DNA from: Myxococcota bacterium
GTDB taxonomy: Bacteria > Myxococcota_A > Polyangia > Palsa-1104 > JAEUJZ01
Reading direction: 5' to 3'
NCBI GenBank assembly: GCA_025057315.1
Contig: JANWXW010000147.1
Coordinates: 12,420 to 76,419, forward strand
Length of the DNA: 64,000 nucleotides
Part shown: positions 1 through 64,000 of the stretch, piece after piece
Numbering within the stretch: position 1 is the stretch's first letter
How the letters are laid out: each line of letters opens with the position of its first letter
Program-made: the position numbers and the translations under genes
The notes under the pieces: model-generated
Database searches by the model: none
Seen by the model: only the letters and a program-made list of their open reading frames with translations
What the model was told of the DNA's origin: nothing

Positions 1-997
1 GCAGGGGGACCTCTGCGGCTGGGTCCGGCTCTGGTTGGGCCTGCCCGGCGGCGCACACGAGGCGAAGCTGGCCGTAGACCCGCTCCAGCCGGCGGCGGCC
101 CGGCAGATCGATGGACCGCGTGCCGCCCCCCCGCTCCAGCAGCTGCAGCGCCGCGTCGATGTGACGGTGCCCCAGCGGCCCGAGCCACAGGCGCAGGATG
201 CGCGCCTGCAGCGCCCGAGGCTGCGCCTGCAGCCGCGCCACCTCCATCTCGCCCTCCCTCAGCAGGTCCGCCAGGGCCCGGGCAGCCAGCTCCTCCAGGC
301 AGTCGGCGTCCTGCCGCAGGCGCTCCGCCAGGTCCCCCAGGTGCGCGTCCAGGTCGGGCCGTTCCTGCCGGAGCCGGGGGAGCACCTGGTGGCGCAGCCG
401 GCTGCGCAGGTAGCGGGGGTCGTTGTTGCTTGGGTCGACCAGCGGGACCACGCCCGCCTCGGCCAGGAACGCGTCCACATCGGCCCGATCCAGCTGCAGC
501 AGCGGGCGCACGAGCTGCACCCCCTCGCCCAGCGGGCGTCTGGGGGGCATGCCACCCAGCCCCCGCAGCCCCGCTCCCCCCAGCAGGCGCATGATCACCG
601 TCTCGGCCTGATCGGTGCGCGTGTGGCCCACGGCCACCGCCTCGGCCCCCTGCCGTCGGGCCACCTCCAACAGCGCCGCATAGCGCGCCTGGCGGGCCAC
701 CCCCATGCGCGAGGGGCCTGTGGGCAGCACGACGCGGACCGCCTCCGCCCCCACCCCCTGCTGCGCGGCGAGCGCCCGCACGTGCTCTGCCTCGGCCGCC
801 GCGGCGGCGCGCAGCCCATGGTCCACATACACCGCATGCAGCCCCAGGGCCAGCTCCCCCCGCAGCGCGGCCAGGGCCAGCAGCAGGGCCGTGGAGTCCG
901 GCCCCCCGGAACAGCCCACCACCAGCCGAGCTCCCGCCCCAAGGCCGGCGGCACCCAGCCCAGCGCGCACCGCGGACAGAAACGACTCCCGGGGCAC
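1..997 (-). CDS. tilS: tRNA(Ile)-lysidine synthetase TilS, 3' portion (gene continues past window start). Start is tentatively GTG ~997 or ~970.
   Basis: Minus-strand translation gives LVVGCSGGPDSTALLLALAALRG (the PP-loop SGGxDS motif), followed by HTRTDQAETVIMRLLGG. This frame is the shadow of the listed 35..1108 + ORF. Confidence 0.75.
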   Translation of the reverse strand, partial: MPRESFLSAVRAGLGAAGLGAGARLVVGCSGGPDSTALLLALAALRGELALGLHAVYVDHGLRAAAAAEAEHVRALAAQQGVGAEAVRVVLPTGPSRMGVARQARYAALLEVARRQGAEAVAVGHTRTDQAETVIMRLLGGAGLRGLGGMPPRRPLGEGVQLVRPLLQLDRADVDAFLAEAGVVPLVDPSNNDPRYLRSRLRHQVLPRLRQERPDLDAHLGDLAERLRQDADCLEELAARALADLLREGEMEVARLQAQPRALQARILRLWLGPLGHRHIDAALQLLERGGGTRSIDLPGRRRLERVYGQLRLVCAAGQAQPEPDPAAEVPL

Positions 998-1127
998 CCC
1001 AGGACTGTGTCAGGGACGGGCCGGCCGGTCAACCCCCCTGGCCCCGTGCCGCCCCCCAGGCCCGCCCCTGCGATGTCAGAGACGGTCAGCCGGTCAACTG
1101 CCACCTAGCCACCCCAGGGCGGCCCCA

Positions 1128-1505
1128 TCAGCGCCTCATCAGGGCGCGCACATACTCCATCACCTCCGCCCGCTCGGCCTCTGACAGGTTGATGAACTTG
1201 ACCCCCACCCCCATCTGGAAGGGCGGGCGGCTGTTGTATGTCTTTTTCTTGGGCGCCGCCCAGACCACCTCCGCATCCACCTCCAGCGGTCGCAGACCGG
1301 GCAGGCTGAAACGGAGCCGGATGTGGTCTCCCACCGACAGCGGCTCCGGCGCCTGCAGGAACATCCCCCCCCCGCTGATGTTCTGTGCCAGCGCGGCAAA
1401 CATCTCGTCCCGCAGGACCATCTCTGCAGTCACCACCACGGGGCTGCGCTCCCACTGCCGCCGCTCCGATGGCGGGGCTGCCGGCGTTGCTCGGGCCTGG
1501 TTCAT
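1128..1505 (-). CDS. PilZ domain protein (c-di-GMP receptor-like)
   Basis: C-terminal 126 aa of ORF 1128..1769, starting at ATG 1505. PilZ-like motif spacing is present (RxxxR ... D/NxSxGG: RDEMF...NISGGGMF). Its ATG overlaps the TGA of the upstream HDOD gene (ATGA). Confidence 0.65.
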   Translation of the reverse strand: MNQARATPAAPPSERRQWERSPVVVTAEMVLRDEMFAALAQNISGGGMFLQAPEPLSVGDHIRLRFSLPGLRPLEVDAEVVWAAPKKKTYNSRPPFQMGVGVKFINLSEAERAEVMEYVRALMRR

Positions 1506-2365
1506 CCCTCGAACGCTCCCTTTTCTTCTTGAAAAATCTGATTCAGACGGGCGCCGATCTGATCGAGGTCGCGCGCCCGCAGCTCCAGCAGCGCGGCCGA
1601 AGGGAGCCCCGCCGGATCGAGGTCCTCTTGGCGGCGCGCCCCAATGCCGTGGAATCGGCACAGCGCATCGGCCAGCTCGATGGTCGCAGCACCGCGCGGA
1701 TCGAGCTGCGCCTGCTCGGGGCTGTGATGGTTGGCAATGACATCTTCCAGCTCGGCTGAGAAGTTCCACCGCCGGACGACCAGGGCCCCCACGTGCACGT
1801 GCGTAAAGCCCAGGCGCTCCATCTCCACCGCCACGATTGGCCGCTGTTCGTTGTAGGCCTCCTGAAAAATATCGGCATAGACCTCGGCCAGGTTCGCATT
1901 GAGCACGACCTTGCCAATGTCATGCAGCAGCCCGCCGACAAAGGCCGCCTCCTGCTCCTCCTGTCCCAGGTGCCGCGCCAGCAGGCGCGCCGCAATGCCG
2001 CAGCCCAGCGAGTGCTCCCACAGCAGCTGCTCCTTCAGGCCGTACTCGCCTGTCCGCGACCGGAACATCGAGCGCACCGAGGCGGCAATGACCAGGCTGC
2101 GGATGGTGGAAAAGCCCAGCATCAGGATGGCCTGGGACAGGGCCGTGATGGCCCGCACACGGCTGAACAGCGCGGAGTTGCTGACGCGGAGAATCTTGCT
2201 AACCAGCGCTGGGTCCGAGCCGATGACGCGCTGCAGATCGGCGGGTGTCGTCGCCTCGTCCGCAACCAGCTGCATCACCTTCTGCGCCACCGCCGGCATG
2301 GTGGGCAGGTCACCCGCTCGGGCCACCACCCGCTCCATATCCTCTGCCTGTGCGCTCACGTCCAT
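1502..2365 (-). CDS. HDOD domain signalling protein
   Basis: 287-aa ORF with an HDOD-like core (HDIGKVVL, a metal-dependent phosphohydrolase-like HD region without full catalytic residues). It is translationally coupled to the PilZ gene. Confidence 0.75.
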   Translation of the reverse strand: MDVSAQAEDMERVVARAGDLPTMPAVAQKVMQLVADEATTPADLQRVIGSDPALVSKILRVSNSALFSRVRAITALSQAILMLGFSTIRSLVIAASVRSMFRSRTGEYGLKEQLLWEHSLGCGIAARLLARHLGQEEQEAAFVGGLLHDIGKVVLNANLAEVYADIFQEAYNEQRPIVAVEMERLGFTHVHVGALVVRRWNFSAELEDVIANHHSPEQAQLDPRGAATIELADALCRFHGIGARRQEDLDPAGLPSAALLELRARDLDQIGARLNQIFQEEKGAFEG

Positions 2366-2610
2366 GGAATTCGCTCCCTCCCTGAATGCCCCTGGGGGGG
2401 ACGCTCAGTGGATGATCACAACAATCACAAATCGGTCTTCCATGCAAGATGACAAGTTTTGCCCACCTTGCCAGCTGGTTGGCTGTTTTCAGTCGCTGTG
2501 TGCAAGACAGAGATGGGATGCGCACTGCTTGCACATCTGCATCTGGAGCCTATGCGAAATGTTGCAAAAAATGCTTCCGTGAAGCCGGCACACCACGGTA
2601 CAAAAGAGCC

Positions 2611-3189
2611 ATGGACATGAGCATCAACAGCACCCTGGCGGCCATTGCCGAAAAGGCACCGCAGGTGGCCGAGCTGGTCCGGGCCCGAGAGGCTGCCCTG
2701 TGCGCCGAGCGGGATGCCGAGGCCGCCATCCTGGAGCGGGCGGTCAGCCTGATGCGGCCGGCGCTGGAGGTCCTGTGCGGACGCATCCCCGTGGCTGGCC
2801 GAGAGGTGGTCGGCAGCGCCCGACCCCCCGAGTACGTCTACTCGCAGACGGCCCGCGGTCTGTGCCTGGTGGATGGCTACGGCAAAGACTACAGCGAGGA
2901 GGACGGCGGCCAGTACTTCGGCGAGCGCCTGTACCTTCTGAGCGACGGGACCCTTGTGCAGATGCGGCGGCAAGGCCGCTGGAGCGAGGTGGAGGGCGCC
3001 ACCTGCGAATGGGAGGTGGTGGAGGAGCGGCCGCTGACGCCGCGGGAGGCAATGGATGAGTACACCCTGGCCGAGTGCCTGGAGCCGATGTTCAACGCCC
3101 TGGACCGGCCCCTGAAGGGCCTGGTCGACCCGATGCGCAGGACGCAGGAGCGGGTCGAGAAGCTGCGCGCCATCCTCACCCTGCTCTGA
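2611..3189 (+). CDS. hypothetical protein
   Basis: ORF 2449..3189, with the start moved to ATG 2611 (MDMSINST). The upstream part of the ORF lies in an atypically low-GC stretch that looks intergenic. Confidence 0.5.
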   Translation: MDMSINSTLAAIAEKAPQVAELVRAREAALCAERDAEAAILERAVSLMRPALEVLCGRIPVAGREVVGSARPPEYVYSQTARGLCLVDGYGKDYSEEDGGQYFGERLYLLSDGTLVQMRRQGRWSEVEGATCEWEVVEERPLTPREAMDEYTLAECLEPMFNALDRPLKGLVDPMRRTQERVEKLRAILTLL

Positions 3190-3455
3190 GGCGGGCGGCG
3201 GGGCCCTGTGCCGGGCTTCGGGGACTGGCTGGCGGTTGCGGGGCGTGCAGCCGGGCCCCCTCCAGGCGGGCTTCTGCGTCGCGTGCTGTCGCCCTACCCC
3301 AACTCCCCGCAAGCTGCGGGGCATGCAGTCGGCCCCCCTCCCCGCAGGGGGGCGAGCGCTCCTCCCTTCTGGACGGTCCAGGGGGGCACGTGGTCGGTTC
3401 CAGGCGGGGCGGCCCCGATGGCAAGACCGTCCGGGCCGCAGGGTCCAGGGCGGGC

Positions 3456-3794
3456 TCAGCCGGACGCTGGGTCCAGGTGGACGGCCAACCACAAGGCCCC
3501 GGTGCTGCAGCGCAGCACCCGGTGGGGGGTTCGTGCAGGCAAAAACACGTGGTCGCCCGGCCCCAGCTCCACGGTCTGGCCAGCCACCTCCAGCGTGGCC
3601 TCGCCGCGCAGCAGGGCCACCCACTCGTCCTGCTCCTGGCAGAAGTCCATCGGGGTGATGGCGGCCGAGCTGACGATGCGCTCGATGCGCAGGGGCCCAT
3701 GCTGCAGCAGCGTCTCGGTGCGCTCTCCGGCTGCGGGCGGCTCGGCATGGGCCAGCAGGTTGCCGATCGAAAGGGCAGGGGGGAGCATGGCCAC
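3456..3794 (-). CDS. cupin domain protein
   Basis: 112-aa small beta-barrel protein with a cupin_2-like core (GDHVFLPARTPHRV). Confidence 0.65.
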   Translation of the reverse strand: MAMLPPALSIGNLLAHAEPPAAGERTETLLQHGPLRIERIVSSAAITPMDFCQEQDEWVALLRGEATLEVAGQTVELGPGDHVFLPARTPHRVLRCSTGALWLAVHLDPASG

Positions 3795-3802
3795 ACCCTA
3801 CC

Positions 3803-5176
3803 ATGGTCCCCAGGGGCCGGTGGGGGCGGCTCGCGATGGGGGCTGCACCCTGGGCCAGCGCGCAGGGGCTGCCCCTTGCCCCTTGCTTGACGCTGCGCAG
3901 CCGCCAGTGGCAGCTTGCTGCCGTGCGTCTGTCCCGGCTGTTTCGCCACATTCGACCCTGGCCACCGGAGCAAGTCACCACCATCGCCCCCGGCGAGGTC
4001 GACCCGCGCGAGGCGGGCCTGCGCCGCGAGGACGTAGAGGCCATCTGGCGCGCTGTGGTGCACCTGTACCAGGGCGGCTTGCACCCGGCGGTGGCCCTGT
4101 GCCTGCGTCGCCGCGGCCTGGTGGTGCTCGACCGCGCCATCGGCCACGCCCGCGGCAACGCTCCGGACGACCCTCCCGACGCCGAGCGGGTGCTGGCCAC
4201 GCCCAACACCCTGTTCAATCTGTTTTCCGCCTCCAAGGCCGTGACCGCCATGATGATCCACCTGCTCGACGAGCGCGGGCTGGTGCATCTGGACGATCCG
4301 GTGGCTGAGTTCATCCCCGAGTTCGGGCGCCACGGCAAGGGCTGGATCACGCTCCGGCACCTGCTCACCCACCGCGCCGGCATCCCGGCCATGCCGCCCC
4401 ACGAGGATCCGCTGCGGCTGCTGGCCGAGCCCGACCGCCTCTTTGCCCTGCTGTGCGAGTGCACCCCGATCAAGCCCTTTGGCCGCCACCTGGGCTACCA
4501 TGCCGTCACCGGCGGCGCCATCCTGGGCGAGGTGGTGCGCCGCGTGACCGGAAAGGACCTGCGGGCCCTGTTGCACGAGTCGGTGCTCGCCCCGCTGGGC
4601 ATGCAGCACTTCAACTATGGCGTCCGCCCCGAGGAGGTCCACCTGGTGGCCCGCAACGCCGCCACCGGCCCCACAGCCCCACCCCCCTACTCGTGGATGC
4701 TCCGCCGCGCCCTGGGGGTGGATCTGGCCCGCGCCGTGGAGATCTCCAACCACCCGGCCTTTCTGACGGCGGTGGTGCCCTCGGGCAACATCATCGGCAC
4801 GGCCAACGAGGCCAGCCGCTTCTTTCAGCTGCTGCTCAACGACGGCTGCCTCGATGGCGTGCGCATCTTCGAGCGGCGCACCGTGCGCCGCGCCATTGCC
4901 GAGCAGACCTACCTGGAGGTGGACTCGATCATGGCCCTGCCGGTCCGCTACGGCATGGGCTTTATGCTCGGCCGCCGCCACCTGAGTCCCTTCGGGCCCG
5001 ACACGCCGCATGCCTTCGGCCACCTGGGCTTTACCGCCACCGTCGTGTATGCCGACCGCGAGCGGGACATCAGCGTGGCGCTGCTGACCAGCGGCAAGCC
5101 CTTCATCACGCCCGGGCAGCTGCGCTGGCTGGCGGTGCTGGAGACCATCGCCCGCCGCTGCAAGCAGGCCCGCTAG
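3803..5176 (+). CDS. serine hydrolase, beta-lactamase/PBP4-like family
   Basis: SxxK active-site motif (FSASKAV), YxN-like and HxG regions, ~450 aa. Divergent from the cupin gene. Exact start uncertain. Confidence 0.75.
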   Translation: MVPRGRWGRLAMGAAPWASAQGLPLAPCLTLRSRQWQLAAVRLSRLFRHIRPWPPEQVTTIAPGEVDPREAGLRREDVEAIWRAVVHLYQGGLHPAVALCLRRRGLVVLDRAIGHARGNAPDDPPDAERVLATPNTLFNLFSASKAVTAMMIHLLDERGLVHLDDPVAEFIPEFGRHGKGWITLRHLLTHRAGIPAMPPHEDPLRLLAEPDRLFALLCECTPIKPFGRHLGYHAVTGGAILGEVVRRVTGKDLRALLHESVLAPLGMQHFNYGVRPEEVHLVARNAATGPTAPPPYSWMLRRALGVDLARAVEISNHPAFLTAVVPSGNIIGTANEASRFFQLLLNDGCLDGVRIFERRTVRRAIAEQTYLEVDSIMALPVRYGMGFMLGRRHLSPFGPDTPHAFGHLGFTATVVYADRERDISVALLTSGKPFITPGQLRWLAVLETIARRCKQAR

Positions 5177-5332
5177 CCCCGCAGGCCTGCAGAGCCTCCA
5201 CGGATAGGGTCCGGACCCTCCCCCCCGGGGGACAGCAGCCTGGGGGGAATGGGTGCGCCGGCCCGCCCCGGGGCCTGGATCGGCTGCTCCCCGGGCCTTC
5301 AGAGCCCGCGGCAACGGCCCGATGTCCTGGGC

Positions 5333-6070
5333 ATGACCCTGACCGACCACGATGTGTACCGCTGCCTGGATGCCCTGGCTGCGGCCTCGGCGCCGCTGCC
5401 CGACATCGCGCTGCTGCCCGGCGAGCGCATGGCCCTGGCTGGATGCTGCTTCCGCCAGGGCTCGGACCTGGTGTACGCCGTGGCCGCGGCGCTGCGCGAG
5501 CAGCCCGAGCTGTTTGCCGACGTCTCGATCGATCCGGCCGAGCTGGTGGCGCGCTTTGAGCGGGGGGTGGCCTTTGGCTGCCTGGCCCAGCTGCTGGAGC
5601 AGCTGCTGCGCTGCGCGCGGGACGCCGAGCTGCTGGATCGGGGCACGGCGGTGCGGGATGCGCTGGCGGTGCTGGCGCAGGCGCGGGGCACGGCCCGGCT
5701 GCCCTTTGCTGCGGCCGAGCAGCAGCGGCGGCTGGACGCGCTGGCGCTGGCCGAGCAGGCGCTGCGCCGGCGGGTGGGACGAGCCTCGGCCCGCGGCGGA
5801 GCGAGCGGCAACCGGCGGCTCTCGCCCCAGGCCCGGTGCATGGCCGAGGCCCGGCGGGCCGCTGCGCGGGGGCAGGGACCGGAGGGGCTGCTGCCACCGC
5901 CGCGGCCGGTGCCAGCCGGGGAGAGCCAGCCCGCCAGGCCACCGGATGCGGCCGGGCCCGGGACCTGGACGCACCCCGCCCCGGAACCCCATTCCCCGGG
6001 GGAGCCCGGCCACCTCCCCCCCTGCGCCTCGGCCTCCGACGACCCCTGGACAGCCGGCGCAGCGGGCCTA
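5333..6070 (+). CDS. hypothetical protein. 3' end unresolved: the coding frame has no stop until 6475, and a TAG at 6069-6071 lies in the +1 frame.
   Basis: High GC3 coding signal runs from ATG 5333 (MTLTDHDVYRCLDALAAA) to about 6067. After that, third-position GC collapses in this frame, while the next gene (6126) shows strong coding signal in another frame. Confidence 0.45.
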
Positions 6071-6125
6071 GAGCAAGACAGCGAGGCAGCGCGCGCACCC
6101 CACGCGCGCACAGGAGGACAGGACC

Positions 6126-6785
6126 ATGTCGAGGCCCGAAGCAGCAAGCACCCTGGAGCCGGCCCAGGCCCTGGCCGCTCTGGCCGATCGAGAGACGCTG
6201 GCGCGACACAAGGCAGCCTTGGGGGCGATGCCCCGGCGCCTGGGTCTGGTGCGCCTGCGGCCGGCGGACCGCGCGGCGCTGGGGGTGACCTCCACGGCGG
6301 GCCAGCTGCGGCGGTCGCTGGCCTGCCTGCAGCTGCTGCAGGCCCGGCCCGAGCTGGCTGCGGCGCTGCCGGCCGGGATGGCCCAGGCGTGGGAGGAGGT
6401 GGTGGGGGCGCGGCTGCTGCTGGCCCAGCTGCGCCGCTGCCTGGAGCCGGTCCGGGCCGGGGCAGAGCGGGCTGAGCTGCTGCTGCGCGCCGCCATCACC
6501 GAGGACAACGACGCCATCGAGGACCACATGGCAGCCCAGATGGCCGGGGCGCCGCCTGAGGTGGCGCGGCGCCTGCGGGCCAAGTTCGAGGATCCCGGAC
6601 GGCTGCGTCAGCTGCTGCAAGAAAGTGCCGGGGCCCGGGCGCGGCGCCGGAGCCAGCGGGAGGCGGTCAAGGCCCGGGCGCGCGCCGAGGGCTGGCGCCT
6701 GGTGGCCCGCGAGCTGGGGGTGCAGCAGCTGCAGCAGGAGCCAGCCCCCGTGGGGCGGCCCGATGAGCGAAGGCGGACGCGATAA
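6126..6785 (+). CDS. hypothetical protein
   Basis: AGGAGG RBS 8 nt upstream of ATG 6126. Very high GC3 throughout. 219 aa, Ala/Leu/Arg-rich helical protein. Confidence 0.6.
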   Translation: MSRPEAASTLEPAQALAALADRETLARHKAALGAMPRRLGLVRLRPADRAALGVTSTAGQLRRSLACLQLLQARPELAAALPAGMAQAWEEVVGARLLLAQLRRCLEPVRAGAERAELLLRAAITEDNDAIEDHMAAQMAGAPPEVARRLRAKFEDPGRLRQLLQESAGARARRRSQREAVKARARAEGWRLVARELGVQQLQQEPAPVGRPDERRRTR

Positions 6786-6821
6786 CGAGGACGCGACAAC
6801 GAGGACGCCAAGGAGGACGCG
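6779..6821 (+). repeat. three imperfect tandem copies of a 12-14-nt unit (GCGATAACGAGGAC / GCGACAACGAGGAC / GCCAAGGAGGAC) spanning a stop codon and an RBS
   Basis: Read directly from the sequence. The last unit provides the AGGAGG for the 6822 gene. Confidence 0.6.
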
Positions 6822-7562
6822 ATGAAGATCAAGACCACCACCTGCCGGGGTGGCTCGGCCAGCCGCCGCGCCCGCCGGGCCAGGGTGCACGGACCGGCTC
6901 GGCTGGACCTGGCCCACATCCGCGCCTGCATCGGCGAGCTGGCGACAGCGCCCAGCCGGCTGGGACTGGAGGCGCTGTGCCAGGACGACGGCCCGGAGGT
7001 GGAGGCGGTGCTGGACCCAGATGCCCTGCCGGTGGCCCGGGCCTACCTGCGCGCGCTGGCCGGGGACCCGGACGCCACACCCCAGGTGGCAGCGATCGCC
7101 CGGCGCCTGGCCGCCCGCCTGGGACAGCAGCACGAGCTGGCCGGGATCTGCGCTGCCCTGGAGCAGCTGGACCGCGACGCGGCAGACACCGACCGGGAGC
7201 TGGGCCGGCGAGAGCAGGATATGCTCGCCACCCTGGACCGGGTGCTGGGCGGGCTGCTGGACGGAACGCTGGGGAGCCTGAGCCCGGTGGAGCGGGACCA
7301 GCTGCGCGTGGAGGCCGCCGAGGTGCTGGAGCTGCAGGCGGAGCAGCGGGCGCAGCGGGAGCAGGAGCGGCGCCTGACGATCGAGGCCGGACGGGAGGCA
7401 GAGACCCTGCGCCGGGAGGCCGCCCAGGAGGCCGAGATGCTGCGCACCCAGGCCGCGCTGCGGGCCGGACGTCGCGTGGACGAGGAGGCGCTGGACCGGG
7501 CCCTGGCGACCTTCGAGCGGCTCCGGGCGGCACGGACGGGGCCACCCCCCGCCCCGCTGTGA
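6822..7562 (+). CDS. hypothetical protein (coiled-coil, Glu/Arg-rich C-terminus)
   Basis: AGGAGG RBS formed by the last unit of a 3x tandem repeat. 246 aa. Co-oriented with 5333 and 6126 (possible operon). Confidence 0.6.
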   Translation: MKIKTTTCRGGSASRRARRARVHGPARLDLAHIRACIGELATAPSRLGLEALCQDDGPEVEAVLDPDALPVARAYLRALAGDPDATPQVAAIARRLAARLGQQHELAGICAALEQLDRDAADTDRELGRREQDMLATLDRVLGGLLDGTLGSLSPVERDQLRVEAAEVLELQAEQRAQREQERRLTIEAGREAETLRREAAQEAEMLRTQAALRAGRRVDEEALDRALATFERLRAARTGPPPAPL

Positions 7563-7580
7563 GCGCGGCCGCGGCGGCCG

Positions 7581-9152
7581 CTACCCCGCGGAGTCCAGCT
7601 GCGGCACCAGCTCCACCCGATGCAGCAGCTGGCCCTCTAGCCCGCGGTGGCTGACGGTCATGATGCCCGTGCGCCCATCGATGTGCACGTGCCCAAAGTG
7701 CAGGTAGCCGGCGCTCGGCGGCAGGTTGGGCTGCGGCGGACACCGCTGGTAGAGCAGCTGCGGGCCAAAGGTGGCATCGAGCTGGTTGGGGCCAAAGGGG
7801 CCGGCATGCAGCGGGCCAGAGACGAACTCGTAGAACGGGTCAAAGTCGGAAAAGCGGGCCCGACCCGGATCGAAGCGGTGGGTGGCGGCGTAGTGGACAT
7901 CTGCGGTCAGCCACACGACGTTGTAGATGCGGTGGCGGCGGAGGAAGCTGAGCAGCTCGGCGATCTCCAGCTCGCGGCCCAGCGCCTCGGGGTCGCCCTG
8001 GGCCACGCCGTCCACCGCGGTGGCGCGCCAGCCGTCGTCGGCCACGACCAGGCCCAGGGACATGTCCGCGGCAATTACCTTCCACAGCGCCGTCGAGGTG
8101 CGGAGCTGCTGCTTGAGCCACTCGGCCTGGGCCGCCCCCAGGATGCGCGCCTGCGGGGTCAGCACGCGCTGGCGCCCCGGGGAGTTGGGCCCCCGGAAGC
8201 TGCGCAGGTCGACCAGAAACAGGTCCAGCAGCGGCCCGCGGTGAAAGACCCGATGGATGCACGGGCGGTCGGGTGGCTGGGGCGTCAGGGGCGTAAACTC
8301 GGCAAAGGCCTGCCGCGCCCGCGGCACGAGCACCTCGCAGCGCCGCTCGGTGCGGCGCGGGTCGTCCAGGACGCGGCCCGGATACCAGTTGTTGCTGACC
8401 TCGTGGTCATCCCACTGCACATACTGCGGCACCTCGGCGCAAAAGCGGCGCAGGTGCTCGTCCATGAGGTTGTAGCGATAACAGCCGCGGAAGTCCTCCA
8501 GGGTCTGGGCCGGACGGCTCTTTTCCTCGGTGACCAGGTTGCGCCACAGACCCCCGCCCGGCAGCGGCACCTGGCGCTGCAGCGGGATGTCGGCATAGAT
8601 GAGATCGCCGCTGTGGATGAAAAAGTCCGGCTGCAGCCGGCGCATGGACTCGTAGATCTTCAGGCCGCCGAAGTCGGGGTTGATGCCCCAGCCCTGGCCC
8701 ACGGTGTCGCCAGACCAGAGGAAGCTCACGCTGCGTCGGTCGCGGGCCGGGGTGCGCAGCCGTCCGTACACCGGGTCGCTCACCGGGCGCCCGGTGTGGG
8801 GGTCGAGGAAGCGGACCTCGTAGAACACCTCCTGGCCTGGGGGCAGGCCGGTGAGCACGAGCTTGGCCGTGCCGCCGCTGGCCGGGGTGGCCAGGGGGCC
8901 GAGCCGGCGCTGGGCATCTCTGAGCCGCTCGTTGGTCGCGTAGCGGACGGCCATCTGGGCGGTCCGGTCGCATGCGCTCCACAGCACGGCGCTGTCATAG
9001 GTGACATCGCCTGCCTGCACCCCCAGGGGCACCCCGCGCGCGGCCGGGGCTCCCAGCAGCCGCCCGGCCCAGGGCGGCACCAGCAGACAGCACCCGGTGT
9101 AGGCCAGGCCGGAGACGAACCGGCGGCGACCGGCATCGATGCAGCTAGACAT
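7581..9152 (-). CDS. phoD: PhoD-family alkaline phosphatase/phosphodiesterase with Tat signal
   Basis: Twin-arginine motif at the N-terminus (GRRRFVSGLAYTG). PhoD-like metallophosphatase motifs (SGDLIYAD, WDDHEV, GDVHY). 523 aa. Confidence 0.8.
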   Translation of the reverse strand: MSSCIDAGRRRFVSGLAYTGCCLLVPPWAGRLLGAPAARGVPLGVQAGDVTYDSAVLWSACDRTAQMAVRYATNERLRDAQRRLGPLATPASGGTAKLVLTGLPPGQEVFYEVRFLDPHTGRPVSDPVYGRLRTPARDRRSVSFLWSGDTVGQGWGINPDFGGLKIYESMRRLQPDFFIHSGDLIYADIPLQRQVPLPGGGLWRNLVTEEKSRPAQTLEDFRGCYRYNLMDEHLRRFCAEVPQYVQWDDHEVSNNWYPGRVLDDPRRTERRCEVLVPRARQAFAEFTPLTPQPPDRPCIHRVFHRGPLLDLFLVDLRSFRGPNSPGRQRVLTPQARILGAAQAEWLKQQLRTSTALWKVIAADMSLGLVVADDGWRATAVDGVAQGDPEALGRELEIAELLSFLRRHRIYNVVWLTADVHYAATHRFDPGRARFSDFDPFYEFVSGPLHAGPFGPNQLDATFGPQLLYQRCPPQPNLPPSAGYLHFGHVHIDGRTGIMTVSHRGLEGQLLHRVELVPQLDSAG

Positions 9153-9158
9153 CCTACC

Positions 9159-10359
9159 CTATAGTGTAGCGCGTCTAGCCGCCAGCTCATCCAGCCGCTG
9201 CGCCACGGCGCGCGGGCTGAGGGTGCCCTTGTAGACATACAGGGCCGCCGGCAGGTGGTCGGGCAGGGCCTCCTGGCTGACGCGCAGCCGGCTGCTGAGG
9301 CAGAACAGCACCGGCTCGCGCAGCCCGCGCTCCACCAGCTCGATCCGCCGCCACACCGCCTCGCGGCTCCAGTAGCCGAGCACCTCCAGGTGGATGCGGG
9401 GCCCGTCCGGGCGCTCAAAGAGCAGGTCGGGCACGCACACGCCCACCCCGGGCAGGTGGAGCAAGGCCGGGGCCAGCTGGACCTGCCACGGGGTGCCCAG
9501 CGCGGGGAAGGCGCGCAGCAAGGCCTCCACCTCCTGGGGCAGCGGTGCCTCGGGCTGGTCCGCACCGGGGCCCTGTCCCTGGACGTGCAGCTGCAACGGC
9601 TGCCGCTCCTTGCCCCAGCGCACCTGGGCCGTCAGGCAGAAGCGATCGCAGGCCAGCAGCGCGGGCAGCGCCAGGGCCAGCTGGAGGCCATAGCGGGTCA
9701 CCGAATCGAACAAGCTGTAGGGGCCGTCCAGCTCGATGCGGTAGGCGCCGTCCTGGGCGGGGTGGATGCGAAACAGCAGGCGCAAAAACTTCAGCCAGCG
9801 GAACAGCTGGCGGTAGGTGGCGGCGCGGGCGCACTCGACCTCGACCACCACGCGCACGGCGCGCAGCAGCACGGCCTGCACCTGCGCCAGGTCGTAGCTG
9901 TCCACCAGGGCCTCGGCGGTCAGCGGCTCTAGGTCCACCAGCACGTGGGCCTCCCGCAGGTCGGCATACAGGCTGCGTAGCAGCGCCGCCGGATCCAGAC
10001 CGTGGGAGGCGGCCACCTCGGCCAGGATCTGCTCGCGGTCGAAGACGCCCTGCTGCCGTGCCGCCGCCGCGCGCAGAAACACCTCGCTGCGCAGCCTCTC
10101 GGGCGAGGGCCCCTGGGCTACGTCGAACCGACAGCGGTCCTCGATGAGCTTGCGCAGCCCCTCGGCCAAGCGCTGCTCGCGCGGGGCATACGCGACCTGG
10201 CCCAGCGCCTCCTGCAGCTCCTGACGGGTGCGGCCCAGGTGGGCGCGGGTGATCTCCAGGTAGGCCGCGGCCAGCTCCAGGGCACGGGCGCGCAGACGGG
10301 CATCCAGCGGCAGCACGTGCAGCTGGCCCGCCCGTCGATCCACCCGCACGCGCACCAGC

Positions 10360-10373
<14 letters not shown>
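9159..10373 (-). CDS. DUF790 / Bax1-like endonuclease (XPB-associated nuclease family)
   Basis: 404 aa, TTG start overlapping the XPB stop by 14 nt. The C-terminal region (LEVLGYWSREAV) resembles the Bax1 nuclease core. It is a partner of the adjacent XPB-like helicase. Confidence 0.5.
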
Positions 10374-11729
<1,356 letters not shown>

Positions 11730-11777
11730 TCTCAGAGGGGGGCGGGACCAGCGCGTGGTCTTTGCCGGCGCTTGTAG

Positions 11778-11889
11778 CAGAAGCGGGCCGCCGCCGCCAG
11801 GCCATCAGAGCGGGATCGACCCGCTGCGGGGCGCTGTGCACCTCCATCTTGATCGCCGAAGCGGGCCGCCGCCAGGCCATCAGAGCGGG
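11778..11889. repeat. two copies of a ~35-45-nt imperfect direct repeat (GAAGCGGGCCGCCGCC[GCC]AGGCCATCAGAGCGGG) with a 77-nt period. The second copy contains the stop codon of the GspE-like gene.
   Basis: Read directly from the sequence. Also visible as the duplicated LMAWRRPASA in the shadow ORF. Confidence 0.6.
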
Positions 11890-13616
11890 CAGGCGGCGCG
11901 GACCTCGCCCAGGTCGGTCAGGCCCTCTAGGGCCTTGGCGATGCCGTCCTGGCGCAGGGTGCGCATGCCGTCCTGACAGGCCTGGGCGTGCAGCTCGTTG
12001 ACTGGGGCGCGCCCCCGCAGCAGCCGGCGCAGCGCCGGGCTGCCCTGCAACAGCTCGTGCAGCGCCAGGCGCCCCTGAAAGCCGCTCCCCTGGCAGATCT
12101 CGCAGCCCACCGGGCGGTACAGGGGCGCATCCGGTGCCACGCCCAGCTCGGCCAGGCCAGGCTCGCCGTACTCGGCGGCCAGGGCCCGCCACTCCGCCTG
12201 CTGCAGCTCGTAGGGCTGCAGGCACGCCTCGCACAGCTTGCGCACCAGGCGCTGGGCCAGCACGCCGAGCAGCGCAGTGCCTAGGTGGTCGGGATCGCCC
12301 CCCAGCTCCAGCAGGACCTGCAGCGCCTCGGCCGCCCCGTGCGCGCGCAGCCCGGCCAGCACCAGATGCCCGCTCAAGGCTGCCTCCAGGGCCGCCCCAC
12401 AGGCCTGCCGGTCGCGCAGCTCGCCGATCATGATCACGTCGGGATCGGCCCGCAGCAGGCCGCGCACCGCGGCCGGCACGTCCAGGCCCGGCTGCAGCGA
12501 CACCTGGCGCAGTCCGGGCTGGACCCGCTCCACCGGGTCCTCGACGGTGCCAATCATCCGGTCGGGGCGATTGAGGTGGTTCAGGGCCGCATGCAGCGTG
12601 GTGGTGCGCCCTGAGCGGGGCGGACCCGCAACGAGCAGCAGCCCCCAGGGCCGCTCCAGCAGCTGCTGCAGGCCCACCAGGTTGCGCTCAGAGAACCGAA
12701 GCTGCTCCAAGGTCGGCGGCTGGCCGCCGGGCAGCACATGCAGCACCACGTCCTGCAGGCCGCCGTGCAGCGGCACGGTGGCCACCCGCAGCACGATGTC
12801 GCTGCCACCCTCGCGGCGGATGCGCAGCATCCCCTGGCGAGGCAGCGTCTCGTCCTGGGGCTCCAGGCTGCTCAGGCTCTTGATGCAGGACAGCATCGGC
12901 GGGTGGTACTCGGCGGGCAGGGTGCGGAACGGCCGCAGCCGACCATCCAGACGCAGGCGGACCTGAACCGGCCCCTGCTCGGCCGAAGGCTCGATGTGGA
13001 TGTCGGTGGCGCCGCGCTCGCAGGCCTCGCCGAGCAGGCCCGCCACCAGCGCGACCACCTGGTCCTCGTCCGGGGGCGGCTCGCGCACCTCCTCGATGAC
13101 CACCTCCACCGAGGGCTCCTCGGGCACCGGCTCGGTCGCCGGGGTGGCCGCCGGCGGGCTGGCCGCGGTCCCGTAGAGGTGCCCGTAGAAATGATCGATG
13201 AAGGCCTCGATGTCCTCGCGCAGGCCCACGCAGTACTCAATCTGCATCCCGGGCAGCAGCGCGCGCACCTCATCGCGCTTGATAAGGTGGTTGGGGTCAT
13301 CGATGAGCACCGTCACCCCATGGTCATGGGCCTTGATGGGCACCCAGCGATCCGTGCGCAGGTAGCCGGGCTTGAGGCTGCGCAGCACCGCCCGCGGCGG
13401 CGGCAGGCGGGGGTCAAAGGGAACATAGGGGCAGCCGTAGTAGTGGGCCAGCGCCGCGCCGATGTGGGCCTTGGGCACCCGGAAGCGCCGCATCAGGACC
13501 TGCTCGACGTCCAGCTGGAGCTCCTGGGCCTCGGCAGCGGCTTGGAGCAGATCCGCCTCGTTGATCAGCCCCTGCTCGATGAGCAGGTCGAACTTGGTGC
13601 GGATGCTCGCGGTCAT
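11880..13616 (-). CDS. GspE/PilB-family secretion-type ATPase homologue with degenerate nucleotide-binding motifs
   Basis: N-terminal GspII_E_N-like domain. Walker A reads GPPRSGRTT instead of the usual GPTGSGKTT. Asp box DPDVIMIGELRD is intact. His box is degraded (LAGLRAHG). Tetracysteine motif present (CEAC...CEIC). Confidence 0.8.
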   Translation of the reverse strand: MTASIRTKFDLLIEQGLINEADLLQAAAEAQELQLDVEQVLMRRFRVPKAHIGAALAHYYGCPYVPFDPRLPPPRAVLRSLKPGYLRTDRWVPIKAHDHGVTVLIDDPNHLIKRDEVRALLPGMQIEYCVGLREDIEAFIDHFYGHLYGTAASPPAATPATEPVPEEPSVEVVIEEVREPPPDEDQVVALVAGLLGEACERGATDIHIEPSAEQGPVQVRLRLDGRLRPFRTLPAEYHPPMLSCIKSLSSLEPQDETLPRQGMLRIRREGGSDIVLRVATVPLHGGLQDVVLHVLPGGQPPTLEQLRFSERNLVGLQQLLERPWGLLLVAGPPRSGRTTTLHAALNHLNRPDRMIGTVEDPVERVQPGLRQVSLQPGLDVPAAVRGLLRADPDVIMIGELRDRQACGAALEAALSGHLVLAGLRAHGAAEALQVLLELGGDPDHLGTALLGVLAQRLVRKLCEACLQPYELQQAEWRALAAEYGEPGLAELGVAPDAPLYRPVGCEICQGSGFQGRLALHELLQGSPALRRLLRGRAPVNELHAQACQDGMRTLRQDGIAKALEGLTDLGEVRAACPL

Positions 13617-13655
13617 GGGTCCCTGGGCAGCCCTGGGGCTCGAGGCAGCCGGGTG

Positions 13656-15158
13656 TCATTGTAACGCGGTTTGCGGGCGGTCGGTGGGCCCGATGACGGG
13701 AGCTGAGGGAGGCCGAGGGTCTTGGAGGGCGGCCGCCGCAGCACCGCCCCTGGGCGATGAACCATGGGGGCGGGCCTCCTGCTGGAGCGGGCCGTAGACG
13801 TAGACGCCGCGCTGCTGGCCCAGCAGCTGGTAGCGGGCGCGCGCCACGGCGAGGACCTCGGGCAGGAACCGCTCGTCGTGGCCGCCGCCGGGCGGCTCCT
13901 CCAGCGGGAAGTGCAGCACCAGGCGCTCGATCTGGCCGGCCCTCAGCGCCCGCAGCAGGGGCGAGGGATCCCACTGTCCCCGGCGCGCCAGGTTGGTGGC
14001 GAGGAAGGGCACGACCACCGGCGGCCGGCCCAGCGCGGTGGTGTACCAGGTGGACTCGGCCAGCACCGGACCCGAGCGGCCCTGCAGCTGGGCGCGGGTG
14101 TAGGCCATCTGCTGGCGTACCCCGGGCAGGCGCACCAGGGCCAAGTAGGCCGCCCCCCCGACGGCCATGCAGCAGGTGACCAGCAGGTGCAGCAGCACCG
14201 CACGCCGCCACCAGCAGCCTGCCATGGCGATGGTAAGATGCAGGCACATCGCCGTCAGCAGCTCCATCGTGTGGTTGGAGCCCGAGCCGCACCGGCCCAG
14301 CACCAGCGTCCAGGGCAGGCCCACCAGCAGCGCGCCGGCAAAGGGCCCGAGCACCTGCCGGGTGTGCGCCGGCAGCTGGGCCCAGCGACCTAGCAGCCGC
14401 ACGGCCACCGCGAGCCCGGCCCCCCAGGGCAGCACGAAGCGGGCGCACTGGCTCAGAAAGAACAGCGGGCTCCAGTCCGCCATCGTCCACAGGACCAGGG
14501 GGGCGAACAGGCCCTGGCGCCACAGGAGCCACCCGACCAGGCCCGCGGTGCCCAGGGCCAGCACCAGGCCCTGCCGGGGGGCCCGCCGCAGCGCCCAGGC
14601 CAGGGTGCCCAGCGGCAGGACCACCAGGCTGTGCTTCATCATGACCGCGGCCACAAAGGCCACCGGCGCCAGCAGGGGCCAGCCGCGCACCCGCAGCGCC
14701 ACCAGGGTGATGCCGCCCAGGCCCAGGGCCAGAGCGGGCGCATCGGGCAGGCAGGTGGCCGCATGGTAGGAGACAAACAGCGTGCCGCCCAGCAGCAGGG
14801 CCGCCACCCAGCCGAGCAGGCGCGAGCCGGTGGCGGCATGGGCACAGGCACCCAGCAGGGCCATGGCCAGCACAAAGCCGGCCAGGGACACCACCCCACC
14901 GGTGCGCACGATCTCGCTGTCCGAGGGGGCGAGCGCTGCCACCAGGTGTAGAAACAGGGGCGGATAGTTGGACTGCCACAGGGGCAGGCCGGTCGGCTCA
15001 GTGTATAGATTATAGCCTCGGCGGAGCAGCCAGATCCAGGTGGCGGTGTCTCCCTCGGCATAGCTGAGCGGCACCCGGCCGCCCAGGGTGATCAGCCACA
15101 GCAGGGCACAGGCGAGGAAGCTGGCGACGATAAGGGCAAGGTGAAACCGGGGCACCAT
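13656..15158 (-). CDS. polytopic membrane protein, GT-C-type glycosyltransferase-like (DUF2029/GT87-like)
   Basis: Start ATG 15158 (MVPRFHL). More than 10 predicted TM helices. YPPLF loop motif after TM1. Large C-terminal soluble domain. Confidence 0.5.
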   Translation of the reverse strand: MVPRFHLALIVASFLACALLWLITLGGRVPLSYAEGDTATWIWLLRRGYNLYTEPTGLPLWQSNYPPLFLHLVAALAPSDSEIVRTGGVVSLAGFVLAMALLGACAHAATGSRLLGWVAALLLGGTLFVSYHAATCLPDAPALALGLGGITLVALRVRGWPLLAPVAFVAAVMMKHSLVVLPLGTLAWALRRAPRQGLVLALGTAGLVGWLLWRQGLFAPLVLWTMADWSPLFFLSQCARFVLPWGAGLAVAVRLLGRWAQLPAHTRQVLGPFAGALLVGLPWTLVLGRCGSGSNHTMELLTAMCLHLTIAMAGCWWRRAVLLHLLVTCCMAVGGAAYLALVRLPGVRQQMAYTRAQLQGRSGPVLAESTWYTTALGRPPVVVPFLATNLARRGQWDPSPLLRALRAGQIERLVLHFPLEEPPGGGHDERFLPEVLAVARARYQLLGQQRGVYVYGPLQQEARPHGSSPRGGAAAAALQDPRPPSAPVIGPTDRPQTALQ

Positions 15159-15447
15159 GGGTTGCGCGTGCGGTTGGCAGGCAGGGCGCAGCTGGGGCCC
15201 GTGCCCATGCCGCAGGAGCAGCAGCTGACATCGCGTGCCGGACCACGTGGGGGGCTTGCTACGCATCGAGCGGGGCCGTCGGCGGCCATGCGCGCCAAGA
15301 AGCAAGATGCCAAGGAGCAAGATGCGTACCCGGAGCAGGTTGCGGCCCTGCCTCGAGGGGCCAGCGGGGGGCGCTGTCGAGTTTTCACCGCTGCAGACGG
15401 GGGCTGTGGACGTGCCGGGCCGGGGTCGGGCTTGCTAAGATGGCCCG

Positions 15448-16842
15448 ATGCGGGTTCGGCTGCGCGGGGCGGGCCCTCTGCTCCGACCGTTCTTTGCCAT
15501 CTTGATCACGTGTGGGCTGCTGGCCTGGTTCTGCAGCCGCGACGAGGAGGCCAGGCGGGCGATGCTGCGCGTGCGCGACACGGCGTCGCTGGTGCGCGAG
15601 GCGCCGACGCTGCTGTGGCCGCCGTGGCGGGCGCTGCGGCTCTACGTCTCGATCGACGACGACGTGAGCCTCTACTATGAGCTGTCGCGGGTGGTGTTGG
15701 GGGAGGCGGCGGACGCCGAGCAGATGCTGCGGTTTGACCACCGGCCGGATCCGGCCGAGGTGGCGGCGCTGCGGGCGCGGCTGGCCCAGGCGCGCGGCAG
15801 GCGGTGGCCGACGGGCCTGCAGCTGGGCTTCCCGCCGCTGTCGGTCCTGCTGATGGTGCTGCCGCGGCTGGCCGTGGACACGCTTGGGGCGTACCGGGTG
15901 GCGTTTGCGGTCCTGCTGGCCCTGCTGTACCTGGGGGCGTGGGGGGTGGCCGTGGCGGGGGCGGCAGGCCTGCCCCGGCGGGTGCTGTTGGGACGGATGG
16001 CGCTGGTGACGGCCTGCATGGGGCCGGTGCTGGTTGCCCGGCTGGATGTGCTGCCCGCGCTGCTGGTCGTCGCGGCGCTGGGGGCGCTGGCGCGGGGGTG
16101 GGCGCTGGCAGCGGGGCTGCTGCTGGTGCTGGGGGGGGCGGCCAAGCTCTACCCGTTGTTTTTGCTGCCGGTGTGGGCGGCGCTGCTGTGGGGCTGGGGG
16201 GGGGCGGCGCGCCGCCAGGCGGTGGCGCTGCTCGGTGGGCCGGCACTGCTCGGCGGGCTGGGCCTGCTGCTCGGCGGGCTGCCAGCGCTGGGGGAGCACC
16301 TGCGGCTGTTTGCCCGGCGGCCGGTGCAGATCGAGTCGGTGGTCGGGGCCGTGCTGCACGCTGCGGGCTGGCCGAGCGACTATGGGTTTGGCTCCAACAA
16401 CCTGCTGCTGCCCCCGTGGGTGCCCATGGCGCTGGACGGTCTGCTGGGGGGGGCGGTGCTGGCCCTGGCGGCCGGGGCAGGGCGGTGGGCGGCGCGGCAC
16501 CGCGATGGAGCGGCGCGGCGGCAGGCGCTAACCTGGTTTGCGGTGGCGACGGTGCTGGTGGTCATCACGACGAGCAAGGTGCTGTCGCCCCAGTATCTTG
16601 TCTGGCTGGTGCCGCCGGCGGCGATGCTGCCAGGCAGGGCCGGGCGCCTGGTGCTGCTGGGGGTGTGCGCGGCGATGTTGCTGACGCAGGTCTACGTGCC
16701 CTTTATGTACAGCTGGCTGATGGAGCGGCGGTGGCCGCTGCTGCTGCTGGTGCTGGTGCGCAACGGCCTGCTTGTGGGGCTGGCCGCGGGGGTGCTGGGC
16801 GTCCTGGTTCGCTCAGGGCGCCGGGACGAGGCCCTCGCGTAG
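15448..16842 (+). CDS. polytopic membrane protein, DUF2029/GT87-like glycosyltransferase
   Basis: 464 aa, multi-TM. AKLYPLFLLP motif. Paralogous architecture to 13656..15158, divergently transcribed. Confidence 0.5.
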   Translation: MRVRLRGAGPLLRPFFAILITCGLLAWFCSRDEEARRAMLRVRDTASLVREAPTLLWPPWRALRLYVSIDDDVSLYYELSRVVLGEAADAEQMLRFDHRPDPAEVAALRARLAQARGRRWPTGLQLGFPPLSVLLMVLPRLAVDTLGAYRVAFAVLLALLYLGAWGVAVAGAAGLPRRVLLGRMALVTACMGPVLVARLDVLPALLVVAALGALARGWALAAGLLLVLGGAAKLYPLFLLPVWAALLWGWGGAARRQAVALLGGPALLGGLGLLLGGLPALGEHLRLFARRPVQIESVVGAVLHAAGWPSDYGFGSNNLLLPPWVPMALDGLLGGAVLALAAGAGRWAARHRDGAARRQALTWFAVATVLVVITTSKVLSPQYLVWLVPPAAMLPGRAGRLVLLGVCAAMLLTQVYVPFMYSWLMERRWPLLLLVLVRNGLLVGLAAGVLGVLVRSGRRDEALA

Positions 16843-17979
16843 CAGAAACGCCGCCAGGCGCTGGGCCACCAGGTCGGCGGCAAAGGGGGTATGGTGGCAG
16901 TGGTCGTAGAAGAGGGGCCGGTGGGGAGCCTGCTGCCAGGCAGCGCGCAGGGCGGGCAGCAGGTCCTCGTGGGGCAGGTGGTGGCGGGTCATGAGGTCGC
17001 GGAAACGGCGCTGGGGCTCGTTGTGCACCTGGTGCGCCTCGACCTGATGGCGCACCGGCAACAAGGCTGCGGCGAGGCGGAAGCCGTGCTGGCGGCCGGC
17101 TTGCTCGATGCGTCCGAGCGCCGCCTCGATGCGCTGCCAGGCCGCCGGGGACCAGGCCGCCCCCCAGTCGCGCGCCTGGCGGACGATGAGGGCGTCGAAG
17201 GCCTCCGGATCGGTGCGCCAGTTGCCGGGGCGGAGCTGACGGCCGCGGGCAAACTCGTGCACCCAGGCCTGTCCCTCGGCGCGCAGCTCGGCCCAGTGGG
17301 TCCACTCGAACCACAGGCGCTGGGCGCTCTGGTAGACCAGGCCTGCCAGGTAGCTCTTGCCGAGCCAGCCAGACAGGGAGCGGGGGCGCATGCGCAGGGA
17401 CGGATAGCCGTCGTTCAGGTACATGGCCACCAGGACCAGGTCGGGCTGCATGGCCAGGCCGGCGTCGCGCAGGATGGCATACTCGGTCTCTGTGTCTGCG
17501 CTGCCGATGCCCAGGTTGATGACGCGGACCCGGCGCCCGCTGGCCTGCAGCAGCCGCTCCAGCCGGAAGGCGAAGGTTTCCTCGTCGGGCAGGTAGTCGG
17601 CCAGGGTAATGGAGTCGCCCAGAAGCAGCACGCGGAACTCGCCGGGCGGCTTGGGTCCTACCTCGGGCCCGCGGTAGCCGGCCGAGTTGGTGGTGAAGGT
17701 GATGTCCCGGCCAGAGACGAAGTGATGGCGGATGCGGATGCGCGCGCGCGGCACCAGGCCCACCGAGCCGGTGCGGCTGTAGCGGTAGGCCTCGTTGCCG
17801 AAGGCGTGTTGCTCCAGCTGGCGCGGGCCGGTGGCGGCCTGCAGGGAGTCCACCACGACCATCTGCGACTGGCCCAGACGGCGACAGAGCCACTCGCCCA
17901 GGCCTGTCAGGAGCAGCACCGTGACCAGCAGCAGGGCCAGGTTGGGCAGCAGCCTGCGCAGAAGGGGGGGCAGGCCCAT
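16813..17979 (-). CDS. SGNH/GDSL-family hydrolase (esterase/acyltransferase-like)
   Basis: Start ATG 17979 (MGLPPLL, N-terminal TM). GDS block VLLLGDSITLADY. Later DxxH-like region. Convergent 30-nt overlap with 15448..16842. Confidence 0.7.
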   Translation of the reverse strand: MGLPPLLRRLLPNLALLLVTVLLLTGLGEWLCRRLGQSQMVVVDSLQAATGPRQLEQHAFGNEAYRYSRTGSVGLVPRARIRIRHHFVSGRDITFTTNSAGYRGPEVGPKPPGEFRVLLLGDSITLADYLPDEETFAFRLERLLQASGRRVRVINLGIGSADTETEYAILRDAGLAMQPDLVLVAMYLNDGYPSLRMRPRSLSGWLGKSYLAGLVYQSAQRLWFEWTHWAELRAEGQAWVHEFARGRQLRPGNWRTDPEAFDALIVRQARDWGAAWSPAAWQRIEAALGRIEQAGRQHGFRLAAALLPVRHQVEAHQVHNEPQRRFRDLMTRHHLPHEDLLPALRAAWQQAPHRPLFYDHCHHTPFAADLVAQRLAAFLLREGLVPAP

Positions 17980-17980
17980 G

Positions 17981-18199
17981 CTAAAAGAGCATGTAGATGT
18001 AGCTGGAGATGGCGCTGCTGTTGGCCAGCACGATGAGGCCGCCGATGCTGACCAGCATGAGCACGGTGGGCAGCAGCCACCAGGCCTTGCGCTCCCTGAG
18101 GAAGCCCCACACGTCGGCCAGCAGCGTGCGGTTGCGCAGGGCCCGCAGGCGGGCCTCGCGACCAAGAAAGGAGTCGTGGGTGTTGTGCATGGTGGTCAC
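17981..18199 (-). CDS. DUF5989-like small membrane protein
   Basis: 72 aa, single TM (WWLLPTVLMLVSIGGLIVL). Sits immediately downstream of the carbamoyltransferase, as is typical for this family. Confidence 0.5.
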   Translation of the reverse strand: MTTMHNTHDSFLGREARLRALRNRTLLADVWGFLRERKAWWLLPTVLMLVSIGGLIVLANSSAISSYIYMLF

Positions 18200-18216
18200 T
18201 TACGTCACTTGGTCTT

Positions 18217-19978
18217 TTAGTCTTTGGCGTATGTTTCGCTGTCCCAGATGTGCTGGGGGTTGTCCTCGCGGCGGATGCAGTAGTCGCCCATGATGAGATA
18301 GTCGATGCCGGTGCCCATCATGCAGCGGTAGGCATCCAGGGGGGTGCACACGATGGGCTCACCGCGGATGTTAAACGAGGTGTTGACCAGCATCGGGACG
18401 CCTGTGCGTCGGCCGAAGGCGCGGATGGTATCGTAATAGAGCGGGTTGTTCTCCCGGCGGATGGTCTGCAGGCGGCCCGAGTCGTCCACGTGGCGCACGG
18501 CGGGCAACCGGTCGCGGTGGGCAGGCCGGATGGGGTAGACCATGAGCATGAAGTCACAGGGTGCGGGCAGCGGCGAGTCGCACTCGAAGTAGGTGTCGGC
18601 GTCCTCGGCGCACACGACGGGGGCGAAGGGGCGAAACCGCTCCCGGTGCTTGACCTTTTCGTTCAGGATGTCGCGCATCCGGGGGTTGAGCGGGTTGGCC
18701 AGGATGCTGCGGGCGCCGAGCGCGCGGGGGCCCCACTCCATGCGGCCCTGCATCCAGCCCACCACGTGGTCCTCGGCCACCAGGCGCGCCGTGGTCTCGA
18801 CGATCTCCTCGTCGCTGCGCAGCCGCTGGTAGCGGACGCCGTTCTGGTCCAAAAACGCGCCGATCTCGGCGGAGGAGAAGCTGGGGCCGAGGTAGGGGCT
18901 GCTTAGGGTCCAGTGGCGGGGCCGGCCCAGCAGGGTATGGTAGATGTAGGCCGCCGCGCCGATGCTGGTACCGGCGTCGCTGGCATTGGGCTGGATCCAG
19001 ACCCGGCGGAAGGGGGTCAGGCGGAGGATTTTGCCGTTGAAGACGCTGTTGAGCGCCACGCCACCCGCCATAACCAGGTTGTCGCAGCCGGTTTCGCGGT
19101 GCAGGTGGCACAGCATGCGACAGAGCACGTCCTCGGTAAGGAGCTGCACGGCCGCGGCGATGTCCTGCAGGCGCGGGGTCATGACCGAGTCGGGCGGCGC
19201 CGCTGGTCCGCCGAGCAGGTCACACAGCTTCTGCGACGGCATGCGCTCGGCATAGTGGTAGCAGAAATAGGACATGTCCAGGCGCAGACTGCCGTCCTCG
19301 CGCACCTGGACGACGTCGCGCAGCCGGGCATAGAAGGGGTTGGTGGCCCGGTCGCGGTTGCCATAGGCGCTCAGGCCCATCACCTTGTACTCGGAGTTGT
19401 TGACGCTGAAGCCGAGGTAGGCGGTGATGGTGGAGTAGAGCAGGCCCAGCGAGTGGGGAAAGCGGATGTCTTTGCGCAGGTGAATGCGGGTGCCCTCGCC
19501 GATGCCATAGGAGGCGGTGGTCCATTCGCCCACGCCGTCCACGGTCAGGATGGCAGCGCGCTCGAACGGGCTGACCAGGAAGGCGCTGGCTGCATGGGCC
19601 ATGTGGTGCTCCAGAAACAGCACGCTGCCGCGGTAGCCCAGGGCCTTGCGCAGCGTCCGGCGCAGCCGGATCTTTTCGTTCAGCCAGGACGGCAGCGAGG
19701 AGACAAAGGTCCGGTAGCTGCGCGGAAAGGACTCCAGGTGCTGACACAGCACGCGCTCGAACTTGAGCAGCGGCTTCTCGTAAAAGCCAATGTAGTCCAC
19801 ATCTTGGATGCGCAGGCCCTGGCTCTCTAGACAGTAGCGGATGGCGTGGATGGGGAACGACTGGTCGTGTTTGATGCGGGTAAAGCGCTCCTCTTCGGCA
19901 GCGGCGACGATGACACCGTCGCGCAGCAGGGCTGCTGCTGCGTCGTGGTAGTGGCAAGAGACGCCCAAGATGTTCATG
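18217..19978 (-). CDS. carbamoyltransferase, NodU/CmcH (HypF-like) family
   Basis: Start ATG 19978 (MNILGVSCHYHDAAAALL). Conserved N-terminal ASKHA-like and C-terminal YrdC-like carbamoyltransferase regions. About 587 aa. Confidence 0.85.
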
Positions 19979-19979
19979 G

Positions 19980-20510
19980 CTAGTACTGGCGAAAATAGGC
20001 ATCCAGCGAGCGCGCCTCTAGGTCGAGGTCCTGCCAGAACGTCTCCTTGTCGGGAGCCGGGGCCAGGTCCAGGAAGCGTCGGCGCAGCAGGCGCGCCACC
20101 AGCGCGGTGGGTCCCAGGGCGCCAAAGTAGATGATGGTCAGCAGGATCGCGTTGACGCCTAGGGCCACGTGGCGGCCGAAGGTACGCATGCCGTGCAGGA
20201 GGCTGCGCCAGAGCGGGCCTGCGCCGTCGTCCCGCGGCCGGCCTGGCAGCAGCCGCAGGGCATTGAGCAGCAGCACCACGCCCATCCCGCCCAGGATGTG
20301 GGGGATGCCGACGTGCTCGCGTACCAGCGCCACCTTGCGCGAGAGCATGTGGTGGGTCAGCAGCGCAAACACAAGCAGACCGAGGTGGTAGCCGACCAAC
20401 GCACCCACGCGGCCCGGCGGCAGCCGGTCCCCTGGGGGGCTGGGGGACGGGCTGGACCAGACGGACCGCAGGGGCGGCGGGGTGGCAGCAGGCGCCGTGG
20501 GCAGCCTCAT
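19980..20510 (-). CDS. SxtJ-like small membrane protein (hypothetical)
   Basis: Three predicted TM helices. Position immediately upstream of the carbamoyltransferase matches the SxtJ-like family context. Start uncertain. Confidence 0.4.
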   Translation of the reverse strand: MRLPTAPAATPPPLRSVWSSPSPSPPGDRLPPGRVGALVGYHLGLLVFALLTHHMLSRKVALVREHVGIPHILGGMGVVLLLNALRLLPGRPRDDGAGPLWRSLLHGMRTFGRHVALGVNAILLTIIYFGALGPTALVARLLRRRFLDLAPAPDKETFWQDLDLEARSLDAYFRQY

Positions 20511-20540
20511 GGACGGGTCTCTCCCCCGCTCGGCCAGGGC

Positions 20541-21737
20541 CTAGCCTTCGGCGGCCATGCGGGGTACAGGCTTGCCCAGCTGGATGACGGCAGGTCCTGT
20601 CCACCGCCGTAGGGGGGCCAGACCGGCCGACCTTGCGCAGCGCTCCTGCGCCATTTGGTAGACCCGTTCATGCCGCCAGATGACCTCATCCCATGCAAAG
20701 CGGTCGAGATCAAGTTTGGCCTCCTCGGCCATGCGATGCCGCAGCTCGGCATCGCACAGCAGGCGGACGATGTAGTCGATAAATTCCTCCCAGGTGTCGG
20801 CCAGAAACCCGTGCCGGCCGTGCACCAGCGCATCGCTGACCCCGCCGTGGTTGCGCGCCACGACCGGCAGGCCAACGCAGCGCGCCTCCAGGGTGGCGAT
20901 GCTCAGCGCCTCCTTGATGGTGGGCAGGACAAAGAGCGCAGACCGCGCCAGGATGTGCTTGATCTCCTGCCTGGACAGCAGGCCTGGCAGCTCCAGCAGG
21001 TCCTCAACGCCCAGCCGATGGGCCTCCCGCTCGACCCGTGGCCGCTCGGGGCCGTCTCCCACCAGCGTGAAGCGCGGACAGATGCCGGGGGGCAGACGGC
21101 GCATAATCTCCGGGATGGCGCGGACAAAGTCGGTGGGCCGCTTGCGGCGGGTAAAGCGCATCACGCTGGTGACGCGCAGCTCTGAGGTGGGTGGCCGCTG
21201 CACTCGCCAGGCGTCCAGGTCGATGCCGTTGGGCAGCACGACGATGTCGTCTCGGCGGTAGATGCGGCGCTGTTCCTGCACCACGTACCGGCTGACGCCG
21301 GACAGGACGTCTGGGCGGCCCAGCCAGCCTGACACCGAGTCCAGCAGACGCAGCAAAGTACGCTGGCCGCGCAGCACCGAATGCTCGGTGACCACCGACG
21401 GGATGCCAAGGCGGCGCGCGACGTGGACACCGCCGATGGCCAGGGGCGATAGGCCGGCGTGACAGTGCAGCAGGTCGAAGCGCTCCCGGCGCACGATCTC
21501 CTCCAGCACGTCGAGGGCACGGCGGTTGGCGATGGTTCGCAGCACGGGCAGCAAGGGAACCCGCAGCCGGTGCACGGGGAAGCCATCCTGCCCGGGTGGC
21601 CCCGGCGTGGCGGTGATGACGTGGGCCTCATGGCCGCGCCGGGTGAGCTCACGTGCCAGGTCGCGCATGTGCAGCTCCAAGCCGCCCACCCGGGGCAGGT
21701 ACCAGTCGCTGACCAGAGCTATCTTAAGGGACGGCAC
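20541..21737 (-). CDS. glycosyltransferase family 1 (GT-B, GT4-like)
   Basis: 398 aa. N-terminal GT4 domain (LVSDWYLPRVGG). C-terminal Glycos_transf_1 motif (EALSIATLEARCVGLPVVA, the E-x7-E region). Confidence 0.85.
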   Translation of the reverse strand: MPSLKIALVSDWYLPRVGGLELHMRDLARELTRRGHEAHVITATPGPPGQDGFPVHRLRVPLLPVLRTIANRRALDVLEEIVRRERFDLLHCHAGLSPLAIGGVHVARRLGIPSVVTEHSVLRGQRTLLRLLDSVSGWLGRPDVLSGVSRYVVQEQRRIYRRDDIVVLPNGIDLDAWRVQRPPTSELRVTSVMRFTRRKRPTDFVRAIPEIMRRLPPGICPRFTLVGDGPERPRVEREAHRLGVEDLLELPGLLSRQEIKHILARSALFVLPTIKEALSIATLEARCVGLPVVARNHGGVSDALVHGRHGFLADTWEEFIDYIVRLLCDAELRHRMAEEAKLDLDRFAWDEVIWRHERVYQMAQERCARSAGLAPLRRWTGPAVIQLGKPVPRMAAEG

Positions 21738-21821
21738 GCCGGCACCTGACGCAAGAACCGTTCCTCCCTCCTCGCGGCAGGGGGCCTCGCCGGCTGACAG
21801 TGGGGGTGTCGAGGATCTGAC

Positions 21822-22943
21822 TCAAGAGGCGTGTCGAATATCTGACGCAGGGGCAGGTTGGTCCTCGCCGCGTGGGCTTGACAGATTGGATGAACCACCG
21901 GACCTGAACCTGGCCATGCGCCGTCCGATTGAGAGTAGGGTTTGCGGACGGCGCCAGCTGTCCAGCGATGAGACGCGATGGACACAACCGATGGTGCAGG
22001 TGGGGGCACACTGCTTGGGCGTGTCAAACTCGCGCCGGATGTCCTCGATCGTGTACTCGTCCAGGGGAATGGCGGGGTAGCCGCGCTGCTGGGAGCAGTA
22101 GTGCACCAGGCCGAACTCGCAGATATATAGATAGCGAGCGCCGGCACGGCACTGCCAGTCGTTGGGCTCGCCGCGCACGAGCCTGTGCTGGAACCCATGC
22201 ACCCGGCTGTAGAGGCCCTGGCCGTAGGCCACGGCCTCCCGGTAGATGGCATGCTCCCGCGGGCTGAGCGGCCGGAGCTGGCCCGAACCGTCGTGGATGA
22301 TGCCCACCGAAGTGGTGAAGCCGAGCTCGGCGGCACGGCGGGCAATGATCACCGCGTCCTCCGGCCGGCGGACCCCGGAGCCCAGCACCGTGTTCACGTT
22401 GACGTGGAACTCGGCCAGCTCCGACAGATGTTGCAGCTTGCGGTCGAGCGTGCGCAGGCTCTTTTGGGACGCCTCGTCGGGCTCGACGTTGTCGATGCTG
22501 ATCTGGAGGTGGTCCAACCCCGCTTCGTTCAGGCGCCGGATGCGCTCCGGCCCGAGGAAGAAGCCGTTGGTGATGAGCCCGGCCATCATCCCCCGGGCGC
22601 GGATGTGGGCGATGATGGTATCGAGGTCAGGGTGCATCATGGGCTCGCCCCCGCTCAGGGTGACGATGGAGGTGCCCAGCGCCGCGAGCCGATCGATGCG
22701 CCGGCACACCTCGGCCACGGGAACGGGGTCGGAGACCTTGTCATACTCGTTGCAGTAGCTGCACGACAGGTTGCACCGGCGCATGGGAACGATGTGCGCC
22801 AGGATGGGGTGCGACTTGTGGAGCAGGGCCCACAGAATCAGCCGGGCCTCGCGCAGGGACCGGGTGAGCTTGCGTCTTCCGGGTCGCATCGGGGGTGTCC
22901 TCGCTGCCTGGTATGCGGGTTCAAGCAGGAGCTGTGCCATCAT
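21822..22943 (-). CDS. radical SAM protein with a C-terminal Cys cluster (HpnH-like / SPASM-like)
   Basis: CNLSCSYC (the CxxxCxxC radical-SAM motif) followed by a GGEP motif. C-terminal CAPTCTIGC cluster. Start is either ATG 22943 (23-nt overlap with the downstream gene) or ATG 22889. Confidence 0.8.
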   Translation of the reverse strand: MMAQLLLEPAYQAARTPPMRPGRRKLTRSLREARLILWALLHKSHPILAHIVPMRRCNLSCSYCNEYDKVSDPVPVAEVCRRIDRLAALGTSIVTLSGGEPMMHPDLDTIIAHIRARGMMAGLITNGFFLGPERIRRLNEAGLDHLQISIDNVEPDEASQKSLRTLDRKLQHLSELAEFHVNVNTVLGSGVRRPEDAVIIARRAAELGFTTSVGIIHDGSGQLRPLSPREHAIYREAVAYGQGLYSRVHGFQHRLVRGEPNDWQCRAGARYLYICEFGLVHYCSQQRGYPAIPLDEYTIEDIRREFDTPKQCAPTCTIGCVHRVSSLDSWRRPQTLLSIGRRMARFRSGGSSNLSSPRGEDQPAPASDIRHAS

Positions 22944-23799
22944 GGGCTGGACGGGGGGGGGATCGCACAGCCCGCCACAGCCTGCGGCCGCCCAGGGCCA
23001 GGACCACCAGGCCGCTGGCGGCCGTGGCCAGGACGTAGCTGATGGACCGATCGAGCAGCGCGATGGCCAGTGCGGTTTCGACCGGCACTCCGTAGAGACA
23101 CAGGGTGGCGGTCAGGCTCGCCTCCACCACGCCCAGGCCGCCCATCATCGGCACCGCAGCGCCGGCGGCCGCTGCAAAACACAGCCCGACCGCCTGCGAG
23201 GGCTTCAGCCACACGCCGAAAGCCGCCGCTGCGGCTGCCAGACGGAGGATGTCTGCAGCCCAGACCAGCAGCGAGATGCCCAGGGCCCGCAGCAGGGGCC
23301 CCCGCGGCAGATGCACGCGGGCCAGCTGGGCTCGCAGCCGCTGACGCCAGCCATGCTCCCCAGAGGCCGCACGCAGCAGCGCCAGCGCCGCGACCCCGGC
23401 TGCCAGGACAAGCGCCAGCGGGCCCAGGTGGCCGCGCCGGGCGACATCGGGCAGGGCCGGCAGGGCCAGGAGCAGAAACAGCGGCGCCGGCACCCAGTCG
23501 AGCAGGCGGTCGTAGGCTGCCGACGCGGCGGCTCGTCGCAAGTCCACCCGCGTGCGCAGCTGCAGCACCACGACGCGGCCGATCTCGCTGCCGAGGCGGC
23601 CAGGCGTGACGTTGTTGAGGAAGGTAAAGGCCAGGTTGGCCAGGATCGTCTCGCGCAGCCGCACCGCCTCCTCCAGGCCCAGCAGGAGCGTCTGCCAGCG
23701 ACGCCCACCCAGATAGACCCAGGCGGCATACAGGGCCGCCACCGCGAGCACCAGAGCGGGGTTGGCGCCGAGCAGCGCCTCCACAGAGCGCTGCAGCAT
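22921..23799 (-). CDS. UPF0104 / lysylphosphatidylglycerol-synthase-TM-like (flippase-like, HpnL-like) membrane protein
   Basis: Start ATG 23799 (MLQRSVEALL). 8 predicted TMs. Charged loop RLGSEIGRVV typical of UPF0104. 8 nt downstream of the MMPL gene. Confidence 0.65.
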   Translation of the reverse strand: MLQRSVEALLGANPALVLAVAALYAAWVYLGGRRWQTLLLGLEEAVRLRETILANLAFTFLNNVTPGRLGSEIGRVVVLQLRTRVDLRRAAASAAYDRLLDWVPAPLFLLLALPALPDVARRGHLGPLALVLAAGVAALALLRAASGEHGWRQRLRAQLARVHLPRGPLLRALGISLLVWAADILRLAAAAAAFGVWLKPSQAVGLCFAAAAGAAVPMMGGLGVVEASLTATLCLYGVPVETALAIALLDRSISYVLATAASGLVVLALGGRRLWRAVRSPPRPAHDGTAPA

Positions 23800-23807
23800 G
23801 TGCTGGA

Positions 23808-26294
23808 TCACGGCAGGCGTGCCTGGCGCCGCGCCAGGATCTGCGCCAGGATTGGCAGCACCAGCAGCGCCGCCATCAGGCAGGTCACCTCGCCCAGGTC
23901 CGCCAGCAGGCCAAAGGAGCGCAGCGCCCGGTTGTGCGACAGCAGCAGGGAGCTGTAGCCGATGATGGTCGTCAGCGAGCACAGCGCGACCGCCGAGCCG
24001 GTGTGGGTAATGACGTCCCGGACGCGGTCGCGGCCCTGGCGCAGCCGCGCCCAGATGTTGGCCGCATAGTCGGCGCCGATCCCCAGCGTGATTGGCAACC
24101 CGACGAAGTTCATAAAGTTAAGCTTCAAGCCAATGGCCCCCAGCAGCCCCCCTAGCCAGCACAGGCCCACGCTCAGCGACACCAGGACCGGCAGGGCGCC
24201 GGGCCAGCCGAACGACAGCAGCATCAGCAAGCTCACCCCGACCAGAGCCGCCAGCGTGATGCGCGGGCCGTCCTGGATGATGGTCGAGATCATGCCGGCA
24301 AAGACGGTGGCCGTGCTGGCAGCGACCCAGGTCTTGCCCTCTGCCTCCACCTGGAGCACCTCGGCGATGCGCAGCAGGTCCCGCCCATTCCAGGCATAGA
24401 AGGTAGTCGGGTCGGCGTCGATGCCGATGAGGCGGCCCCGGGTGCCATCGATCTCGGTGAACGCCTCGCGCACAATCTGCGGCAGGTCGTCCACACCGAT
24501 GCGGCGCAGGTAGTCGGGCGGACGGAAGCGATCGACCTCGCGGCGCTCCTCGTCCGTCATCAGGTGCATGTGGCGGTCGATCTTGCGGCGGATGCGGGCC
24601 AGGATCTCCAGCTTCTCGTCCTGCTCGGAGGGCAGCACGGAGTTGAGCGTCCGCACCACGCTGAGCACATGGCGGGCGCCCAGGGCTCGATCCTTGGCCC
24701 GGATCGCCTCGGCGACGACGTCGGCCTGCTCGGGGCGGTCGACCAGCAGCACGCCGTCGTTGCCGATGTGGCCGGCGCCCACCGCCCCCATGCCCATCAT
24801 CTCCATCCGTCCCCACAGGCGCTGCGCCTCGGTCTGCTCGCTGCGCAGGTTCTCGAAGTTCCACTCCAGCGGGTCGGCAGCGTAGCGGACCAGGGGCACA
24901 ATGGCCGCCACCACCAGGGCCAGGCTCGCCAGCCCGAGCCAGCCCGCGTAGCGTTCGGCCAGGCGGCCTACGGCGGCAAAGGGTCGCTCCCACAGGTTCA
25001 TGCGCGGCGTGAAGAGGCCCGGCCACCGCCGCTCGCCCCAGATGATCATGGGTGGCACGAGCAGGAAGGCCATCAGCCACACCAGCAGCATGCCGGCGCC
25101 GCCCACCAGCCCGAACTGGCTGAAGCCGCGGAAGCTGGTTCCCAGCAGGCAGCCATAGGCGATGCTGGCTGCAGCCACTGCCGTGATGGTCGCCAGCAGG
25201 GTGGAAGACATGGCTCGGGCCAGCGATGGCCCGACGGCCAGACCCCGACTGCGCTCCTCCCCGAAGCGCGCCACCAGGATGATCGGCGTGTTGATGCCGT
25301 TCCCCAGGATGATCGAGATGAGGAACGACGTGTTCATGTTCAGGTGCTGGATGGTAAAGCGCGCCAGGACCAGCGCCAACAGCAGCCCCAGCACGGCGGG
25401 TGCGCCCACCACCAGCAGCAGGGCCGGCCGGCGAAAGTAGGAGTAGATGGCCAAAAAGACCAGGGTGCCACACAGCAGGGTGGCCAGGGTGAGGTCGTTG
25501 CGAATCGCCTCGCTGTCATCCAGAACGTGGGCAATGTGGCCGGTGTAGCGGACGGTCAGCTTCGGGTGGAAGGAGGTCGGCCGGAGGCGGCGCACCTCAG
25601 AGCGCACGGCCGCCATGGTCTCGAAGTCGCCGGCGGTGGCCAGGCCATCGCGGCGCTTCCACAGCATGATGCCCAGGTAGTGGAGCCCGTCCTCGCTCGC
25701 CAGGAAGTAGTCCGTTTGCGAGCGCGGCGGCACCTTCTGCTCCAGCCCGCGGCGCAACTCGCTCAGCTCTTGCTCCGGATCGCCTTCCAGATCCACCAGG
25801 AAGGGGGAGGTGCGCCGGGCAATGATCCGGTCCAGCAGCGCCTCGGCGCGCTCCAAATCGGCCCGCTCCGCGTACAGCCACCGCCATCGGGCGGCAAACT
25901 CCGGCCCCTCCGTGTCCGGCCGCCACTGGATCTCGGTGAAGACGCGGGGGATCATCGCCTCCAGGCGGGGACGGAGGGCCTCTGCGAAGCGGCGGTTTGC
26001 CTCCTGGTCTGGACTCTCGATGATCATCACCAGGTTGGTGGCGCTTTTCTGCCGCGGCGTGACCGTACGGATCGCCCGCACAGCGGGGTGGTGCTCGGGG
26101 AGCAACTCGACCAGATCGGTGCGCAGCTCGAGCTGGCTAACCGGCACGAGCGCAGAGAGCGCCAGCAGCCCTAAGGCGCCGAGCACCAGGCTGGTTTTTC
26201 GCTCCGCAAACCGGACGTAGCCGGCAAAGAGGCGATCAAAGAGGCGATCGACGACGCGGTTTGGAACACCGTGCTGGCTGGGAAGACTGGTCAA
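23808..26294 (-). CDS. MMPL/RND-superfamily transporter (HpnN-like lipid exporter)
   Basis: 828 aa. Two 6-TM bundles, each followed by a large periplasmic loop (a 12-TM RND-like fold). MMPL-like conserved TM4/TM10 regions. Confidence 0.8.
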   Translation of the reverse strand: MTSLPSQHGVPNRVVDRLFDRLFAGYVRFAERKTSLVLGALGLLALSALVPVSQLELRTDLVELLPEHHPAVRAIRTVTPRQKSATNLVMIIESPDQEANRRFAEALRPRLEAMIPRVFTEIQWRPDTEGPEFAARWRWLYAERADLERAEALLDRIIARRTSPFLVDLEGDPEQELSELRRGLEQKVPPRSQTDYFLASEDGLHYLGIMLWKRRDGLATAGDFETMAAVRSEVRRLRPTSFHPKLTVRYTGHIAHVLDDSEAIRNDLTLATLLCGTLVFLAIYSYFRRPALLLVVGAPAVLGLLLALVLARFTIQHLNMNTSFLISIILGNGINTPIILVARFGEERSRGLAVGPSLARAMSSTLLATITAVAAASIAYGCLLGTSFRGFSQFGLVGGAGMLLVWLMAFLLVPPMIIWGERRWPGLFTPRMNLWERPFAAVGRLAERYAGWLGLASLALVVAAIVPLVRYAADPLEWNFENLRSEQTEAQRLWGRMEMMGMGAVGAGHIGNDGVLLVDRPEQADVVAEAIRAKDRALGARHVLSVVRTLNSVLPSEQDEKLEILARIRRKIDRHMHLMTDEERREVDRFRPPDYLRRIGVDDLPQIVREAFTEIDGTRGRLIGIDADPTTFYAWNGRDLLRIAEVLQVEAEGKTWVAASTATVFAGMISTIIQDGPRITLAALVGVSLLMLLSFGWPGALPVLVSLSVGLCWLGGLLGAIGLKLNFMNFVGLPITLGIGADYAANIWARLRQGRDRVRDVITHTGSAVALCSLTTIIGYSSLLLSHNRALRSFGLLADLGEVTCLMAALLVLPILAQILARRQARLP

Positions 26295-26531
26295 TGGAAC
26301 ACCTGCGGCCTGGCCCTCTGGACCCCGCCCAGAACAACGGCCGGGCGGCTTGCCCGATCCGGATCAGCTTGCGTGGACAAAGCATATGCATGCCCTTTGC
26401 GGCGTGCAACAAAGGAACAGCCCGAGGCCCTGTCGGACAGGTGTCAATTTTTCACCACCGGAGGTGAAGGTCTGGCACATGGTTGGGCGCAGCACGCTAC
26501 CACGAAGGCCGCTGGGTCGGATACAGTGCAG

Positions 26532-27776
26532 ATGATGATCCCCCCCGGCAAGGGAACCTATCTTCTCTGCATGCGGCTCCTCGGCCCCTCTGCCACCCTC
26601 CCCTGGCTGCTGCTTGTGCTTGGGCAGGTCGCTGGCAGGGTGTGGGCCATGCCTGTGCCAGCGACGCGGACCGTGCTGCCTGCAGACAGGGTGCTGAAGC
26701 TAGCGCCCCTGCTGACCACGGCCGAGTTGGTGCTGCTCGAGTCCGACGAGCGGCGCGCGCTGCGCCAGCTTACCACCCTCAGTTGGGTCGCCGCCCCGCC
26801 CGCCCTGGTGCGCGAGGTGGTGGCCCGCCCTGACCGCTACCCCGAGTTCGTGCGCAACATGACGATTTCCGAGGTGAAGCGGCTTCCCGATGGCAGCCTC
26901 GACCATCGCTACGAGCTGGGCTACTCGATCGCCACCATCGGCGGGATGAGCCGCTTCGTGTTCGACGCCGGGGCGTCGGGCAGCTGGCTGCCAGGCATTG
27001 ACATGTACGATCCGGAGCCCGGCGGCGCGCGCTGGCACCGCTGGGATTTTCTTCCCGCAGGTGGTGGTACGATCATTGTGTTGTCGGGCTACCCGGACGT
27101 CCATCACTCCGGAGAGCTGATCGATCGTCTGCTCAACGCCGTCCCGACCTTGGAGCACGGCCTGGCGCTGATGGGCCAGATGACGCTGCTGCTGGCCATG
27201 AAACATCGGGCCGAGCAGCTGGCCGCGGAACGCAAGCTGGATGTACAGCCCCCGCAGGGGCCAGCCACCGGCTACGAGTTCTTGCTCGCCCACGGCGTGC
27301 TCTCGCTGCTGCGTGGCAAACAGGGACGCCTGAGCGAGATGACCCTCATCGTGCACCTTCCGGCTGCTCCGGCGGCGGTCATGGAGGTTCTGGGGCGGCC
27401 GCAGCTGTGGTCGTCGTTCATTCCCTCCATCACCCGCAGCGTGGACCTGGGCGAGCGGGGCGGGGCGCCGGCAGTGGAGCTGGAGCAGGCCGTGCCGCTG
27501 CTGTCCTTCCGCACCGTTTACGCCCTGCACCGCACCCCGAGCGCGGTGGACATGCTGGGGCTGTCAGGCGACCTGCGCGGGGCGCGCCTGCGGTGGGACG
27601 TCCGACCGATTGGGGGAGGGGGGACCCGGCTGGTGTTGCGCACACGCCAGGAGTTCGATCGGGCCAGCGTGATTCTGCGCCAGCTTTATAAGCTGGAGCC
27701 GCTTTTCGAATACGGCGTCAACATGGGGCTCGGCCTGGTGCTGCTCTGGGGCATTGCCGCCCGGGTGGCCCCCTGA
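26532..27776 (+). CDS. secreted protein with two SRPBCC(START/Bet v1)-like lipid-binding domains (tentative)
   Basis: Start ATG 26532, or the signal-peptide-like MRLLGPSATLPWLLLVLG. Two roughly 150-aa repeats with polyketide_cyc2-like signatures (RYPEFV..., LWSSFIPS...). Confidence 0.4.
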   Translation: MMIPPGKGTYLLCMRLLGPSATLPWLLLVLGQVAGRVWAMPVPATRTVLPADRVLKLAPLLTTAELVLLESDERRALRQLTTLSWVAAPPALVREVVARPDRYPEFVRNMTISEVKRLPDGSLDHRYELGYSIATIGGMSRFVFDAGASGSWLPGIDMYDPEPGGARWHRWDFLPAGGGTIIVLSGYPDVHHSGELIDRLLNAVPTLEHGLALMGQMTLLLAMKHRAEQLAAERKLDVQPPQGPATGYEFLLAHGVLSLLRGKQGRLSEMTLIVHLPAAPAAVMEVLGRPQLWSSFIPSITRSVDLGERGGAPAVELEQAVPLLSFRTVYALHRTPSAVDMLGLSGDLRGARLRWDVRPIGGGGTRLVLRTRQEFDRASVILRQLYKLEPLFEYGVNMGLGLVLLWGIAARVAP

Positions 27777-27813
27777 GGCGCGCCTGCGGGCCCACGCTAG
27801 CATGGGAGCTCGC

Positions 27814-28530
27814 ATGGAGGTCTGCATCACCATCGACGTCGAGCAGGACTGCCCGCCCTACCTTGACAGCTACCGCGGCATCGAGGAGGGCATGCCCCAG
27901 CTGATGGCGCTGCTGCGTGAGGAGGGGGTGCCAGCCACCTTCTTTACAACGGGCGATGTCGCCCGCCGCTATCCTGCGGTGGTGCGCCGCATCGTGGCTG
28001 AAGGGCACGAACTCGGCGCCCATGGCGACACCCACCGCCGGTTCAGCGAGCTGGATGCTGCCCAAGCTCGCGCCGAGCTGGAGGCTGCCAGCGCCACCCT
28101 GCGTGCCTTTGCCCCGGTGGTTTCCTTCCGCGCGCCCAACCTCGACCTACCGGCCTGTGTTCTGCCCCTGTTGCGCCAGCACGGCTACCGCATCGACTCC
28201 TCCCAGGGCCGGCACAAACACGGTCTGTACTTCCGCCGCCCGCGCGTGCACCGAGAGGCAGGGCTGTGGCGCGTGCCGGCGTCCCTGCCACCGAGCGTGC
28301 TGCGGGCACCTGGTCCGCTGCCGAATCTGCTGTGCGCGCTGTGCGAGAGCCCCTTTGTGCCTTTTTACCACCCATGGGACTTTGTCGACCTGCGGGGCGC
28401 GCCGATCCCGCTGGACTGTCGCCTGCGCAGCGGGGAGGCGGCCCTGCGGCACCTGCGCCGCACGATCCGTTGGCTGCGGCGGCGGGGTGCGCGCTTTCTG
28501 CGCCTGGCCGACCTGTCCTTCCCCGATTGA
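27814..28530 (+). CDS. polysaccharide deacetylase (NodB homology, CE4)
   Basis: ITIDVEQD (the TFDD-like Asp motif), HELGAHGDTH (His-His metal site) and a RAPN motif. 238 aa. Confidence 0.8.
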   Translation: MEVCITIDVEQDCPPYLDSYRGIEEGMPQLMALLREEGVPATFFTTGDVARRYPAVVRRIVAEGHELGAHGDTHRRFSELDAAQARAELEAASATLRAFAPVVSFRAPNLDLPACVLPLLRQHGYRIDSSQGRHKHGLYFRRPRVHREAGLWRVPASLPPSVLRAPGPLPNLLCALCESPFVPFYHPWDFVDLRGAPIPLDCRLRSGEAALRHLRRTIRWLRRRGARFLRLADLSFPD

Positions 28531-28602
28531 CAGCGGGCCCGGCCTCCTGCACATTCGCCGGCTAGACCACGCAACCAGCCACGGAGCACAGGAGAGCATC
28601 CA

Positions 28603-28770
28603 TGGGCCGAGGAGACAGCCGCAACACCCCCAAGATGCGACGCCGAAAGAGGCAGCGGAAGCACAAAGAGCGCCTGAACCGCCGGCGGGAGGCAAGCCAG
28701 GCAGCGCGCGCCCAACAGAAACCCGCCCCTTCCTCTGCGCCGAAGCCCCCGCGCGAGAAGAAGACCTAGC
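28603..28770 (+). CDS. unannotated small, extremely basic protein (55 aa; MGRGDSRNTPKMRRRKRQRKHKERLNRRRE...)
   Basis: GGAG RBS (caggagagcatccATG). About 45% Lys/Arg. Below the size cut-off of the ORF track. Confidence 0.35.
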
Positions 28771-28784
28771 CCACCCCTGCAGCG

Positions 28785-29462
28785 CTAAAGCTGGTAGATG
28801 CTGCTCGACTCCCGCGGCTGCGCCCCGGGACGGCCGCCAAAACCGACCCGCAGCGGGCTCCGACCATAGGCGCCAATCTTCGCCACGAAGCACGTCAGCA
28901 GCGACGGCAGCACCGCCGCCTGAACGGCGGCTGGCAGCGCCCACAGCTCGTCTCTGCCTTCGATTATCACTTCGGTCAGAGTGTCGGTGTTGATGGCCGC
29001 CATCTGGCCCACCAGGCGGTTCCCCTGCTGGATGAGGTGAAAGTGCCGGTACCCTGAGGTGCCAACCAACTCGTTGGAGCGCAGGTGCAGGTCCACCACA
29101 GCATGGTGTAGGGAGCCGGTGATCAGCCGCTCTCCACCGTGGTCACGGACCTGGATCTGCGACTGGAGCCTCATGTCCAGGAAGCCAACCAGCTGCACGT
29201 GATCGCCCAGGTGTTGCACCTGGTAGTCGATGTCCATGCCGCAGACCTGACCGGTGATCTTTCCTCCATGGTCGCGAAGCCCGCTGGAGGGCCCACCAGG
29301 CTGGGGGTGAGCGGCTGTGTGGCGAACCAGGTACGGCTGCCCCGCATACTCAAGGGTCAGCCGCGGGACGGTGACCCCTTGGACCACCGCCGTCGTCGGC
29401 AGCGGGGCACAACCCAGGACCAGGGGAAGGCTCAGCGCAGCACAGCAAGCAAGGGAGCGCAT
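28785..29462 (-). CDS. hypothetical lipoprotein
   Basis: Start ATG 29462 (MRSLACCAALSLPLVLGCAPL: signal peptide plus LVLGC lipobox). 225 aa. Confidence 0.5.
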   Translation of the reverse strand: MRSLACCAALSLPLVLGCAPLPTTAVVQGVTVPRLTLEYAGQPYLVRHTAAHPQPGGPSSGLRDHGGKITGQVCGMDIDYQVQHLGDHVQLVGFLDMRLQSQIQVRDHGGERLITGSLHHAVVDLHLRSNELVGTSGYRHFHLIQQGNRLVGQMAAINTDTLTEVIIEGRDELWALPAAVQAAVLPSLLTCFVAKIGAYGRSPLRVGFGGRPGAQPRESSSIYQL

Positions 29463-29579
29463 GGCGACCTCCGGGCTCTGACAGGGTCGGTGCGTCAGCC
29501 AGCCTAGCGCCCGCATCCGCAGCGCACAAGGGGCAGCGATGTCGCGCTGCAGCAAGCCAAGCCCCGCAGGGAGTCGATC

Positions 29580-29665
29580 AGGGCAGGGCCAAGAAGAAGA
29601 TTAAATTTGTAATTTATACACCATGATAAAATCATGCTGATTGAACTATCGACCGAGGTAATGAC
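29580..29665 (+). promoter_or_regulatory. AT-rich (about 30% GC) island, likely promoter of the 29666 gene
   Basis: aagaagattaaatttgtaatttatacaccatgataaaatcatgctgattgaa. A sharp GC drop in a 70% GC genome, with TATA-like hexamers. Confidence 0.4.
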
Positions 29666-32578
29666 ATGCGGCCAGGTCTGTTTTTCATCGTTCTCGGATG
29701 GGTCCTCGCGATGGTTCCACCGAGGGCAGCGGCGGCCCCCATCGACATCGAAGCGAACCGGGCTAGCGCTCCCCCGCGGAGCGATCAAGGACACGGCATT
29801 TGCACCACGGCCGTCCATTTGAACCAGGACGATCTGCTCACGGGCGTGGAGGTCGCTGAGGCCTACCTGGCACAGTCTGTCGGCATGAACCGCGTGGACG
29901 GCAAGGTAAGCTTCCCCTACGCCACCATCGATTTCCGCAACAGTGCTCCCACGGCGGGGGGGGACTACCCTGACAACCGTCCGTTGCCCTTTACCGCGCT
30001 GCCTGGTACCCCCCAGGTCGGCAACGAACGCAACATCGCCATGCGGGTGCGCGGCTACATCAATATCTATCGTCCGGGCATCTTCACCTTCGCCGTGCTG
30101 GCAGATGATGGCTACCGCCTCCGCATCGGTGGCAAGGACATCCTCAGCTCGGTGGGGTTTGCGTCGCTACGCGACAGCCGACAGGTGCGCTTCGCCGCAC
30201 AGGGCCTGTATCCAATTGAACTAGTTTACTTTCAGAACACAGGTCCGGCGATGTTGGAACTGTCCTATGCCGACCGCGAAGACCTGGAGGTGCAGCACTC
30301 GCCGACGCCGCTCGGCGGGGGGTTCAGTCTGGTCCCCCAGGCTGCACTCTTTTCGGCCGTGGCCGGCCGCAGCGACTGCACCGAGTGCAACGACGACGCC
30401 ACCTGTGGGCCCACCATGGGCCGCTATTGCCGCGATGGCCTCTGCCAGCCCTGCATCGTGCCTGCCCGCTGCGGCCAGAACTGCCAGCCCTGTCCTGCCA
30501 GCCAGCCGGTGTGCAACGGCAGCGCCTGCGTCGAGTGCAGCGCAAGCGACACCAGCGTCTGCGACCGAAAGGGCTTTGTCTGCGAGCTGAACACTTGCCG
30601 TCCGTGCCTGGCCGACTCCGAGTGCGGCAATGGCCGCATCTGTGACATTGCGTTCGGACAGTGCATTCCCCGGCCGAACCTGCGCTATGCCGGCGGCTGC
30701 AGCGTGGCGCCCGGCGGGCAGGAGCCTGCTCTGGTGGTACCGCTGCTGTTGCTCGCCCTCGGCCTGCTGATCGTGGGCGCGCAGCGGCTTCGCTCTCGCT
30801 CCGCGCTGGCTGCGCTGGTGTTGCTGGTGGGGGCGGGCCAGGCCCGTGCGCAGCAGTCGCTCGAGGTGGCCCGGTTCAATGCCCAGACGTTTCGCCCAGC
30901 GATGGGCCCCGGCAACGTGTTTACCGTCGAGGGGACCCTTATGCCGCGCCGGCTTTTTCCCTTCGGTGGTCTCTTCTTTCAGTACGCCCACCACCCGCTG
31001 CGTCTGGTGGTGGAGGGTACCGGCGAAACCTATGCCTACCCCGTCTCGCTGATGTTGACCGCACACCTGATGCCTGGCTTCGGCATCACGCGCTGGTGGT
31101 CGGTGGGCCTCGACCTGCCCGTGGTCATGTACCAAGGCTTTGACGAGCGCACGCCCGCAGCAGACACCAACTTTACCATCCCCGCAGCTGGCGGAGTCGG
31201 CGATCTGCGCCTGATGACCAAGTTCCGCATTCTCAACAACGAGGGCGGCGGCTTCGGCCTGGCGGCGGTGCCTCAGTTTGTCTTTCCCACCGGTGCCGCC
31301 GCATCGCCCAACTCGTTTCGCAGCGAGGACACCGTTGGCATCGAGCCACGCATCGCCGCCGACTACCGCTTTCGCAACGGCATCTTCATTGCGCTGAACC
31401 TTGGCTACTGGCTCCGCACCTACAACCGCAACGTGGACTTCGGCGTGGTCCGCGTGGCCGATCAGATCCGTTATGCATTGGGCATGGGGGCACCCATCCT
31501 GAAGGGATTTGGCGTGGCCGGCGAGATGAGCGGCGCGATCAGCCTCAGCCGTCTGGATGGCGGGCCGCTCTACTCGCCGCTGGAGGGCTTTGCGGGCCTG
31601 CGCTACACGCACTCCTCAGGCCTGGAGGCAAGCGTGGGCGGCGGTGGCGCCTTTGTCTCTGCCGTCGGAATACCGCTGTTTCGCGCTTTCGCCAGCATCG
31701 CCTTCGTGCCCACCGGCAAGCGGCCGGAGCGCAGGGTCGAGCCCCGGCCTGAACTGCAAGACCTGGATCCCGATGGCGATGGCGTACAGGGCGTAGAGGA
31801 CGAGTGCCCCAGCAAGGCCGGGCCGCGTGAAAACCGCGGTTGTCCAGACAAGGACCAGGACCGAGACGGCATCGTGGACCGCCTCGACCGGTGCCCGACG
31901 GAGGCCGGCCCGAGCGAAAACGAGGGCTGCCCGGACACCGATAGCGACCGAGACGGCATTGTGGATCGGCTCGACAAGTGCCCCACCGAAAGCGGTGTGG
32001 CGCAACACGATGGCTGCCCCGAGCTTGACACCGACAAGGACGGTATCCTTGACAAGGACGACCGGTGCCCGGCCCAGCCCGGCGTCGCTGACAACCAGGG
32101 CTGCCCGGACACCGACGAGGACAAGGACACCATTGTGGACCGGCTCGACCGGTGCCCGAAGGAGGCCGGCCCGCGTGAGACGAGTGGCTGCCCCGTGCTC
32201 CAGGTCAGCGACAACCGCGTGAGGCTGGTGCTGCCCATCCGCTTTGCTCCAGGCAAAGACACACCGCAGAAGGAGTCCGACCAGGTGATCATGGCCCTGG
32301 CCCAGCTTATGGCCCAGGACAGCTCGATCAAGAAGCTCCAGATCGAGGTCCCAGCCAGCGGTGACAAGAAGACAGCCAAGAAGCTGGCCGGCAAGCGGGC
32401 CAAGAACCTGCTCGGCTTGCTGGTGGATGCCGAGGTGTCCAAGAAGCGGCTGGCCATCAAGGCGGCCAAGAGGCTGGAGGGCGACGAGATCACCGAGGTC
32501 ACTCTCAACAGGGGCAAGGTCAAGGACAAGAAGGGCAAAAAGGCCAAAGCGGGTAAAAAGGGCAAAAAGGCCAAATAG
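29666..32578 (+). CDS. 970-aa ORF. N-terminal part: signal peptide, PA14-like domain, Cys-rich repeats and a MYXO-CTERM-like GC...hydrophobic...RLRSR segment. It continues in frame into an OmpA-family outer-membrane protein (second signal peptide, beta-barrel, 5x thrombospondin type-3 Ca-binding repeats, divergent OmpA-like C-domain, poly-Lys tail).
   Basis: PA14-like GYINIYRPGIFTFAVLADDGYRLRIGG. CxxC-rich repeats at aa 238-333. AGGCSVAPGG...LLLALGLLIVGAQRLRSR at aa 342-378. Then ALAALVLLVGAGQARAQQ. DxDxDGxxDxxDxCP repeated five times. Tail KDKKGKKAKAGKKGKKAK. Confidence 0.7.
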   Translation: MRPGLFFIVLGWVLAMVPPRAAAAPIDIEANRASAPPRSDQGHGICTTAVHLNQDDLLTGVEVAEAYLAQSVGMNRVDGKVSFPYATIDFRNSAPTAGGDYPDNRPLPFTALPGTPQVGNERNIAMRVRGYINIYRPGIFTFAVLADDGYRLRIGGKDILSSVGFASLRDSRQVRFAAQGLYPIELVYFQNTGPAMLELSYADREDLEVQHSPTPLGGGFSLVPQAALFSAVAGRSDCTECNDDATCGPTMGRYCRDGLCQPCIVPARCGQNCQPCPASQPVCNGSACVECSASDTSVCDRKGFVCELNTCRPCLADSECGNGRICDIAFGQCIPRPNLRYAGGCSVAPGGQEPALVVPLLLLALGLLIVGAQRLRSRSALAALVLLVGAGQARAQQSLEVARFNAQTFRPAMGPGNVFTVEGTLMPRRLFPFGGLFFQYAHHPLRLVVEGTGETYAYPVSLMLTAHLMPGFGITRWWSVGLDLPVVMYQGFDERTPAADTNFTIPAAGGVGDLRLMTKFRILNNEGGGFGLAAVPQFVFPTGAAASPNSFRSEDTVGIEPRIAADYRFRNGIFIALNLGYWLRTYNRNVDFGVVRVADQIRYALGMGAPILKGFGVAGEMSGAISLSRLDGGPLYSPLEGFAGLRYTHSSGLEASVGGGGAFVSAVGIPLFRAFASIAFVPTGKRPERRVEPRPELQDLDPDGDGVQGVEDECPSKAGPRENRGCPDKDQDRDGIVDRLDRCPTEAGPSENEGCPDTDSDRDGIVDRLDKCPTESGVAQHDGCPELDTDKDGILDKDDRCPAQPGVADNQGCPDTDEDKDTIVDRLDRCPKEAGPRETSGCPVLQVSDNRVRLVLPIRFAPGKDTPQKESDQVIMALAQLMAQDSSIKKLQIEVPASGDKKTAKKLAGKRAKNLLGLLVDAEVSKKRLAIKAAKRLEGDEITEVTLNRGKVKDKKGKKAKAGKKGKKAK

Positions 32579-32644
32579 CCAATAGATTCAGAGGGAGTGC
32601 GCGCGGCAGCGGATTATAGTAGGGGCCCTCCCTAGCTCCGGAGG

Positions 32645-33610
32645 TTGCTCATGCGCGCACCCCCTCTCTTGCTCGCCTTGCTGGCGTCCTGCTCTCTTTC
32701 CTCCCTCGACGATGAATCCCCTCCATCCGGCCAGGACCGCACGGAGGGCACCATCCGGCTGGAGGCCGAGCCGATCACCTTGCAGCCAGGGCAGGAGGTC
32801 ACCCGCTGCATCACGGCGCGGCTGCCGACCCACGCGCCGGTGGATGTGGTGCGCATCCAAGCGCGCCAGTCAGGCACCCATCACGTCGTGTTCTACCGAG
32901 AGGAGCAGGACGTCCCCCCCAGCCCGACGCGCGACTGCCGGCCCCTGGACATCCTCGGGGAAGGTGTTCGCATCGAGCGCGTGCCCCTATTTATCGGCGA
33001 GACGCCGGAGGCCGAGCTGACCATGCCCCCAGGCGTTGCCTACCGCCTGCGCCCCGGGGCCGCCTACACCATTGAGGGCCACTACATGAATGCCACGCCT
33101 GCGCCGCTGACCACAAGCGCGGTGATCTTGCTTCACACCGCTCCTGCTGGCGCCCAAGTCGTCGAGGCTGATATGTTGTTTTATGCTTCCGTAAGCGCGC
33201 TCAACAAGGTCTACGATGGCCGCCAGCGAGGGTTGCCGCCCGGTGTCACAACCACCATCAGCCCACCCGGCTTCCGCGCGCCGCGTGAGGGGATCAAGCT
33301 CTTCGCGCTGACCTCCCACCAGCACCGAACGGGCATAGATTTTGTCATCAGCAAATCCCGTGGGCGGGACGACCCGGGGCAGCTGCTGTACCGCAACCAG
33401 GACTGGGCCCATCCTCCGCTGCTGCGCTTTCCCGATGAGGCGCTGATCACGTTTGACAGCAGCAAGGGAGAGGGCCTGCGCTGGGAGTGCACCTACCACA
33501 ACACAAACGACTTTTACCTGACCTTTGGGCAGTCAGCGGTACGCAACGAGATGTGCATCCTGTGGGGGTACTACTTCCCAGGACGCGGCTTCGACCTCCA
33601 CTTCGAATAA
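32645..33610 (+). CDS. lipoprotein with a copper type II ascorbate-dependent monooxygenase (PHM/DBH)-like fold
   Basis: Signal peptide plus LASC lipobox. HH (GTHHVV), H (GHYMNA), HxH (SHQHRTG) and M (NEMC), with inter-ligand spacings of 62/76/75 aa, close to the PHM CuH (H107/H108/H172) and CuM (H242/H244/M314) sites. Confidence 0.5.
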   Translation: MLMRAPPLLLALLASCSLSSLDDESPPSGQDRTEGTIRLEAEPITLQPGQEVTRCITARLPTHAPVDVVRIQARQSGTHHVVFYREEQDVPPSPTRDCRPLDILGEGVRIERVPLFIGETPEAELTMPPGVAYRLRPGAAYTIEGHYMNATPAPLTTSAVILLHTAPAGAQVVEADMLFYASVSALNKVYDGRQRGLPPGVTTTISPPGFRAPREGIKLFALTSHQHRTGIDFVISKSRGRDDPGQLLYRNQDWAHPPLLRFPDEALITFDSSKGEGLRWECTYHNTNDFYLTFGQSAVRNEMCILWGYYFPGRGFDLHFE

Positions 33611-33630
33611 GGGACCAGGGGCGCCCGTCC

Positions 33631-34341
33631 TTAGCGGTAGCGAAGCAAGGCCACCCGACCGGCCAGCTCCGCGATGTCAGAAGGCAGCTGGCCGCCGCCC
33701 TCCAGGTGCTGGATCAGCAGCTGGAGCGAGGTGCGGGCGAAGGCACAGAGGATATCGCCCGCGCTGACGCCAGGGGCTGAGGTGGGCGACTGGAGGGGCG
33801 CCGGGGCAGCTGCAGCGGGAGAGGGCGGGGCCGGGGGAGGCGGGGCTGGTTTTGGCTCGGCCTCGATCTGCGCCGGTAACGCGCCGCCATCCTTGGCGAT
33901 CTGTGCGTCGATGACCTGCAGGACATCCTGGGCATGGGTGTAGACGTTCGCCCGGGGGAAGATGTGGCAGATGGTGCCCTTCTGGTTCAGGATGAACGTA
34001 GAGCGCATCTGACCGCGCTCGCTCCACGTCCCCCACTGCGTGGCGACCGCATGGTCTTGGTCGGAGCAGAGATCGAAGGGGATGTTGTTGTCCTTGACAA
34101 ATTGCGCCAGCGCCGACACCGAATCCGGCGAGATGCCGACGATACCGACGCGGCGCTTCTGGAACTCGCCGTACAGGTCCCGGAACCCGTTCACCTGCCG
34201 GGTACAGCCCGGGCTGCCCGCCACCAGGAAGAAAAACACGACCACGTAGTCGTTCTTCGCTTGCAGCTGGGACAGGCGGGTCATCCCGTGGTCGTGGCAC
34301 GAGAGCACAAAATCAGGGCCGTGGGTGCCAACTTCCAGCAT
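33631..34341 (-). CDS. peroxiredoxin (Bcp/AhpC-TSA family) with an 80-aa C-terminal extension
   Basis: Thioredoxin-fold Prx core with peroxidatic Cys in PGCT (AGSPGCTRQ). Followed by a Pro/Ala-rich linker and an extra C-terminal module of about 50 aa. Confidence 0.7.
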   Translation of the reverse strand: MLEVGTHGPDFVLSCHDHGMTRLSQLQAKNDYVVVFFFLVAGSPGCTRQVNGFRDLYGEFQKRRVGIVGISPDSVSALAQFVKDNNIPFDLCSDQDHAVATQWGTWSERGQMRSTFILNQKGTICHIFPRANVYTHAQDVLQVIDAQIAKDGGALPAQIEAEPKPAPPPPAPPSPAAAAPAPLQSPTSAPGVSAGDILCAFARTSLQLLIQHLEGGGQLPSDIAELAGRVALLRYR

Positions 34342-34382
34342 GGCGCCTCCTGAACGTTAGGGCCGATGACGGTCCAGCAGGA

Positions 34383-34883
34383 TCATACCCTAGGGGAGCG
34401 TCTTGCATCCAGGACCTTCCGACGGGAGGGCGGGGGCGGAATGCGCCATGGCCGGGGCGGCTTCGGCCAGACCACCAAGGGCTCCAGCACCCGCACCAGC
34501 ACCGGCTGAAGACCGTTCAGGCGCAGACGGTTGGCCACGGGGGGCAGCAGATCGAGGATGCCGCGCCAGGTGCCCGGGTCACCAGCCCGGCGCTTGATCA
34601 GCCAGCGTCCCTGATGCAGGGCCCCATAGGGGCCGCGATCCACGACGGTGCAGGTGGCGCCTCTGCCGGTGGTGCCGCTGACAATCAGGAGCTGCGTTCC
34701 ACAGGGCAGCCAACGGTGGGCACAACCCTGGGCGACGGCACTCAGGAAGGCTGGTCTGGCCATGTGGCGTCGGCACATCAACGTATAGCCAGCCAGCCTG
34801 TCGCCGGGTTCGCCAAAGCGGGAGGCCATCCCGAACTGGACGGTCGCGAGCAGTCCCGACAGACATGTGAGTGTACCGACCAT
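34383..34883 (-). CDS. RlpA-like double-psi beta-barrel (DPBB) protein
   Basis: YTLMCRRHMARPA...LPCGTQLLIVSGTTGRGATCTVVDRGPYGA...GRWLIKRRAGD matches the RlpA/expansin-like DPBB core. Confidence 0.6.
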   Translation of the reverse strand: MVGTLTCLSGLLATVQFGMASRFGEPGDRLAGYTLMCRRHMARPAFLSAVAQGCAHRWLPCGTQLLIVSGTTGRGATCTVVDRGPYGALHQGRWLIKRRAGDPGTWRGILDLLPPVANRLRLNGLQPVLVRVLEPLVVWPKPPRPWRIPPPPSRRKVLDARRSPRV

Positions 34884-35000
34884 GGTGCAGGGCTCTCACA
34901 GTCCTGCTTGCATCTTAGACGGTGACAAGTCCCTCTGGGAAGCAGCGCCTCGGTCTACAATGCTTCTGGCACGTTAGCAGCAGGTACAATCAGAAAGGTC

Positions 35001-35582
35001 ATGAACGCAGACGCACAGCACGAGGCCCTGTGTCGGCGCTGCGGCATTTCCTGCCACTTCGCCGTGCGGGTGAACGGTCTGGCGGTGGTGGTGGACGAGC
35101 TGCACTGTCGCTTTTTGGCTCGCGCCGCGGATGGGAGGTTCCACTGTACCGTCTACGAGCGGCGCTTCGAGGTCGCCCCGTGGTGCCACAGCGCGGCCCA
35201 GGCAGCCTCTCAGGGGCTGCTGGCCCAGGACTGTCCCTACACCCACGGCATGCGGGGCTACCGGGGCAAGGTGCGCCTTGGCGCGAGCCTGCTGCGGCAG
35301 GTGCTGCCGGCCATCTGCGCCGAGGTGGTACGAGTTGGTGTTCCCATTGGCGCAGACCCGGAGCACGCGCTGGCCTTGGTGGCGCAGCTGGGCGGCGATT
35401 GGGACTACTGCATCAGCGAGGACGGCACGCGCTACCTATTCTTCCGACGGGACGCGGCGCCCTCTCCCCGTGCCGCGGCGCCAGCGTCGGGTCAGCTCGG
35501 GCAGGCCGGAGCGCCCGCGGATGCCCTGCCTGACGCGTCCCCGAGTCCGAGCCAGAGCAAGGCTCCTGGGGCGCCGAAATGA
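35001..35582 (+). CDS. hypothetical Cys-rich (putative metal-binding) protein
   Basis: RBS gaaaggtcATG. N-terminal CRRCGISCHF...HC...HC Cys/His cluster. Ala/Pro-rich C-terminal tail. Confidence 0.5.
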   Translation: MNADAQHEALCRRCGISCHFAVRVNGLAVVVDELHCRFLARAADGRFHCTVYERRFEVAPWCHSAAQAASQGLLAQDCPYTHGMRGYRGKVRLGASLLRQVLPAICAEVVRVGVPIGADPEHALALVAQLGGDWDYCISEDGTRYLFFRRDAAPSPRAAAPASGQLGQAGAPADALPDASPSPSQSKAPGAPK

Positions 35583-35604
35583 GCCAGGCAAGGCCAGCGC
35601 TGCC

Positions 35605-37071
35605 TCAGAGAGCTCCCAAGACCTCGCTGCAGCCAGGCTCGCGCACGCCATAGCGGGGGAAGGCCACCTGGGCCCGCTCCCCGTCCAGTTCTAGGCGCAC
35701 AAAGCCGTGGCCGCGGCCGTTGCGGCGCCAGGCAAACGTGGTGTGCGCGGCCGCCTGGGCCGTGATCAGGGCCGCCAGACCGGCGATCTCGCGAGGGCAC
35801 GGGGACACATCGCGGGCGGGCCAGCGCTCAAAGCGCAAGCCCCGGGGCCCGGGCCGCGCCTCGTGCAGATCGGCCCAGTGGGTGTGGCCGGACAGGTGCA
35901 GCACCCGCAGCCCTGCTGCTGCCCCGTCGAGCAGCAGCTGTTCGAACCCCTGCGCCCCAGTGCGCATGCGGCCGAAGAAGCCGCGTCCGGTCCGCCCCCC
36001 GCTCGACAGCACGTGAGCCCGTGGTGGCGCATGGCTGAACAGCACCACGCCGCGGCGTCCCTTCTGCCGCGCCCGGTCTAGCGCACTGCGCATCCGCTCC
36101 AGCGTCTCGGGGAGCAGGCCACGGGTCAGGATGCGAAACGAGGGCACGCTCGGTCCGCTGTCGAAGCCGATGAAGTCCCAGCCGCCCAGCGTCACGGTGA
36201 ACAGCGGGTAGGGATGGAAGCCGCGGGCGAAGGTCAGGTACCCTTTGCTGCTACCCGTGCCGAACAGCGCCTTGGGCCCAAAGCCGTGGTCATGGTTGCC
36301 TGGCACCACCAGCAGGGGCGCTTGGATGCGCAGCAGCATCTGCTGGGCCCGCCGCAGCTGCGCCCCGTTGCCGCCCCGATCGACCACGTCGCCGGTGATG
36401 AGGACCACGTCGGGCCGCAGGGCGTTTACATCGGCCAACACGCGTTCCAGGTTCTGCTCCAGACGACGCTGGTGGCGCTTGCCGATGTGGATGTCGCTGA
36501 GCTGGACAACACGCAGCGGCCGTGGCAGGGTCGGGTCCTGGGCGAGCAGCCACACAGCATGGGGGGCCCGCTCCGGCGGGTGAGCACCGGATGCGAAGTA
36601 AAGATCGTAGCCCCCCGGCGGGGGCAAAGAGAGCGGCCGGGCAGACAGGCGCACGCGCCGCAGGTTGTCTGCGATGGCCTCCCTCGCCTCAAGCAGGAGC
36701 TCCAGCGCGTGGCAGCCATCCCGCGATGCCTCGCCCTGCAGGCAGCGCGCAGCTTGCTCTGCCGACCAGTTTGGCCGTGTCAGCACGGCGCGCCAGGGCG
36801 CTGGCCGGCCCCGCTCTAGTACCTCCACAACGAACGGCGCGCCGGCCTGCACCACTGCTGGATAGCCCAGCCGGGGGCGCAGCAGCAGCGCATCGCGGCC
36901 GGGATCTGGATCGGTCTCTGCTGGTGCAAAGCGCCTGTAGCTGGCGACCAGTTCGCGGAGCATGCGGCCTTCTGCCAGCGGCACCGGAGGGGCGCAGGCC
37001 CCAGCAGCCAGCACAAGAGGCAACCAGCACCGGTGCAGGCAGCGCATGGGGGGCCGCTGCCAAGCATCCAT
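35605..37071 (-). CDS. calcineurin-like metallophosphoesterase lipoprotein
   Basis: Start ATG 37071 (MDAWQRPPMRCLHRCWLPLVLAAGAC: signal peptide plus lipobox). MPE motifs (VQLSDIHIG, ITGDVVDRG, GNHDH). Confidence 0.75.
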   Translation of the reverse strand: MDAWQRPPMRCLHRCWLPLVLAAGACAPPVPLAEGRMLRELVASYRRFAPAETDPDPGRDALLLRPRLGYPAVVQAGAPFVVEVLERGRPAPWRAVLTRPNWSAEQAARCLQGEASRDGCHALELLLEAREAIADNLRRVRLSARPLSLPPPGGYDLYFASGAHPPERAPHAVWLLAQDPTLPRPLRVVQLSDIHIGKRHQRRLEQNLERVLADVNALRPDVVLITGDVVDRGGNGAQLRRAQQMLLRIQAPLLVVPGNHDHGFGPKALFGTGSSKGYLTFARGFHPYPLFTVTLGGWDFIGFDSGPSVPSFRILTRGLLPETLERMRSALDRARQKGRRGVVLFSHAPPRAHVLSSGGRTGRGFFGRMRTGAQGFEQLLLDGAAAGLRVLHLSGHTHWADLHEARPGPRGLRFERWPARDVSPCPREIAGLAALITAQAAAHTTFAWRRNGRGHGFVRLELDGERAQVAFPRYGVREPGCSEVLGAL

Positions 37072-37236
37072 CCCCCTCCGGCGCCTGGCAAACCACCCTC
37101 TGGCCCGTGTCCGACTCGGCCGGCGGTCTTCTCGCCCGTCAGCAGGGGACCCGCCTTGGTTGCACGGTACGTACCTGCAGAGCAACTCCGCCATCACCAC
37201 GGACATGCAGCAGGGGGCCTCCTGGGTTGCAGGGGG

Positions 37237-38886
37237 CTAGGTGGGCGCCAGGGGGGGCAGGCTCACCTGGTACACCCGCTCCACGGGCGGCAGGGCGCGG
37301 AGCTGCTCCAGCACCCCCTCCTGCACCTCGGCATCCAGCTTGAGCAGCATCATGGCGCGGCTGCCCTGCCGTGACAGCGTCATGTCGGCGATGTTGACGC
37401 GGTGACGCCCGAGCAGCGTGCCGACCAGCCCGACCACACCCGGCTCGTCGCGGTTGAACAGCAACAGCAGCGGCCCCTCCGGCACCAGGTCCATGCGATA
37501 GCCAGCCACCGACAGCAGCCTGGGGCGGTTGTCCACCTGGTGGTAAACTGCGCCCTCGCAGCACAGCGACCCGCCTGACTCACCCTCTGGCCCGCCCTCC
37601 TGCTCCACGATCAGCATCAGCCGCTCCCCCCCCTGCTCGCCCGCTGGTCGCCACTCGTGTGACAGCGTCAGCCCGCGTGCTTGGGCAAACAGCGGCGCGT
37701 TGATGAGATTAGGTGGGGTGTCCAGGCCCGGGCGAAGCAGCTCGACGAGCGCGGCGCGGGCCAGCGTGCTGGCCAGCGGCTCCAGTCCTTGCCCTGCCGC
37801 CACCAGCCGCACGCTGCGCAGTCGCCCCGAAGACAGCACTGCAGCCAAACGGCCCAAACGCCGGGCTAGGTCCAGATGCCGCCGGTCGTGGTCGGAGAGG
37901 CTAGCCTTGAGGTCCGGCGCGTTGACGGCGTTGCGGATGCGGTCCGCTAGCAGGTAGTCCAGCAGCAGGTCCGCAGCCTCGACCGCCACGGCGCTCTGCG
38001 CCTCCTCCGTGCTGGCACCCAGGTGCGATGTAAGCACGACATTGTTTGCTCTCAGCAAGGGATGGTCGGGCGGCGGCGGTTCTTGCTCAAAGACATCCAC
38101 CGCAGCGCCGGCGATCAGGCCCTCGGCCAGGGCCGCAGCCAGTTCGGCCTCGTGCACCAGCCCGCCGCGGGCCACGTTGAGCAGCCGCGCCGTACGCTTC
38201 ATGCGCTGAAGCTGCGCGCGGCCAATCATGTGCCGTGTCCCCTCTGACAGGGGCGTATGCAGCGTCAGGTAGTCCACCTGGGGCAGCAGCTCATCCAGCG
38301 AGGGCAGCAGCGGCACGCGCTCGCCCGAGGGCAAATCGACTGCCTCCCCGGAGTAGTAGGGGTCGTAGCCCAGCACCTTCATCTCCAGACCCAGGGCCCG
38401 CTGGGCCACCGCCCGGCCGACGCGTCCCAGCCCAACGATACCAAGGACCTTGCCGGCGAGCTGGGCGCCCATGCAGGTCTTGCGCGCCTCGGCGAAGCGG
38501 CCGGCACGCACCAGAGCATCAGCCGTCGGCACGTGACGCGACAGGGCCAGCATGAGCGCCAGCGTGTGCTCGGCCGTGGTGATGGTGTTGCCATCGGGCG
38601 TATTCATGACCAGGATGCCGCGCTGGGTGGCTGCCTCCAGGTCCACGTTGTCCACGCCCACGCCGGCGCGCACCACGGCACGCAGGCGGCCGGGCCGCTC
38701 CAGCACTCGGGCCGTGACCCGCACGCCAGAGCGGATGATGAGCCCATCCGCACCACGGACAGCCTCAGCCAGCGCCTCCTCCGACAGGCCAGGCCGGACA
38801 CTGACAGTCACGCCGCCGCGGGCGCGCAGGCGGGCCAGGCCCTCCTCGGCCAGCGGGTCGGCAACCAGGACATGTATCGCAGGCAT
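37237..38886 (-). CDS. serA: D-3-phosphoglycerate dehydrogenase (long form with ASB and ACT domains)
   Basis: 2-hydroxyacid dehydrogenase NAD-binding motif (GIVGLGRVGRAVA). Catalytic R/E/H. C-terminal ACT domain. 549 aa. Confidence 0.9.
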   Translation of the reverse strand: MPAIHVLVADPLAEEGLARLRARGGVTVSVRPGLSEEALAEAVRGADGLIIRSGVRVTARVLERPGRLRAVVRAGVGVDNVDLEAATQRGILVMNTPDGNTITTAEHTLALMLALSRHVPTADALVRAGRFAEARKTCMGAQLAGKVLGIVGLGRVGRAVAQRALGLEMKVLGYDPYYSGEAVDLPSGERVPLLPSLDELLPQVDYLTLHTPLSEGTRHMIGRAQLQRMKRTARLLNVARGGLVHEAELAAALAEGLIAGAAVDVFEQEPPPPDHPLLRANNVVLTSHLGASTEEAQSAVAVEAADLLLDYLLADRIRNAVNAPDLKASLSDHDRRHLDLARRLGRLAAVLSSGRLRSVRLVAAGQGLEPLASTLARAALVELLRPGLDTPPNLINAPLFAQARGLTLSHEWRPAGEQGGERLMLIVEQEGGPEGESGGSLCCEGAVYHQVDNRPRLLSVAGYRMDLVPEGPLLLLFNRDEPGVVGLVGTLLGRHRVNIADMTLSRQGSRAMMLLKLDAEVQEGVLEQLRALPPVERVYQVSLPPLAPT

Positions 38887-38941
38887 GCGCGTAGCATAGC
38901 AGAGGCTGCGGCCGACTCAGAACCAGAGCAACCCAGGCCCG

Positions 38942-39613
38942 CTACTTTCTGAGCAGCACATAGACCGCGCCTGCCCCGCCGTCTATTGGCCGGGCGGTGG
39001 TGAAGCAGAGCACGCTGCGCGCAATGCGCCCGCGCAGCAGCCACACCCGTACGCGCTCCTTGAGCACTGGAATCTGGTCCTTGGAGTTAAGACCACGGCC
39101 ATGGATGATGAGGACACACCGATGGCGCCGCCGCCGCGCCTGCTCGATGAAGGTCTCGACCCGCTCGCGCGCCTCCTCGCTCCGCAGGCCGTGCAGGTCC
39201 AGGTGCGCTTGGACCGCAAAGTCTCCGCGGCGGAGGCGCGTCAGCAGGCGCCGGTCCAGTCCAGGGGCAATGCCCTCGATGTACTCGTCCGTGTCGGCGA
39301 TGTCCCATGCTCCGTGGCCCTGCACCAGATCGGCCAGCGCGGCCATCACCTCCGCGTCCTCCGAGCGCCGCACCGGCGGTGGGACCGCCTGCGGCACAAC
39401 GGCGCGACGCCCACCACCTGGCAGCGGCTGCACACCCGCCATTTCGCGGGCAAAGATCTCTTCATCCGTCTCGCCACAGGCAGGCGGGGGCGGCGGAGGC
39501 ACTGCCGGCGGGGCGACGCGCACCAGCGCCTCCAACCGCTCACGAGCGGCCTGGAACGGGTTGTAGAACGACAGCGGACGAGCTGGCTTTTTTGGACGGG
39601 GGGGCATCGACAC
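38942..39613 (-). CDS. Smr domain protein (MutS2-C-like nuclease domain)
   Basis: C-terminal Smr domain with LDLHGLRSEEA and IIHGRG motifs. Pro-rich N-terminus. Confidence 0.75.
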   Translation of the reverse strand: MSMPPRPKKPARPLSFYNPFQAARERLEALVRVAPPAVPPPPPPACGETDEEIFAREMAGVQPLPGGGRRAVVPQAVPPPVRRSEDAEVMAALADLVQGHGAWDIADTDEYIEGIAPGLDRRLLTRLRRGDFAVQAHLDLHGLRSEEARERVETFIEQARRRRHRCVLIIHGRGLNSKDQIPVLKERVRVWLLRGRIARSVLCFTTARPIDGGAGAVYVLLRK

Positions 39614-39644
39614 AGGGACTATAACCTGCCTGTCGCCCCTCGCC

Positions 39645-39660
39645 GTGGCGCGGTCGCCAC
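39645..39660. promoter_or_regulatory. perfect 6-bp inverted repeat GTGGCG-cggt-CGCCAC immediately upstream of a TATAAT box (39668-39673) in the hrcA promoter region
   Basis: Read directly from the sequence. No CIRCE (TTAGCACTC-N9-GAGTGCTAA) element found nearby. Confidence 0.3.
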
Positions 39661-39703
39661 AGGCATGTATAATTAAAATGTTTACCGCAGTTGACGATGT
39701 CCA

Positions 39704-40753
39704 ATGCCTGAGCTAAACAGCCGCGCCCGCAAAATCCTGTCCGCCATCACGCAAGAGTATCTTGTCACGGGCCAGGCGGTGGGCTCGCGCCGGATCACCC
39801 GGCGCTACGGGGTGGATCTATCGCCGGCGACGGTACGCAACGTGATGAGCGACCTGGAGGAACTGGGTCTGCTGCGGCAGCCCCACACCTCAGCCGGACG
39901 CATCCCCACGACCCAGGGCCTGCGTTTTTTTGTGGACTCCTTGCTCAAGGTCCGGCAGCTAAGCCAAAAGGAACGGGAGGATTTGGCCAACCGCTATTCG
40001 TTCTCCTCGACGGAGCTCGACACCGCGCTGCGCGAGGCCGGCAAGGTCCTCTCCGAGCTTAGCACGCACACGGTGGTGGTGGTTGCACCGCGCGTGGAGC
40101 TGGATGTGCTGCAGCACATCGAGTTTGTGCGCCTGCCCGACGGCAGCATCCTGGCGGTGCTGGTCAACAAAAGCGGCCGTGTGTTCAACAAGATCATCCG
40201 GCCAGAGAGCCCCATCAGCGACGACGAGCTGGAGCGGATCCATACCTATCTGAACCAGCGGCTCGATGGCAAATCGCTCAGCGAGGTGCGTGCCCTGGTG
40301 GCCAAAGAGCTGTCGGATGAGCGGACGCGCTATGACGCGCTGGCACAGCGGGCGCTGCTGCTGCAGGCACAGGCGCTGTCGGCAGTACCGCAGGAAAAAG
40401 CCGAGGTCATCGTCGAGGGGCAGGCCAACTTGCTAGGCCACCTCCTGGAGGACGGTCAGCCCCCCGATCCGGACCGGCTCAAGGCGCTCTTCCGCACCTT
40501 GGAGGACCGGGCGGTGCTGCTGCGGCTGCTGGAGCAGACCGAAGCGGCCACCGGGATTCAGATCTTCATCGGCGCCGAGTCGGCCATTCCGGAACTGGCC
40601 GACCACAGTGTGGTGGCCTCGACGTTCGAGGCCGGCGATATGGCGGTCGGCGTGCTGGGGGTCATCGGCCCCACACGCATGAACTACGCACGCATCATCT
40701 CGCTGGTAGATTTTACGGCCCAGCTCTTGACCTCCGTGGTTGGAAGACGGTAG
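39704..40753 (+). CDS. hrcA: heat-inducible transcription repressor HrcA
   Basis: N-terminal winged-helix (LSAITQEYLVTGQAVGSRRI). Full-length HrcA architecture, 349 aa. Confidence 0.9.
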   Translation: MPELNSRARKILSAITQEYLVTGQAVGSRRITRRYGVDLSPATVRNVMSDLEELGLLRQPHTSAGRIPTTQGLRFFVDSLLKVRQLSQKEREDLANRYSFSSTELDTALREAGKVLSELSTHTVVVVAPRVELDVLQHIEFVRLPDGSILAVLVNKSGRVFNKIIRPESPISDDELERIHTYLNQRLDGKSLSEVRALVAKELSDERTRYDALAQRALLLQAQALSAVPQEKAEVIVEGQANLLGHLLEDGQPPDPDRLKALFRTLEDRAVLLRLLEQTEAATGIQIFIGAESAIPELADHSVVASTFEAGDMAVGVLGVIGPTRMNYARIISLVDFTAQLLTSVVGRR

Positions 40754-40822
40754 GCCAGCGCACTGATGGAATCACCACGCAATTTCCACCCCAACCAAGA
40801 CGAAAATCTGGAGAGAACACAC

Positions 40823-41521
40823 ATGAGCGATACGGAATGCACCCAGAGGCAGGCCGAGGAACAGGAGCCGGCTGCTCAGGGCGTGAAGGCCGCCGAGGCC
40901 GTGCAGCTGGATGCGCCGCTCGCCGGGACAGACGCTCCGGCCCCGGCTCAGCCGGCTGCGGCGCCAGTCGACGGGGAGGCGGGCCCTGTGGACCTGAAGA
41001 CCGAGATCGCCCGTCTCGAGGCCGACAAGCGCGACCTGACCGATCGCATGTTGCGCATCGCCGCCGACTTTGAGAACTACCGCAAGCGCGTGCGACGCGA
41101 GATGGAGGAGGCCGGGCTGCGCGGCATGGAGGGGCTGCTGAAGGAGCTTCTGCCAGTGCTGGACAACCTGGACCGCGCCCTAGAGGCGGCCTCTACCGTG
41201 CCCCAGGCCGGCTCCCAAACGGCAGCCTTGGTGGAGGGCGTGCGTCTAGTGCAAAAGCAGTTCCTGGGGGTCTTGGAGAAGTTCCAGGTCAAGACCTTTG
41301 ACGCTCTGGGCAAGCCCTTTGACCCCAACGTGCACGAAGCCGTGCAGCAGGTGGACAGTGACTCCCTGCCGCCGGGCACGGTGGCCGCTGTCTTTCAGCG
41401 GGGATACACCGCTGGGCAACGCCTGCTGCGGCCGGCGCTGGTGGCGGTGGTACGGGCACGGCCCGAAGCCGCCCCGACGCAAGCAAAGAGCGAGCAGGGC
41501 GAGGAGGCAAGCCCGAGCTAA
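40823..41521 (+). CDS. grpE: nucleotide exchange factor GrpE
   Basis: Start ATG 40823 with GGAG RBS. GrpE signature (RIAADFENYRKRVRRE, then four-helix and beta-sheet arm). Confidence 0.9.
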   Translation: MSDTECTQRQAEEQEPAAQGVKAAEAVQLDAPLAGTDAPAPAQPAAAPVDGEAGPVDLKTEIARLEADKRDLTDRMLRIAADFENYRKRVRREMEEAGLRGMEGLLKELLPVLDNLDRALEAASTVPQAGSQTAALVEGVRLVQKQFLGVLEKFQVKTFDALGKPFDPNVHEAVQQVDSDSLPPGTVAAVFQRGYTAGQRLLRPALVAVVRARPEAAPTQAKSEQGEEASPS

Positions 41522-41590
41522 TTCGGAACAGATCGCGCCTTGTGCCGCTGCCTGGGCCAGGCGCCACAGGATGACAGGAGCAGCGTATCG

Positions 41591-43453
41591 ATGGGCCGGG
41601 TCGTCGGGATCGATCTCGGGACTACCAACAGCTGTGTGGCCTTTATGGACGGGGATAGACCCGTGGTCATTCCCAACGAGGAGGGGAGCCGCACCACCCC
41701 CTCGGTGGTGGCTTTCGCCGAGGGAGGGGAGCGGCTGGTGGGGCACATCGCCAAGCGGCAGGCGCTGACCAACCCTGAAAACACGATCTATGCGGTCAAG
41801 CGGCTCATCGGCCGCAAGCGGAACGACCCTTCCATTGCCGAGCACATCGCCGCCTGCCCTTACAATGTGGTCGCTGCCAGCAACGGCGACGCGGTGGTAC
41901 GCATCCGGGGCCGAGATTACTCGCCCACCGAAACCTCGGCCATCATCCTGCGGAAGATGAAGGAGATTGCGGAGGAGTATCTGGGCGAGGAGGTGGACCG
42001 GGCTGTGATCACCGTGCCGGCCTACTTCGACGATGCGCAGCGTCAGGCGACCAAGGATGCGGGCCGCATTGCGGGCTTGGAGGTGCTGCGCATCCTGAAT
42101 GAGCCCACTGCCGCAGCGCTGGCGTATGGCCGGGAGGTGGAGAAGCAGGGCCTGGTGGCCGTCTACGACCTGGGCGGGGGCACGTTCGACATCTCGATCT
42201 TGGAGATGCACGAGGGCGTCTTCCAGGTCCGCGCCACCAACGGCGACTCGTACCTGGGCGGCGAGGATTTCGACCGCCGCATCATCGACTGGCTGGCCAA
42301 CGGGTTCGAGGCGGAGCATGGCATCGACCTGCGCCGGGACAAGATGACGCTGCAGCGCCTCAAAGAGGCGGCCGAGCGTGCCAAGCACGAGCTGTCTTCG
42401 TCGCTGGAAACCTCCATCAACCTGCCCTTCATCGCCAGCGACGCCTCCGGCCCCAAGCACCTGATTACCACCCTGACGCGAGGGAAGCTGGAGACCCTGG
42501 TAGAGGACCTGGTGCAAAAGACGCTCAAGCCATGTGAGCTGGCCCTGGCCTCGGCGCGCATCCGGCCGGAGCAGCTCGATCAGGTCATCCTGGTGGGGGG
42601 CCAGACGCGCATGCCGCGGGTGCAGGAGGTGGTCGAGAAATTCTTCGGCAAAAAGCCCAGCCGCCGCGTCAACCCCGACGAGGTGGTCGCCGTGGGGGCC
42701 GCCATTGAGGCCGCCATGCTGACAGGCGAAGTCGGCGAGGTGCTGCTGCTGGACGTGACGCCCCTGTCGCTGGGCGTGGAGACGGCAGGCGGCCGGTTTA
42801 CCCGCATCATCCCGCGCAACACCACCATCCCGACCAGCAAGTCGCAGATCTTCTCGACGGCCGTGGACAATCAGTCCTTCGTCGAGGTGCACGTGCTCCA
42901 AGGCGAGCGTGAGATGGCGGCCGACAACAAGTCGCTCGCCAAATTTCAGCTTCTGGGTATTCCGCCGGCCCCGCGCGGCGTGCCACAGATCCAGGTCACC
43001 TTCGAGATCGATGCCAATGGCATCATGAGCGTATCGGCCAAGGACCTTGGCACAAACAAGGTCCAGGCTGTGCGGGTCATGCCCACCTCCGGCCTCACCG
43101 AAGCGGAGATCGAACGCCTGGTGATGGAGGCGGAGGCACACAAAGAGTCCGATGCGCGCAAGCGCGAGCTGGCGGACTTGAAGCAGAAGCTGGAGGGGCT
43201 CATCTATGTCACCGAGCAGTCCCTCAAGGAGTACGGCCATGTGCTGGGCATCGCTGAGCGCAACGAGATCGATGAAGCGCTGGCCGCGGCCAAGCAGAAC
43301 AAGGACACAACCGAGATAGACCAGGTGCGCGTGCTGGCAGACCAACTCGAGCGGGCGGCGCAGCGCATCGGCGACGCCATCTATGCTAACGTCGTCGTCC
43401 CCATCGACACCGAAGGGGCCAGCCAGGAGTCGGGGAAAGGAGCGGGCCCGTAG
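41591..43453 (+). CDS. dnaK: molecular chaperone DnaK (Hsp70)
   Basis: Start ATG 41591 ([17 protein letters not shown]). All three Hsp70 signatures present ([30 protein letters not shown]). Confidence 0.95.
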
Positions 43454-43489
43454 CCTCCCCACGGCGTAAGAGAGACGATTGAGGACCGC

Positions 43490-44608
43490 GTGCCAGCCGG
43501 AGCCGGGAAGAAGCGCGACTATTACGAGGTGCTGGGCGTCCCCCAGTGCGCGGGGCCGGAGGAGCTGAAGCGCGCCTACCGCAAGCTGGCCCTACGTTAT
43601 CATCCGGACCACAACAACAATGACAAGGTAGCTGAGGAGCGGTTCAAGGAGGTCTCCGAGGCCTATGCGGTGCTGTCCGATCCGGACAAGCGCAGGCGCT
43701 ACGACCGCCTCGGCCACCTGGGGCTGGAGCCCGGCCTGGCCGATGTGCCCGTACCGCCGGTGGACCTGGAGCGGTTCAAGGAACTGTTCGACACCGTCGT
43801 AGGGGATCTGTTTGGTCGCAAAAAGGCATCCAAGGGCGGCGCGGACCTGCGCTATACCCTCGAGTTATCACTGGAGGAAGCCGCGCTGGGCGCGCGTAAG
43901 ACGATCCGTTTTCCCGCACGGGTGCGCTGCCAGCGATGTGATGGTCTCGGCGGACGGGAAGGGGCCGCTGGCCTGCGTGCCTGCCCGGCCTGCCACGGCA
44001 AGGGCGAGGTCAGGCCGGGGAGCGGGCTGTTCTCGCTGCGTCGCTCCTGCAGTGTTTGCCACGGCAGTGGCCGTGTGGTGGCCGAGCCATGCGAGGGCTG
44101 CCGCGGCGAGGGCCTGGTCGACACGGTGCGCGAATTCGAGGTCACCATCCCCCCCGGCACCGAGGATGGCGGAGTCCGCCGGGTACCCGGACAGGGGGAT
44201 GCCGGGCGCTACGGGGGGCCGCCGGGGGACCTGCATGTCATCGTGCGCGTGCGGCCGCATCCCCTGCTGCGGCGTGAGGGGCAGCTGATTACCACGGAGG
44301 TGCCGATCACCTTCGTGCAGGCCGCACTGGGAGCCAACATCGCGGTGCCGACCCTGGATGGGCGGGCAGAGCTGCGCATCCCCCCCGGCACCCAGTCTGG
44401 TGCGGTGTTTCGCTTGCGCGGCCGGGGCTTCCCCCTGGGCCTGGGCTCCAGCCGCCGGGGCGACCAGCATGTGCGGGTGATCGTCGAGACACCGCAGGAT
44501 CTGGATGCAAGGCAGAAAGCCCTCCTGCAAGAGGCGGCGTTGACCGAACAGAACCACCCGCAGATTCGTGCCTTTGCGGAGCAGATGAGCCGCCTGTACG
44601 AAAGATGA
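43490..44608 (+). CDS. dnaJ: molecular chaperone DnaJ
   Basis: GTG start. J domain with HPD (YHPDHN). Gly-rich linker. Four CxxCxGxG zinc-finger repeats. C-terminal substrate-binding domains. Confidence 0.9.
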
Positions 44609-44721
44609 CCTCCCTGCGCTGGGACGGCTCAGACAGGGCAACCGCCCCCCCGCAGGCCGCTCGATGGCCCAGGCCAGAGGGTGGCCACTGGAGGTCGTGG
44701 CGACAGGTCCACCCGCCCCGC

Positions 44722-45123
44722 TCAGCTCGCCGCCGGAGCCTGGCTGCTGCCGCTTAGGATGCGCAACATGAGCGGCCGCGCCCGCCGCACGCGGACCCGC
44801 ACCTGCCCCGCATCGGTGCGGTCGTCGAAGAGCACGAGCAGCAGGGCCCGATCCGCCAGGGGTGCGGCACACACCTGAAAGCGACCTACCCGCGTGTAAC
44901 GATCTTCGATAGGAACGGCACCTTCGGCCTGCTGGGCCTCGACGAGGACTTGGGCGACCAAATCCGCCAGCTCGGAGCTGACCGGACCACTGAACAGACC
45001 CTGATCGCCGGCATGGGCCAGGATCGACCCGTCTTCGCCGCACACCAACACCTTGCGGGCCGAGGCCGCCCGGGCAAGCTGGTCGCACAGGACATCCAGC
45101 GACGCAGATGCGTCAAAGCTCAT
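44722..45123 (-). CDS. roadblock/LC7 (MglB-like) domain protein
   Basis: 133 aa. Alpha-beta-beta-alpha profile typical of roadblock/LC7 (VLVCGEDGSILAHAG...LLLVLFDDRTD). No adjacent small GTPase gene. Confidence 0.55.
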   Translation of the reverse strand: MSFDASASLDVLCDQLARAASARKVLVCGEDGSILAHAGDQGLFSGPVSSELADLVAQVLVEAQQAEGAVPIEDRYTRVGRFQVCAAPLADRALLLVLFDDRTDAGQVRVRVRRARPLMLRILSGSSQAPAAS

Positions 45124-45216
45124 ATTAGCTATCTTGGCACAGTCGGGATTTGCTGCAAACAGGGATCATGGCATACTTTGGCTAGCAGACCGCGGCGGTG
45201 ACCGGGGTGGTGTCCC

Positions 45217-45660
45217 ATGAGCGACGTCTGTCCGAAGTGCTGTAGACCCGCAGGAGCCGCTGAGGCTGCCTGCCCGCGCTGCGGCCTGCTGCGCACGCGC
45301 TGGGCCGATTTCGATGCCCAGCCGGTGCGCCATCCAGTGCTGGACCCCCTGTGGGAGCACGCTGAGGCCAACTGGCAGGACGAGGGCAGGCATCAGGCGC
45401 TGGTCGCCGCCGTCACAGCGGACTGGACGGCGCTGTCAGCCCTGTCCCAGCGCTACGGCGCCGTGCTCCGCCGCAACCCAGAGGATGCCATGGCTAGAGC
45501 CGCCATGGACCAGCTGATTCAAATCGCGCTGCTGCTGCCCGGTCCTCGACGGGATCCCGGTCCTACCAGGGCCGCCCGCCTGCTGCGAGCCCTGCTCGTA
45601 GCCATGCTGTTTGCAGCCTTGCTGGGCATGCTCTTGTCCCTGGGGCGCAAGCTGGGATAA
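45217..45660 (+). CDS. hypothetical protein with N-terminal zinc ribbon (CPKCC...CPRCG) and C-terminal TM helix
   Basis: 147-aa ORF with good GC3. Cys pairs at aa 5-9 and 19-22. Hydrophobic C-terminal segment LLVAMLFAALLGMLLSLG. Confidence 0.5.
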   Translation: MSDVCPKCCRPAGAAEAACPRCGLLRTRWADFDAQPVRHPVLDPLWEHAEANWQDEGRHQALVAAVTADWTALSALSQRYGAVLRRNPEDAMARAAMDQLIQIALLLPGPRRDPGPTRAARLLRALLVAMLFAALLGMLLSLGRKLG

Positions 45661-45669
45661 GGTCCCCTC

Positions 45670-45831
45670 ATGATTCCATTTGACGAGCTGGTCATGGCCC
45701 TGGAGCGGTTCAGACGGCGCCAGGCAGGACAGGATGTGCCGGCGACCGAGCGCCGGGAAGATCCGGCGCAGCGACGTTGGCGCGAGGAACCCTCGGCGGA
45801 GATCAACCTGGACGAGGTCGAGGCGGAGTAG
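45670..45831 (+). CDS. possible small acidic/basic protein (53 aa, MIPFDELVMALERFRRRQAG...)
   Basis: ATG preceded by aagg. Ends 12 nt before the next gene start. Mixed codon bias. Below the ORF-track cut-off. Confidence 0.3.
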   Translation: MIPFDELVMALERFRRRQAGQDVPATERREDPAQRRWREEPSAEINLDEVEAE

Positions 45832-45842
45832 ACGCCGCCACC

Positions 45843-46829
45843 ATGGGGCCTGCTGAAGTGGCAGTTTGCGTCCACGGCTCAGCGCTGGGCGCCCATCCGG
45901 GCGCCGAGGTCGCTGGCGTGGTGGAGGAGGCGGGTGAAGCAGCCCGCGAGTGGCTGGGACGGGCCGTGGTGGTGCCACGGCTGCTTCCGTGTGGAGAGTG
46001 CGGCCTGTGTGTGCGAGGGCAGGTGGCCTCGTGTCCAGCACAGCAGAGACGGGGCAGGCTGGAGGAGTACGAAAGGGTGCCAGTGCGGTACCTGCTGCCG
46101 CTGGGGCCACCGCTGCTGACCGAGGCCATACCGGCCGGCGAGGTATGGCGCTATGCAGCGCTGGCCGATGCTCTGGCAGCGCCCTATGCAGGGCTGTGCC
46201 GGGCCGGGATCTCACCGGGCGAGATGTGTGTGGTGATCGGCGGCGGCTGGCGTGCAGGCGCGGCGGTGGCCGTGATCCGGGCTCTAGGGTGCCACGCCGT
46301 GGTGCTGGCCCCACGTCCCGAGGACCGCGAGCGGCTCTGTGCGCCCCCCTTCGGTGCCGTGGCGGCGCTTGACAGCACCACCCTCGACCCAGAGGGAGCC
46401 CGGGACGAACTGCGCGGAATCGCGATGCGGCTGGAGGTGCCCGCGCCGCGGCTGTGTGTGCTGGAGACCACGGGCACCGATGCCGGCCGGGCACGGGCCG
46501 TGGCCCTGCTGGCTGAAGGTGGCACTGCGGTGCTGCTGGATCGCAGTACCCCGCCTGGTCTGGCGGCGCCACTGCCCGCAGGGCCAGCCCTAGGCGGTCC
46601 CGCGGTGCTGCAGCGGCTGTGCGAGGAGCAGGCCGCTGTGCTCGGCGCCGGGGCGGCCCATCCCGATCTGCTGCCAGAGCTGCTTGCGCTGGTGGTACGC
46701 GGGGCCCTAGAGCTCAGTGCCTTGACCATTGCCATTCCCCCGGAGGAACTAGAAGCCGTGCTGGCGCGCCGACGGTGTGGCCTGCCCGGCAAGGAAGGGC
46801 TGCTGCTCCCTGTCGTGCGGTTTCACTGA
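45843..46829 (+). CDS. medium-chain dehydrogenase/reductase (zinc-binding alcohol dehydrogenase-like) family protein, divergent
   Basis: Start ATG 45843. CGECGLCVRG resembles the structural-zinc loop. Rossmann-like GGGWRAGAAVAV region. Short N-terminus relative to canonical MDR. Confidence 0.5.
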   Translation: MGPAEVAVCVHGSALGAHPGAEVAGVVEEAGEAAREWLGRAVVVPRLLPCGECGLCVRGQVASCPAQQRRGRLEEYERVPVRYLLPLGPPLLTEAIPAGEVWRYAALADALAAPYAGLCRAGISPGEMCVVIGGGWRAGAAVAVIRALGCHAVVLAPRPEDRERLCAPPFGAVAALDSTTLDPEGARDELRGIAMRLEVPAPRLCVLETTGTDAGRARAVALLAEGGTAVLLDRSTPPGLAAPLPAGPALGGPAVLQRLCEEQAAVLGAGAAHPDLLPELLALVVRGALELSALTIAIPPEELEAVLARRRCGLPGKEGLLLPVVRFH

Positions 46830-46952
46830 ATCGAACTCCAAGTGGTTCTCTAGACAGTCTTGTGGCTTGTGCGCCTCCCTCCTCTTTCTCTACTAGACCG
46901 TGTGCTCTTTGGCGTTGTTGTTAAAGAGTCGTTGAGAATCGTTCTTCCTGTC

Positions 46953-48275
46953 ATGAAGAGGGTTCCATTCTCCTGCCGCAGCGGTGCGTGGGGCGGAGGC
47001 CTTCTGCTGCTGACCGCGGCCATGCTGGCCGGGTGGGGAGCGGCCAGGGCGCAGGGACAGGATCCCCCTCCGCTGACCTTGACCATGGAGGAGGCCTTGC
47101 GCCGGGGCGAAGAGAACGTCCCGCTGCTGGTGCGCGCCCGCAACGAGCAGCTCTTGGTGGAAGCTCGCCGGGCCGGCGCCGCTGTGCTGCAGCAGTTCAA
47201 CCCACTGGTGACCTTCATGGGAGGCTACCGGTACGAGGAGACGTCCACGCCGCCGGCCTCCGGGTTCCAATATCAGCTCCATGTGGAGCAGATGCTGGAG
47301 ATGGCCGGACAGCGCGGCACCCGCCTGCGCGCCGTGGAGGCAGCGGTGGCCGTGGCGCGGGCCAGCACTGAGTATGCTCGCACGCTGATGCGGGCGATTG
47401 TCGGGGGCTTTTATGTTCGCGCCGTTGTCGGTGAGCAGCGGCTGGCCGTGTCGCGCAGCCGAGAGGAGACTGCGCGCCGGCTGCTGGAGTCCGCACGGGC
47501 CCGGCGGGATCTGGGTGCCTCCAGCGAGATCGAAGTCAACCTGGCCCGGATCGAGGAGGGGCGGGTGGCCGCGGAGGTGACGGCGGCCAAGGTGGCGTTG
47601 GAGGCACAGCTCAACGAGCTGCGTGTGCTCTGCGCCATTCCGGCCGGCACGCCGCTGCACCTGCCGTCCTACCAGGGCGAGCCGCCGCCGCTCCCCCCGG
47701 CGTACCGGTCCGTCTCCGCTTTGCTGGATCTGGCCCTGAAGCAGCGCGCGGATCTTCTGGCCATCCGTCGACAGCGCGCGGCGCTGGAGGCCGACCGGCA
47801 ACGCTTGATCCGCGAGGCGCTTCCCAACCCCATCCTGGCCTTTGACCACCAGCGCGACCTGCCGGGTCAGGACTTTTACGGCGGGACCGTGGGCCTCCAG
47901 ATCCCCCTGTGGAACCGCAACCAGGGACCGCTGGCACTGGTCCAGGCCGCCGAGACAGCACGCCGCAACGAGGAGCGGCTGCTGCGGCTCCGCCTCGAAG
48001 CGGAGGTGTCGTTGGCGCTCAATCGACTGATGCTGCTGTCTGAACAGGCGCAGAGCTTTCGCTTGCGGGCACTGCCCCCTGCGGAACAGAATCTGGAGCT
48101 GCTTCAGCGCGGCTGGCAGGCAGGCAAGTTCGATCTGTTCCGGGTCATCGTCGCCTCGCGCGAGCTAGCCGAGACGCGCCTGCGCTACCTGGACATTCTG
48201 GATGACCTTTGGGAGGCGGCCATCGAGCTGGAGCGGTCCGTGGGCCAGCCCCTGTTTTCAGGAGGGTCGAAATGA
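46953..48275 (+). CDS. TolC-like outer membrane efflux protein (CusC/CzcC-like)
   Basis: Start ATG 46953 with signal peptide. Two OEP-like repeats. TGA overlaps the ATG of the next gene (ATGA). Confidence 0.75.
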   Translation: MKRVPFSCRSGAWGGGLLLLTAAMLAGWGAARAQGQDPPPLTLTMEEALRRGEENVPLLVRARNEQLLVEARRAGAAVLQQFNPLVTFMGGYRYEETSTPPASGFQYQLHVEQMLEMAGQRGTRLRAVEAAVAVARASTEYARTLMRAIVGGFYVRAVVGEQRLAVSRSREETARRLLESARARRDLGASSEIEVNLARIEEGRVAAEVTAAKVALEAQLNELRVLCAIPAGTPLHLPSYQGEPPPLPPAYRSVSALLDLALKQRADLLAIRRQRAALEADRQRLIREALPNPILAFDHQRDLPGQDFYGGTVGLQIPLWNRNQGPLALVQAAETARRNEERLLRLRLEAEVSLALNRLMLLSEQAQSFRLRALPPAEQNLELLQRGWQAGKFDLFRVIVASRELAETRLRYLDILDDLWEAAIELERSVGQPLFSGGSK

Positions 48276-49453
48276 GCTTCCCCCGGGTCGCACAGCTCGT
48301 GCAGGCAGCGCTGTGCCTCTGTGTCGGACTGGCTCTGGGGTGGTATCTTGCCCGCCGCAGCAGCGTGGCCGTCCCGCGGCCGCCGAGCGACCCCACCTGC
48401 AACGAGATGCGTCGCGTCTCGCTATCTCCAGCCGCGCTCAAGCACAACCCCATCGAGACCGCGGTGGTTACACGGGTGAAGCTAGCCCGGGACGTCGAGG
48501 TGGTCGGCTCCGTCAGCTACAATGCCAACCATCACGCCGAAGTCGGGCCGCTCATCGCTGGGCGCATCGTCAGCCTGCGGGTGGGCATTGGCGATCGCGT
48601 GAAGGCCGGACAGGTGCTGGCCGAGCTGGAGAGTGCCGAGGTGGGCCAGGCCCAGGCGGCGTACCTGACAGCGAGGGCGACCTCGATGGCAGCGCAGGCC
48701 AACCTGCGGCGCGAGCGCGAGTTGGCGGAGCGCAAAGTATCGTCCGAGCGCGAGAGGGAGCTGGCCGAGGCTCAGGCGGCCACGGAGCAGGCCAACCTGC
48801 TGGCGGCCACCCAGCGGTTGCGGGCACTCGGCCTGCGTCTGGAAGACATCCGTGAGCTGGAGCGCAACGGCGGACGTCCCGGCCGGGTGCCATTGGTTAG
48901 CCCCATCGACGGCACGGTGCTGACCCGGGAGGTGACCCTGGGTCAGGCTGTGCAGCCGGCCACCGATGCCTTCAAGGTGGCGGACCTGGCTCATCTGTGG
49001 GTGCTGCTGGACCTGTTCGAGAAGGACCTGCCCTACGTCCACCGGGACCAAAAGGTCGTGCTGCGCACCGAGGTGTATCCAGGGCGGACCTTCCCTGCCC
49101 GCGTGGCCTATGTCGGGCAGGAGGTGGACGAGCGCACGCGCACCACCCCGGTACGCATCGAGTTCGAAAACGAAGAGGGCCTGTTCAGGCCGGGGCAGTT
49201 CGTAACCGCCACGCTGCTGGGCGATGAGAGCCGTGCGGTGCGTGAAGTTCTGGCCGTGCCGCGTCGTGCCGTGCTGACCGTGGAGGGCAAGCCGCTGGTC
49301 TTCGTCGCCGAGAGCGACGGGACGTTCTCGCGCCGCTCGGTCGAGCTGGGCATCTCGGGCGGGGGGCTGGTCGAAATCCGCGCTGGCCTGGTCGAGGGCG
49401 AGCGCGTTGCCAGCGATGGGGGCTTTCTGCTCAAGAGCGAGCTGCTGAGGTAA
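48272..49453 (+). CDS. cusB: efflux RND periplasmic adaptor (membrane fusion protein, CusB/CzcB-like)
   Basis: N-terminal TM. HlyD_D23 / biotin-lipoyl-like and beta-barrel regions (VGSVSYNANHHAEVGPLIAGRIVSLRV). Confidence 0.75.
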   Translation: MSFPRVAQLVQAALCLCVGLALGWYLARRSSVAVPRPPSDPTCNEMRRVSLSPAALKHNPIETAVVTRVKLARDVEVVGSVSYNANHHAEVGPLIAGRIVSLRVGIGDRVKAGQVLAELESAEVGQAQAAYLTARATSMAAQANLRRERELAERKVSSERERELAEAQAATEQANLLAATQRLRALGLRLEDIRELERNGGRPGRVPLVSPIDGTVLTREVTLGQAVQPATDAFKVADLAHLWVLLDLFEKDLPYVHRDQKVVLRTEVYPGRTFPARVAYVGQEVDERTRTTPVRIEFENEEGLFRPGQFVTATLLGDESRAVREVLAVPRRAVLTVEGKPLVFVAESDGTFSRRSVELGISGGGLVEIRAGLVEGERVASDGGFLLKSELLR

Positions 49454-49456
49454 CCG

Positions 49457-52400
49457 GTGCTGGAGGACCTCGTCCGTTTTTCCGTCCGTCGGCGCGGTGT
49501 CGTCGTCATCCTGGCGATCCTGGTCGCTGCCATCGCTGCCGGGGCCGTGAGCAAGCTCTCTATCGACGCCGTGCCCGACGTGACCAACGTGCAGGTGTCA
49601 ATCCTCACCTCGGCCCCGGGGCTGTCGCCAGCGGAGGTGGAGCAATACATCACCTACCCCATCGAGACGGCCATGAACGGGCTGCCCGATGTGACCGAAA
49701 TTCGCTCCGTTAGCCGGACAGCCGTCTCGTCGGTGACGGTGATCTTCCGCGACCATGTAAACGTGTGGTTTGCGCGCCAGCTAGTCTCCGAGCGGCTGAA
49801 GCTGGCCGAGCTGGACATCCCGCCTGGCTATGGTCACCCCGAGCTGGCACCGGTCAGCACGGGCGTGGGTGAGATTTACGAGTTCTACCTGGAGTCCACC
49901 GATGGACGCCACAGCCCCATGGACCTGCGCACCCTGCTTGATTGGGTGGTGGCCTACAAGCTCCGCTCCGTACCCGGGGTCATCGAGGTAAACGCCATGG
50001 GGGGCGAGGCCAAGCAGTATCAGGTCATCGTTGACCCGAAGCGCCTGGCGGCGTACCGCGTCACGCTCGGGACGATCTACGAGATGCTGCGGCGCAACAA
50101 TGCCAACATCGGCGGTGGCTACATTGAGAAGAACCGCGAGTCCTACGTCATCCGCGGCGAGGCGCAATATCAGGACCCGCGCGACATCGGCAACACCGTC
50201 ATCACCACTGACGAGGACGGGACGCCCGTGCTGCTCAAGCAGCTGGCCACGGTCAAGCTCGGACCGGCGCTTCGGTTTGGCACCGTCACCATGCACGGCC
50301 GCGGCGAGATTGTCGCCGGGACGGTCATGATGCTCATCGGGCAAAACTCGCGCGAGGTGGTCAAAAACGTCAAGAAGAAGCTCAAGGAGATCGAGCAAGA
50401 TCTGCCTGCGGGCGTGAAGCTGCGCTCCTACTACGACCGCGCCGACTTCATCAACCGGATGCTCAAGACGGTGTTCATCAACTTGGCCGAGGGCGCGGCG
50501 CTGGTGGTGCTGGTGCTGTTCCTGACGCTGGGTACGCTGCGCGGTAGCATCATTGCGGCGCTGGCCATTCCGCTCAGCATGGGCGTGGCGGTGCTGGGCA
50601 TGGTGCAGCTAGAGGTCACCGGCAACTTGATGTCGCTGGGGGCCATCGACTTCGGCCTGCTGGTCGATGGTTCCATCGTGATGCTCGAGGCGGCCATGGT
50701 GCAGCTGATCGCGGCACAGGAGCGCCATTCCGTAGACGTGCCAGCGACGGTGGCTTATGCCATGTCGCGCTCGGCGCGGGCCGTCACCTTTGCAGTGGCC
50801 ATCATCATGCTGGTCTATCTGCCGCTGATGGCCCTAGAGGGCGTCGAGGGGCGCATGTTCAAGCCCATGGCCATCACCGTGGCGCTGGCGCTGTTTGGTG
50901 CGGTGGTGTTTTCGCTGACGGTGTTCCCGGCGCTGTCGGCCTTCTTCCTGCGGCCGCCCAAGCACGCGGCGGGCCACCACGAAGCAGGATTCTGGGGCTG
51001 GCTCAGCAAAGGGTACAGCCACCATCTGGAACGCGCGCTGAAGCGTCCGCTCGTGGTGACATCGCTGGCGGTAGGGCTGCTGGCCCTTACGGCCGTGGCA
51101 GGATCGACCCTGGGGGCAGAGTTCGTGCCGCGGCTGGAGGAGGGCCAGCTATCGCTGGACATTCGGCGCTTGCCATCCATCTCTATCAGCGAAGCGCAGC
51201 GCCTGGGCGTGCAGGTCGAGCAGGTGCTGGCTCGCTTCCCCGAGGTCAACTCGATTGTCACCCGCACCGGCCGTCCGGAAGTGGCCACCGAGCCGGTGGG
51301 GCCGGATGAGACCGAGGTCATGGTGCAGCTCAAGGAGAAGGAGGAATGGCAGACGGCTCATGATCTCGACGGGCTGGGCGAGAAGATCAAGGAAGCCGTG
51401 GAGCGCGAAGTGCCGGGCACCTTTGTGTCTGTGTCGCAGCCGATCGAGGACCGCGTGAATCAGCTGCTGGCTGGCTCCCGCGCCGACGTGGTGGTCAAGG
51501 TGTTTGGTCCCGATCTGGCTGTGTCCAAGGGGCTGGCGGACCGCATCGGCGAGATCATGCGTTCGGTGCCGGGCACTGGTGACCTGCGGGTGCAACGAGT
51601 TTTGGGACTTCCTCTGCTCAACGTCAAGGTCGACAGGCTACGCCTGGCACGCTACGGCATCCCCGCGGACGAGGTGCTGGCCATCGTCGAGGCATCGCGC
51701 GTCGGGCGAAATGTCGGCTGGGTGTTCGAAGGGCCACGGCGCTTTGACCTGACGCTCTTGCTCCCCCCTGCACAGCTTACGCCCGAGTCGTTTGGCGAGC
51801 TGCTGGTGGGCACCAGCCAGGGCCAACTCGTCCCTCTGGCGCAAGTTGCTGACATTCGAGAGAGCGAGGGTCCGGCCGTCATCAACCGCGAGGGCCTGGA
51901 GCGGCGCGTGATGGTGGAGGCGAACATCCGCGGTCGCGACCTGGTCAGCTACGTCCACGAGGCGCAGATGCGGGTGCACTCGCAGCTCAAGCTGCCGCAG
52001 GGCTATCATCTGGAATGGGGTGGTCAATTCGAGAACTTCACGCGTGCCAAAAACCGCCTGAAGTTGGTGGTGCCAATGGCTCTAGGCATCATCTTTGGCA
52101 TGCTGTTTCTCATGTTCGGGGATGCCCGCTACGCCGTCGCGGTGTTTGCTTGCGTTCCGCTGGGCGTGGTCGGTGGGGTGTTCTCGCTGCTGGTGCGCGG
52201 GCTGCCCTTCTCCATCCCAGCGGCAGTCGGCTTCATCGCGCTGTGCGGCGTGGCCGTGCTAAACGGCGTCGTGATGGCCTCCGACCTCAAGCGCCGTCTG
52301 GACGATGGCCTTCACCTGGATGAGGCGCTGCACGGCGCAGCGCAGGGCTCCCTGCGGCCGATCATGACCACGGCCCTGGTTGCTGCCATTGGCTTTGTCC

Positions 52401-52573
52401 CCATGGCCATCTCGACGCGTGCGGGGGCCGAAGTTCAGCGTCCGCTGGCCACCGTGGTCATCGGCGGCATCATATCCTCGACGGCGCTCATGCTGTTCGT
52501 GCTGCCGGTTGTACTGCGAAAGCTGGTTCGGCCCTCGGCGCAAGGGAGCCCCGCGCTGAGCACTATGGAGTGA
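49457..52573 (+). CDS. cusA: heavy-metal efflux RND pump, CusA/CzcA family
   Basis: 1038 aa. GTG start ([13 protein letters not shown]). 12-TM HME-RND architecture. Conserved TM4 region ([16 protein letters not shown]). Confidence 0.9.
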
Positions 52574-54053
52574 ACGTACCCAGCAGACAGGCAGCTCCCC
52601 CTTCGGGTAACCCCTTGCGCAAGGGGCGGGTGGTGATGTCGATGCCTGGACGGTGCTGGCTGACGATGGTGGCGGTGTGCACCCGGCCCCGCTCCAGCAG
52701 GCCAGGGGGCAGGGTGATGCTGGTGTTCGCGGTGCGCAGCGTTGCGACCAACGTCCGCCGGGTGTTGCCGTTGTCCTCGAAGAGACGATAGAGAAAGATG
52801 TGATAGCCGGTGGCCCTTCCCGTCGTCGGTGGGCTCCAGCTCAGGGTCGGCGTGTCGCCCACACCGGTCAGGTTCATAAACGCGTCGCGGCCGGCGAGTT
52901 GGGGCCGGACCACGGGACCAACCAGTGGCACGACGGTAGCACCGACGCGGTCCTGTTGAATCGTAAAGATGGCTCCTCGAGCCTGCCCCGCCGCGGCGCC
53001 GGGGAGCTGATAGCTGACCAAGTAGGTGCTGCCGGTGCTCGTCACCACCGTCCAGTCGGGGGAGAAGGGATGGCCATGGACCATCTCGCCGGTCTCAAGG
53101 TCGGTGGCCTCTGGCGAGGGATAGACAGCGGCCAGGATGGCGTGGGCACCGAGGTCACCATGCGCGGCGAGCTTGGGTGCGGTGAGCACCTCGTGGCTCT
53201 GCGAGAACAGGGTCGCCGATGGGTTGACCAGGGTGCGCAGCGCCTCGAACTGCGAGCGCTGCCAGGTGGCGCTGCTGCGGCGGTCCTGGGGCACCGCCCG
53301 GAAGCTGCCCGTGAGCGTCACCTGCTGGCCATCGCCCAGCGAGAAGGACGGCGCGGTATAGATCTGGCCGAGCGCCTGGTAGGCTCTCCCCTGCTGGTTG
53401 ATCCGACCAACCAGGTGGAGCAGGTGCAGCCGGTCGCCCTTGATTCCATCGATCAGATAAGGCTCGCGCGCCCGCGCCCAGTTGACCGACATGCGCAGCG
53501 ACGTCGCGCCAGGGGCCGGCGGATCCACGGCGAAGGCGTCCGTGAACTGGTCCATAGCGCCCAAGGCAGGAACATAGATGGCCAGGTTGTGGCTGGCCTG
53601 CCACGGCTGCATCTGGTCCACCTGGAACGTGATGAGGGTCGGGCTGATGGTCGGCCGGACACGATCGGGGCGGCCAAGCAGGACCTGGCCAAGATCGAGC
53701 ATGCGCGCGGACGTGACGATGTAGGTCGTGCCAAATTTGAGATAATAAGTAGTCATCGGCACGCCCAAGATCCGGAACGTCCCGTCCGCTGTCCCGCTGC
53801 CAGCGATGCGCCTGAACCCGCCACCTTCCACGGGCACCAGGGCCGCGATGTCCACCGAGCGGAGGTCGCGCGGCAGCTCGACGTCGCCCTCGAGGGTGAT
53901 GTAGGTGTCGATGGCGGTGCCGCTGACCTGCTGCAGTTCGCCGCCGCCGTCGGGCTCGCCGCCGCCATCGGGTTCGCCGCTGCCCTCGGACGGCGGGGGA
54001 CAGCCGGTAAGGCCGAGCAGCATCCCAGCCAGAGCACAGCACAGGGGCCTCAT
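52563..54053 (-). CDS. hypothetical lipoprotein
   Basis: Signal peptide plus lipobox (LLGLTGC). Gly/Glu/Pro/Asp linker. 496 aa, mostly beta-rich. 11-nt convergent overlap with cusA. Confidence 0.5.
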
Positions 54054-54101
54054 CTGCAGGTCTCCTGGGGGTCCAACCCCATTTTATCCTGTCAGGCTCT
54101 G

Positions 54102-57100
54102 TCAGGGAGACAGGGGAATCACGGCCGCGCTCTCCTCGGCGGCATCGACCTGGCGAGCGTAGGCCACAAACTCGTCGTATTCAGCCGGCTCAACCCGCCG
54201 GGCGGGCAGGAAAAACTCGACATGGAGGCGCAGCGTGCTGCCCTCCAGCACCACTTGCTGGCAGAAGCGACCGAAGGTCGACAGGCGAACCTCGGGCCCT
54301 GCCCGCACTGGGCCCACGCCCCGGGGGAGCTCGACGCGTGCCTCCAGCACTACGGGCACGACGTAGCCAAGTTGGAGGGGAGAGCGGCGCGTCGGGACAC
54401 CCACATACCTTTTGGCCAGCAGCGCGGGAAAGGGCGCCGGCAGGACCAGCTCGGTCCGTCCCTGGGCCATGCGGCGCCGCGCCAGCCGGGGCGCACGGAA
54501 GGCGTACTCGACGACAAGCGGCGCGTCGTCCTCCCGCGGGCCATGGCGCAGCTGCTCCAGTGTGGCCCCCGGAAAGAAAAAGCCCAGCAAGCGCTGCTCC
54601 ACCTCCTTGTGGAACTGGTCGGCAGAGAGGCGGTCCAGTCCCTCTCGCCACTCCAGGGCCGGCCAGCCCGTGAGCCGCTCGCGCACCTGGACCTCCCCGC
54701 CCCCGTCCAGCCCCAGGCGCATGGTCATTTCAATCTGGCGACCGTCCCGCGGGATCGACAGCCCCGGCACCAGGCCGCCACCCTCCTCGGGCAGTGCCAC
54801 CTTGCCCAGCAGCGCAGCGGGTGGTCTGCTCTGCCCCAGCTGGCCGATGCGCAGGGCCGTGCCGCCACGCAGCAAGGGCCGCACCAGTCCCGTCGGAGCA
54901 TGACGGTACGCGGGATCCAGCCACAGGAGGGGATGGCCATCCGGGCCCTGGCCCGGCGCCACGGCAAGCAGCACCTCGCTGTACAGCTCGGTGGGAGGCA
55001 ACGGTCCGTCCAGACGGGGCGCGGTCACGGGACGTACGAGCCACAGCTCGACGGGAATCCCGGCCAGACGCAGCAGCGCCGCGGTCAGCAGGTGAGCGTT
55101 GCCTTCGCGCCGTGCCAGGATCGACGTTGCTGCCTCGTCCATGTCGCCGCCTGGCTTGATGGCGCGCCGCACCCAAGCGTCGATGCGTCGGACCTGCGAC
55201 ACCACACCGGCGATCCCCGTCGGTCCCACGGGACCAATGGCCTCGGCAGCAGCACGGCGCAGCTCGGCGTTGGCGCGCAGGCTCAGAAACCACCGGTCGC
55301 GCAGATAGTCGCGCCAGCCCTGGAGCGTCACGCCAGAGGCCACCCGCACAGACGGGACCCACTCTGCCAGCAGCGCCTCCGCCTGGGGCAGGTCAAGCTG
55401 AAGCCGCGGCACGCCCCGACGTGCCCAAAGGCTATGGCGCAGGTCTCCGTGTCGCTCCACCTGAGCCTGGGGTGGATCGGGCCCGCGCAGGTCGATCTGC
55501 AGCGGCATCTCCCAGGGCGTCACCAGCAGGTACTCGGTCCGGTCGAGCGCCGCATCCACCGAGGCAAAATAAAAGCGCTCGGCGAGGAACCCACCGCCGA
55601 AGGCTGCAGCTGGCTCCTCGCGGTCGATGTACTCGAACTCGACGTAGTCGCCGGCTTCTAGATCGGGTGCCGAGATGCTGTCCTTGTCTGCAAATTCCTC
55701 GGGCTCGCGGGTGGTGCCATCGGCCTTCACCGTGCGCAGGGTCAGCACCTCGGCCCCCTCAGGGAGCCGCACCTCGCCGAATCGGTCGATGCCGTCCTTG
55801 GACAGCACATGCACGATGTTGTGCGTGAGCGTCCATCGCGTCCCGTCGGGAAAGACACGGACCACCGTGCGATCGAGGACGATGACGGCGGCATCCTGCG
55901 GTGCCGTCGCCGAGCGCCGCTGGTGGTACTGTTGGATGACCTCCTGCCCGTCGATGCGGTATGCTTCCATAGGCGGTGGCACACCGAGCACCTGCAGGGC
56001 CCGATGGAGATCCTGGGATGCAGGGGCATCAGCCAAGCCCGCCCGCAGCACCGCCTCTGCCTCCTGGGATCGGCCCTGGTCGAGCAGAACATTGGCGAGG
56101 TGGACACGGTAGCCAGGGGTGGAGGGCGAACGACCGACCAGGCGCCGCAGGCACCGCTCGGCTGCAGCCAGCTCCCGCCGGGCCACGAGCACCTCGACCA
56201 ACGATACCAGAAGAGCCTCGTCATCTGGCCGGAGGCGGAGCAGACGCTCGTATTCGGCGCGCGCCTCGACGAGCCGGCCCGCGGCGCGCAGCTCCTCGGC
56301 GTATCGCTCGGTGTAAGGGTTGCATGCTGCCAGCTGGCGCGCTGCCTGCAGCGCGCCGCGTTCGTCTTTGATATCCCGGCGCGCTTCGATGCGTGCCTCC
56401 CAGGTCTCGCACGCCGATGGGGCCAGGGCCAGCGCCTCGTCCAGGGCCTGCTCTGCCTCCAGCGTCCAACCCCGTGACCGCAAGATGTGGTGTCGCAGGA
56501 GCAGCGCTTGCCAGGCCCGTTGCTGGCTGGCCGGTCTTGCATCGAGAATCTCGAGCGCCAGCTCGTCGTGATCGTCGTCGTGCTCCAGACGAGCGAGCTG
56601 GATGCGCGCCCGCAGCAGGGCGGGGTCGGCCTCCAGGGTGGCGCCCAGCAGGCGGCGGATCTGATCGCGTACGATGCGGGCCGGGCGACTGCTGTCCTCG
56701 GCAAGCAGGGCCGCCTCCAGCAGGCGCAGGGAGCTCAGGCCCGGTGCACCAGCGCGCTCGGCAGCGCTCAGACCTGCCTCGATGGCTCCCCGGATGTAGG
56801 CCTGCTGCGTCTGGAGCAGGGCGTGCGTGATCACCTCAGCTCGCTGGCGCGGCCTGGGCAGGGCCGACAGCTCCCTGGGCCACACCTGCACGGGGCCGGT
56901 GCTGGCAGCCGGCGCCCGCTCTGGCGGACCATCAAAAAAGCGCGCACCTGGCAGCGACAGCTGCAACCGCGCCCGGCCCCAGGGCATAGAGACCTTGAAG
57001 GCCAGGGCATGCCAGCCACGGGGCGCTCGGATCCACAGCATTCGCCGGCGCTCGGGCTCGGTGTCTACATACCGGATCACCCCGTCCACCGACAGGGCCC

Positions 57101-57890
57101 ACGTCTCGTTTCCGGTCTCTACCGTCAGGGGGAGGGCGCCTCCCGGGAACCAGGTCCAGGCCACGGCATAGACGACACCCCGGCGGCCGAGCGGTCCCTG
57201 CAGCGTCAGCTCGCAGCCGCGGACCTGGTGCCGCACATACCGGATGCGGGACGGGTCACGAGCCGGATCGTCCGGGGCAAAATGCCGCATGAGGTCCACC
57301 CGTGGCAGGTGTCCGTGCGGGCCGGTGCTAAATAGCACCTGTGGGCAGCCGCGGGCAGCATCCACGGCCTCGGCCTCCGCCTCGCGTCGGGCCAGCCGCA
57401 GCAGCTGCGCCGCAAGGGCCGCAAGCAGCTGTCGCGCTTCGATCGGCAGGTGAGATGAACGCCGCCACAGCCGCAGGACGCGCTCCAGATGGTCTCGTTC
57501 TTCGGCTGCCGAGCCGGGCGGCTCGCTGACCAGGGCCAATAGCCGGTGGGCGGCCATCTCCGCCGCGGCAGGTGCCCACGGATCAGCAGCACGGACGCTC
57601 TCCAGCAGACGCAGCCACCCCTGTCGGGCTAGGGCCACCTGCGCGGTATCGTGCGCCCGCAGCGCCAGACCCAGCAGGGTGCGGGCGTCCCGCAGGCCCA
57701 GAGACTCGGCCTGTCGCAGCGCTTCCTCACCAGCCTCTGGTTTGCCCAGAGAAAACTGAATCCAGCCGGCGTCTCGTAGCTCGGCGGGCGAGCCGGCATG
57801 GCGCGAGCCCTGCGGCGCCCGGTCCCTGAGCGACACCGCGGCGCAGCCGCACAGGAACAGAAGAAGCAGGCCCAGGCCGGCTCTACTCAT
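54102..57890 (-). CDS. giant TPR-repeat lipoprotein with DUF3857-like, transglutaminase-like (catalytic Cys lost) and DUF3858-like domains
   Basis: Start ATG 57890 (MSRAGLGLLLLFLCGC), 8-nt overlap with the upstream paralogue. The TGase-core position reads ARREGNAHLLTAALL instead of GDCKDKA. Confidence 0.65.
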   Translation of the reverse strand: MSRAGLGLLLLFLCGCAAVSLRDRAPQGSRHAGSPAELRDAGWIQFSLGKPEAGEEALRQAESLGLRDARTLLGLALRAHDTAQVALARQGWLRLLESVRAADPWAPAAAEMAAHRLLALVSEPPGSAAEERDHLERVLRLWRRSSHLPIEARQLLAALAAQLLRLARREAEAEAVDAARGCPQVLFSTGPHGHLPRVDLMRHFAPDDPARDPSRIRYVRHQVRGCELTLQGPLGRRGVVYAVAWTWFPGGALPLTVETGNETWALSVDGVIRYVDTEPERRRMLWIRAPRGWHALAFKVSMPWGRARLQLSLPGARFFDGPPERAPAASTGPVQVWPRELSALPRPRQRAEVITHALLQTQQAYIRGAIEAGLSAAERAGAPGLSSLRLLEAALLAEDSSRPARIVRDQIRRLLGATLEADPALLRARIQLARLEHDDDHDELALEILDARPASQQRAWQALLLRHHILRSRGWTLEAEQALDEALALAPSACETWEARIEARRDIKDERGALQAARQLAACNPYTERYAEELRAAGRLVEARAEYERLLRLRPDDEALLVSLVEVLVARRELAAAERCLRRLVGRSPSTPGYRVHLANVLLDQGRSQEAEAVLRAGLADAPASQDLHRALQVLGVPPPMEAYRIDGQEVIQQYHQRRSATAPQDAAVIVLDRTVVRVFPDGTRWTLTHNIVHVLSKDGIDRFGEVRLPEGAEVLTLRTVKADGTTREPEEFADKDSISAPDLEAGDYVEFEYIDREEPAAAFGGGFLAERFYFASVDAALDRTEYLLVTPWEMPLQIDLRGPDPPQAQVERHGDLRHSLWARRGVPRLQLDLPQAEALLAEWVPSVRVASGVTLQGWRDYLRDRWFLSLRANAELRRAAAEAIGPVGPTGIAGVVSQVRRIDAWVRRAIKPGGDMDEAATSILARREGNAHLLTAALLRLAGIPVELWLVRPVTAPRLDGPLPPTELYSEVLLAVAPGQGPDGHPLLWLDPAYRHAPTGLVRPLLRGGTALRIGQLGQSRPPAALLGKVALPEEGGGLVPGLSIPRDGRQIEMTMRLGLDGGGEVQVRERLTGWPALEWREGLDRLSADQFHKEVEQRLLGFFFPGATLEQLRHGPREDDAPLVVEYAFRAPRLARRRMAQGRTELVLPAPFPALLAKRYVGVPTRRSPLQLGYVVPVVLEARVELPRGVGPVRAGPEVRLSTFGRFCQQVVLEGSTLRLHVEFFLPARRVEPAEYDEFVAYARQVDAAEESAAVIPLSP

Positions 57891-60800
57891 GGCCCACCAC
57901 CAGCTCCTGCGCCACCGCCGCATCCACCTCGGTGCAGAAGCGCCGGAATGCCTCGTAGTCGGCCCTGGCGATGCGATGGCGCTCGACCTGCAGGTCAGCG
58001 GTGATGACCACCTCGATGCCCTGCCTGCTGCGCTGGCTCGCCACCTCCAGCCAGAAGCGACCAAAGGGCGACTCCAGCCGCTGTGCCACGGGCAGACGCT
58101 TGGGCTGCAGGCCCGGTGGCAGCTGGAGCTTGACCACCTCGATGCTCCGCCACGGAAAGCCCAAAATCAGGTCATGGCTCCGGCGCGACAGGCGGGCGAA
58201 GTTACGCAGTAGCTCCGGGTCTCGGCCCAGGGGCCGCAGCACCAGCTCAGGGCGCCGGTTCGGATCCATAGGGCTGGGCTGCCCCCAGCTTGGTGCGTGG
58301 ACCATCCCTCGCAGCACCACCGGGCGCTCCAGGTCCTCCACGCCGGACAAGCTGACCCGCCTAACCTGTACGCTGGGAAAGTGCTCATTCCATGCCTTCT
58401 CGTAGCGCTCTGCCCGCTCCGCCTCCACCTCGTAATGCTCCCGCCACCGCTGCGCCTCCTGCCCGGCCACCTGCGTCGTCTCAGACACCTCTGCACTGCC
58501 GTCCGGGTGGAGCGCCACGTGCAGTTCCCTCCGCACGACGTTGCGGGCGGCCGGCAGCACCGGAGTTCGGGCCAGGTGGCCCCGTCCGTTCCAGGGCGGC
58601 CGTGGGTCCGACAAGATGAGCACAACAATGTCTTGGTCCTGCTCGGGAAGCTCCTCCGAGCCTGAGAACTCGGCCGTGCCGTCCAAGTACAGTTCCAGCG
58701 CAGGGACAAACACCAGAGCATGGTCGAAGGCGGCCAGCGAGGCCGGTGCCGGCTCGATGTCGCCAGCGCGCCGCGTCCGGGCCAGCACCAGCGAGCTGTC
58801 GATGCCCACCTCACGCAGCATTACCTTGAGCAGCACCGCCTTGTCTTTGCAGTCGCCAAACTTCCGGGCAAACACCTGCGTAGCCTTGTAGGGCTTGTAT
58901 CCGTGGATGCCGAACTCCAGGCCCACATAGCGGGTCTTGCGGACCACCAAGTTGTAGATCGCGCGGACCTTGGCTCGGGCGTCTCGCAACCCGGCCACGG
59001 CAGCCCTGGCGGCAGCTGCGATCTCAGGGCTGCTGCGGAGCTGCTCCTCGACGAGCCCCAAGTACCAGCGGGCGAGGTCCTCCCAGCTCCGCCAGGTCGA
59101 GACGTGCACGAACGAGGCAACCTCTGTGGGGCCGGGCATGTCAGGCTCGTTCTCGATGCGCGGCACACCCCGGGCGCGGAAGCAGTACTCGCGCTCCTTG
59201 CCACCGGCCAGGAGGCGCTCGCTGCGCTCGACGGTCCAGCCCGGCCCCGAACGCGGCGTGTTAAAGTAAAGAGGTCGGCGCTTCACGCTCGGCTCGGACA
59301 CCAGCACCACGTACCGGCTGTCCAGGCGCGGCACCTCCTCTTGCAGCAGGTGAAGGTCGCCAAAGTAGTCTGCCAGCAGGTTGCGCCGGCCGATGTCGGC
59401 GACCACGTACTCGATGTCGATCACGTCGCCGGGCTGCAGGCCAGCAAAGTGCAGAGTCAGGGCGCGCACGTCATAGTAGAGCCGATACCAGGGCTCCGAG
59501 GCGTCTTGCTCCTCCTGCTGCGCCGTCTGCTGCACTTGGCCGTCGGCCTTGTACACCTTGGCTGCCTTGACCTGCACCGACTGGGTCTCTGGAGTGTAGC
59601 GGATCTCGTAGCTGGCGTACTCGCGGGCACCCTGCTCGTCCAGAATTTGCACCACGCGCTGGGTGAAGACCTCCGAGAGGCCGTTGTCATGCACCCGGGT
59701 CACCCTCTGGTCGAGAAGGACCCGCGCCGGGTCCCCTGTGGGGGTGTTTGCTGCTGCCTCGCGAATGAGTCGCCGTACGTCCTCGCGGTAGGCCTGCACC
59801 AGGTCCTCTCCCTGCCGGGCCGCGGGCACAAGGTGGGCCAGGTAGGTGCGCAGCTCGGGGTTTTGCGGGCGCAGCTCCAGCGAGCGCTGCAGCGATGCCA
59901 GGGCCTCCTCGGTGCGACCGAGTCGGCGCAGCAGACGCGCCCGCAGCTCGTGCAGCTCTGGCTCACCAGGGAGGGCCTCCAGAAGGGCGTCCAGCTCGGC
60001 CAACGCCTTGGCCAGCCGGCCAGCCCCCTCTAGGAGCTCGACCCGCTGCTGATGGGCCCAGAGGAGCTCAGGCCAGCGCTGCAGGATGCGCTCCAGCCAC
60101 CCCAGTGCTCCGTCGGTGTCGCCGCGGCTGAGGCTGCGATCCAGCAGCTGCCGGTGCGCCTCCAGATCGTCCGGCTCCAGCTCCATCAGCCGCAGATATC
60201 CTTGCTCCACCTCTTGCATCCGCCCCCGCTGCATGGCCAGCGCCAGGCGTGCCCGCAGCAGCCGCAGCGACCGACCAGGCAACTCGGCCAGCATCCGCTC
60301 CGCCGCGGCGGGCAGGCCCCGATCGGCTTGCAGCTGCGCGAGCTGGATGACCGCTGGATGCAAACTAGGATCCAGCTGCACCGCCTCGCGATAGGCCTGC
60401 TCCGCCAGCCCTTCGCGCTGGGCACTTTCATAGACCTGTCCGAGGGCCAGAAACAGCCGCGCCCACTCTTCAGCGGAGCCACCCGGCAGCGTACGAGCCC
60501 CCTCTAGCACCCATCGGCGATAGTCTAAATCCGCATTGGCCATCGCCAGCAGCCACGCCCCCTCCAGCGTCGGGTCCAACCGCTGCGCCTCGGCAAGCAA
60601 AGCCTCGTGCTGCCGATCCGACTCGTCTTGCGGCATTATATAGAGAAGATAAATTCCCAAATCTCGCAACGCCTGTGACCGCTCTGCATGGGGTGCAGCC
60701 CCAAGTGCGGCGCGCAGCTGGTGCAGCAGGCTCGAGGGACGCACGCGGGCGGGCAGGGCCCGGGGGATGCGCCAGCCCACCTGCGGGGGGCGCTCTGAGA

Positions 60801-61638
60801 AGATCAGACCAGGCATGGGCCTGCCGTCAGGGGTCGTGAGGCGCAGCAGGAACGACAGCGGGCCCTCCCCGCTGGAGATCTTGACCAGGATGCGGTTCCA
60901 GCCCGGAAGCAACGTCGCGCCGCCTACGTCCTGATCGATGCGCAGCGGGCGGTAGACATCGTGGTCGATGACCGGCGGGCCGCGATTTACCCACACCTTG
61001 ATCGGACCGGCCGAGCCGACGCGGACGGCCACGGCGGCCGGTTGCGAGCGATCGCTGCGCACGTAGCAGGCGGCATAGGCCGTGACCCAGCTGTTGGGAC
61101 GGAAGGCGTTGTCGAGCAGAATTCGGCCATCGCGGGCCAGCGCGATCCGGGGCACAGGCCGCCAGGTCGGGGGCAGGACCCGGTTGCGTCCCTCATACGT
61201 GACCCCTGCGCCTGGGATGGCTTCCTCCTGTTCCGGTGGGTAGACCGTGCTGTGGCCGCGCCGGCCCTCGTTGTCGAAGGGACCTATGATCTCGCAGGCC
61301 TGGACCAGGCCCAAGGTGGCGTCAGATGCCGTGCGGGCATCGGGTCCGGCGGGGCGCCATTGCCATAGCAGCGCGTGGGCATAAGCACGCACATCTGGGG
61401 ACAACCTGGGGTTGTCTGCCGCCGCCGCGACCATCTTCCAAAGGGCCTCCCTGTCGTCGACCAGCTCCCATAGTTCCGACAGCCCCAGCAGCGGCACCAG
61501 CCCGGCCGCAGCGTGCGGACGGGAGGTGGCCAGGTGATGCAGGCGCGCCGCTCGGGCTGCCACCTCTCGATCATAGGCAGAGGCACTCGCGGCCACCGGG
61601 ACGAGCAAGGCCAGCAGGGCCAGGGCACGGCGGGGCAT
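57883..61638 (-). CDS. giant TPR-repeat secreted protein with DUF3857-like, transglutaminase-like (intact Cys, KFGDCKDKAVLL) and DUF3858-like domains
   Basis: Start ATG 61638 (MPRRALALLALLVPVAASASA, a signal peptide). Multiple TPR repeats. Transglutaminase-like core with Cys in GDCKDKA. Confidence 0.7.
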   Translation of the reverse strand: MPRRALALLALLVPVAASASAYDREVAARAARLHHLATSRPHAAAGLVPLLGLSELWELVDDREALWKMVAAAADNPRLSPDVRAYAHALLWQWRPAGPDARTASDATLGLVQACEIIGPFDNEGRRGHSTVYPPEQEEAIPGAGVTYEGRNRVLPPTWRPVPRIALARDGRILLDNAFRPNSWVTAYAACYVRSDRSQPAAVAVRVGSAGPIKVWVNRGPPVIDHDVYRPLRIDQDVGGATLLPGWNRILVKISSGEGPLSFLLRLTTPDGRPMPGLIFSERPPQVGWRIPRALPARVRPSSLLHQLRAALGAAPHAERSQALRDLGIYLLYIMPQDESDRQHEALLAEAQRLDPTLEGAWLLAMANADLDYRRWVLEGARTLPGGSAEEWARLFLALGQVYESAQREGLAEQAYREAVQLDPSLHPAVIQLAQLQADRGLPAAAERMLAELPGRSLRLLRARLALAMQRGRMQEVEQGYLRLMELEPDDLEAHRQLLDRSLSRGDTDGALGWLERILQRWPELLWAHQQRVELLEGAGRLAKALAELDALLEALPGEPELHELRARLLRRLGRTEEALASLQRSLELRPQNPELRTYLAHLVPAARQGEDLVQAYREDVRRLIREAAANTPTGDPARVLLDQRVTRVHDNGLSEVFTQRVVQILDEQGAREYASYEIRYTPETQSVQVKAAKVYKADGQVQQTAQQEEQDASEPWYRLYYDVRALTLHFAGLQPGDVIDIEYVVADIGRRNLLADYFGDLHLLQEEVPRLDSRYVVLVSEPSVKRRPLYFNTPRSGPGWTVERSERLLAGGKEREYCFRARGVPRIENEPDMPGPTEVASFVHVSTWRSWEDLARWYLGLVEEQLRSSPEIAAAARAAVAGLRDARAKVRAIYNLVVRKTRYVGLEFGIHGYKPYKATQVFARKFGDCKDKAVLLKVMLREVGIDSSLVLARTRRAGDIEPAPASLAAFDHALVFVPALELYLDGTAEFSGSEELPEQDQDIVVLILSDPRPPWNGRGHLARTPVLPAARNVVRRELHVALHPDGSAEVSETTQVAGQEAQRWREHYEVEAERAERYEKAWNEHFPSVQVRRVSLSGVEDLERPVVLRGMVHAPSWGQPSPMDPNRRPELVLRPLGRDPELLRNFARLSRRSHDLILGFPWRSIEVVKLQLPPGLQPKRLPVAQRLESPFGRFWLEVASQRSRQGIEVVITADLQVERHRIARADYEAFRRFCTEVDAAVAQELVVGHE

Positions 61639-61748
61639 AGATGGTGCAGAATAGCGGCAAAGCGCTGCGCCGTCGATGGCTCTAGGGCAAAGAGCCGGTG
61701 GACATGCAAGCCATGCCAGCGGACCGAAGCGGGACAGCAGCGGCTCCC

Positions 61749-64000
61749 TTACGCGCAGCAACGAACGCCGCTCAGAGGGCTCCGTCCCGTGGGAGGGACC
61801 TTGAGCCGAACTGAACATCGCCCATCGGTCTCGCCCTGAGCGGAGCCGCCGCGCAGGCTGCCGGCCTGGGTCCACTCGGAGACGTTGCCAGACATGTCGA
61901 CGGCCCCGGAAGCGGACGTACAGCCAGGACGCGCGCCCGCGGGTAGGAGGACCCCTCCGCGGATGTTACAGATGGCCTCGCGGACGTCGTGGCCGTAGGG
62001 GTAACTGGCGCGGCCCTTACCACGGCAGGCCAGCTCCCACTCGGCATCGGTGCACAGGCGGCGGCCCAGCTTCTGGCAGTGGGCCTCTGCTTCCTTGTGG
62101 CTGAGCCCGGCCAGCGGCCGCTGACCTGCCCCTGGCTGCTCGTAGCGATCGATGCAGAAGGGCTTCGGCCCGGCAACCGCTACCATCCCCTCTGGGCAGC
62201 TGCTCGGAGGGGATGGTGCCGCAGCAACAGGGGCTGGCTGGTGCGAGGGGGCCGGCGTCGGCACAGCAGGGGGGGCAGGGGGCGCATCCGAACGAGAGGC
62301 CGGACTCGAGACGGGGGCTCCAGAGGGGCCGGCAGCCTGGCGAACGGGCGGTCCCTTCAGTAGGGTGACCACCAGGGTCGCACCGAGTGCTCCCACCAGG
62401 GTGGCGATGAGGAAGGCGGCGATGACCACGCGCCGTTGCTGCCGGATGGCCGCCTGCTGGGCCAGCGCCGCCCCTGCCGGGCCGGGGAGGCGGCTGGGCC
62501 TTGCGGGCTCCTGTCCAGCCCGGCGTGGGGGAGCCTCCGGAGTCGGCCGGGCTGCCTCCGCAGCGGGGGGATGTCCGCCAGGCCGGGCCTTGGCATCAGG
62601 CGGGGAAGGGCTGCTGGACCATGCATCCACGGCAGCCTCGCGCTGCCTCGTCGGCGGTGGGGTGTACAGGCCCGTGGCCGCCTCCTCATCATCATTGCGG
62701 TCATTGGGGTCGGGGCCTGGCCGTTGCGAACGTTCCTCCACTGCGGGCATCAGCGGGGGCAACTCGCGGAACGCCAGCACCGGCGCGACCTCCGGATGGG
62801 CTGGCTCGCTCGGGCTGGCCTCCCCGATGAGATCCACCGGTGGGGGGGCCTTCAGGGTGGGCTGGGCGTCGACCATCGTCTCGTCGGACGACAGCCGCGG
62901 CATGGCTGTGCTCGACAGCTCCTCGGGGTCCAGCCGGCTCTGGTCGATCGTAGAGTCGAGGACCTCGGTGCCCTCGCGCGGGGGCACGGCCGGAAGGGGA
63001 GGGGGGCCCACCTGGGCCCCCTCGATGCGCCCAACCGGTATGGTGTGTTGCTCACCGATGTCACTGGGCTCGTCCCGGACGGGCTGCTGCGAGGGCAGCT
63101 TCTCATCGGCTCGCCGGGCTGGCCGGCTGGCCTGCTGCCGGTTGTCTTCTTGCAGTGCCCTGGGCGGCGACGAGGACCGAGGACCCCGAGGCGGCACCGA
63201 GATGCGTGCCGACGGAGAGGAGACCAGCGGCGTCAGCACCACCCCTGCCGGCTCGACGCCCTGGCCTGGCTCCTGAGGGGGGCGGCTCAGTTCCTCCACC
63301 GGCAAACGTCCGGCGGCCACTGCCAGGGCCACTGGCGTGGGGGAGTGACGGCGACGCACCGGCGCGCCCGTCAGAGCCACCGCTTCCACGTCCGCCACCA
63401 GCCCCTCCACCGAGGGGAAGCGCTGCTGGGGATCCGGCTCCAGGGCGCGTTCCAGAACGGACACCAGCGCCGCCTTGTCCTGCTGGAACGACTCCCAGGC
63501 GGCCTCCTCACCCAAGGTCAGCAGGTACCGATACAGCGCAGCGAGGCTGTATACATCCGAACGGGCATCGGGTGGGCGGCCGGTGCGCACCTCGGGGGCC
63601 AGCAGGTGCAGCTCCCCGGCCTTCTGCACGGAGTCCAGGTAGGGCCCGCGCGGCAGGGCGCGTCCCAGGCCCACATCCCACAGCTTGACCCCCTCTGGCC
63701 GCAGCAGGATCGACTCCAGACGCAGGTCGCCGTGGCACAGCAGCTGCCCGTGGATGTAGCTGAGCGCCGAGGCCAGCTGCACACCGATGCGCCGCACCTC
63801 CTCCAATGCAAACGGCTCCCCCTGGGCACGGCGCAGGGCGACCCGGTGGCTGAGCAGCTGTTCCGGGCTTGTGCCTGGGTGCAGCGGTTCCACCAGCACC
63901 ACCTCGGTGCGTCCATCCGGCACGAAGACCTCGGTGGGACGAATCACGCCCGGGTGCTGCAGGATGCGAACCCGCGTCAGCTCTCGCAGCACGTAGGCTC
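61749..64000 (-). CDS. Ser/Thr protein kinase (partial; N-terminus beyond window) with Pro-rich linker, TM helix and C-terminal FGE-sulfatase (SUMF1/EgtB-like) domain
   Basis: Kinase catalytic loop HGDLRLESILL, then DVGLG and APE regions. TM VVIAAFLIATLVGALGATLVV. The C-terminal DMSGNVSEWT is characteristic of the FGE family. Confidence 0.75.
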   Translation of the reverse strand, partial: AYVLRELTRVRILQHPGVIRPTEVFVPDGRTEVVLVEPLHPGTSPEQLLSHRVALRRAQGEPFALEEVRRIGVQLASALSYIHGQLLCHGDLRLESILLRPEGVKLWDVGLGRALPRGPYLDSVQKAGELHLLAPEVRTGRPPDARSDVYSLAALYRYLLTLGEEAAWESFQQDKAALVSVLERALEPDPQQRFPSVEGLVADVEAVALTGAPVRRRHSPTPVALAVAAGRLPVEELSRPPQEPGQGVEPAGVVLTPLVSSPSARISVPPRGPRSSSPPRALQEDNRQQASRPARRADEKLPSQQPVRDEPSDIGEQHTIPVGRIEGAQVGPPPLPAVPPREGTEVLDSTIDQSRLDPEELSSTAMPRLSSDETMVDAQPTLKAPPPVDLIGEASPSEPAHPEVAPVLAFRELPPLMPAVEERSQRPGPDPNDRNDDEEAATGLYTPPPTRQREAAVDAWSSSPSPPDAKARPGGHPPAAEAARPTPEAPPRRAGQEPARPSRLPGPAGAALAQQAAIRQQRRVVIAAFLIATLVGALGATLVVTLLKGPPVRQAAGPSGAPVSSPASRSDAPPAPPAVPTPAPSHQPAPVAAAPSPPSSCPEGMVAVAGPKPFCIDRYEQPGAGQRPLAGLSHKEAEAHCQKLGRRLCTDAEWELACRGKGRASYPYGHDVREAICNIRGGVLLPAGARPGCTSASGAVDMSGNVSEWTQAGSLRGGSAQGETDGRCSVRLKVPPTGRSPLSGVRCCA

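Follow-up and report, generated by a model that had tools for sequence, protein, structure and literature searches.

A four-gene carbamoyltransferase module at the end of a predicted aminosugar-lipid operon in Myxococcota

The carbamoyltransferase locus in a 64,000-nucleotide stretch of a metagenome-assembled genome (hereafter "the window") appears to join two units, a host pathway that would be vertically inherited in Myxococcota and a carbamoylation module that would be horizontally mobile. The four gene families of this module are already known from saxitoxin clusters, and here they stand behind a probable lipid operon of Myxococcota. We tentatively favor a reading in which a membrane-tethered enzyme O-carbamoylates the headgroup of a GlcNAc/GlcN-lipid in the cytoplasm and an SGNH domain acts outside the membrane. 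Since the module is placed at the end of a conserved operon that is predicted to make an aminosugar lipid, the sugar of this lipid is its most likely target; an accident of insertion is possible because the module lies next to this GT4-family glycosyltransferase in this lineage only.

A sequence check found all five co-oriented ORFs of the initial annotation on the minus strand (16813-21737). Their spacing of 1 to 30 nt also held, apart from one coordinate (19978) that was one base off and a protein length of 587 aa that included the stop codon. High GC3 in the called frames (0.84-0.95), Pfam matches, and independent NCBI calls of the same genes on a 99.9% identical contig indicate that the five ORFs are truly coding. 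From the GT4 gene via the 176-aa ORF, the carbamoyltransferase, and the DUF5989 gene to the SGNH gene, the spacers measure 30, 2, 17, and 1 nt, with TAG-CC-ATG at the 2-nt and TAG-C-ATG at the 1-nt junction; the 17-nt spacer grows to 26 nt with the ATG start of DUF5989 at 18190 that NCBI prefers over the GTG (resulting in 69 aa). The operon as initially drawn was too short, missing three upstream genes (MMPL, flippase-like, and radical SAM), and one tight co-directional block of eight genes extends from 16813 to 26294 (Table 1). Its spacers from MMPL to SGNH are 8, 31, 84, 30, 2, 17, and 1 nt, of which the first separates the MMPL stop codon from the ATG of the flippase-like gene and the 84 nt separate the radical SAM gene from GT4, while the 31 nt assume the NCBI start of the radical SAM gene (22889); the longer ORF from 22943 would overlap the flippase gene. 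An intergenic scan detected no terminator-like sites between the genes of this block. Tight spacing and terminator-free gaps thus suggest a single transcript, as had been proposed for the five genes, and a promoter could be located in the 84-nt gap before GT4. In the divergent pair on the plus strand, NCBI calls an SRPBCC/lipid-binding-like gene (26532-27776) and a polysaccharide deacetylase gene (27814-28530).

Table 1. Features of the carbamoylation module and the adjoining host cluster (positions in the window).
Feature	Coordinates	Strand	Basis
SGNH/GDSL-fold enzyme, 388 aa	16813..17979	-	Family profile
DUF5989 small membrane protein, 72 aa	17981..18199	-	PF19451; GTG start
Class III O-carbamoyltransferase (predicted), 586 aa	18217..19977	-	Pfam, PDB matches
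176-aa small membrane protein	19980..20510	-	ORF, conserved C-terminal domain
GT4-family (GT-B) glycosyltransferase, 398 aa, GTG start	20541..21737	-	Pfam
Radical SAM enzyme, host cluster	21822..22943	-	Radical_SAM 2.4e-22; NCBI start 22889
MprF-type flippase-like membrane protein (LPG_synthase_TM), host cluster	22921..23799	-	PF03706 2.5e-35; TIGR00374 3.6e-21
MMPL/RND lipid transporter (HpnN/BstA-like)	23808..26294	-	MMPL 5.3e-24; first gene of the block
Divergent host-cluster pair, SRPBCC-like and NodB-type deacetylase	26271..28530	+	Polyketide_cyc2 7e-9; Polysacc_deac_1 1.5e-19

The central enzyme of the module was assigned, in line with the initial annotation, to the NodU/CmcH/TobZ/GdmN superfamily as a predicted ATP-dependent class III O-carbamoyltransferase with Kae1-like and YrdC-like domains (Carbam_trans_N 3.2e-80, Carbam_trans_C 1.5e-69; PDB matches 7xb6 at 5.7e-107, GdmN at 1.7e-90, NovN, and TobZ). 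Its catalytic residues are intact on alignment: H11 corresponds to H27 of GdmN, which is placed to deprotonate the acceptor hydroxyl, and H124, H128, D147, and D334 correspond to the GdmN iron ligands H133, H137, D156, and D333 (PMC9633730). This two-domain architecture together with the conserved histidine and H/H/D/D iron site predicts an active enzyme. In a search of 5.8 billion proteins, the closest non-self match among those listed shares 70% identity, and 96 of the 119 listed non-self matches are exactly 586 aa long. The NCBIfam NodU model covers only residues 271-542 (E = 1.2e-46), with a score of 160 bits where the cut-off is 1000. Segment prediction found no hydrophobic segments in either the carbamoyltransferase or GT4.

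Both small proteins of the module are membrane proteins by prediction, with three hydrophobic segments in the 176-aa protein and one in DUF5989. The former carries a conserved domain at its C-terminus (p80, residues ~95-176, ending in YFRQY; its profile matches 1163 cluster representatives) that is preceded by one or two further hydrophobic helices, and its AF2 model (pLDDT 76) places helices at residues 34-65, 73-86, 99-141, and 169-175. It has no Pfam or NCBIfam match and stays below the Pfam SxtJ threshold, so that the earlier label "SxtJ-like" holds as a resemblance and not as membership in this Pfam family. BLASTP aligns its last 60 aa with a RefSeq "SxtJ family membrane protein" (30% identity, E = 1e-5; hhalign 72%), which points to a carbamoyltransferase partner that is distantly similar to SxtJ, with the likeness confined to the last ~60-80 residues. 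The DUF5989 product (PF19451 at 3.3e-18, scoring 65.9 bits with the cut-off at 27) is by family assignment a single-pass small membrane protein of the same family as SxtK, and the bias of lysine and arginine around the helix of its homologues (on average 2.9 such residues on the N-side, none on the C-side) suggests an N-in topology.

As a single sequence the SGNH protein does not reach the Pfam threshold (24.4 bits for Lipase_GDSL_2, where 32.9 are required; ALGX 7e-4), and its family profile matches SGNH esterases (4.7e-15) as well as AlgJ, AlgX, and PatB1. In an alignment of 32 sequences of the family, G121, S123, D190, and H362 do not vary at all and D122 and N189 vary very little, and our protein retains the serine, asparagine, aspartate, and histidine. 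One N-terminal transmembrane helix (K+R of 3.9 on its N-side and 2.0 on its C-side) would anchor a catalytic domain that is probably extracytoplasmic. The initial annotation listed this gene but overlooked that, judged by family and position, it takes the place of SxtL and completes the sxtI-sxtJ-sxtK-sxtL quartet of cyanobacterial saxitoxin clusters, where members of the same four families are neighbors: an O-carbamoyltransferase, a membrane protein of ~134 aa, a DUF5989-type protein of ~54 aa, and a GDSL/SGNH enzyme. This likeness rests on family assignment; the gene order here is J-I-K-L instead of I-J-K-L, and the small saxitoxin proteins are only assumed to assist the carbamoyltransferase.

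The arrangement of these genes is far beyond chance. Among 80 loci that were fetched by their carbamoyltransferase from DPANN archaea, CPR, and scattered bacteria, p80 lies directly upstream in 66, DUF5989 is nearby in 67, and SGNH is found in at least 30 (in DPANN/CPR loci mostly directly 3' of the carbamoyltransferase). The small ORFs thus recur in related loci of both archaea and bacteria, and DUF5989 pairs with the carbamoyltransferase, as the initial annotation had marked for a synteny search. Clustering of 73 of these loci (L001-L073) recovered p80 in 62, DUF5989 in 52, and SGNH in 35. Host-type genes are scarce in the same 80 loci, with GT4 in 9, radical SAM in 5, and neither MMPL nor flippase-like genes in any. 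The mobile unit is therefore made of four genes (SxtJ-like, carbamoyltransferase, DUF5989, and SGNH) that travel without this GT4, and the five-gene cassette of the initial annotation is no natural unit.

What had been labeled a GT1 enzyme is a glycosyltransferase of CAZy-type GT4 (Pfam Glyco_transf_4 4.4e-28, Glycos_transf_1 1.2e-26, PIGA 2.7e-7), and its nearest solved relatives are the UDP-GlcNAc transferases BshA and MshA. It scores under every NCBIfam equivalog cut-off (e.g., 24 against 480 bits for the GlcN-phosphatidylglycerol synthase and 106 against 274 for BshA), so its donor and acceptor are guesses. Orthologues at 54-60% identity occur in 5 other Myxococcota loci (L084-L086, L090, and L091), all of which lack the carbamoyltransferase module. 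A NodB-type deacetylase accompanies GT4 in each of them (52-58% identical to ours in L084-L086, and of the same family in L090 and L091), and radical SAM, MMPL, and MprF-like flippase genes do so in 4 of 5. Radical SAM orthologues (64-67% identity) adjoin GT4 in L084 and L085, and MMPL orthologues (62%) are found in L084 and L086. Gene content thus assigns GT4 to a conserved Myxococcota set (deacetylase, GT4, radical SAM, MMPL, flippase-like, and SRPBCC-like) whose predicted cluster it ends. We classify this cluster as lipid-type because of the similarity of the MMPL protein to HpnN (4.7e-50) and BstA (1.1e-35), both far under equivalog cut-offs, the MprF-type flippase domain, and the SRPBCC-like protein; the radical SAM enzyme has only generic matches (PqqE, MoaA, and Tes). 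The likely product of the operon, which would also export it, is an amino-sugar lipid. Similar logic is known from gpgSDF of Pseudomonas aeruginosa, which makes GlcN-phosphatidylglycerol, and from hexSDF of Clostridioides difficile, which makes an aminohexosyl glycolipid: in both, a deacetylase and a predicted flippase join a glycosyltransferase to yield cationic aminoglycolipids. The myxobacterial set differs in adding the radical SAM enzyme, the MMPL pump, and the SRPBCC-like protein. To our knowledge, no carbamoylation accompanies the gpgSDF and hexSDF systems.

In the mechanism that we propose for the lipid headgroup, GT4, which resembles BshA, MshA, and PIG-A, would attach a HexNAc to a lipid acceptor, with UDP-GlcNAc as the probable donor and hence GlcNAc as the sugar, and the deacetylase would then free the amine. 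From the module set directly behind GT4 in what is probably the same transcription unit, the soluble carbamoyltransferase would use ATP and carbamoyl phosphate to form carbamoyl-AMP in its YrdC-like domain and would then carbamoylate a hydroxyl of the sugar in its iron-containing Kae1-like domain, while the two small membrane proteins may hold it at the cytoplasmic membrane face near its lipid-linked substrate. The MprF-type flippase-like protein and the MMPL/RND pump would move the product outward, where the anchored SGNH domain may trim an O-acyl or carbamoyl group or relocate it. The combination of a membrane component with an extracytoplasmic SGNH-fold domain acting on a glycan recalls O-acetylation by AlgI/AlgJ/AlgX, PatA/PatB, and OatA, but the membrane partners here have one to three helices instead of forming MBOAT or AT3 channels and the activated group would come from a cytoplasmic ATP-dependent enzyme. 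We know of no described carbamoyl relay across a membrane.

A surface glycan or glycolipid as the target, as initially suggested, is compatible with every genomic context that we examined. The sugar-pathway neighbors of the module outside our locus include epimerases/dehydratases (23 loci), GT4 (17), GT2 (17), Polysacc_synt flippases (9), and DegT aminotransferases (8). One alternative, less likely than our favored reading but serious, is that the module carbamoylates another envelope glycan (such as exopolysaccharide, the O-antigen or core of LPS, or a glycan attached to protein) on an undecaprenyl-phosphate-linked intermediate and that a mobile cassette landed beside GT4 by chance. GT4 orthologues elsewhere do work without the module, and carbamoyltransferase homologues at 60-70% identity in organisms without the GT4 cluster argue for an acceptor more generic than one particular lipid, e.g., a polyprenol-linked sugar. 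On RefSeq-annotated plasmids, the module is part of exopolysaccharide loci: a carbamoyltransferase-SxtJ-DUF5989 set adjoins exosortase/EpsI, and a GDSL-SxtJ-like-DUF5989-carbamoyltransferase-GT4 set adjoins genes for polysaccharide export and for an oligosaccharide flippase. In DPANN/CPR loci the module is surrounded by glycan genes of the nucleotide-sugar and Wzx types. However, the module here follows GT4 at close distance in a block of lipid-type genes (MMPL, MprF-like, SRPBCC-like) and not of the Wzx/Wzy/Wza type, and the window genes scanned include none for polysaccharide polymerization or export. L089, among the closest relatives (68%), has a GT2-YdjC fusion, a pair of ArnT-like PMT_2 genes, and PAP2 as neighbors, which by family assignment is again a context of lipid-linked HexNAc and deacetylase.

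The saxitoxin precedent would instead have the module tailor a small secreted natural product, as proposed for SxtI/J/K/L, with SGNH as a decarbamoylase interconverting congeners. Myxobacteria are prolific makers of natural products, the literature on this quartet is limited to the saxitoxin cluster, and the solved homologues GdmN, NovN, and TobZ all act on antibiotics. We nevertheless regard this option as very improbable: the window genes scanned, with their lipid/glycan operon context, include neither PKS nor NRPS nor amidinotransferase genes nor any others typical of sxt clusters, a soluble metabolite is difficult to reconcile with three membrane-embedded partners, and the contigs of DPANN and CPR, in which the module is most abundant, carry glycan genes and not biosynthetic clusters. 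TobZ, GdmN, NovN, and 7xb6 share with our enzyme the fold, the H27-equivalent histidine, the iron site and, we infer, the carbamoyl-AMP mechanism, but they act alone on soluble antibiotics without SxtJ, DUF5989, or SGNH partners, and GdmN is longer (682 aa) due to an extra dimerization domain.

For carbamoylation of a glucosamine-based lipid there is precedent in the same superfamily, as NodU and NolO O-carbamoylate the GlcN-based lipo-oligosaccharide Nod factor alongside a NodB-type deacetylase. Such a deacetylase is likewise present here, whereas NodA and NodC are absent, and no accessory membrane proteins of NodU are known to us. Least probable of all, the module might N-carbamoylate the amine freed by the deacetylase to give a ureido sugar, for which the amine-exposing deacetylases here and in L089, the DegT aminotransferases near other modules, and the use of N, O, or S acceptors by different class III members (PMC9633730) could be cited, but an adjacent deacetylase is absent from most module loci, the characterized close relatives TobZ, GdmN, and NovN are all O-carbamoyltransferases, and the histidine that contacts the acceptor hydroxyl in GdmN is kept.

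The carbamoyltransferase (CT) encoded in the window (69% GC) sits in a tight block of five ORFs, in the order glycosyltransferase, small membrane protein (p176), CT, DUF5989 protein and SGNH protein, with spacers of 30, 2, 17 and 1 nt that place the DUF5989 gene 17 nt downstream of CT. The shared strand and tight spacing reported by the initial annotation are borne out by the coordinates, by GC3 values of 0.84 to 0.95 in the five called frames, and by independent NCBI gene calls that concur save for two start codons; the CT boundary it placed at 19978 had to be corrected to 19977. The co-directional block exceeds five genes, with radical-SAM, flippase-like and MMPL genes upstream on the same strand, and genes for an SRPBCC-like protein and a NodB-type polysaccharide deacetylase are transcribed divergently from it. 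A sequence scan detected no terminator-like site in any intergenic gap of the block, and a scan for sigma-70-like promoter sites, which is uninformative for a myxobacterium, likewise detected none. The contig JAVQWY010000034.1 of a Myxococcales MAG (GCA_033578775.1) is 99.9% identical to the window across 18.6 kb.

Features of the window and of related genomic loci (locus handles start with L)
Feature	Sequence	Position	Strand	Remark
DUF790 protein and PhoD-like phosphatase	window	7581-10574	-	side by side
T2SSE/MshEN secretion ATPase	window	11880-13616	-	
Five-helix membrane protein	window	13656-15320	-	500-554 aa
Polytopic membrane ORF	window	15448-16842	+	464 aa
SGNH ORF	window	16813-17979	-	SGNH family profile
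DUF5989 ORF	window	17981-18199	-	Pfam member
CT	window	18217-19977	-	586 aa
p176 ORF	window	19980-20510	-	176 aa
GT	window	20541-21737	-	GT4
Radical-SAM gene	window	21822-22943	-	84-nt gap to GT4
MprF-type flippase-like gene	window	22921-23799	-	
MMPL/RND transporter	window	23808-26294	-	8-nt gap to flippase-like gene
Host gene set	window	20541-28530		NodB-type deacetylase, BshA/MshA-like GT4, radical-SAM, MMPL, MprF-type flippase-like, ~420-aa SRPBCC-like
TraA-like receptor	window	29645-32575	+	PA14 and thrombospondin type 3 repeats
Cu2_monoox_C protein	window	32636-33607	+	
Cu2_monoox_C protein	L086	4826-6166		orthologous Myxococcota locus
p66	L012	9540-9740	+	~66 aa, two helices
p66	L023	1004-1201	+	~66 aa, two helices
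Module variant	L076	7520-13177		DUF5989 - class I methyltransferase - CT - p80 - SGNH
myo-Inositol-1-phosphate synthase gene	L087	4772-5944		near CT/DUF5989/GDSL module
Genes beside module relative	L089	13144-18864		GT2-YdjC fusion, two PMT_2 (ArnT-like GT-C), PAP2 phosphatase

By architecture and active-site residues, CT is a class III (NodU/CmcH/TobZ-type) ATP-dependent carbamoyltransferase with predicted transfer activity. It matches both Carbam_trans_N (PF02543; 270.6 bits, residues 4 to 343) and Carbam_trans_C (PF16861; 233.4 bits, residues 398 to 571) at full length, giving the N-terminal Kae1/ASKHA-like and C-terminal YrdC-like domains of class III enzymes, and can be aligned over its entire length with 7xb6, GdmN, NovN and TobZ. 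In GdmN, H27 is the active-site histidine contacting the acceptor hydroxyl, and H133, H137, D156 and D333 are iron ligands (PMC9633730). These residues align with H11 and with H124, H128, D147 and D334 of CT, and the YrdC-domain blocks GRMEWGPRALGARSI, KHRERFRPFAP, HVDDSGRLQ and NTSFN are shared with 7xb6 and GdmN; the catalytic residues on which the initial annotation had made its assignment depend are retained on the GdmN alignment. An identity as NodU itself was rejected, given that CT reaches 159.6 bits against a cutoff of 1000 for the curated NCBIfam equivalog NF041651 and matches it only partially (residues 271 to 542). Literature searches by name returned nothing for DUF5989 or for the PDB entries 7XB6 and 8HIU. 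The best non-self match to CT in a search of 5.8 billion proteins is 70% identical, and the 119 non-self matches listed (P0241-P0360) are all 64% to 70% identical to the myxobacterial protein; 96 of them are exactly 586 aa long and the others 581 to 609 aa. Among these listed matches, the organism-named ones are all archaeal and nearly all from DPANN archaea. The clade is unusually uniform although its hosts are DPANN archaea, CPR and other bacteria with genome GC contents of 30% to 70%.

The DUF5989 protein is a member of PF19451, the family of SxtK (65.9 bits against a gathering score of 27), and has a single hydrophobic segment at residues 41 to 59. For p176, the label “SxtJ-like” holds at most as a tentative remote similarity at the same gene position, and not as Pfam SxtJ membership: the protein has no Pfam or NCBIfam match, PF19588 (SxtJ) is not hit even at E<=1, and none of 25 short or 10 long homologues matches this family either. 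As a control, the RefSeq “SxtJ family membrane protein” of Planctomyces plasmid pPL62-1 scores 41.8 bits against the PF19588 gathering score of 24.4, and the SxtJ-family protein of Ensifer pT173d is sub-threshold at 21.4 bits. On both of these RefSeq-annotated plasmids the SxtJ-family protein adjoins CT and DUF5989, which is also the position of p176. Similarity between p176 and the Planctomyces protein is weak (30% identity over the last 60 residues only, BLASTP E=1e-5 in a single comparison; hhalign 72%), and the aligned stretch takes in a terminal YF(R/K)Q(F/Y) motif.

The last ~80 residues of p176, ending in YYRQF, constitute the domain p80, a profile of which matches 1163 of 1.84 billion cluster representatives. 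In an AF2 model of p176 (pLDDT 76), helices span residues 34-65, 73-86, 99-141 and 169-175; because helix 99-141 is continuous, the model lends no support to a re-entrant hairpin in the hydrophobic segment of p80. Just upstream of p80, 36 of the 73 loci L001-L073 (mostly DPANN/CPR) carry a 66-aa two-helix ORF, p66, which represents a previously unnamed family with no Pfam match. Fusions of p66 and p80 are SxtJ-sized, as seen in locus L088 (144 aa) and in the proteins P0114 (143 aa) and P0119 (160 aa). The L088 fusion, located beside the closest CT relative (70% identity), consists of p66 (hhalign 95.5%) and p80 (BLASTP against p176, 2e-14), and its residues 21 to 144 align with the SxtJ-family protein (E=2e-4). 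Because this fusion bridges p66, p80 and the SxtJ-family protein, SxtJ looks equivalent to p66 plus p80, apparently split into two ORFs in DPANN/CPR genomes. Homology between the p176 N-terminus and p66 was rejected as not significant (hhalign probability 1.5%, E=0.034).

The SGNH protein can be assigned to the SGNH/GDSL hydrolase superfamily by its catalytic blocks and a profile match. As a single sequence it scores 24.4 bits against a Pfam cutoff of 32.9; the profile of its family reaches 4.7e-15 against SGNH esterases of solved structure and further matches AlgJ, AlgX and PatB1. It contains block I (G121-D122-S123, with the serine nucleophile), block III (N189-D190) and block V (D359-x-x-H362), and across 32 aligned homologues linked to the module, G121, S123, D190 and H362 never vary, with D122 and N189 conserved to at least 90%. 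An AF2 model from the single sequence was unusable (pLDDT 40). Hydrophobic segments number three in p176, one in the DUF5989 protein and one, an N-terminal anchor, in the SGNH protein, with none in CT or the glycosyltransferase, and Lys/Arg counts favor an N-in orientation of the DUF5989 protein and an extracytoplasmic location of the SGNH domain.

When 80 genomic loci with CT relatives (51% to 68% identity) were searched with the window proteins (tblastn), the small ORFs, whose conservation in related loci the initial annotation had treated as decisive, proved widely conserved, with p80 homologues in 66 and DUF5989 homologues in 67 of these loci. SGNH homologues were found in 30 of the 80, a lower bound given the weak sensitivity of tblastn. 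The genes for p176 (or p80), CT, DUF5989 and SGNH thus make up the module referred to in this text. Usually, p80 is encoded few bases upstream of CT and the SGNH homologue directly downstream. Of the other block members, GT4-like and radical-SAM-like matches were found in 9/80 and 5/80 loci, both at paralogue-level identity, and MMPL and flippase-like homologues in none. All-against-all ORF clustering of loci L001-L073, which have a median GC of 35% and come mostly from DPANN and CPR, recovered CT in 71, p80 in 62, DUF5989 in 52 and SGNH in 35, with a second cluster adding 6. Elsewhere, the module has sugar-pathway neighbors, namely genes for an epimerase/dehydratase, GT4 and GT2 glycosyltransferases, a Wzx-type flippase, a DegT aminotransferase and a C-methyltransferase, and plasmid copies of the module are located in exopolysaccharide loci.

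Three individual loci have distinct surroundings (see table). The genes beside the module relative in L089 (CT 68% identical) form a set that we take to recall hexosamine addition to lipid A via an undecaprenyl-phosphate carrier. In L087 (CT 69% identical), the module is further flanked by a Wzx-type flippase, a nucleotidyltransferase and two radical-SAM genes. L076, from a high-GC deltaproteobacterial MAG, combines its altered gene order with a second SGNH paralogue, which the other strand encodes.

The glycosyltransferase, described as GT1 in the initial annotation, is a CAZy GT4 enzyme with both GT-B halves above gathering score (Glyco_transf_4, 98.9 bits; Glycos_transf_1, 93.7 bits). Among solved proteins it is closest to BshA and MshA, which are UDP-GlcNAc transferases, and it fails every curated NCBIfam equivalog (BshA, 106.4 versus 273.7 bits; MshA, 69.5 versus 462.5; GlcN_PG_synth, 24.4 versus 480), which led us to dismiss membership in bacillithiol or mycothiol pathways. 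GT4 orthologues of 54% to 60% identity lie in a common neighborhood on five other Myxococcota contigs (L084, L085, L086, L090 and L091): a divergent Polysacc_deac_1 gene adjoins the orthologue in all five loci, and a radical-SAM gene (64% to 67% identical in L084 and L085, the two compared directly), an MMPL gene (62% identical in L084 and L086) and an LPG_synthase_TM gene are each present in four. The SRPBCC-like position is occupied in three loci, by genes 45% identical to the window protein in L084 and L086 and by a gene with no Pfam match in L090. None of the five loci contains CT, DUF5989 or SGNH genes. Because they keep the neighborhood without these genes, the module was, as judged from synteny, added at the 3' end of an operon that is itself inherited vertically, and the five-gene cassette does not hold as one unit, the GT4 gene belonging with the host operon (0/5 orthologue loci with the module). 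Heat-shock genes lie nearby (dnaJ in several GT4-orthologue loci, hrcA and dnaK in the window), which suggests a shared chromosomal neighborhood.

The host genes follow the logic of glycosyltransferase, deacetylase and predicted flippase known from gpgSDF (Pseudomonas aeruginosa GlcN-phosphatidylglycerol) and hexSDF (Clostridioides difficile aminoglycolipid), and extend this set by an SRPBCC-like protein and an MMPL pump similar to the HpnN/BstA type. The combination of MMPL, LPG_synthase_TM and radical SAM led us to consider a hopanoid hpnH-N cluster, which was rejected on the scores of HpnN (TIGR03480; 170.5 versus 751.85 bits) and HpnH (45.6 versus 225.05); no squalene-hopene cyclase was found among the window genes scanned.

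Recent horizontal transfer is not indicated by composition: the GC dip to 0.64-0.68 around CT stems from codon positions 1 and 2, and GC3 of the module genes (0.88-0.95) equals or exceeds that of their neighbors and therefore gives no compositional sign of it. In a neighbor-joining tree without branch support, the window CT groups with the unclassified contigs L088 and L089, both with bacterial-type neighbors, next to Gammaproteobacteria and Bdellovibrionales MAGs, all within a DPANN/CPR-dominated clade. Acquisition from DPANN archaea, as the named matches would have it, was softened since this unsupported tree places the window CT with bacterial-type contigs, and we conclude only that the module appears patchily distributed across domains and not ancestral to the host operon.

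The saxitoxin literature describes sxtI (O-carbamoyltransferase), sxtJ (134 aa), sxtK (54 aa) and sxtL (GDSL lipase) as adjacent genes and proposes that SxtI acts jointly with SxtJ and SxtK; the decarbamoylase role of sxtL is a prediction only. These are the same four families as in the window module, such that the SGNH gene, initially listed as a separate item, instead completes the sxtI/J/K/L quartet. Membership in a saxitoxin cluster was dismissed, with no core sxt gene (sxtA-type PKS, amidinotransferase or others) in Pfam scans of 38 window ORFs. The SxtJ/SxtK-carbamoyltransferase association is already known from Pfam/RefSeq names (PF19588 SxtJ, PF19451 DUF5989) and was reportedly also recorded in the original saxitoxin cluster description. 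New points are the status of the SGNH gene as the module's fourth constant member, the split SxtJ form (p66 plus p80) with a p80 family missed by Pfam, the DPANN/CPR-centered clade of 586-aa CTs, and a conserved, uncharacterized Myxococcota aminoglycolipid-type operon as the site onto which the module was grafted.

The best supported functional reading, which we put forward tentatively, has three steps. The small proteins would hold CT at the inner face of the membrane, where it would O-carbamoylate the sugar carried by a lipid-linked substrate, in this case the product of GT4; the carbamoylated lipid would then be flipped and exported; and the outward-facing SGNH enzyme might finally edit or relocate an ester or carbamate. 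Family assignments, catalytic residues, synteny and the insertion are what the analysis itself establishes, whereas acceptor, tethering and SGNH function are inferred. In the main alternative, CT would act on a polyprenol-linked glycan intermediate of a more generic kind and its position next to GT4 would be incidental, a reading that is favored by the high identity of CT across phyla and that we consider possible but rather doubtful. About as doubtful is a broader proposal of a membrane machine dedicated to carbamoylating lipid-linked sugars and composed of CT, an SxtJ-like protein in split or fused form, DUF5989 and the ecto-SGNH enzyme. This machine would be spread over DPANN archaea, CPR and scattered bacteria, and the saxitoxin pathway would merely have borrowed it. 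Its product here would be a carbamoylated amino-sugar lipid, a class of which we know of no description. At its boldest, this proposal would even have the small proteins and the outward-facing SGNH domain transfer the modification, or the lipid bearing it, to the other side of the membrane, as MBOAT/AT3-SGNH acetylation systems or ArnE/F flippases suggest by analogy.

If the GT4 lipid product is the acceptor, the Myxococcota-conserved host operon with its recently solved gpgSDF-like logic offers a concrete, testable substrate. A carbamate would neutralize or cap a polar headgroup and could alter surface charge, antimicrobial-peptide susceptibility or cell-cell recognition. More generally, the SxtJ and SxtK families with an SGNH enzyme make up a cross-domain module tied to glycan and lipid genes that could be studied in bacteria outside the toxin producers. 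Because DPANN and CPR keep the module at 60% to 70% identity in their reduced genomes, our results suggest that carbamoylated surface glycoconjugates are commoner than now recognized.

Several other genes of the window are listed in the table. Convergent to the SGNH gene, with a 30-nt overlap at the 3' end of the latter, is the 464-aa polytopic membrane ORF, which has about 10 hydrophobic segments with an acidic SIDDDVS stretch behind helix 1; it has no Pfam or NCBIfam match, and a GT87/MptA-like GT-C identity was rejected given this lack of a Pfam match and of similarity to the GT87-like neighbor in L084. The five-helix membrane protein, also without family match, precedes the T2SSE/MshEN ATPase, and a DUF790 protein is encoded next to a PhoD-like phosphatase. 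Both the window and L086 encode a copper type II monooxygenase-related (Cu2_monoox_C) protein at a distance of a few kb from the lipid cluster. Finally, a myxobacterial origin of the window is supported by the TraA-like gene, which encodes a putative outer-membrane-exchange receptor and whose NCBI call on the twin contig has a Myxo_TraA_N match.

Follow-up and report, generated by a model that had tools for sequence, protein, structure and literature searches.

The side-by-side occurrence of genes for a radical SAM enzyme, a UPF0104 protein and an MMPL exporter, a set that recalls hopanoid biosynthesis, has led us to wonder which lipid these three proteins serve when hopanoid genes are missing. 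The 64-kb stretch of DNA analysed here (the window) stems from a Myxococcota MAG with a GC content of about 70%, and its three minus-strand ORFs encode an HpnN-like MMPL/RND protein, a UPF0104 (LPG_synthase_TM) protein and a radical SAM protein. A sequence-only reading had likened the latter to adenosylhopane synthase HpnH and had placed it in a non-hopanoid context; this context is borne out, since neither shc nor any hpn gene was found in the window or in related loci, and the GT4 and carbamoyltransferase neighbours are real. The trio is part of a conserved myxobacterial cluster of about ten genes, whose most likely task is to make an amino-sugar lipid, move it to the other side of the inner membrane and deliver it to the outer membrane. 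On balance we lean towards seeing in the trio the core of a conserved Myxococcota pathway for assembly, flipping and export of an envelope glycolipid (or lipoglycan), with one radical SAM tailoring step. The cluster comprises two divergent operons and flanking GT-C genes, at about 13.6-28.5 kb of the window:

13656..15158, minus strand: polytopic membrane protein, possible second GT-C (very weak Mannosyl_trans4, E 0.41)
15448..16842, plus strand: GT87/PIG-M-like GT-C polytopic glycosyltransferase (own Pfam match weak: PIG-M, E 0.06)
16813..17979, minus strand: membrane-anchored SGNH/GDSL-like hydrolase or acyltransferase (weak Pfam Lipase_GDSL_2 and AlgX SGNH; N-terminal hydrophobic anchor)
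18217..19977, minus strand: NodU/CmcH-type carbamoyltransferase (start MNILGV at 19977; Pfam Carbam_trans_N 269 and Carbam_trans_C 232 bits)
19980..20510, minus strand: small predicted membrane protein, 176 aa (GC3 0.88; hydrophobic segments in the translation)
20541..21737, minus strand: GT4 retaining glycosyltransferase, BshA/MshA-like (Pfam Glyco_transf_4 and Glycos_transf_1; weak PIGA)
21822..22889, minus strand: radical SAM enzyme, twitch/SPASM-like family, 355 aa (alternative start 22943)
22921..23811, minus strand: UPF0104 protein, about 292-296 aa (start GTG 23811 or ATG 23799)
23808..26294, minus strand: MMPL/RND inner-membrane exporter, HpnN/HAE3-like, 828 aa from TTG 26294 (Pfam MMPL 85 bits)
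26532..27776, plus strand: secreted tandem-SRPBCC (START-like) lipid-binding protein (Pfam Polyketide_cyc2 37 bits, two stretches; hydrophobic N-terminus)
27802..28530, plus strand: cytoplasmic CE4 (polysaccharide deacetylase family) de-N-acetylase (Pfam Polysacc_deac_1 70.9 bits; HGDTH motif; no signal peptide)

The MMPL stop codon (TGA at 23810-23808) and the first in-frame ATG of UPF0104 (23799) are separated by the 8-nt gap described earlier, while an in-frame GTG at 23811-23809 would make a 4-nt GTGA overlap of the two genes. Since UPF0104 homologues from the related clusters (291-312 aa) begin, on alignment, at the equivalent position and thus have a short N-terminus, both starts are possible; the same N-termini rule out the 353-aa ORF from 23982 (23982..22921) as a real protein. 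At the other junction, the UPF0104 stop (22923-22921) is overlapped by 23 nt, as had been proposed, if the radical SAM gene starts at ATG 22943, but this start is poorly supported: M19, which corresponds to 22889, is the first residue in the closest homologues (329-336 aa) and in the identical NCBI protein (355 aa), and a GAGGA motif stands 8 nt upstream of 22889 and no such motif upstream of 22943. A start at 22889 is therefore favoured by homology, by the NCBI call and by the ribosome-binding site, and leaves a gap of 31 nt after UPF0104; since longer N-termini do occur in some more distant homologues, the long form keeps some probability. In bacterial operons, no arrangement is commoner than gaps below 10 nt and 4-nt overlaps, and the spacing of the trio is therefore unremarkable.

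The radical SAM ORF (22943..21822; Pfam Radical_SAM 80 bits) carries the CNLSCSYC and SGGEP motifs and belongs to a large uncharacterised family of proteins of about 330 aa, 60-73% identical across Myxococcota and Acidobacteriota, and not to the hopanoid enzyme HpnH. That it might be an HpnH orthologue within a divergent hopanoid side-chain pathway appears extremely improbable, despite the superficial parallel offered by a radical SAM protein, a UPF0104 protein (compare HpnL) and an HpnN-like RND pump (PMC12324291), and despite 27% identity to genuine HpnH across residues 24-225. The HpnH model TIGR03470 gives 45.6 bits for a cutoff of 225 and ranks behind PqqE, MoaA, NirJ and Tes; DUF3463, which scores 204 bits in a genuine HpnH (L092), has no match in the window's protein; the hhalign profile alignment to HpnH stops at column 234, ahead of the Cys-rich C-terminal domain; and the shc and hpn genes are lacking, as mentioned above. 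We thus reject the HpnH identity, the likeness being that of a generic radical SAM core and an N-terminal helix only. Nothing was found in support of C-adenosyl chemistry specifically. The idea of the sequence-only reading that a different lipid is flipped and exported thus has partial support, whereas its HpnH or adenosylation part has none.

What the C-terminus carries in place of DUF3463 is SPASM/twitch-like, with six invariant cysteines (C-X9-C-X7-C ... C-X3-C-X3-C) and a conserved His, whereas the canonical SPASM pattern is CX2CX5CX3C. The best fold match is the sugar-acting BlsE, at an identity of only 17% and with 43.5 bits against the BlsE model TIGR04466 (cutoff 400). The top NCBIfam and PDB sequence matches include PqqE, SkfB, NirJ and other SPASM maturases, for the core domain only, and no curated NCBIfam cutoff is reached. 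The protein has an N-terminal amphipathic helix; no signal peptide was detected in it, nor in the GT4 and CE4 enzymes. Distant family members show the radical SAM domain fused to a PpgS/ArnC/AglJ-like GT2 (polyprenyl-phosphate glycosyltransferase), to a VTT (DedA family) membrane domain or to a NodS-like methyltransferase. One could argue from the PqqE, SkfB and NirJ core matches and from the Cys-rich C-terminus that the protein is a SPASM/twitch maturase of a peptide (RiPP) or a cofactor, standing beside membrane genes by chance. We consider this very improbable: no curated cutoff is even approached, the cysteine spacing departs from the canonical one, the conserved neighbours are all glycolipid-type genes, the gaps of 31 nt and 84 nt flanking the gene leave no room for a peptide gene, and no conserved small peptide-like ORF flanks it among 173 loci. 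PqqE and SkfB are among its nearest relatives, but no precursor peptide gene was found.

The MMPL protein is collinear with genuine HpnN, at 23% identity, and its only PDB sequence matches are HpnN structures (5khn and 6wu0), yet it is not an HpnN: the NCBIfam model TIGR03480 yields 170.5 bits (cutoff 751.85), followed by HAE3 (130), BstA (123) and MMPL/actII (69). Orthologues at 49-65% identity occur in six of the seven independent related loci. The UPF0104 protein matches Pfam PF03706 (LPG_synthase_TM, 122.8 bits) and the NCBIfam flippase-like domain TIGR00374 (75.9 bits) and has no match to the NCBIfam HpnL model; like GT4, CE4 and MMPL, it stays under every curated NCBIfam cutoff. Since HpnL, too, belongs to the UPF0104/AglD family and HpnN exports hopanoids (PMC12324291), the hopanoid analogy describes the logic of the pathway well, keeping in mind that the flippase activity of UPF0104 is unproven even for GpgF (PMC12713373).

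Among the other genes of the cluster, the GT4 finds its best NCBIfam match in BshA (106 bits, under cutoff) and its PDB relatives in BshA (3mbo/2jjm/5d00), then MshA, PimB and PimA. BshA and MshA use UDP-GlcNAc, and deacetylases come next in their pathways; from sequence relatedness, UDP-GlcNAc is the probable donor here. The CE4 matches the XrtA-type deacetylase and NodB models under cutoff and ArnD weakly, and has orthologues (55-59% identity) in L001, L003, L085, L086 and L088. The SRPBCC gene, divergent from the MMPL operon, encodes a protein with an internal repeat that is 42-55% identical to conserved genes of about 404-421 aa in L001, L085 and L086. The product of 15448..16842 shares 39-40% identity with the GT87-marked gene of L086, and PF09594 (GT87) is found in 15 of its 17 homologues, with PF05007 (PIG-M) also in many. 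The protein of 13656..15158 is 43% identical to a 462-aa gene within the L088 cluster; a profile comparison with MptA_B-type proteins was not significant, and we tentatively regard it as a second GT-C. The carbamoyltransferase (158 bits against NodU, under cutoff) is specific to the window and absent from related loci, and neither the SGNH gene nor the 176-aa membrane protein, for which Pfam gave no match, is conserved there.

In the Myxococcota-type clade, the recurrent partners of the radical SAM gene are GT4, CE4, UPF0104, MMPL and tandem SRPBCC, accompanied by GT87/PIG-M-like GT-C genes. They lie within 10 kb of it in L001/2, L005, L085, L086, L087 and L088, that is in every examined locus that has enough flank and whose radical SAM protein shares 67% identity or more with that of the window, as well as in L003 (65%). 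Identities to the window's proteins reach 45-59% for GT4, 55-59% for CE4, 49-65% for MMPL and 42-54% for SRPBCC, UPF0104 being present too. Gene order and strand vary among loci, and the radical SAM and GT4 genes often overlap (GT4 adjoins or overlaps in L001, L003, L085, L086 and L088); GT87/MptA_B GT-C genes are found in L001, L086 and L088. The return of the same partners, in shuffled order, on seven independent contigs exceeds chance. In about 160 Acidobacteria-type loci (radical SAM 57-66% identical), no partner gene was found within 10 kb, and the GT4 family counts 824 matches versus more than 8000 for the radical SAM family, its few named members being all Myxococcota. The radical SAM enzyme thus serves some purpose for which neither this GT4 nor this CE4 is required, and this makes the GT4 product a less likely substrate.

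We infer the following scheme for the sequence of the steps, the sugar donated, the lipid that accepts it, the radical chemistry and the destination of the product. On the cytoplasmic face, the BshA/MshA-like GT4 would add GlcNAc or a related amino sugar to a membrane lipid acceptor, and the cytoplasmic CE4 would de-N-acetylate the product. The radical SAM enzyme (twitch/SPASM type), which its N-terminal helix would keep at the membrane surface, would then make one radical tailoring step, most likely on a sugar, either the nucleotide-sugar donor or the lipid-linked GlcN in the manner of HpnJ/Cds, and less likely on the lipid itself. UPF0104 would flip the product to the periplasmic leaflet. 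GT87/PIG-M-like GT-C enzymes may then extend it from polyprenyl-phosphate sugars and, in this genome, the carbamoyltransferase and the SGNH enzyme may decorate it, before the HpnN-like RND pump passes it on to the secreted tandem-SRPBCC protein, which would carry it to the outer membrane.

It is tempting to suppose instead that the radical SAM enzyme forms a C-C bond on the hydrocarbon chain of the lipid aglycone, like HpnH, Tes or Mss. In Myxococcota the resulting core lipid would then be glycosylated, flipped and exported, and Acidobacteria would use it in the absence of the cluster. The family is widespread in Acidobacteriota, with no GT4 or CE4 gene beside it (Acidobacteriaceae, Bryobacteraceae/Solibacteraceae, Pyrinomonadaceae/Blastocatellia, Vicinamibacterales), and Acidobacteria make iso-diabolic acid, yet lack Mss and have Tes in only 3 of 14 examined (PMC13159169); the amphipathic helix, the DedA/VTT membrane-domain fusion and Lol, Bam or Mla genes near the radical SAM gene in several loci point the same way. 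We nevertheless hold it to be doubtful. The match with acidobacterial lipid distribution is a correlation only (80+80 loci), the closest relatives by fold and sequence use sugars or nucleotides, sugar chemistry is suggested by the fusions to a polyprenyl-P-sugar GT2 and to a NodS-like methyltransferase, a protein of about 330 aa is much smaller than Tes, and 60-73% identity across phyla seems high for a lipid-tail enzyme. The GT2 fusions, to PpgS/ArnC/AglJ-like polyprenyl-phosphate glycosyltransferases, could also speak for an Arn-like route, in which a modified amino sugar on polyprenyl phosphate is flipped by UPF0104 and transferred by GT-C to lipid A, polysaccharide or protein, MMPL/SRPBCC exporting the acceptor or an unrelated lipid. 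CE4, flippase and GT-C do mirror ArnD, ArnE/F and ArnT, the CE4 matching ArnD weakly, and the VTT-domain fusion fits as well, DedA proteins being known to handle carrier lipids such as undecaprenyl phosphate. This route is nonetheless unlikely: the conserved transferase beside the radical SAM gene is a GT4, not a GT2, and the usual acceptors of GT4 enzymes are diacylglycerol, PG, PI or small molecules, not polyprenyl phosphate, while the constant HpnN-like exporter and START-like carrier argue that the product itself is the transported lipid.

The glycolipid pathway that we prefer has several counterparts. BlsE, AbmM, SpeY, MoaA, DesII and BtrN, whose substrates are sugars or nucleotides, are radical SAM enzymes of the twitch/SPASM type; the window's protein differs from them by its cysteine pattern, its amphipathic N-terminal helix and its membrane-lipid context, theirs being antibiotic or cofactor biosynthesis. 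Hopanoid loci also combine radical SAM protein(s), a glycosyltransferase, a deacetylase, UPF0104 (HpnL) and an HAE3-type RND pump feeding periplasmic carriers (PMC13459092, PMC12324291); HpnI/HpnK/HpnJ and Cds offer a precedent for a radical SAM enzyme acting on a lipid-linked sugar (PMC13459092), and HpnN works with periplasmic shuttles (PMC12324291). In contrast, the window's cluster has no shc or squalene genes, its radical SAM protein is not HpnJ-like (no match to a B12-binding domain), its glycosyltransferase is a GT4 whereas HpnI is a GT2, and HpnK is a separate curated family (TIGR03473) whose model is not among the matches listed for the CE4. With GPI-anchor synthesis (PIG-A, PIG-L, flip, PIG-M) and mycobacterial PIM/LM (PimA/PimB, PimE, MptA/B) the likeness is one of logic only: a similar order of GT4 (weak PIGA), de-N-acetylase, flip, and PIG-M/GT87 (PimE-type) plus MptA_B-type GT-C recurs in these clusters, but the clusters have no conserved gene for the synthesis of inositol or PI, the GT4 resembles BshA/MshA more than PimA, and those pathways use no radical SAM enzyme, UPF0104 or HpnN-like RND, all three of which the window's cluster has. 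A further parallel in design comes from GpgSDF, whose GT4, deacetylase and UPF0104 putative flippase make GlcN-PG in Pseudomonas aeruginosa (PMC12713373), and HexSDF, which provides an aminohexosyl glycolipid in Clostridioides difficile (PMC10128005). In both, one locus with a GT4, a de-N-acetylase and a UPF0104/AglD2-type putative flippase gives a cationic amino-sugar membrane lipid (PMC12713373, PMC10128005), a three-part logic that GT4, CE4 and UPF0104 match in the window, even though the GT4 is no orthologue of GpgS (NF053787 24 bits, cutoff 480) and the deacetylase is a CE4 where GpgD is a COG3233 deacetylase (PMC12713373). To this set the window's cluster adds a radical SAM enzyme, an RND exporter, a periplasmic SRPBCC carrier and GT-C enzymes, none of them described for Gpg/Hex; by analogy, the pathway is probably best read as a GpgSDF/HexSDF-like system joined to an HpnN-type exporter.

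The radical SAM gene of the window belongs to a cluster lying at about 13.6-28.5 kb that we read, on balance and with some reserve, as a pathway for an envelope glycolipid or lipoglycan, the step of the radical SAM enzyme being the least certain part of that model. The building blocks are of known kinds; their combination and the radical SAM family are not described in the literature searched, in which no paper on either was found and a 2026 review of lipid-modifying radical SAM enzymes lists only Tes, Mss, Gms, GrsA/B, Gmm, Cds, HpnH/J/P/R, Jaw5 and the ladderane enzymes. The radical SAM protein has a 100% identical counterpart at NCBI, in a MAG labelled "Myxococcales / Myxococcota bacterium"; the GC content of the window is about 65-75%, and a neighbouring gene matches myxobacterial TraA/TraB models (NCBIfam). 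The located features of the cluster are as follows.

26294 to 23808, minus strand: MMPL/RND exporter (Pfam MMPL, 85 bits)
ending at 22921, minus strand: UPF0104 protein (LPG_synthase_TM, 122.8 bits)
ending at 21822, minus strand: radical SAM protein (Radical_SAM, 80 bits)
19980-20510, minus strand: 176-aa ORF between the GT4 and carbamoyltransferase genes (GC3 0.88, hydrophobic segments)
15448-16842, left of the operon: GT87/PIG-M-like GT-C glycosyltransferase (PF09594 in 15 of 17 homologues)
13656-15158, further left: second polytopic protein (43% identical to a cluster gene of the related locus L088)

The sequence-only reading had placed the first three ORFs correctly as to coordinates and domains, as the Pfam matches attest; of the overlapping start and stop codons that it described, the coordinates are right and the overlaps depend on the start chosen. 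The stop codon of the MMPL gene (TGA) occupies 23810-23808. Starting the UPF0104 gene at its first in-frame ATG, 23799, leaves a gap of 8 nt, and starting it at an in-frame GTG at 23811 would give a GTGA overlap; because homologues from related clusters (291-312 aa) begin at the equivalent position, we take this protein to be the short form of about 292-296 aa. For the radical SAM gene, a start at ATG 22943 creates a 23-nt overlap with the UPF0104 stop, and one at 22889 leaves a gap of 31 nt; 22889 is favoured by the closest homologues (329-336 aa), by the NCBI call (355 aa) and by a GAGGA motif that precedes it by 8 nt. Operon genes are commonly spaced in this way. The minus-strand operon comprises genes for MMPL, UPF0104, the radical SAM protein, a GT4 glycosyltransferase, the small membrane ORF, a NodU-type carbamoyltransferase and an SGNH protein, and a divergent plus-strand pair encodes a secreted protein with tandem SRPBCC (START-like) domains and a cytoplasmic CE4 deacetylase.

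The likeness to HpnH that had been proposed for the radical SAM protein does not survive comparison with curated models. The HpnH equivalog TIGR03470 scores 45.6 bits against a cutoff of 225.05, over residues 42-188, and ranks 21st among the NCBIfam matches; models of PqqE, MoaA, NirJ, AhbC/D and Tes outrank it, they and HpnH match the core only (roughly residues 42-190), and no NCBIfam model comes near its own cutoff. A Pfam search at E<=0.01 gave no match to DUF3463 (PF11946), a domain scoring 204.6 bits in the genuine HpnH of a Mycetohabitans plasmid (L092), and when the family profile was aligned with that HpnH (hhalign) only columns 33-234 were covered, ending before the C-terminal domain. 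On these three grounds, HpnH was ruled out as the identity of the protein. The plasmid collection, which yielded only distant radical SAM proteins (<30% identity), was the source of this genuine HpnH/HpnN locus, with the order ispH-hpnH-hpnA-GT...shc-hpnD plus an HpnN gene; no SHC or squalene-synthesis domain occurs in the window or in the related loci L001-L003 and L085-L088. A true hopanoid pathway, against which stand the TIGR03470 score, the missing DUF3463 and the lack of association with shc or hpn genes, is to us the least credible reading of all. Pfam and NCBIfam gave no match to a B12-binding domain or to HpnJ (TIGR03471, a B12-binding radical SAM family) either, and by its domain content the architecture does not appear HpnJ-like.

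Between the DUF3463-like and SPASM/twitch regions that had been offered as alternatives for the C-terminus, the protein carries a cysteine-rich segment in place of DUF3463, with six cysteines invariant in the family (C247-X9-C257-X7-C265 and C294-X3-C298-X3-C302), conserved histidines, and predicted beta-strands at 253-275. The Pfam SPASM domain gives no match, and the cysteine spacing is non-canonical. An AlphaFold2 model (pTM 0.76, with low pLDDT only near the cluster-binding loops and the tail) combines a helix at the N-terminus with a partial TIM barrel and a beta-hairpin region. From this predicted fold and the cysteine set, the protein would belong to the twitch/SPASM neighbourhood, with a cysteine pattern of its own. 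That neighbourhood includes peptide maturases, and a precursor peptide gene close by was what the sequence-only reading had named as contrary to its lipid hypothesis; none emerged. The flanks of the gene in the window measure 31 nt and 84 nt, and at 173 loci, clustering of the 2124 small ORFs that lie no more than 600 nt from the radical SAM gene revealed no credible conserved candidate, the only recurrent ones being Arg/Ser-rich and resembling out-of-frame readings of conserved coding sequence. A role as RiPP SPASM maturase was rejected on this absence and on the gene context, and a RiPP or cofactor maturase of any kind seems very improbable. In a search for an upstream riboswitch or other RNA, neither the window nor four acidobacterial loci gave an Rfam match at gathering score.

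The nearest solved relatives of the GT4 protein (PDB) are BshA and MshA, which are UDP-GlcNAc-dependent, followed by PimB and PimA; the CE4 protein lacks a signal peptide, keeps an HGDTH metal motif, and matches XrtA-type, NodB and, weakly, ArnD models. The UPF0104 protein exceeds the gathering score of PF03706 (33.4) and the cutoff of the flippase-like TIGR00374 (75.9 against 43.2 bits), shares with its homologues in the clusters the absence of the first 25 or so profile positions, and has no match to the HpnL model TIGR03476 (NCBIfam, E<=0.01). As for the exporter, its only PDB matches at E<=1e-5 are two HpnN structures, with no MmpL structure among them; it is 23% identical to genuine HpnN, collinear over both halves, and scores 170.5 and 109.1 bits with the HpnN models TIGR03480 and NF052374 (cutoffs 751.85 and 1100) and 68.8 bits with TIGR00833 for MMPL/actII (cutoff 874.7), lower than with HpnN, HAE3 and BstA. 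The exporter is nearer to HpnN, HAE3 and BstA than to MmpL/actII and shares an HAE3-like architecture with HpnN; orthology to HpnN does not hold, the scores being far below cutoff. Enzymes of the PimE/PIG-M GT-C type act on the periplasmic face of the membrane. Profile-profile comparison of both window polytopic proteins with MptA_B-type proteins was not significant, the alignments being too shallow, so the GT87 assignment of 15448-16842 is taken from PF09594 in its homologues and the 13656-15158 protein is left without a family assignment. The 176-aa ORF has no Pfam match and no counterpart in related loci.

The contigs with the closest radical SAM proteins (65-74% identical; L001/2, L003, L005 and L085-L088) repeat one partner set, in varying order and orientation, and the whole of it is present in the window. 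It consists of the GT4 protein, whose gene usually abuts or overlaps the radical SAM gene (45-59% identical to the window protein), the CE4 deacetylase (55-59%), MMPL (49-65%), UPF0104 (39-43%) and the tandem-SRPBCC protein of about 404-421 aa (42-54%), accompanied by GT87/MptA_B-type GT-C genes. A variant without MMPL occurs in L003 (5916-14398), where a NodS-like methyltransferase gene adjoins the radical SAM gene, a gene for a PI-PLC-C1 domain protein adjoins UPF0104, and a PNP_UDP_1 nucleosidase/phosphorylase (the type of the HpnG family) lies beside CE4. In L001, a FemAB-like Acetyltransf_6 protein (13997-15127, minus strand, 112 bits) is encoded between the SRPBCC and UPF0104 genes and is a candidate for N-acylation or aminoacylation of the deacetylated sugar; no equivalent occurs in the window.

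By comparison, none of the partners lies within 10 kb of the gene in about 160 Acidobacteria-type loci (radical SAM proteins 57-66% identical). All-against-all ORF clustering of 84 loci found no partner conserved across acidobacterial families and only lineage-specific synteny, the neighbours including a LolA-like protein, an ABC ATPase, pyruvate kinase, GGDEF, adenosine deaminase and UvrD. The LolA-like gene and ABC ATPase are found in Pyrinomonadaceae, and in about 20 loci of that type (among L006-L082) the radical SAM gene comes directly after genes encoding a LolA-like secreted protein, a lipoprotein of about 359 aa and an ABC ATPase resembling LolD. BamA adjoins it in L093 and MlaDEF in L001; genes for outer-membrane biogenesis appear to recur beside it in these loci.

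The family, with members of about 330 aa and 60-73% identity between Myxococcota and Acidobacteriota, matched more than 8000 clusters formed at 90% identity and has, at the 50% level, 341 representatives (E<=1e-30); the GT4 family is much smaller (824 matches), its named members all being Myxococcota. At least 595 matching stretches occur among GTDB species-representative genomes, and the best 80 of these are nearly all from Acidobacteriota (Acidobacteriaceae, Bryobacteraceae/Solibacteraceae, Pyrinomonadaceae/Blastocatellia and Vicinamibacterales). Distant members (41-55% identical) occur as fusions with GT2 (P0275 and P0278, the GT2 domain being closest to the polyprenyl-phosphate glycosyltransferases PpgS/AglJ/ArnC), with a VTT/DedA membrane domain (P0245) and with a NodS-like methyltransferase (P0279). 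Within the fusion loci examined (L089-L091), the GT2 fusion adjoins a 990-aa B12-binding radical SAM protein and a SPASM radical SAM protein, and the DedA fusion adjoins PAP2_3, CDP-alcohol phosphatidyltransferase and LolCE-like genes. The CDP-alcohol phosphatidyltransferase lies near the radical SAM gene at two loci only (L004 and L091) and is not taken as a sign of an inositol or PI link, and the distant homologues P0253 and P0293 sit among housekeeping genes or on contigs that are too short.

As to what the radical SAM enzyme acts upon, the fold neighbours of the predicted model favour a sugar substrate, be it a nucleotide-sugar donor or GlcN linked to a lipid; fusions with GT2 and NodS favour it too, and so, by analogy, do HpnI/HpnK/HpnJ and Cds, precedents for a radical SAM enzyme acting on a lipid-linked sugar (PMC13459092). 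An Arn-like route to a carrier-lipid sugar donor strikes us as rather doubtful. On the lipid side, the occurrence of the gene without GT4 and CE4 in Acidobacteria, the predicted N-terminal membrane helix and the DedA fusion leave room for a lipid-core substrate and for C-C chemistry on the lipid aglycone, HpnH- or Tes-like in mechanism, to which we concede a limited chance. A nucleotide-sugar substrate would be the middle option that reconciles both sets of facts.

It is tempting to go further, into territory that we consider improbable: the family could be the missing aerobic-bacterial synthase of membrane-spanning lipids, or the enzyme could turn lipid-linked GlcN into a carbocyclic aminocyclitol, two versions that seem roughly equally likely. 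The former would imply tail-to-tail coupling of the iso-diabolic-acid type, the Myxococcota cluster glycosylating, flipping and exporting the bolaform lipid; the latter would imply a GPI/PIM-like lipoglycan of bacteria whose head group is of the cyclitol type. Acidobacteria of subdivisions 1, 3, 4 and 6 make iso-diabolic-acid-type lipids without Mss and mostly without Tes (PMC13159169). The membrane-spanning version is drawn just from this taxonomic match, the independence of the gene from GT4 and CE4 in Acidobacteria, the helix and a distant resemblance of the enzyme to Tes/GDGT-MAS in sequence and fold comparison.

Other genes of the window deserve mention. Directly beside the glycolipid cluster, 29666-32578 (plus strand) encodes a 970-aa protein whose N-terminus is PA14/TraA-like; it also has thrombospondin type 3 repeats and a region resembling TraB, for which NF033763 gives 324 bits, a score below cutoff. 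From its domains it may be a myxobacterial protein of outer-membrane exchange (TraA/TraB), either fused or divergent. It is followed at 32645-33610 (plus strand) by a protein whose copper type II ascorbate-dependent monooxygenase C-terminal domain is unusual in bacteria. At 9159-12234 (minus strand), a DUF790 protein (282 bits) immediately precedes an XPB/ERCC3-type helicase with a damage-recognition domain, a pair that resembles the archaeal XPB-Bax1 nuclease-helicase pairing, and 39704-52573 holds the ordinary housekeeping genes hrcA, dnaK and dnaJ and an OEP/HlyD/AcrB efflux operon.

The family is large and strongly conserved, is frequent in two phyla that are dominant in soil, and has neither an assigned function nor a curated model; the make-flip-extend-export gene set of Myxococcota offers a concrete handle on its product through lipidomics. 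That product would be a new class of outer-membrane glycolipid or lipoglycan in diderm bacteria and would reveal radical SAM chemistry of a new type, on lipids or on sugars linked to them. Should core lipids be the substrates of the acidobacterial orthologues, the family would bear on the unresolved origin of the brGDGT palaeoclimate biomarkers.

Returning to the glycolipid or lipoglycan pathway that we favour, its closest parallel in layout is GpgSDF of P. aeruginosa, in which a GT4 enzyme, a de-N-acetylase and a UPF0104 flippase candidate yield glucosaminyl-phosphatidylglycerol, and HexSDF of C. difficile, which has the same layout (PMC12713373, PMC10128005). Since the cluster matches this logic joined to an RND pump and carrier, GT-C enzymes and a radical SAM enzyme, we propose that a membrane lipid would be glycosylated and de-N-acetylated in the cytoplasm, undergo a single radical tailoring reaction, be flipped, be extended and decorated in the periplasm, and finally be exported to the outer membrane. 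The window shares with GpgSDF the module architecture of GT4, deacetylase and UPF0104; however, its proteins are not orthologous, the GT4 protein scoring 24.4 bits with the GpgS model NF053787 (cutoff 480), in its C-terminal part only. To this Gpg/Hex-like core the window cluster adds the RND pump with a START-like carrier, the GT-C enzymes and the radical SAM enzyme. An HpnN-like RND pump paired with a START-like carrier in the periplasm is comparable to HpnN with HpnM/S/T (PMC12324291), and the HpnN-type model of lipid transport by an RND pump plus periplasmic carrier would extend past hopanoids and sterols.

Follow-up and report, generated by a model that had tools for sequence, protein, structure and literature searches.

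A reading frame with TraA-like and TraB-like halves

Here, we describe a reading frame of 970 aa in the window, i.e., the whole 64,000-nucleotide (64-kb) stretch of DNA analysed, in which a TraA-like and a TraB-like half are joined. The N-terminal half comprises, in order, a signal peptide, a PA14/Myxo_TraA_N domain, Cys repeats and a MYXO-CTERM-like tag; the C-terminal half comprises a signal peptide, a 12-strand outer membrane (OM) barrel, five TSP3 repeats and an OmpA-like domain. The features are as follows:

29655 to 29658, + strand: Shine-Dalgarno (SD)-like GAGG, 7 nt 5' of the ATG at 29666 (direct sequence reading)
29666 to 32578, + strand: fused TraA-like/TraB-like reading frame of a putative precursor, 970 aa, with no in-frame stop before the stop codon at 32576 to 32578
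29666 to 29734, + strand: N-terminal type I signal peptide, ~aa 1 to 23, MRPGLFFIVLGWVLAMVPPRAAA followed by AP (aligned homologue N termini; precise cleavage site predicted)
29738 to 30376, + strand: TraA-type N-terminal PA14-like (variable) domain, ~aa 25 to 237 (Pfam, NCBIfam, BLASTP, Foldseek)
30377 to 30664, + strand: Cys-rich repeat stalk, ~aa 238 to 333 (14 invariant Cys; alignment to the TraA Cys region)
30692 to 30799, + strand: internal MYXO-CTERM-like sorting tag, aa 343 to 378, with the GG-C motif at 30692 to 30700, a first helix at ~aa 354 to 371 and the Arg cluster RLRSR
30800 to 30850, + strand: internal signal peptide (second helix), aa 379 to 395, SALAALVLLVGAGQARA, with a predicted signal peptidase I site after A395 (between ARA and QQ)
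30851 to 31711, + strand: TraB-type OM beta-barrel, ~aa 396 to 682, opening with an invariant FNAQTFRP block
31754 to 32194, + strand: five thrombospondin type 3 (DxDxDG) repeats, ~aa 697 to 843 (Pfam TSP_3, five stretches, 62.8 bits)
32198 to 32512, + strand: degenerate OmpA-like (peptidoglycan-associated) domain, ~aa 845 to 949 (weak Pfam match, AF2, Foldseek)
32513 to 32575, + strand: Lys-rich C-terminal tail KVKDKKGKKAKAGKKGKKAK (direct reading)

The 970-aa reading frame at 29666 to 32578 was confirmed as real. The GAGG lies in an AT-rich intergenic region (29556 to 29665) in which GC drops to 0.58. The NCBI model of the identical protein (P0001) has 955 aa and starts 15 codons downstream of the ATG at 29666; we prefer this ATG because the homologues all align from it and GAGG lies 7 nt upstream.

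Several lines of evidence identify the N-terminal half as TraA-like. The NCBIfam TraA models TIGR04566 and NF033759 both match this half, with E 5e-22 for the NCBIfam TraA match to the window protein, and in BLASTP its alignment with canonical TraA covers both signal peptide and domain (28% identity, E 5e-25). A23, A24 and P25 at the N-terminal signal peptide are nearly invariant among the aligned homologues. The domain behind it scores 32.5 bits with Pfam PA14 (cut-off 24), Pfam PF27866 Myxo_TraA_N is among the precomputed matches of the identical protein, and the Foldseek matches are the PA14 domains of Epa1A, Flo5 and MpAFP. In the stalk, 14 Cys columns are invariant and the Cys region of canonical TraA aligns (BLASTP), while Myxo_Cys_RPT TIGR04201 reaches 20.8 to 22.1 bits against a cut-off of 25 bits.

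The C-terminal half matches canonical TraB at 37% identity (E 2e-67, BLASTP) and scores 324 to 327 bits with NF033763 exchanger_TraB (E 1e-96), which is below the curated cut-off of 700; canonical TraB (P0040) scores 766 bits. Its barrel is supported by a Pfam match of the Phenol_MetA_deg type (31.3 bits), by AF2 strands spanning residues 431 to 680 and by Foldseek matches to a FapF-like 12-strand barrel (TM-score up to 0.72, normalised to the target). The TSP3 repeats match 5wtl (E 8e-15, Foldseek), and the OmpA periplasmic portion of 5wtl matches the OmpA-like domain, for which AF2 predicts an alpha/beta fold at pLDDT 82 to 89. Thus, the C-terminal half has the order of TraB, i.e., signal peptide, OM beta-barrel, TSP3 and OmpA-like domain, the last being weak in sequence but supported by fold. 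An earlier, sequence-only reading of this DNA had called this half a complete OmpA-type protein; the barrel, the five TSP_3 repeats and the poly-Lys tail are all present, but the Pfam OmpA match is only 15 to 16 bits (15.2 against a cut-off of 27.2). Basic tails of the RRHHRR/KK type also occur in homologues. Because exchanger_TraA (NF033759; 78.2 bits, curated cut-off 750) and exchanger_TraB (324, cut-off 700) both score far below their cut-offs, a role of the window protein in outer-membrane exchange is only putative.

Two targeting peptides at the junction

Residues 342 to 378 read AGGCSVAPGGQEPALVVPLLLLALGLLIVGAQRLRSR and are followed by SALAALVLLVGAGQARA and QQ. The GG-C motif, hydrophobic helix and Arg cluster that the sequence-only reading had noted in these residues are all there, and so is the second signal-peptide-like segment directly after them. 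Among 18 aligned homologues (identity 40 to 57%), G343, G344, C345 and A395 are invariant and Q396 nearly so. Each homologue has two hydrophobic segments and, between them, a loop with 3 to 9 K+R and 0 to 2 D+E, which varies in length from 5 to 40 aa and is always in frame, net positive and stop-free. All fused homologues conserve GG-C, the first helix, the second helix with a basic loop of differing length ahead of it, and the AxA site followed by Q. Because GG-C and A395 are invariant at low identity and two hydrophobic segments occur in every homologue, the junction pattern is, to judge from the alignment, not due to chance.

The first of the two segments belongs to a tripartite tag, in which a Cys motif is followed by a hydrophobic helix and an Arg-rich cluster; the protein that carries it begins with a signal peptide. 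The tag does not lie at the extreme C terminus, as 592 of the 970 residues come after aa 378, and its scores are below the cut-offs of both TIGR03901 (14.6 to 17.2 bits; cut-off 20) and JDVT-CTERM (up to 24.2 bits; cut-off 27). By comparison, five of 10 excised internal tags exceed the curated MYXO-CTERM cut-off, namely that of the close homologue P0007 (TIGR03901, 23.2 bits) and four more (20.3 to 23.9 bits). AF2 places helices at 357 to 371 and 379 to 390. The second helix aligns in BLASTP with the signal peptide of canonical TraB, starting at residue 2 of the latter, and stand-alone relatives have their N-terminal signal peptide at the matching position. We therefore read the second hydrophobic segment as TraB's own signal peptide with a conserved signal peptidase I site. 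In this reading of the sequence, the fusion joint falls exactly between two removable targeting peptides, the MYXO-CTERM tag of TraA and the signal peptide of TraB, and the presence of both implies two different proteases.

Predicted processing and its alternatives

We consider it probable that the reading frame is an evolutionarily maintained TraA-like/TraB-like gene fusion that encodes one precursor for two processed envelope proteins. In the model that we suggest, the N-terminal signal peptide would begin Sec export of the PA14/Cys-repeat part, and the MYXO-CTERM helix would stop transfer, so that the Arg-rich loop would stay cytoplasmic. The second helix, with the Arg cluster as its n-region, would then restart export as an internal signal peptide, so that the two helices would form a helical hairpin in the inner membrane. 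Signal peptidase I is predicted to cut behind AxA, between A395 and Q396, freeing the TraB-like part for the OM. Because the second helix and the barrel are only 10 to 20 residues apart, a distance that cannot span the periplasm, the barrel presumably must be cut free to reach the OM. Cys345 would be lipidated, an MrtX-type CPBP myxosortase would cut just after it and the TraA-like adhesin would go to the surface, while the remaining hairpin of about 50 residues would be discarded. The mature products would be those of a split traAB operon, but strictly 1:1 and at one membrane site; TraA and TraB work as a 1:1 complex (PMC12045341).

All cleavage and lipidation steps of the precursor are thus predictions. 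Mid-protein processing that releases a PA14 adhesin and an OM protein had been one of three explanations offered in the sequence-only reading, and is the best supported of them. That reading had recognised neither the homology of the halves to TraA and TraB nor the second segment as TraB's signal peptide, and the enzyme it proposed, an archaeosortase/exosortase-family "MrtC", has to be replaced by the CPBP-family myxosortase MrtX (PMC11980579). MrtX cleaves TraA at MYXO-CTERM, tolerates a C-terminal FLAG extension and is reported to be universal in Myxococcota (PMC11980579). Its action on a tag with a further helix and about 590 residues behind the Arg cluster is putative.

The other two explanations were that stop-codon loss or a sequencing error had joined two genes and that the OmpA protein is initiated separately. 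The former, taken to include an assembly error, a recent frameshift or a pseudogene in the source genome, would be easily reached: the source is a metagenome-assembled genome (MAG), canonical traA and traB share 4 nt (PMC3325183), an ATGA overlap that we confirmed in the canonical locus L013, and one added base suffices to fuse them. In simulation, single bases were inserted into the final 30 nt of canonical traA, and 127 of the 128 insertions yielded the fused layout. However, the single uninterrupted reading frame recurs in at least 17 independent homologues of 36 to 58% identity from NCBI, JGI, ENA and Logan assemblies, and all their changes in loop length are in frame. None of them has a stop codon in the region matching nt 30795 to 30805, where the sequence-only reading had proposed to look. 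Moreover, two MAGs have two diverged fused paralogues each, and a further 45 fused representatives are spread across the barrel family. An artefact is effectively refuted and retains a negligible probability. Separate initiation would mean that the TraB-like part is made mainly from an inner start, e.g., the in-frame GTG at 30773 to 30775 (V369), which lies ahead of the Arg cluster and would give MGAQRLRSRSALAALVLLVGAGQARA, a textbook signal peptide. Strong SD sites are often missing from myxobacterial genes. Nevertheless, no SD-like motif lies 5' of this GTG, whereas the ATG at 29666 has GAGG; a start codon is not conserved at the V369 position; and the related loci L003, L004 and L005 have no start that would give a complete signal peptide with n-region plus h-region. 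A scan of every in-frame ATG, GTG and TTG from the Cys to FNAQ, with the upstream 20 nt, found no conserved internal start and no well-placed SD site in the window and seven related loci. The start-like codons pointed out earlier do exist (GTG 30818, TTG 30821, CTG 30824, GTG 30827), but the GTG/TTG cluster at 30818 to 30827 sits in the hydrophobic core, so that a signal peptide started there would be truncated and lack its n-region. Near the junction (30700 to 30850), we found neither promoter-like nor terminator-like sites, the counts of the latter being inside shuffle expectation, and a separate transcription unit for the TraB-like part was rejected on these grounds. Finally, without a stop codon, upstream ribosomes would read through, so the fusion would be made and need processing anyway. 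Overall, we regard internal initiation as the main source of the TraB-like part as very unlikely.

A further alternative accepts the fusion but not its complete processing: the protein would stay in the inner membrane as an anchored hairpin protein with both its periplasmic domains tethered, or signal peptidase alone would cut and the PA14 part would remain in the periplasm, anchored in the inner membrane. The window tag, being under the MYXO-CTERM cut-off, is perhaps not a myxosortase substrate; no myxosortase (mrtX) or other CPBP gene was found within the 64-kb window; and the OmpA-like domain is degenerate. A plain membrane anchor, however, would not be expected to keep GG-C invariant while neighbouring residues vary freely, close homologues pass the curated MYXO-CTERM model, and the AxA site is conserved. 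In addition, a barrel held 10 to 20 residues from an inner-membrane helix presumably cannot enter the OM, and in TraA the PA14/Cys-stalk adhesin acts as a module on the cell surface (PMC11980579). The sequence-only reading had held that processing would be contradicted if orthologues had the same uninterrupted reading frame with the internal segment as an ordinary transmembrane helix; the uninterrupted frame was found, but not the ordinary helix, since GG-C and the AxA site are kept. We therefore consider partial or absent processing unlikely, and complete processing into two envelope proteins remains our preferred model.

Related systems and the wider barrel family

The window protein resembles the products of Myxococcus xanthus traAB (MXAN_6895/6898) in the domain order of both halves and in gene order, A then B. 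It differs in that M. xanthus TraA and TraB are two reading frames overlapping by ATGA, whereas the window has one without a stop between the halves; the window tag has one Cys rather than the CC of the Myxococcus TraA tag; and the Cys stalk is shorter than in Myxococcus TraA (395 aa against 642 aa). Compared to canonical TraB, the OmpA domain of the window protein is degenerate, its tail is Lys-rich and its barrel belongs to a separate clade.

The closest published case is MXAN_5598, which Guo, Haft and Wall (mBio 2025) describe as an "atypical" protein with an N-terminal adhesin, an internal MYXO-CTERM and a C-terminal barrel plus OmpA (PMC11980579). They note that it resembles combined TraA and TraB, suggest an origin by gene fusion, propose processing and surface anchoring of the N-terminal part, and call internal tags rare (PMC11980579). 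The window protein has the same layout of adhesin, internal MYXO-CTERM, OM barrel and OmpA in one reading frame, a likeness that refers to the architecture as described in those passages. MXAN_5598 sits in a cell-division cluster by ftsA/ftsZ, whereas the window gene does not: this synteny is absent from the 64-kb window and beside P0095. A downstream signal peptide or signal peptidase I site, and release of the C-terminal part, are not discussed in the passages of PMC11980579 on MXAN_5598 drawn on here.

Other systems share single elements of this design. The window tag has the tripartite organisation of the MYXO-CTERM/MrtX system but is internal and below the curated score. For an ArtA substrate of Haloferax volcanii, Abdul Halim et al. 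(ref. 46 of PMC11980579) reportedly found in 2017 that a tripartite tag works although it is not C-terminal; that case concerns an archaeal archaeosortase and PGF-CTERM and, to judge by its title, no second exported protein released by signal peptidase. Bradyrhizobium japonicum fbcH encodes a cytochrome b/c1 precursor, so that one gene yields two membrane/periplasmic proteins via cleavage at an internal signal peptide; compared to the window, its proteins are unrelated, it has no sorting tag or second protease, and its products remain in the inner membrane. Type Va autotransporters likewise have an N-terminal passenger or adhesin and a C-terminal 12-strand OM barrel in one polypeptide. However, they have no membrane hairpin and their passenger traverses the OM via, or together with, its own barrel, whereas the window parts are predicted to separate at the inner membrane, and TraA-type passengers in Myxococcus use lipidation plus the T2SS (PMC11980579). 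The sole T2SS-E/MshEN ATPase in the 64-kb window lies ~16 kb from the fused gene.

TraA/TraB is the machinery with which social myxobacteria recognise kin and fuse their outer membranes, and the occurrence of a conserved natural fusion lends support, in Rosetta-stone fashion, to an obligate partnership of TraA and TraB. The window protein also offers a natural test case for the ability of myxosortase to use a tag in the middle of a protein and of signal peptidase I to use an internal signal peptide. For engineering, the hairpin could be a compact module with which a surface lipoprotein and an OM protein are co-expressed stoichiometrically. Among the large "OmpA family" or "TSP3 repeat" proteins of Myxococcota-like genomes, many may be two-protein precursors, and annotators should neither flag such reading frames as frameshifts nor split them.

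The barrel is internal in 45 of 138 representatives of the TraB-like barrel family, and 41 of these 45 have the hairpin of Cys tag, helix, basic loop, helix and small-x-small site. The passengers ahead of the hairpin are unrelated and reach up to about 3500 aa. The fused design is no rarity: it accounts for about one in three TraB-like barrels sampled, whereas the one published example had been called atypical. More tentatively, and we would sooner doubt than assert it, bacteria may have evolved the hairpin (Cys tag, basic loop, signal peptide) repeatedly as a general joint for polyproteins. Such a joint would leave the mature products unchanged and could arise by one base change, and it would couple unrelated surface adhesins to a dedicated TraB-like 12-strand barrel. 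TraB-like barrels would then be general, obligate 1:1 partners, i.e., docking or export helpers, of myxosortase-lipidated surface proteins, and cleavage of one precursor by two different membrane proteases would routinely yield a lipoprotein of the outer leaflet together with an integral OM protein.

The closest stand-alone TraB-like relative, P0019, has VanY and an AAA ATPase upstream and no split traA was found there, so it was rejected as a record of a recent split. A barrel tree (BLOSUM-distance NJ) gives at least 22 architecture changes and a "stand-alone" root state, both rough as the tree carries no support values; in this tree, the clade of the window protein is separate from that of canonical TraB.

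The fused reading frame and its two halves

The target gene, at 29666-32578 on the forward strand, is a single ORF of 970 aa, which confirms the uninterrupted PA14/OmpA-type fusion claimed from the sequence alone. Its GC3 of 0.81 is usual for coding DNA in the window. The NCBI model of the identical MAG protein, P0001, has only 955 aa and begins at Met16, making 29666-29710 the stretch in which the start has to be chosen. Because 17 of 17 homologues can be aligned from the upstream Met (MRxxL...) encoded at 29666, and because GAGG lies 7 nt 5' of this ATG within an AT-rich intergenic stretch, NCBI probably starts the protein 15 codons too late, which would cut into the signal peptide. The following ORFs lie opposite or next to the target gene:

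30221-31612, reverse strand: antisense ORF of 463 aa, opposite the target gene
31603-32574, reverse strand: antisense ORF of 323 aa, opposite the target gene
32645-33610, forward strand: gene for a Cu2_monoox_C-like secreted protein, 67 nt 3' of the target gene
33634-34341, reverse strand: gene for a peroxiredoxin (AhpC/TSA) whose C-terminus is extended by ~90 aa, including a Pro/Ala-rich stretch (PKPAPPPPAPPSPAAAAPAP...), convergent with the Cu2_monoox_C-like gene

The two antisense ORFs resemble the shadow ORFs that high-GC coding DNA typically contains, and we saw no sign of either being a gene.

Several lines of evidence connect the two halves to TraA and TraB. Pfam detects PA14, TSP_3 (five stretches), a Phenol_MetA_deg-type barrel and, weakly, OmpA. 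In NCBIfam, each half has an outer-membrane exchange protein as its best match: TraA in the N-terminal half (E 5e-22), where TIGR04566 TraA_Nterm and the Cys repeat of myxobacteria match as well, and TraB in the C-terminal half (E 1e-96). Both score well under the curated cut-offs; P0040, the TraB of the canonical split locus L013, reaches 766 bits vs the 700-bit cut-off. Myxo_TraA_N (Pfam PF27866) is precomputed on P0001 and the majority of the homologues. Compared directly with the L013 proteins, the N-terminal half is 28% identical to TraA over 396 residues (E 5e-25), spanning signal peptide, PA14-like domain and Cys repeats, and the C-terminal half is 37% identical to TraB over 386 residues (E 2e-67), with the TSP3/OmpA part aligning additionally. 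An AlphaFold2 model built from an 18-sequence alignment (mean pLDDT 68.5, domain cores 75-89) consists of a beta-sandwich, a Cys stalk, helices at 357-371 and 379-390, a barrel at 431-680, the TSP3 region and an alpha/beta domain at 845-949. Foldseek matched the PA14 domain to the adhesins Epa1A, Flo5 and MpAFP, the barrel to the 12-strand FapF (target-normalised TM-score ≤0.72), and the TSP3 and OmpA parts to the periplasmic portion of OmpA from Capnocytophaga (5wtl, E 8e-15).

The OmpA-like domain of the window's clade is degenerate by sequence: the domain, within 32198-32575, scores 15 bits vs the 27-bit Pfam cut-off, yet is folded confidently by AlphaFold2. A canonical OmpA domain is retained in other family members, i.e., P0024 and the L008 paralogue; in the L008 copy, two copies of another beta-rich module replace the TSP3 repeats. 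The target protein ends in a Lys-rich tail, and its homologues end in basic/His tails of the RRHHRRHKK type. Because its scores lie under the cut-offs and its tag is internal, the target is not a TraA, a TraB or a C-terminal MYXO-CTERM protein in the strict sense. It is clearly a homologue of these proteins and, once processed, would most likely work as they do.

The joint and its conservation

In translation, the junction reads ...RYAGGCSVAPGGQEPALVVPLLLLALGLLIVGAQRLRSR-SALAALVLLVGAGQARA-QQSLEVARFNAQTFRP... A four-base overlap joins traA and traB in M. xanthus (PMC3325183). L013 has the same overlap: its TraA ends in ...LLLRRRARRA*, the TGA being shared with the traB ATG, and its TraB begins with MKRGIAMALLVVGAAASA|EEGRFDVQSFRP. 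By BLASTP, R-SALAALVLLVGAGQARA-QQ...FNAQTFRP of the window protein matches L013 TraB from residue 2, and where the target has its second helix, stand-alone relatives carry an ordinary signal peptide as their N-terminus. Thus, the joint consists of the end of a TraA sorting tag and, directly after it, a Met-less TraB signal peptide. When single bases were inserted in silico into the final 30 nt of L013 traA, 127 of 128 insertions created an uninterrupted TraA-TraB ORF with the target's layout.

The sequence-only reading had offered three explanations for this arrangement. Loss of a stop codon or a sequencing error is refuted by the recurrence of the same ORF in diverged homologues from separate assemblies. 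In a search of 5.8 billion proteins, P0001 was joined by at least 16 proteins of 926-1060 aa with 36-58% identity; these come from NCBI, JGI, ENA and Logan assemblies, and most align over ~97% of the query. On a scan of genomes, the fused ORF also turned up in uncultured Polyangia/'Myxococcales' MAGs, two of which encode two diverged fused paralogues each (JBBRLA01, loci L001 and L008; CALFYE01, loci L003 and L006). A separate start for the OmpA-type part had been placed, for example, in a GTG/TTG/CTG/GTG run, which is indeed present at 30818-30829. However, the DNA of the window and its relatives holds no conserved in-frame loop start codon with an SD-like motif, and three relatives lack any loop start able to yield a complete signal peptide; nor was a promoter-like site found near the junction in the window. 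Internal initiation is, therefore, unlikely.

The remaining explanation, a genuine mid-protein processing site, is supported in a refined form, with a Cys tag followed by a TraB signal peptide bearing a predicted SPase I site. G343, G344, C345 and A395 do not vary across the alignment; Q396 is nearly invariant and FNAQTFRP mostly so. Between the helices lies a loop of 5 to 40 residues, depending on the homologue, which is never out of frame. This loop contains 3-9 K+R vs 0-2 D+E in every member, and every member also has the two hydrophobic segments and a small-x-small|Q/E site. Altogether, these comparisons indicate that the fusion is genuine and selectively maintained.

Proposed processing and published precedents

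A signal peptide has an N-in/C-out topology and a basic n-region. The MYXO-CTERM helix is described, in the passages of PMC11980579 on the tag, as an N-out/C-in stop-transfer segment with a cytoplasmic Arg cluster. Back to back, the two would form a topologically consistent helical hairpin in which one Arg cluster does double duty as the tag's cytoplasmic cluster and the n-region of the signal peptide. We suggest that SPase I would cut after AxA and free the TraB-like part; this cut would be necessary because only 10-20 residues connect the second helix to the barrel, too few to cross the periplasm. The invariant Cys would be lipidated and cut by a myxosortase, freeing the TraA-like adhesin. 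That the myxosortase MrtX accepts residues beyond the Arg cluster follows from its processing of TraA-FLAG, as given in the experiments on this construct (PMC11980579). Because the segment from the Cys to AxA would be thrown away in fused and split arrangements alike, the fusion would be silent for the mature proteins, which would explain its repeated origin and persistence. One likely benefit is strict 1:1 co-production at one site, in keeping with the TraA:TraB complex, which was measured as 1:1 (PMC12045341). We infer this whole cleavage scheme from sequence.

The concept of such a fusion is not new, because a similar proposal exists for MXAN_5598, an atypical M. xanthus fusion with an internal MYXO-CTERM (Guo, Haft and Wall, mBio 2025, PMC11980579). 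In the passages on this protein, the authors suggest an origin by gene fusion and propose processing and surface anchoring of its N-terminal part, citing mid-protein sortase and archaeosortase tags. MXAN_5598 is listed in published OM/OMV proteomes of M. xanthus (PMC4158809). In contrast to MXAN_5598, the window gene is not surrounded by an fts cluster. The 2012, 2019 and 2023 papers contain no mention of a fused TraAB. Relative to this literature, four points appear to be new: a conserved lineage fusing actual TraA_N-type and TraB-type homologues; the putative identity of the second helix as a TraB signal peptide whose SPase I site is conserved, which would make the product a two-protease polyprotein; the use of the joint by about one third of sampled TraB-like barrels; and a one-base route between split and fused forms.

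Spread among TraB-like barrels, and other genes in the window

Searched exhaustively by phmmer with the barrel only (aa 396-690), 1.84 billion representatives yielded 2370 matches at E≤1e-3, of which 774 reached E≤1e-10. Among the 138 top representatives taken, each with a near-complete barrel match, the barrel directly follows an N-terminal signal peptide in 93 and is internal in 45, beginning at residue 100 to 3550. All but four of the internal barrels (41/45) come directly after a hydrophobic segment with a Cys ≤30 residues ahead of it, a loop of net positive charge, another hydrophobic segment and a small-x-small site; one of the exceptions, P0130, is excluded only because of the script's segmentation. 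The passengers ahead of internal barrels are diverse, with TSP3-rich, Cys-rich and Ig-like-looking regions. Half of ten excised internal tags (5/10) pass the curated MYXO-CTERM model (cut-off 20 bits); the window tag scores 17.2 bits and that of the homologue P0007 23.2 bits.

In a rough NJ tree without support values, the window barrel falls in a clade of ~25 proteins, mostly fused and TraA_N-bearing with a few nested stand-alone members, which is distinct from the canonical TraB clade. The latter has its own fused neighbour, P0095 (L014 1-3210, GCA_035637895.1), a single ORF with Myxo_TraA_N, TSP3 and OmpA, a Myxococcus-style 'CC' tag motif and a PhdYeFM-type antitoxin gene pair downstream; P0095 is a second fused case, independent of the window's. 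The fused state is scattered over the tree and parsimony needs at least 22 changes, a crude count because the tree lacks support values. Nested within the mostly fused clade are the stand-alone TraB-like proteins P0019 (L012 3113-4780), P0173 and P0174, of 555-598 aa and 56-59% identical to the window barrel. In L012, no TraA-like gene lies upstream of P0019, VanY and AAA ATPase genes being found there instead, which suggests that the adhesin half was lost secondarily or that the partner is encoded elsewhere.

Elsewhere in the window, we noted the following:

9162-12687, reverse strand: DUF790 protein gene adjoining an XPB/ERCC3-type helicase gene (ResIII, XPB_DRD, ERCC3_RAD25_C), which looks like a Bax1-XPB-type nuclease-helicase pair
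11883-13655: neighbouring T2SS-E/MshEN ATPase gene, overlapped by the stop-to-stop ORF of the helicase, so that the gene starts are provisional
54105-61965, reverse strand: two tandem, possibly paralogous TPR-repeat proteins of ~1355 aa, the second adding DUF3857, a transglutaminase core and DUF3858
61752-63998, reverse strand: Ser/Thr protein kinase domain and FGE-sulfatase (formylglycine-generating-enzyme-like) domain in one ORF that continues past the window end
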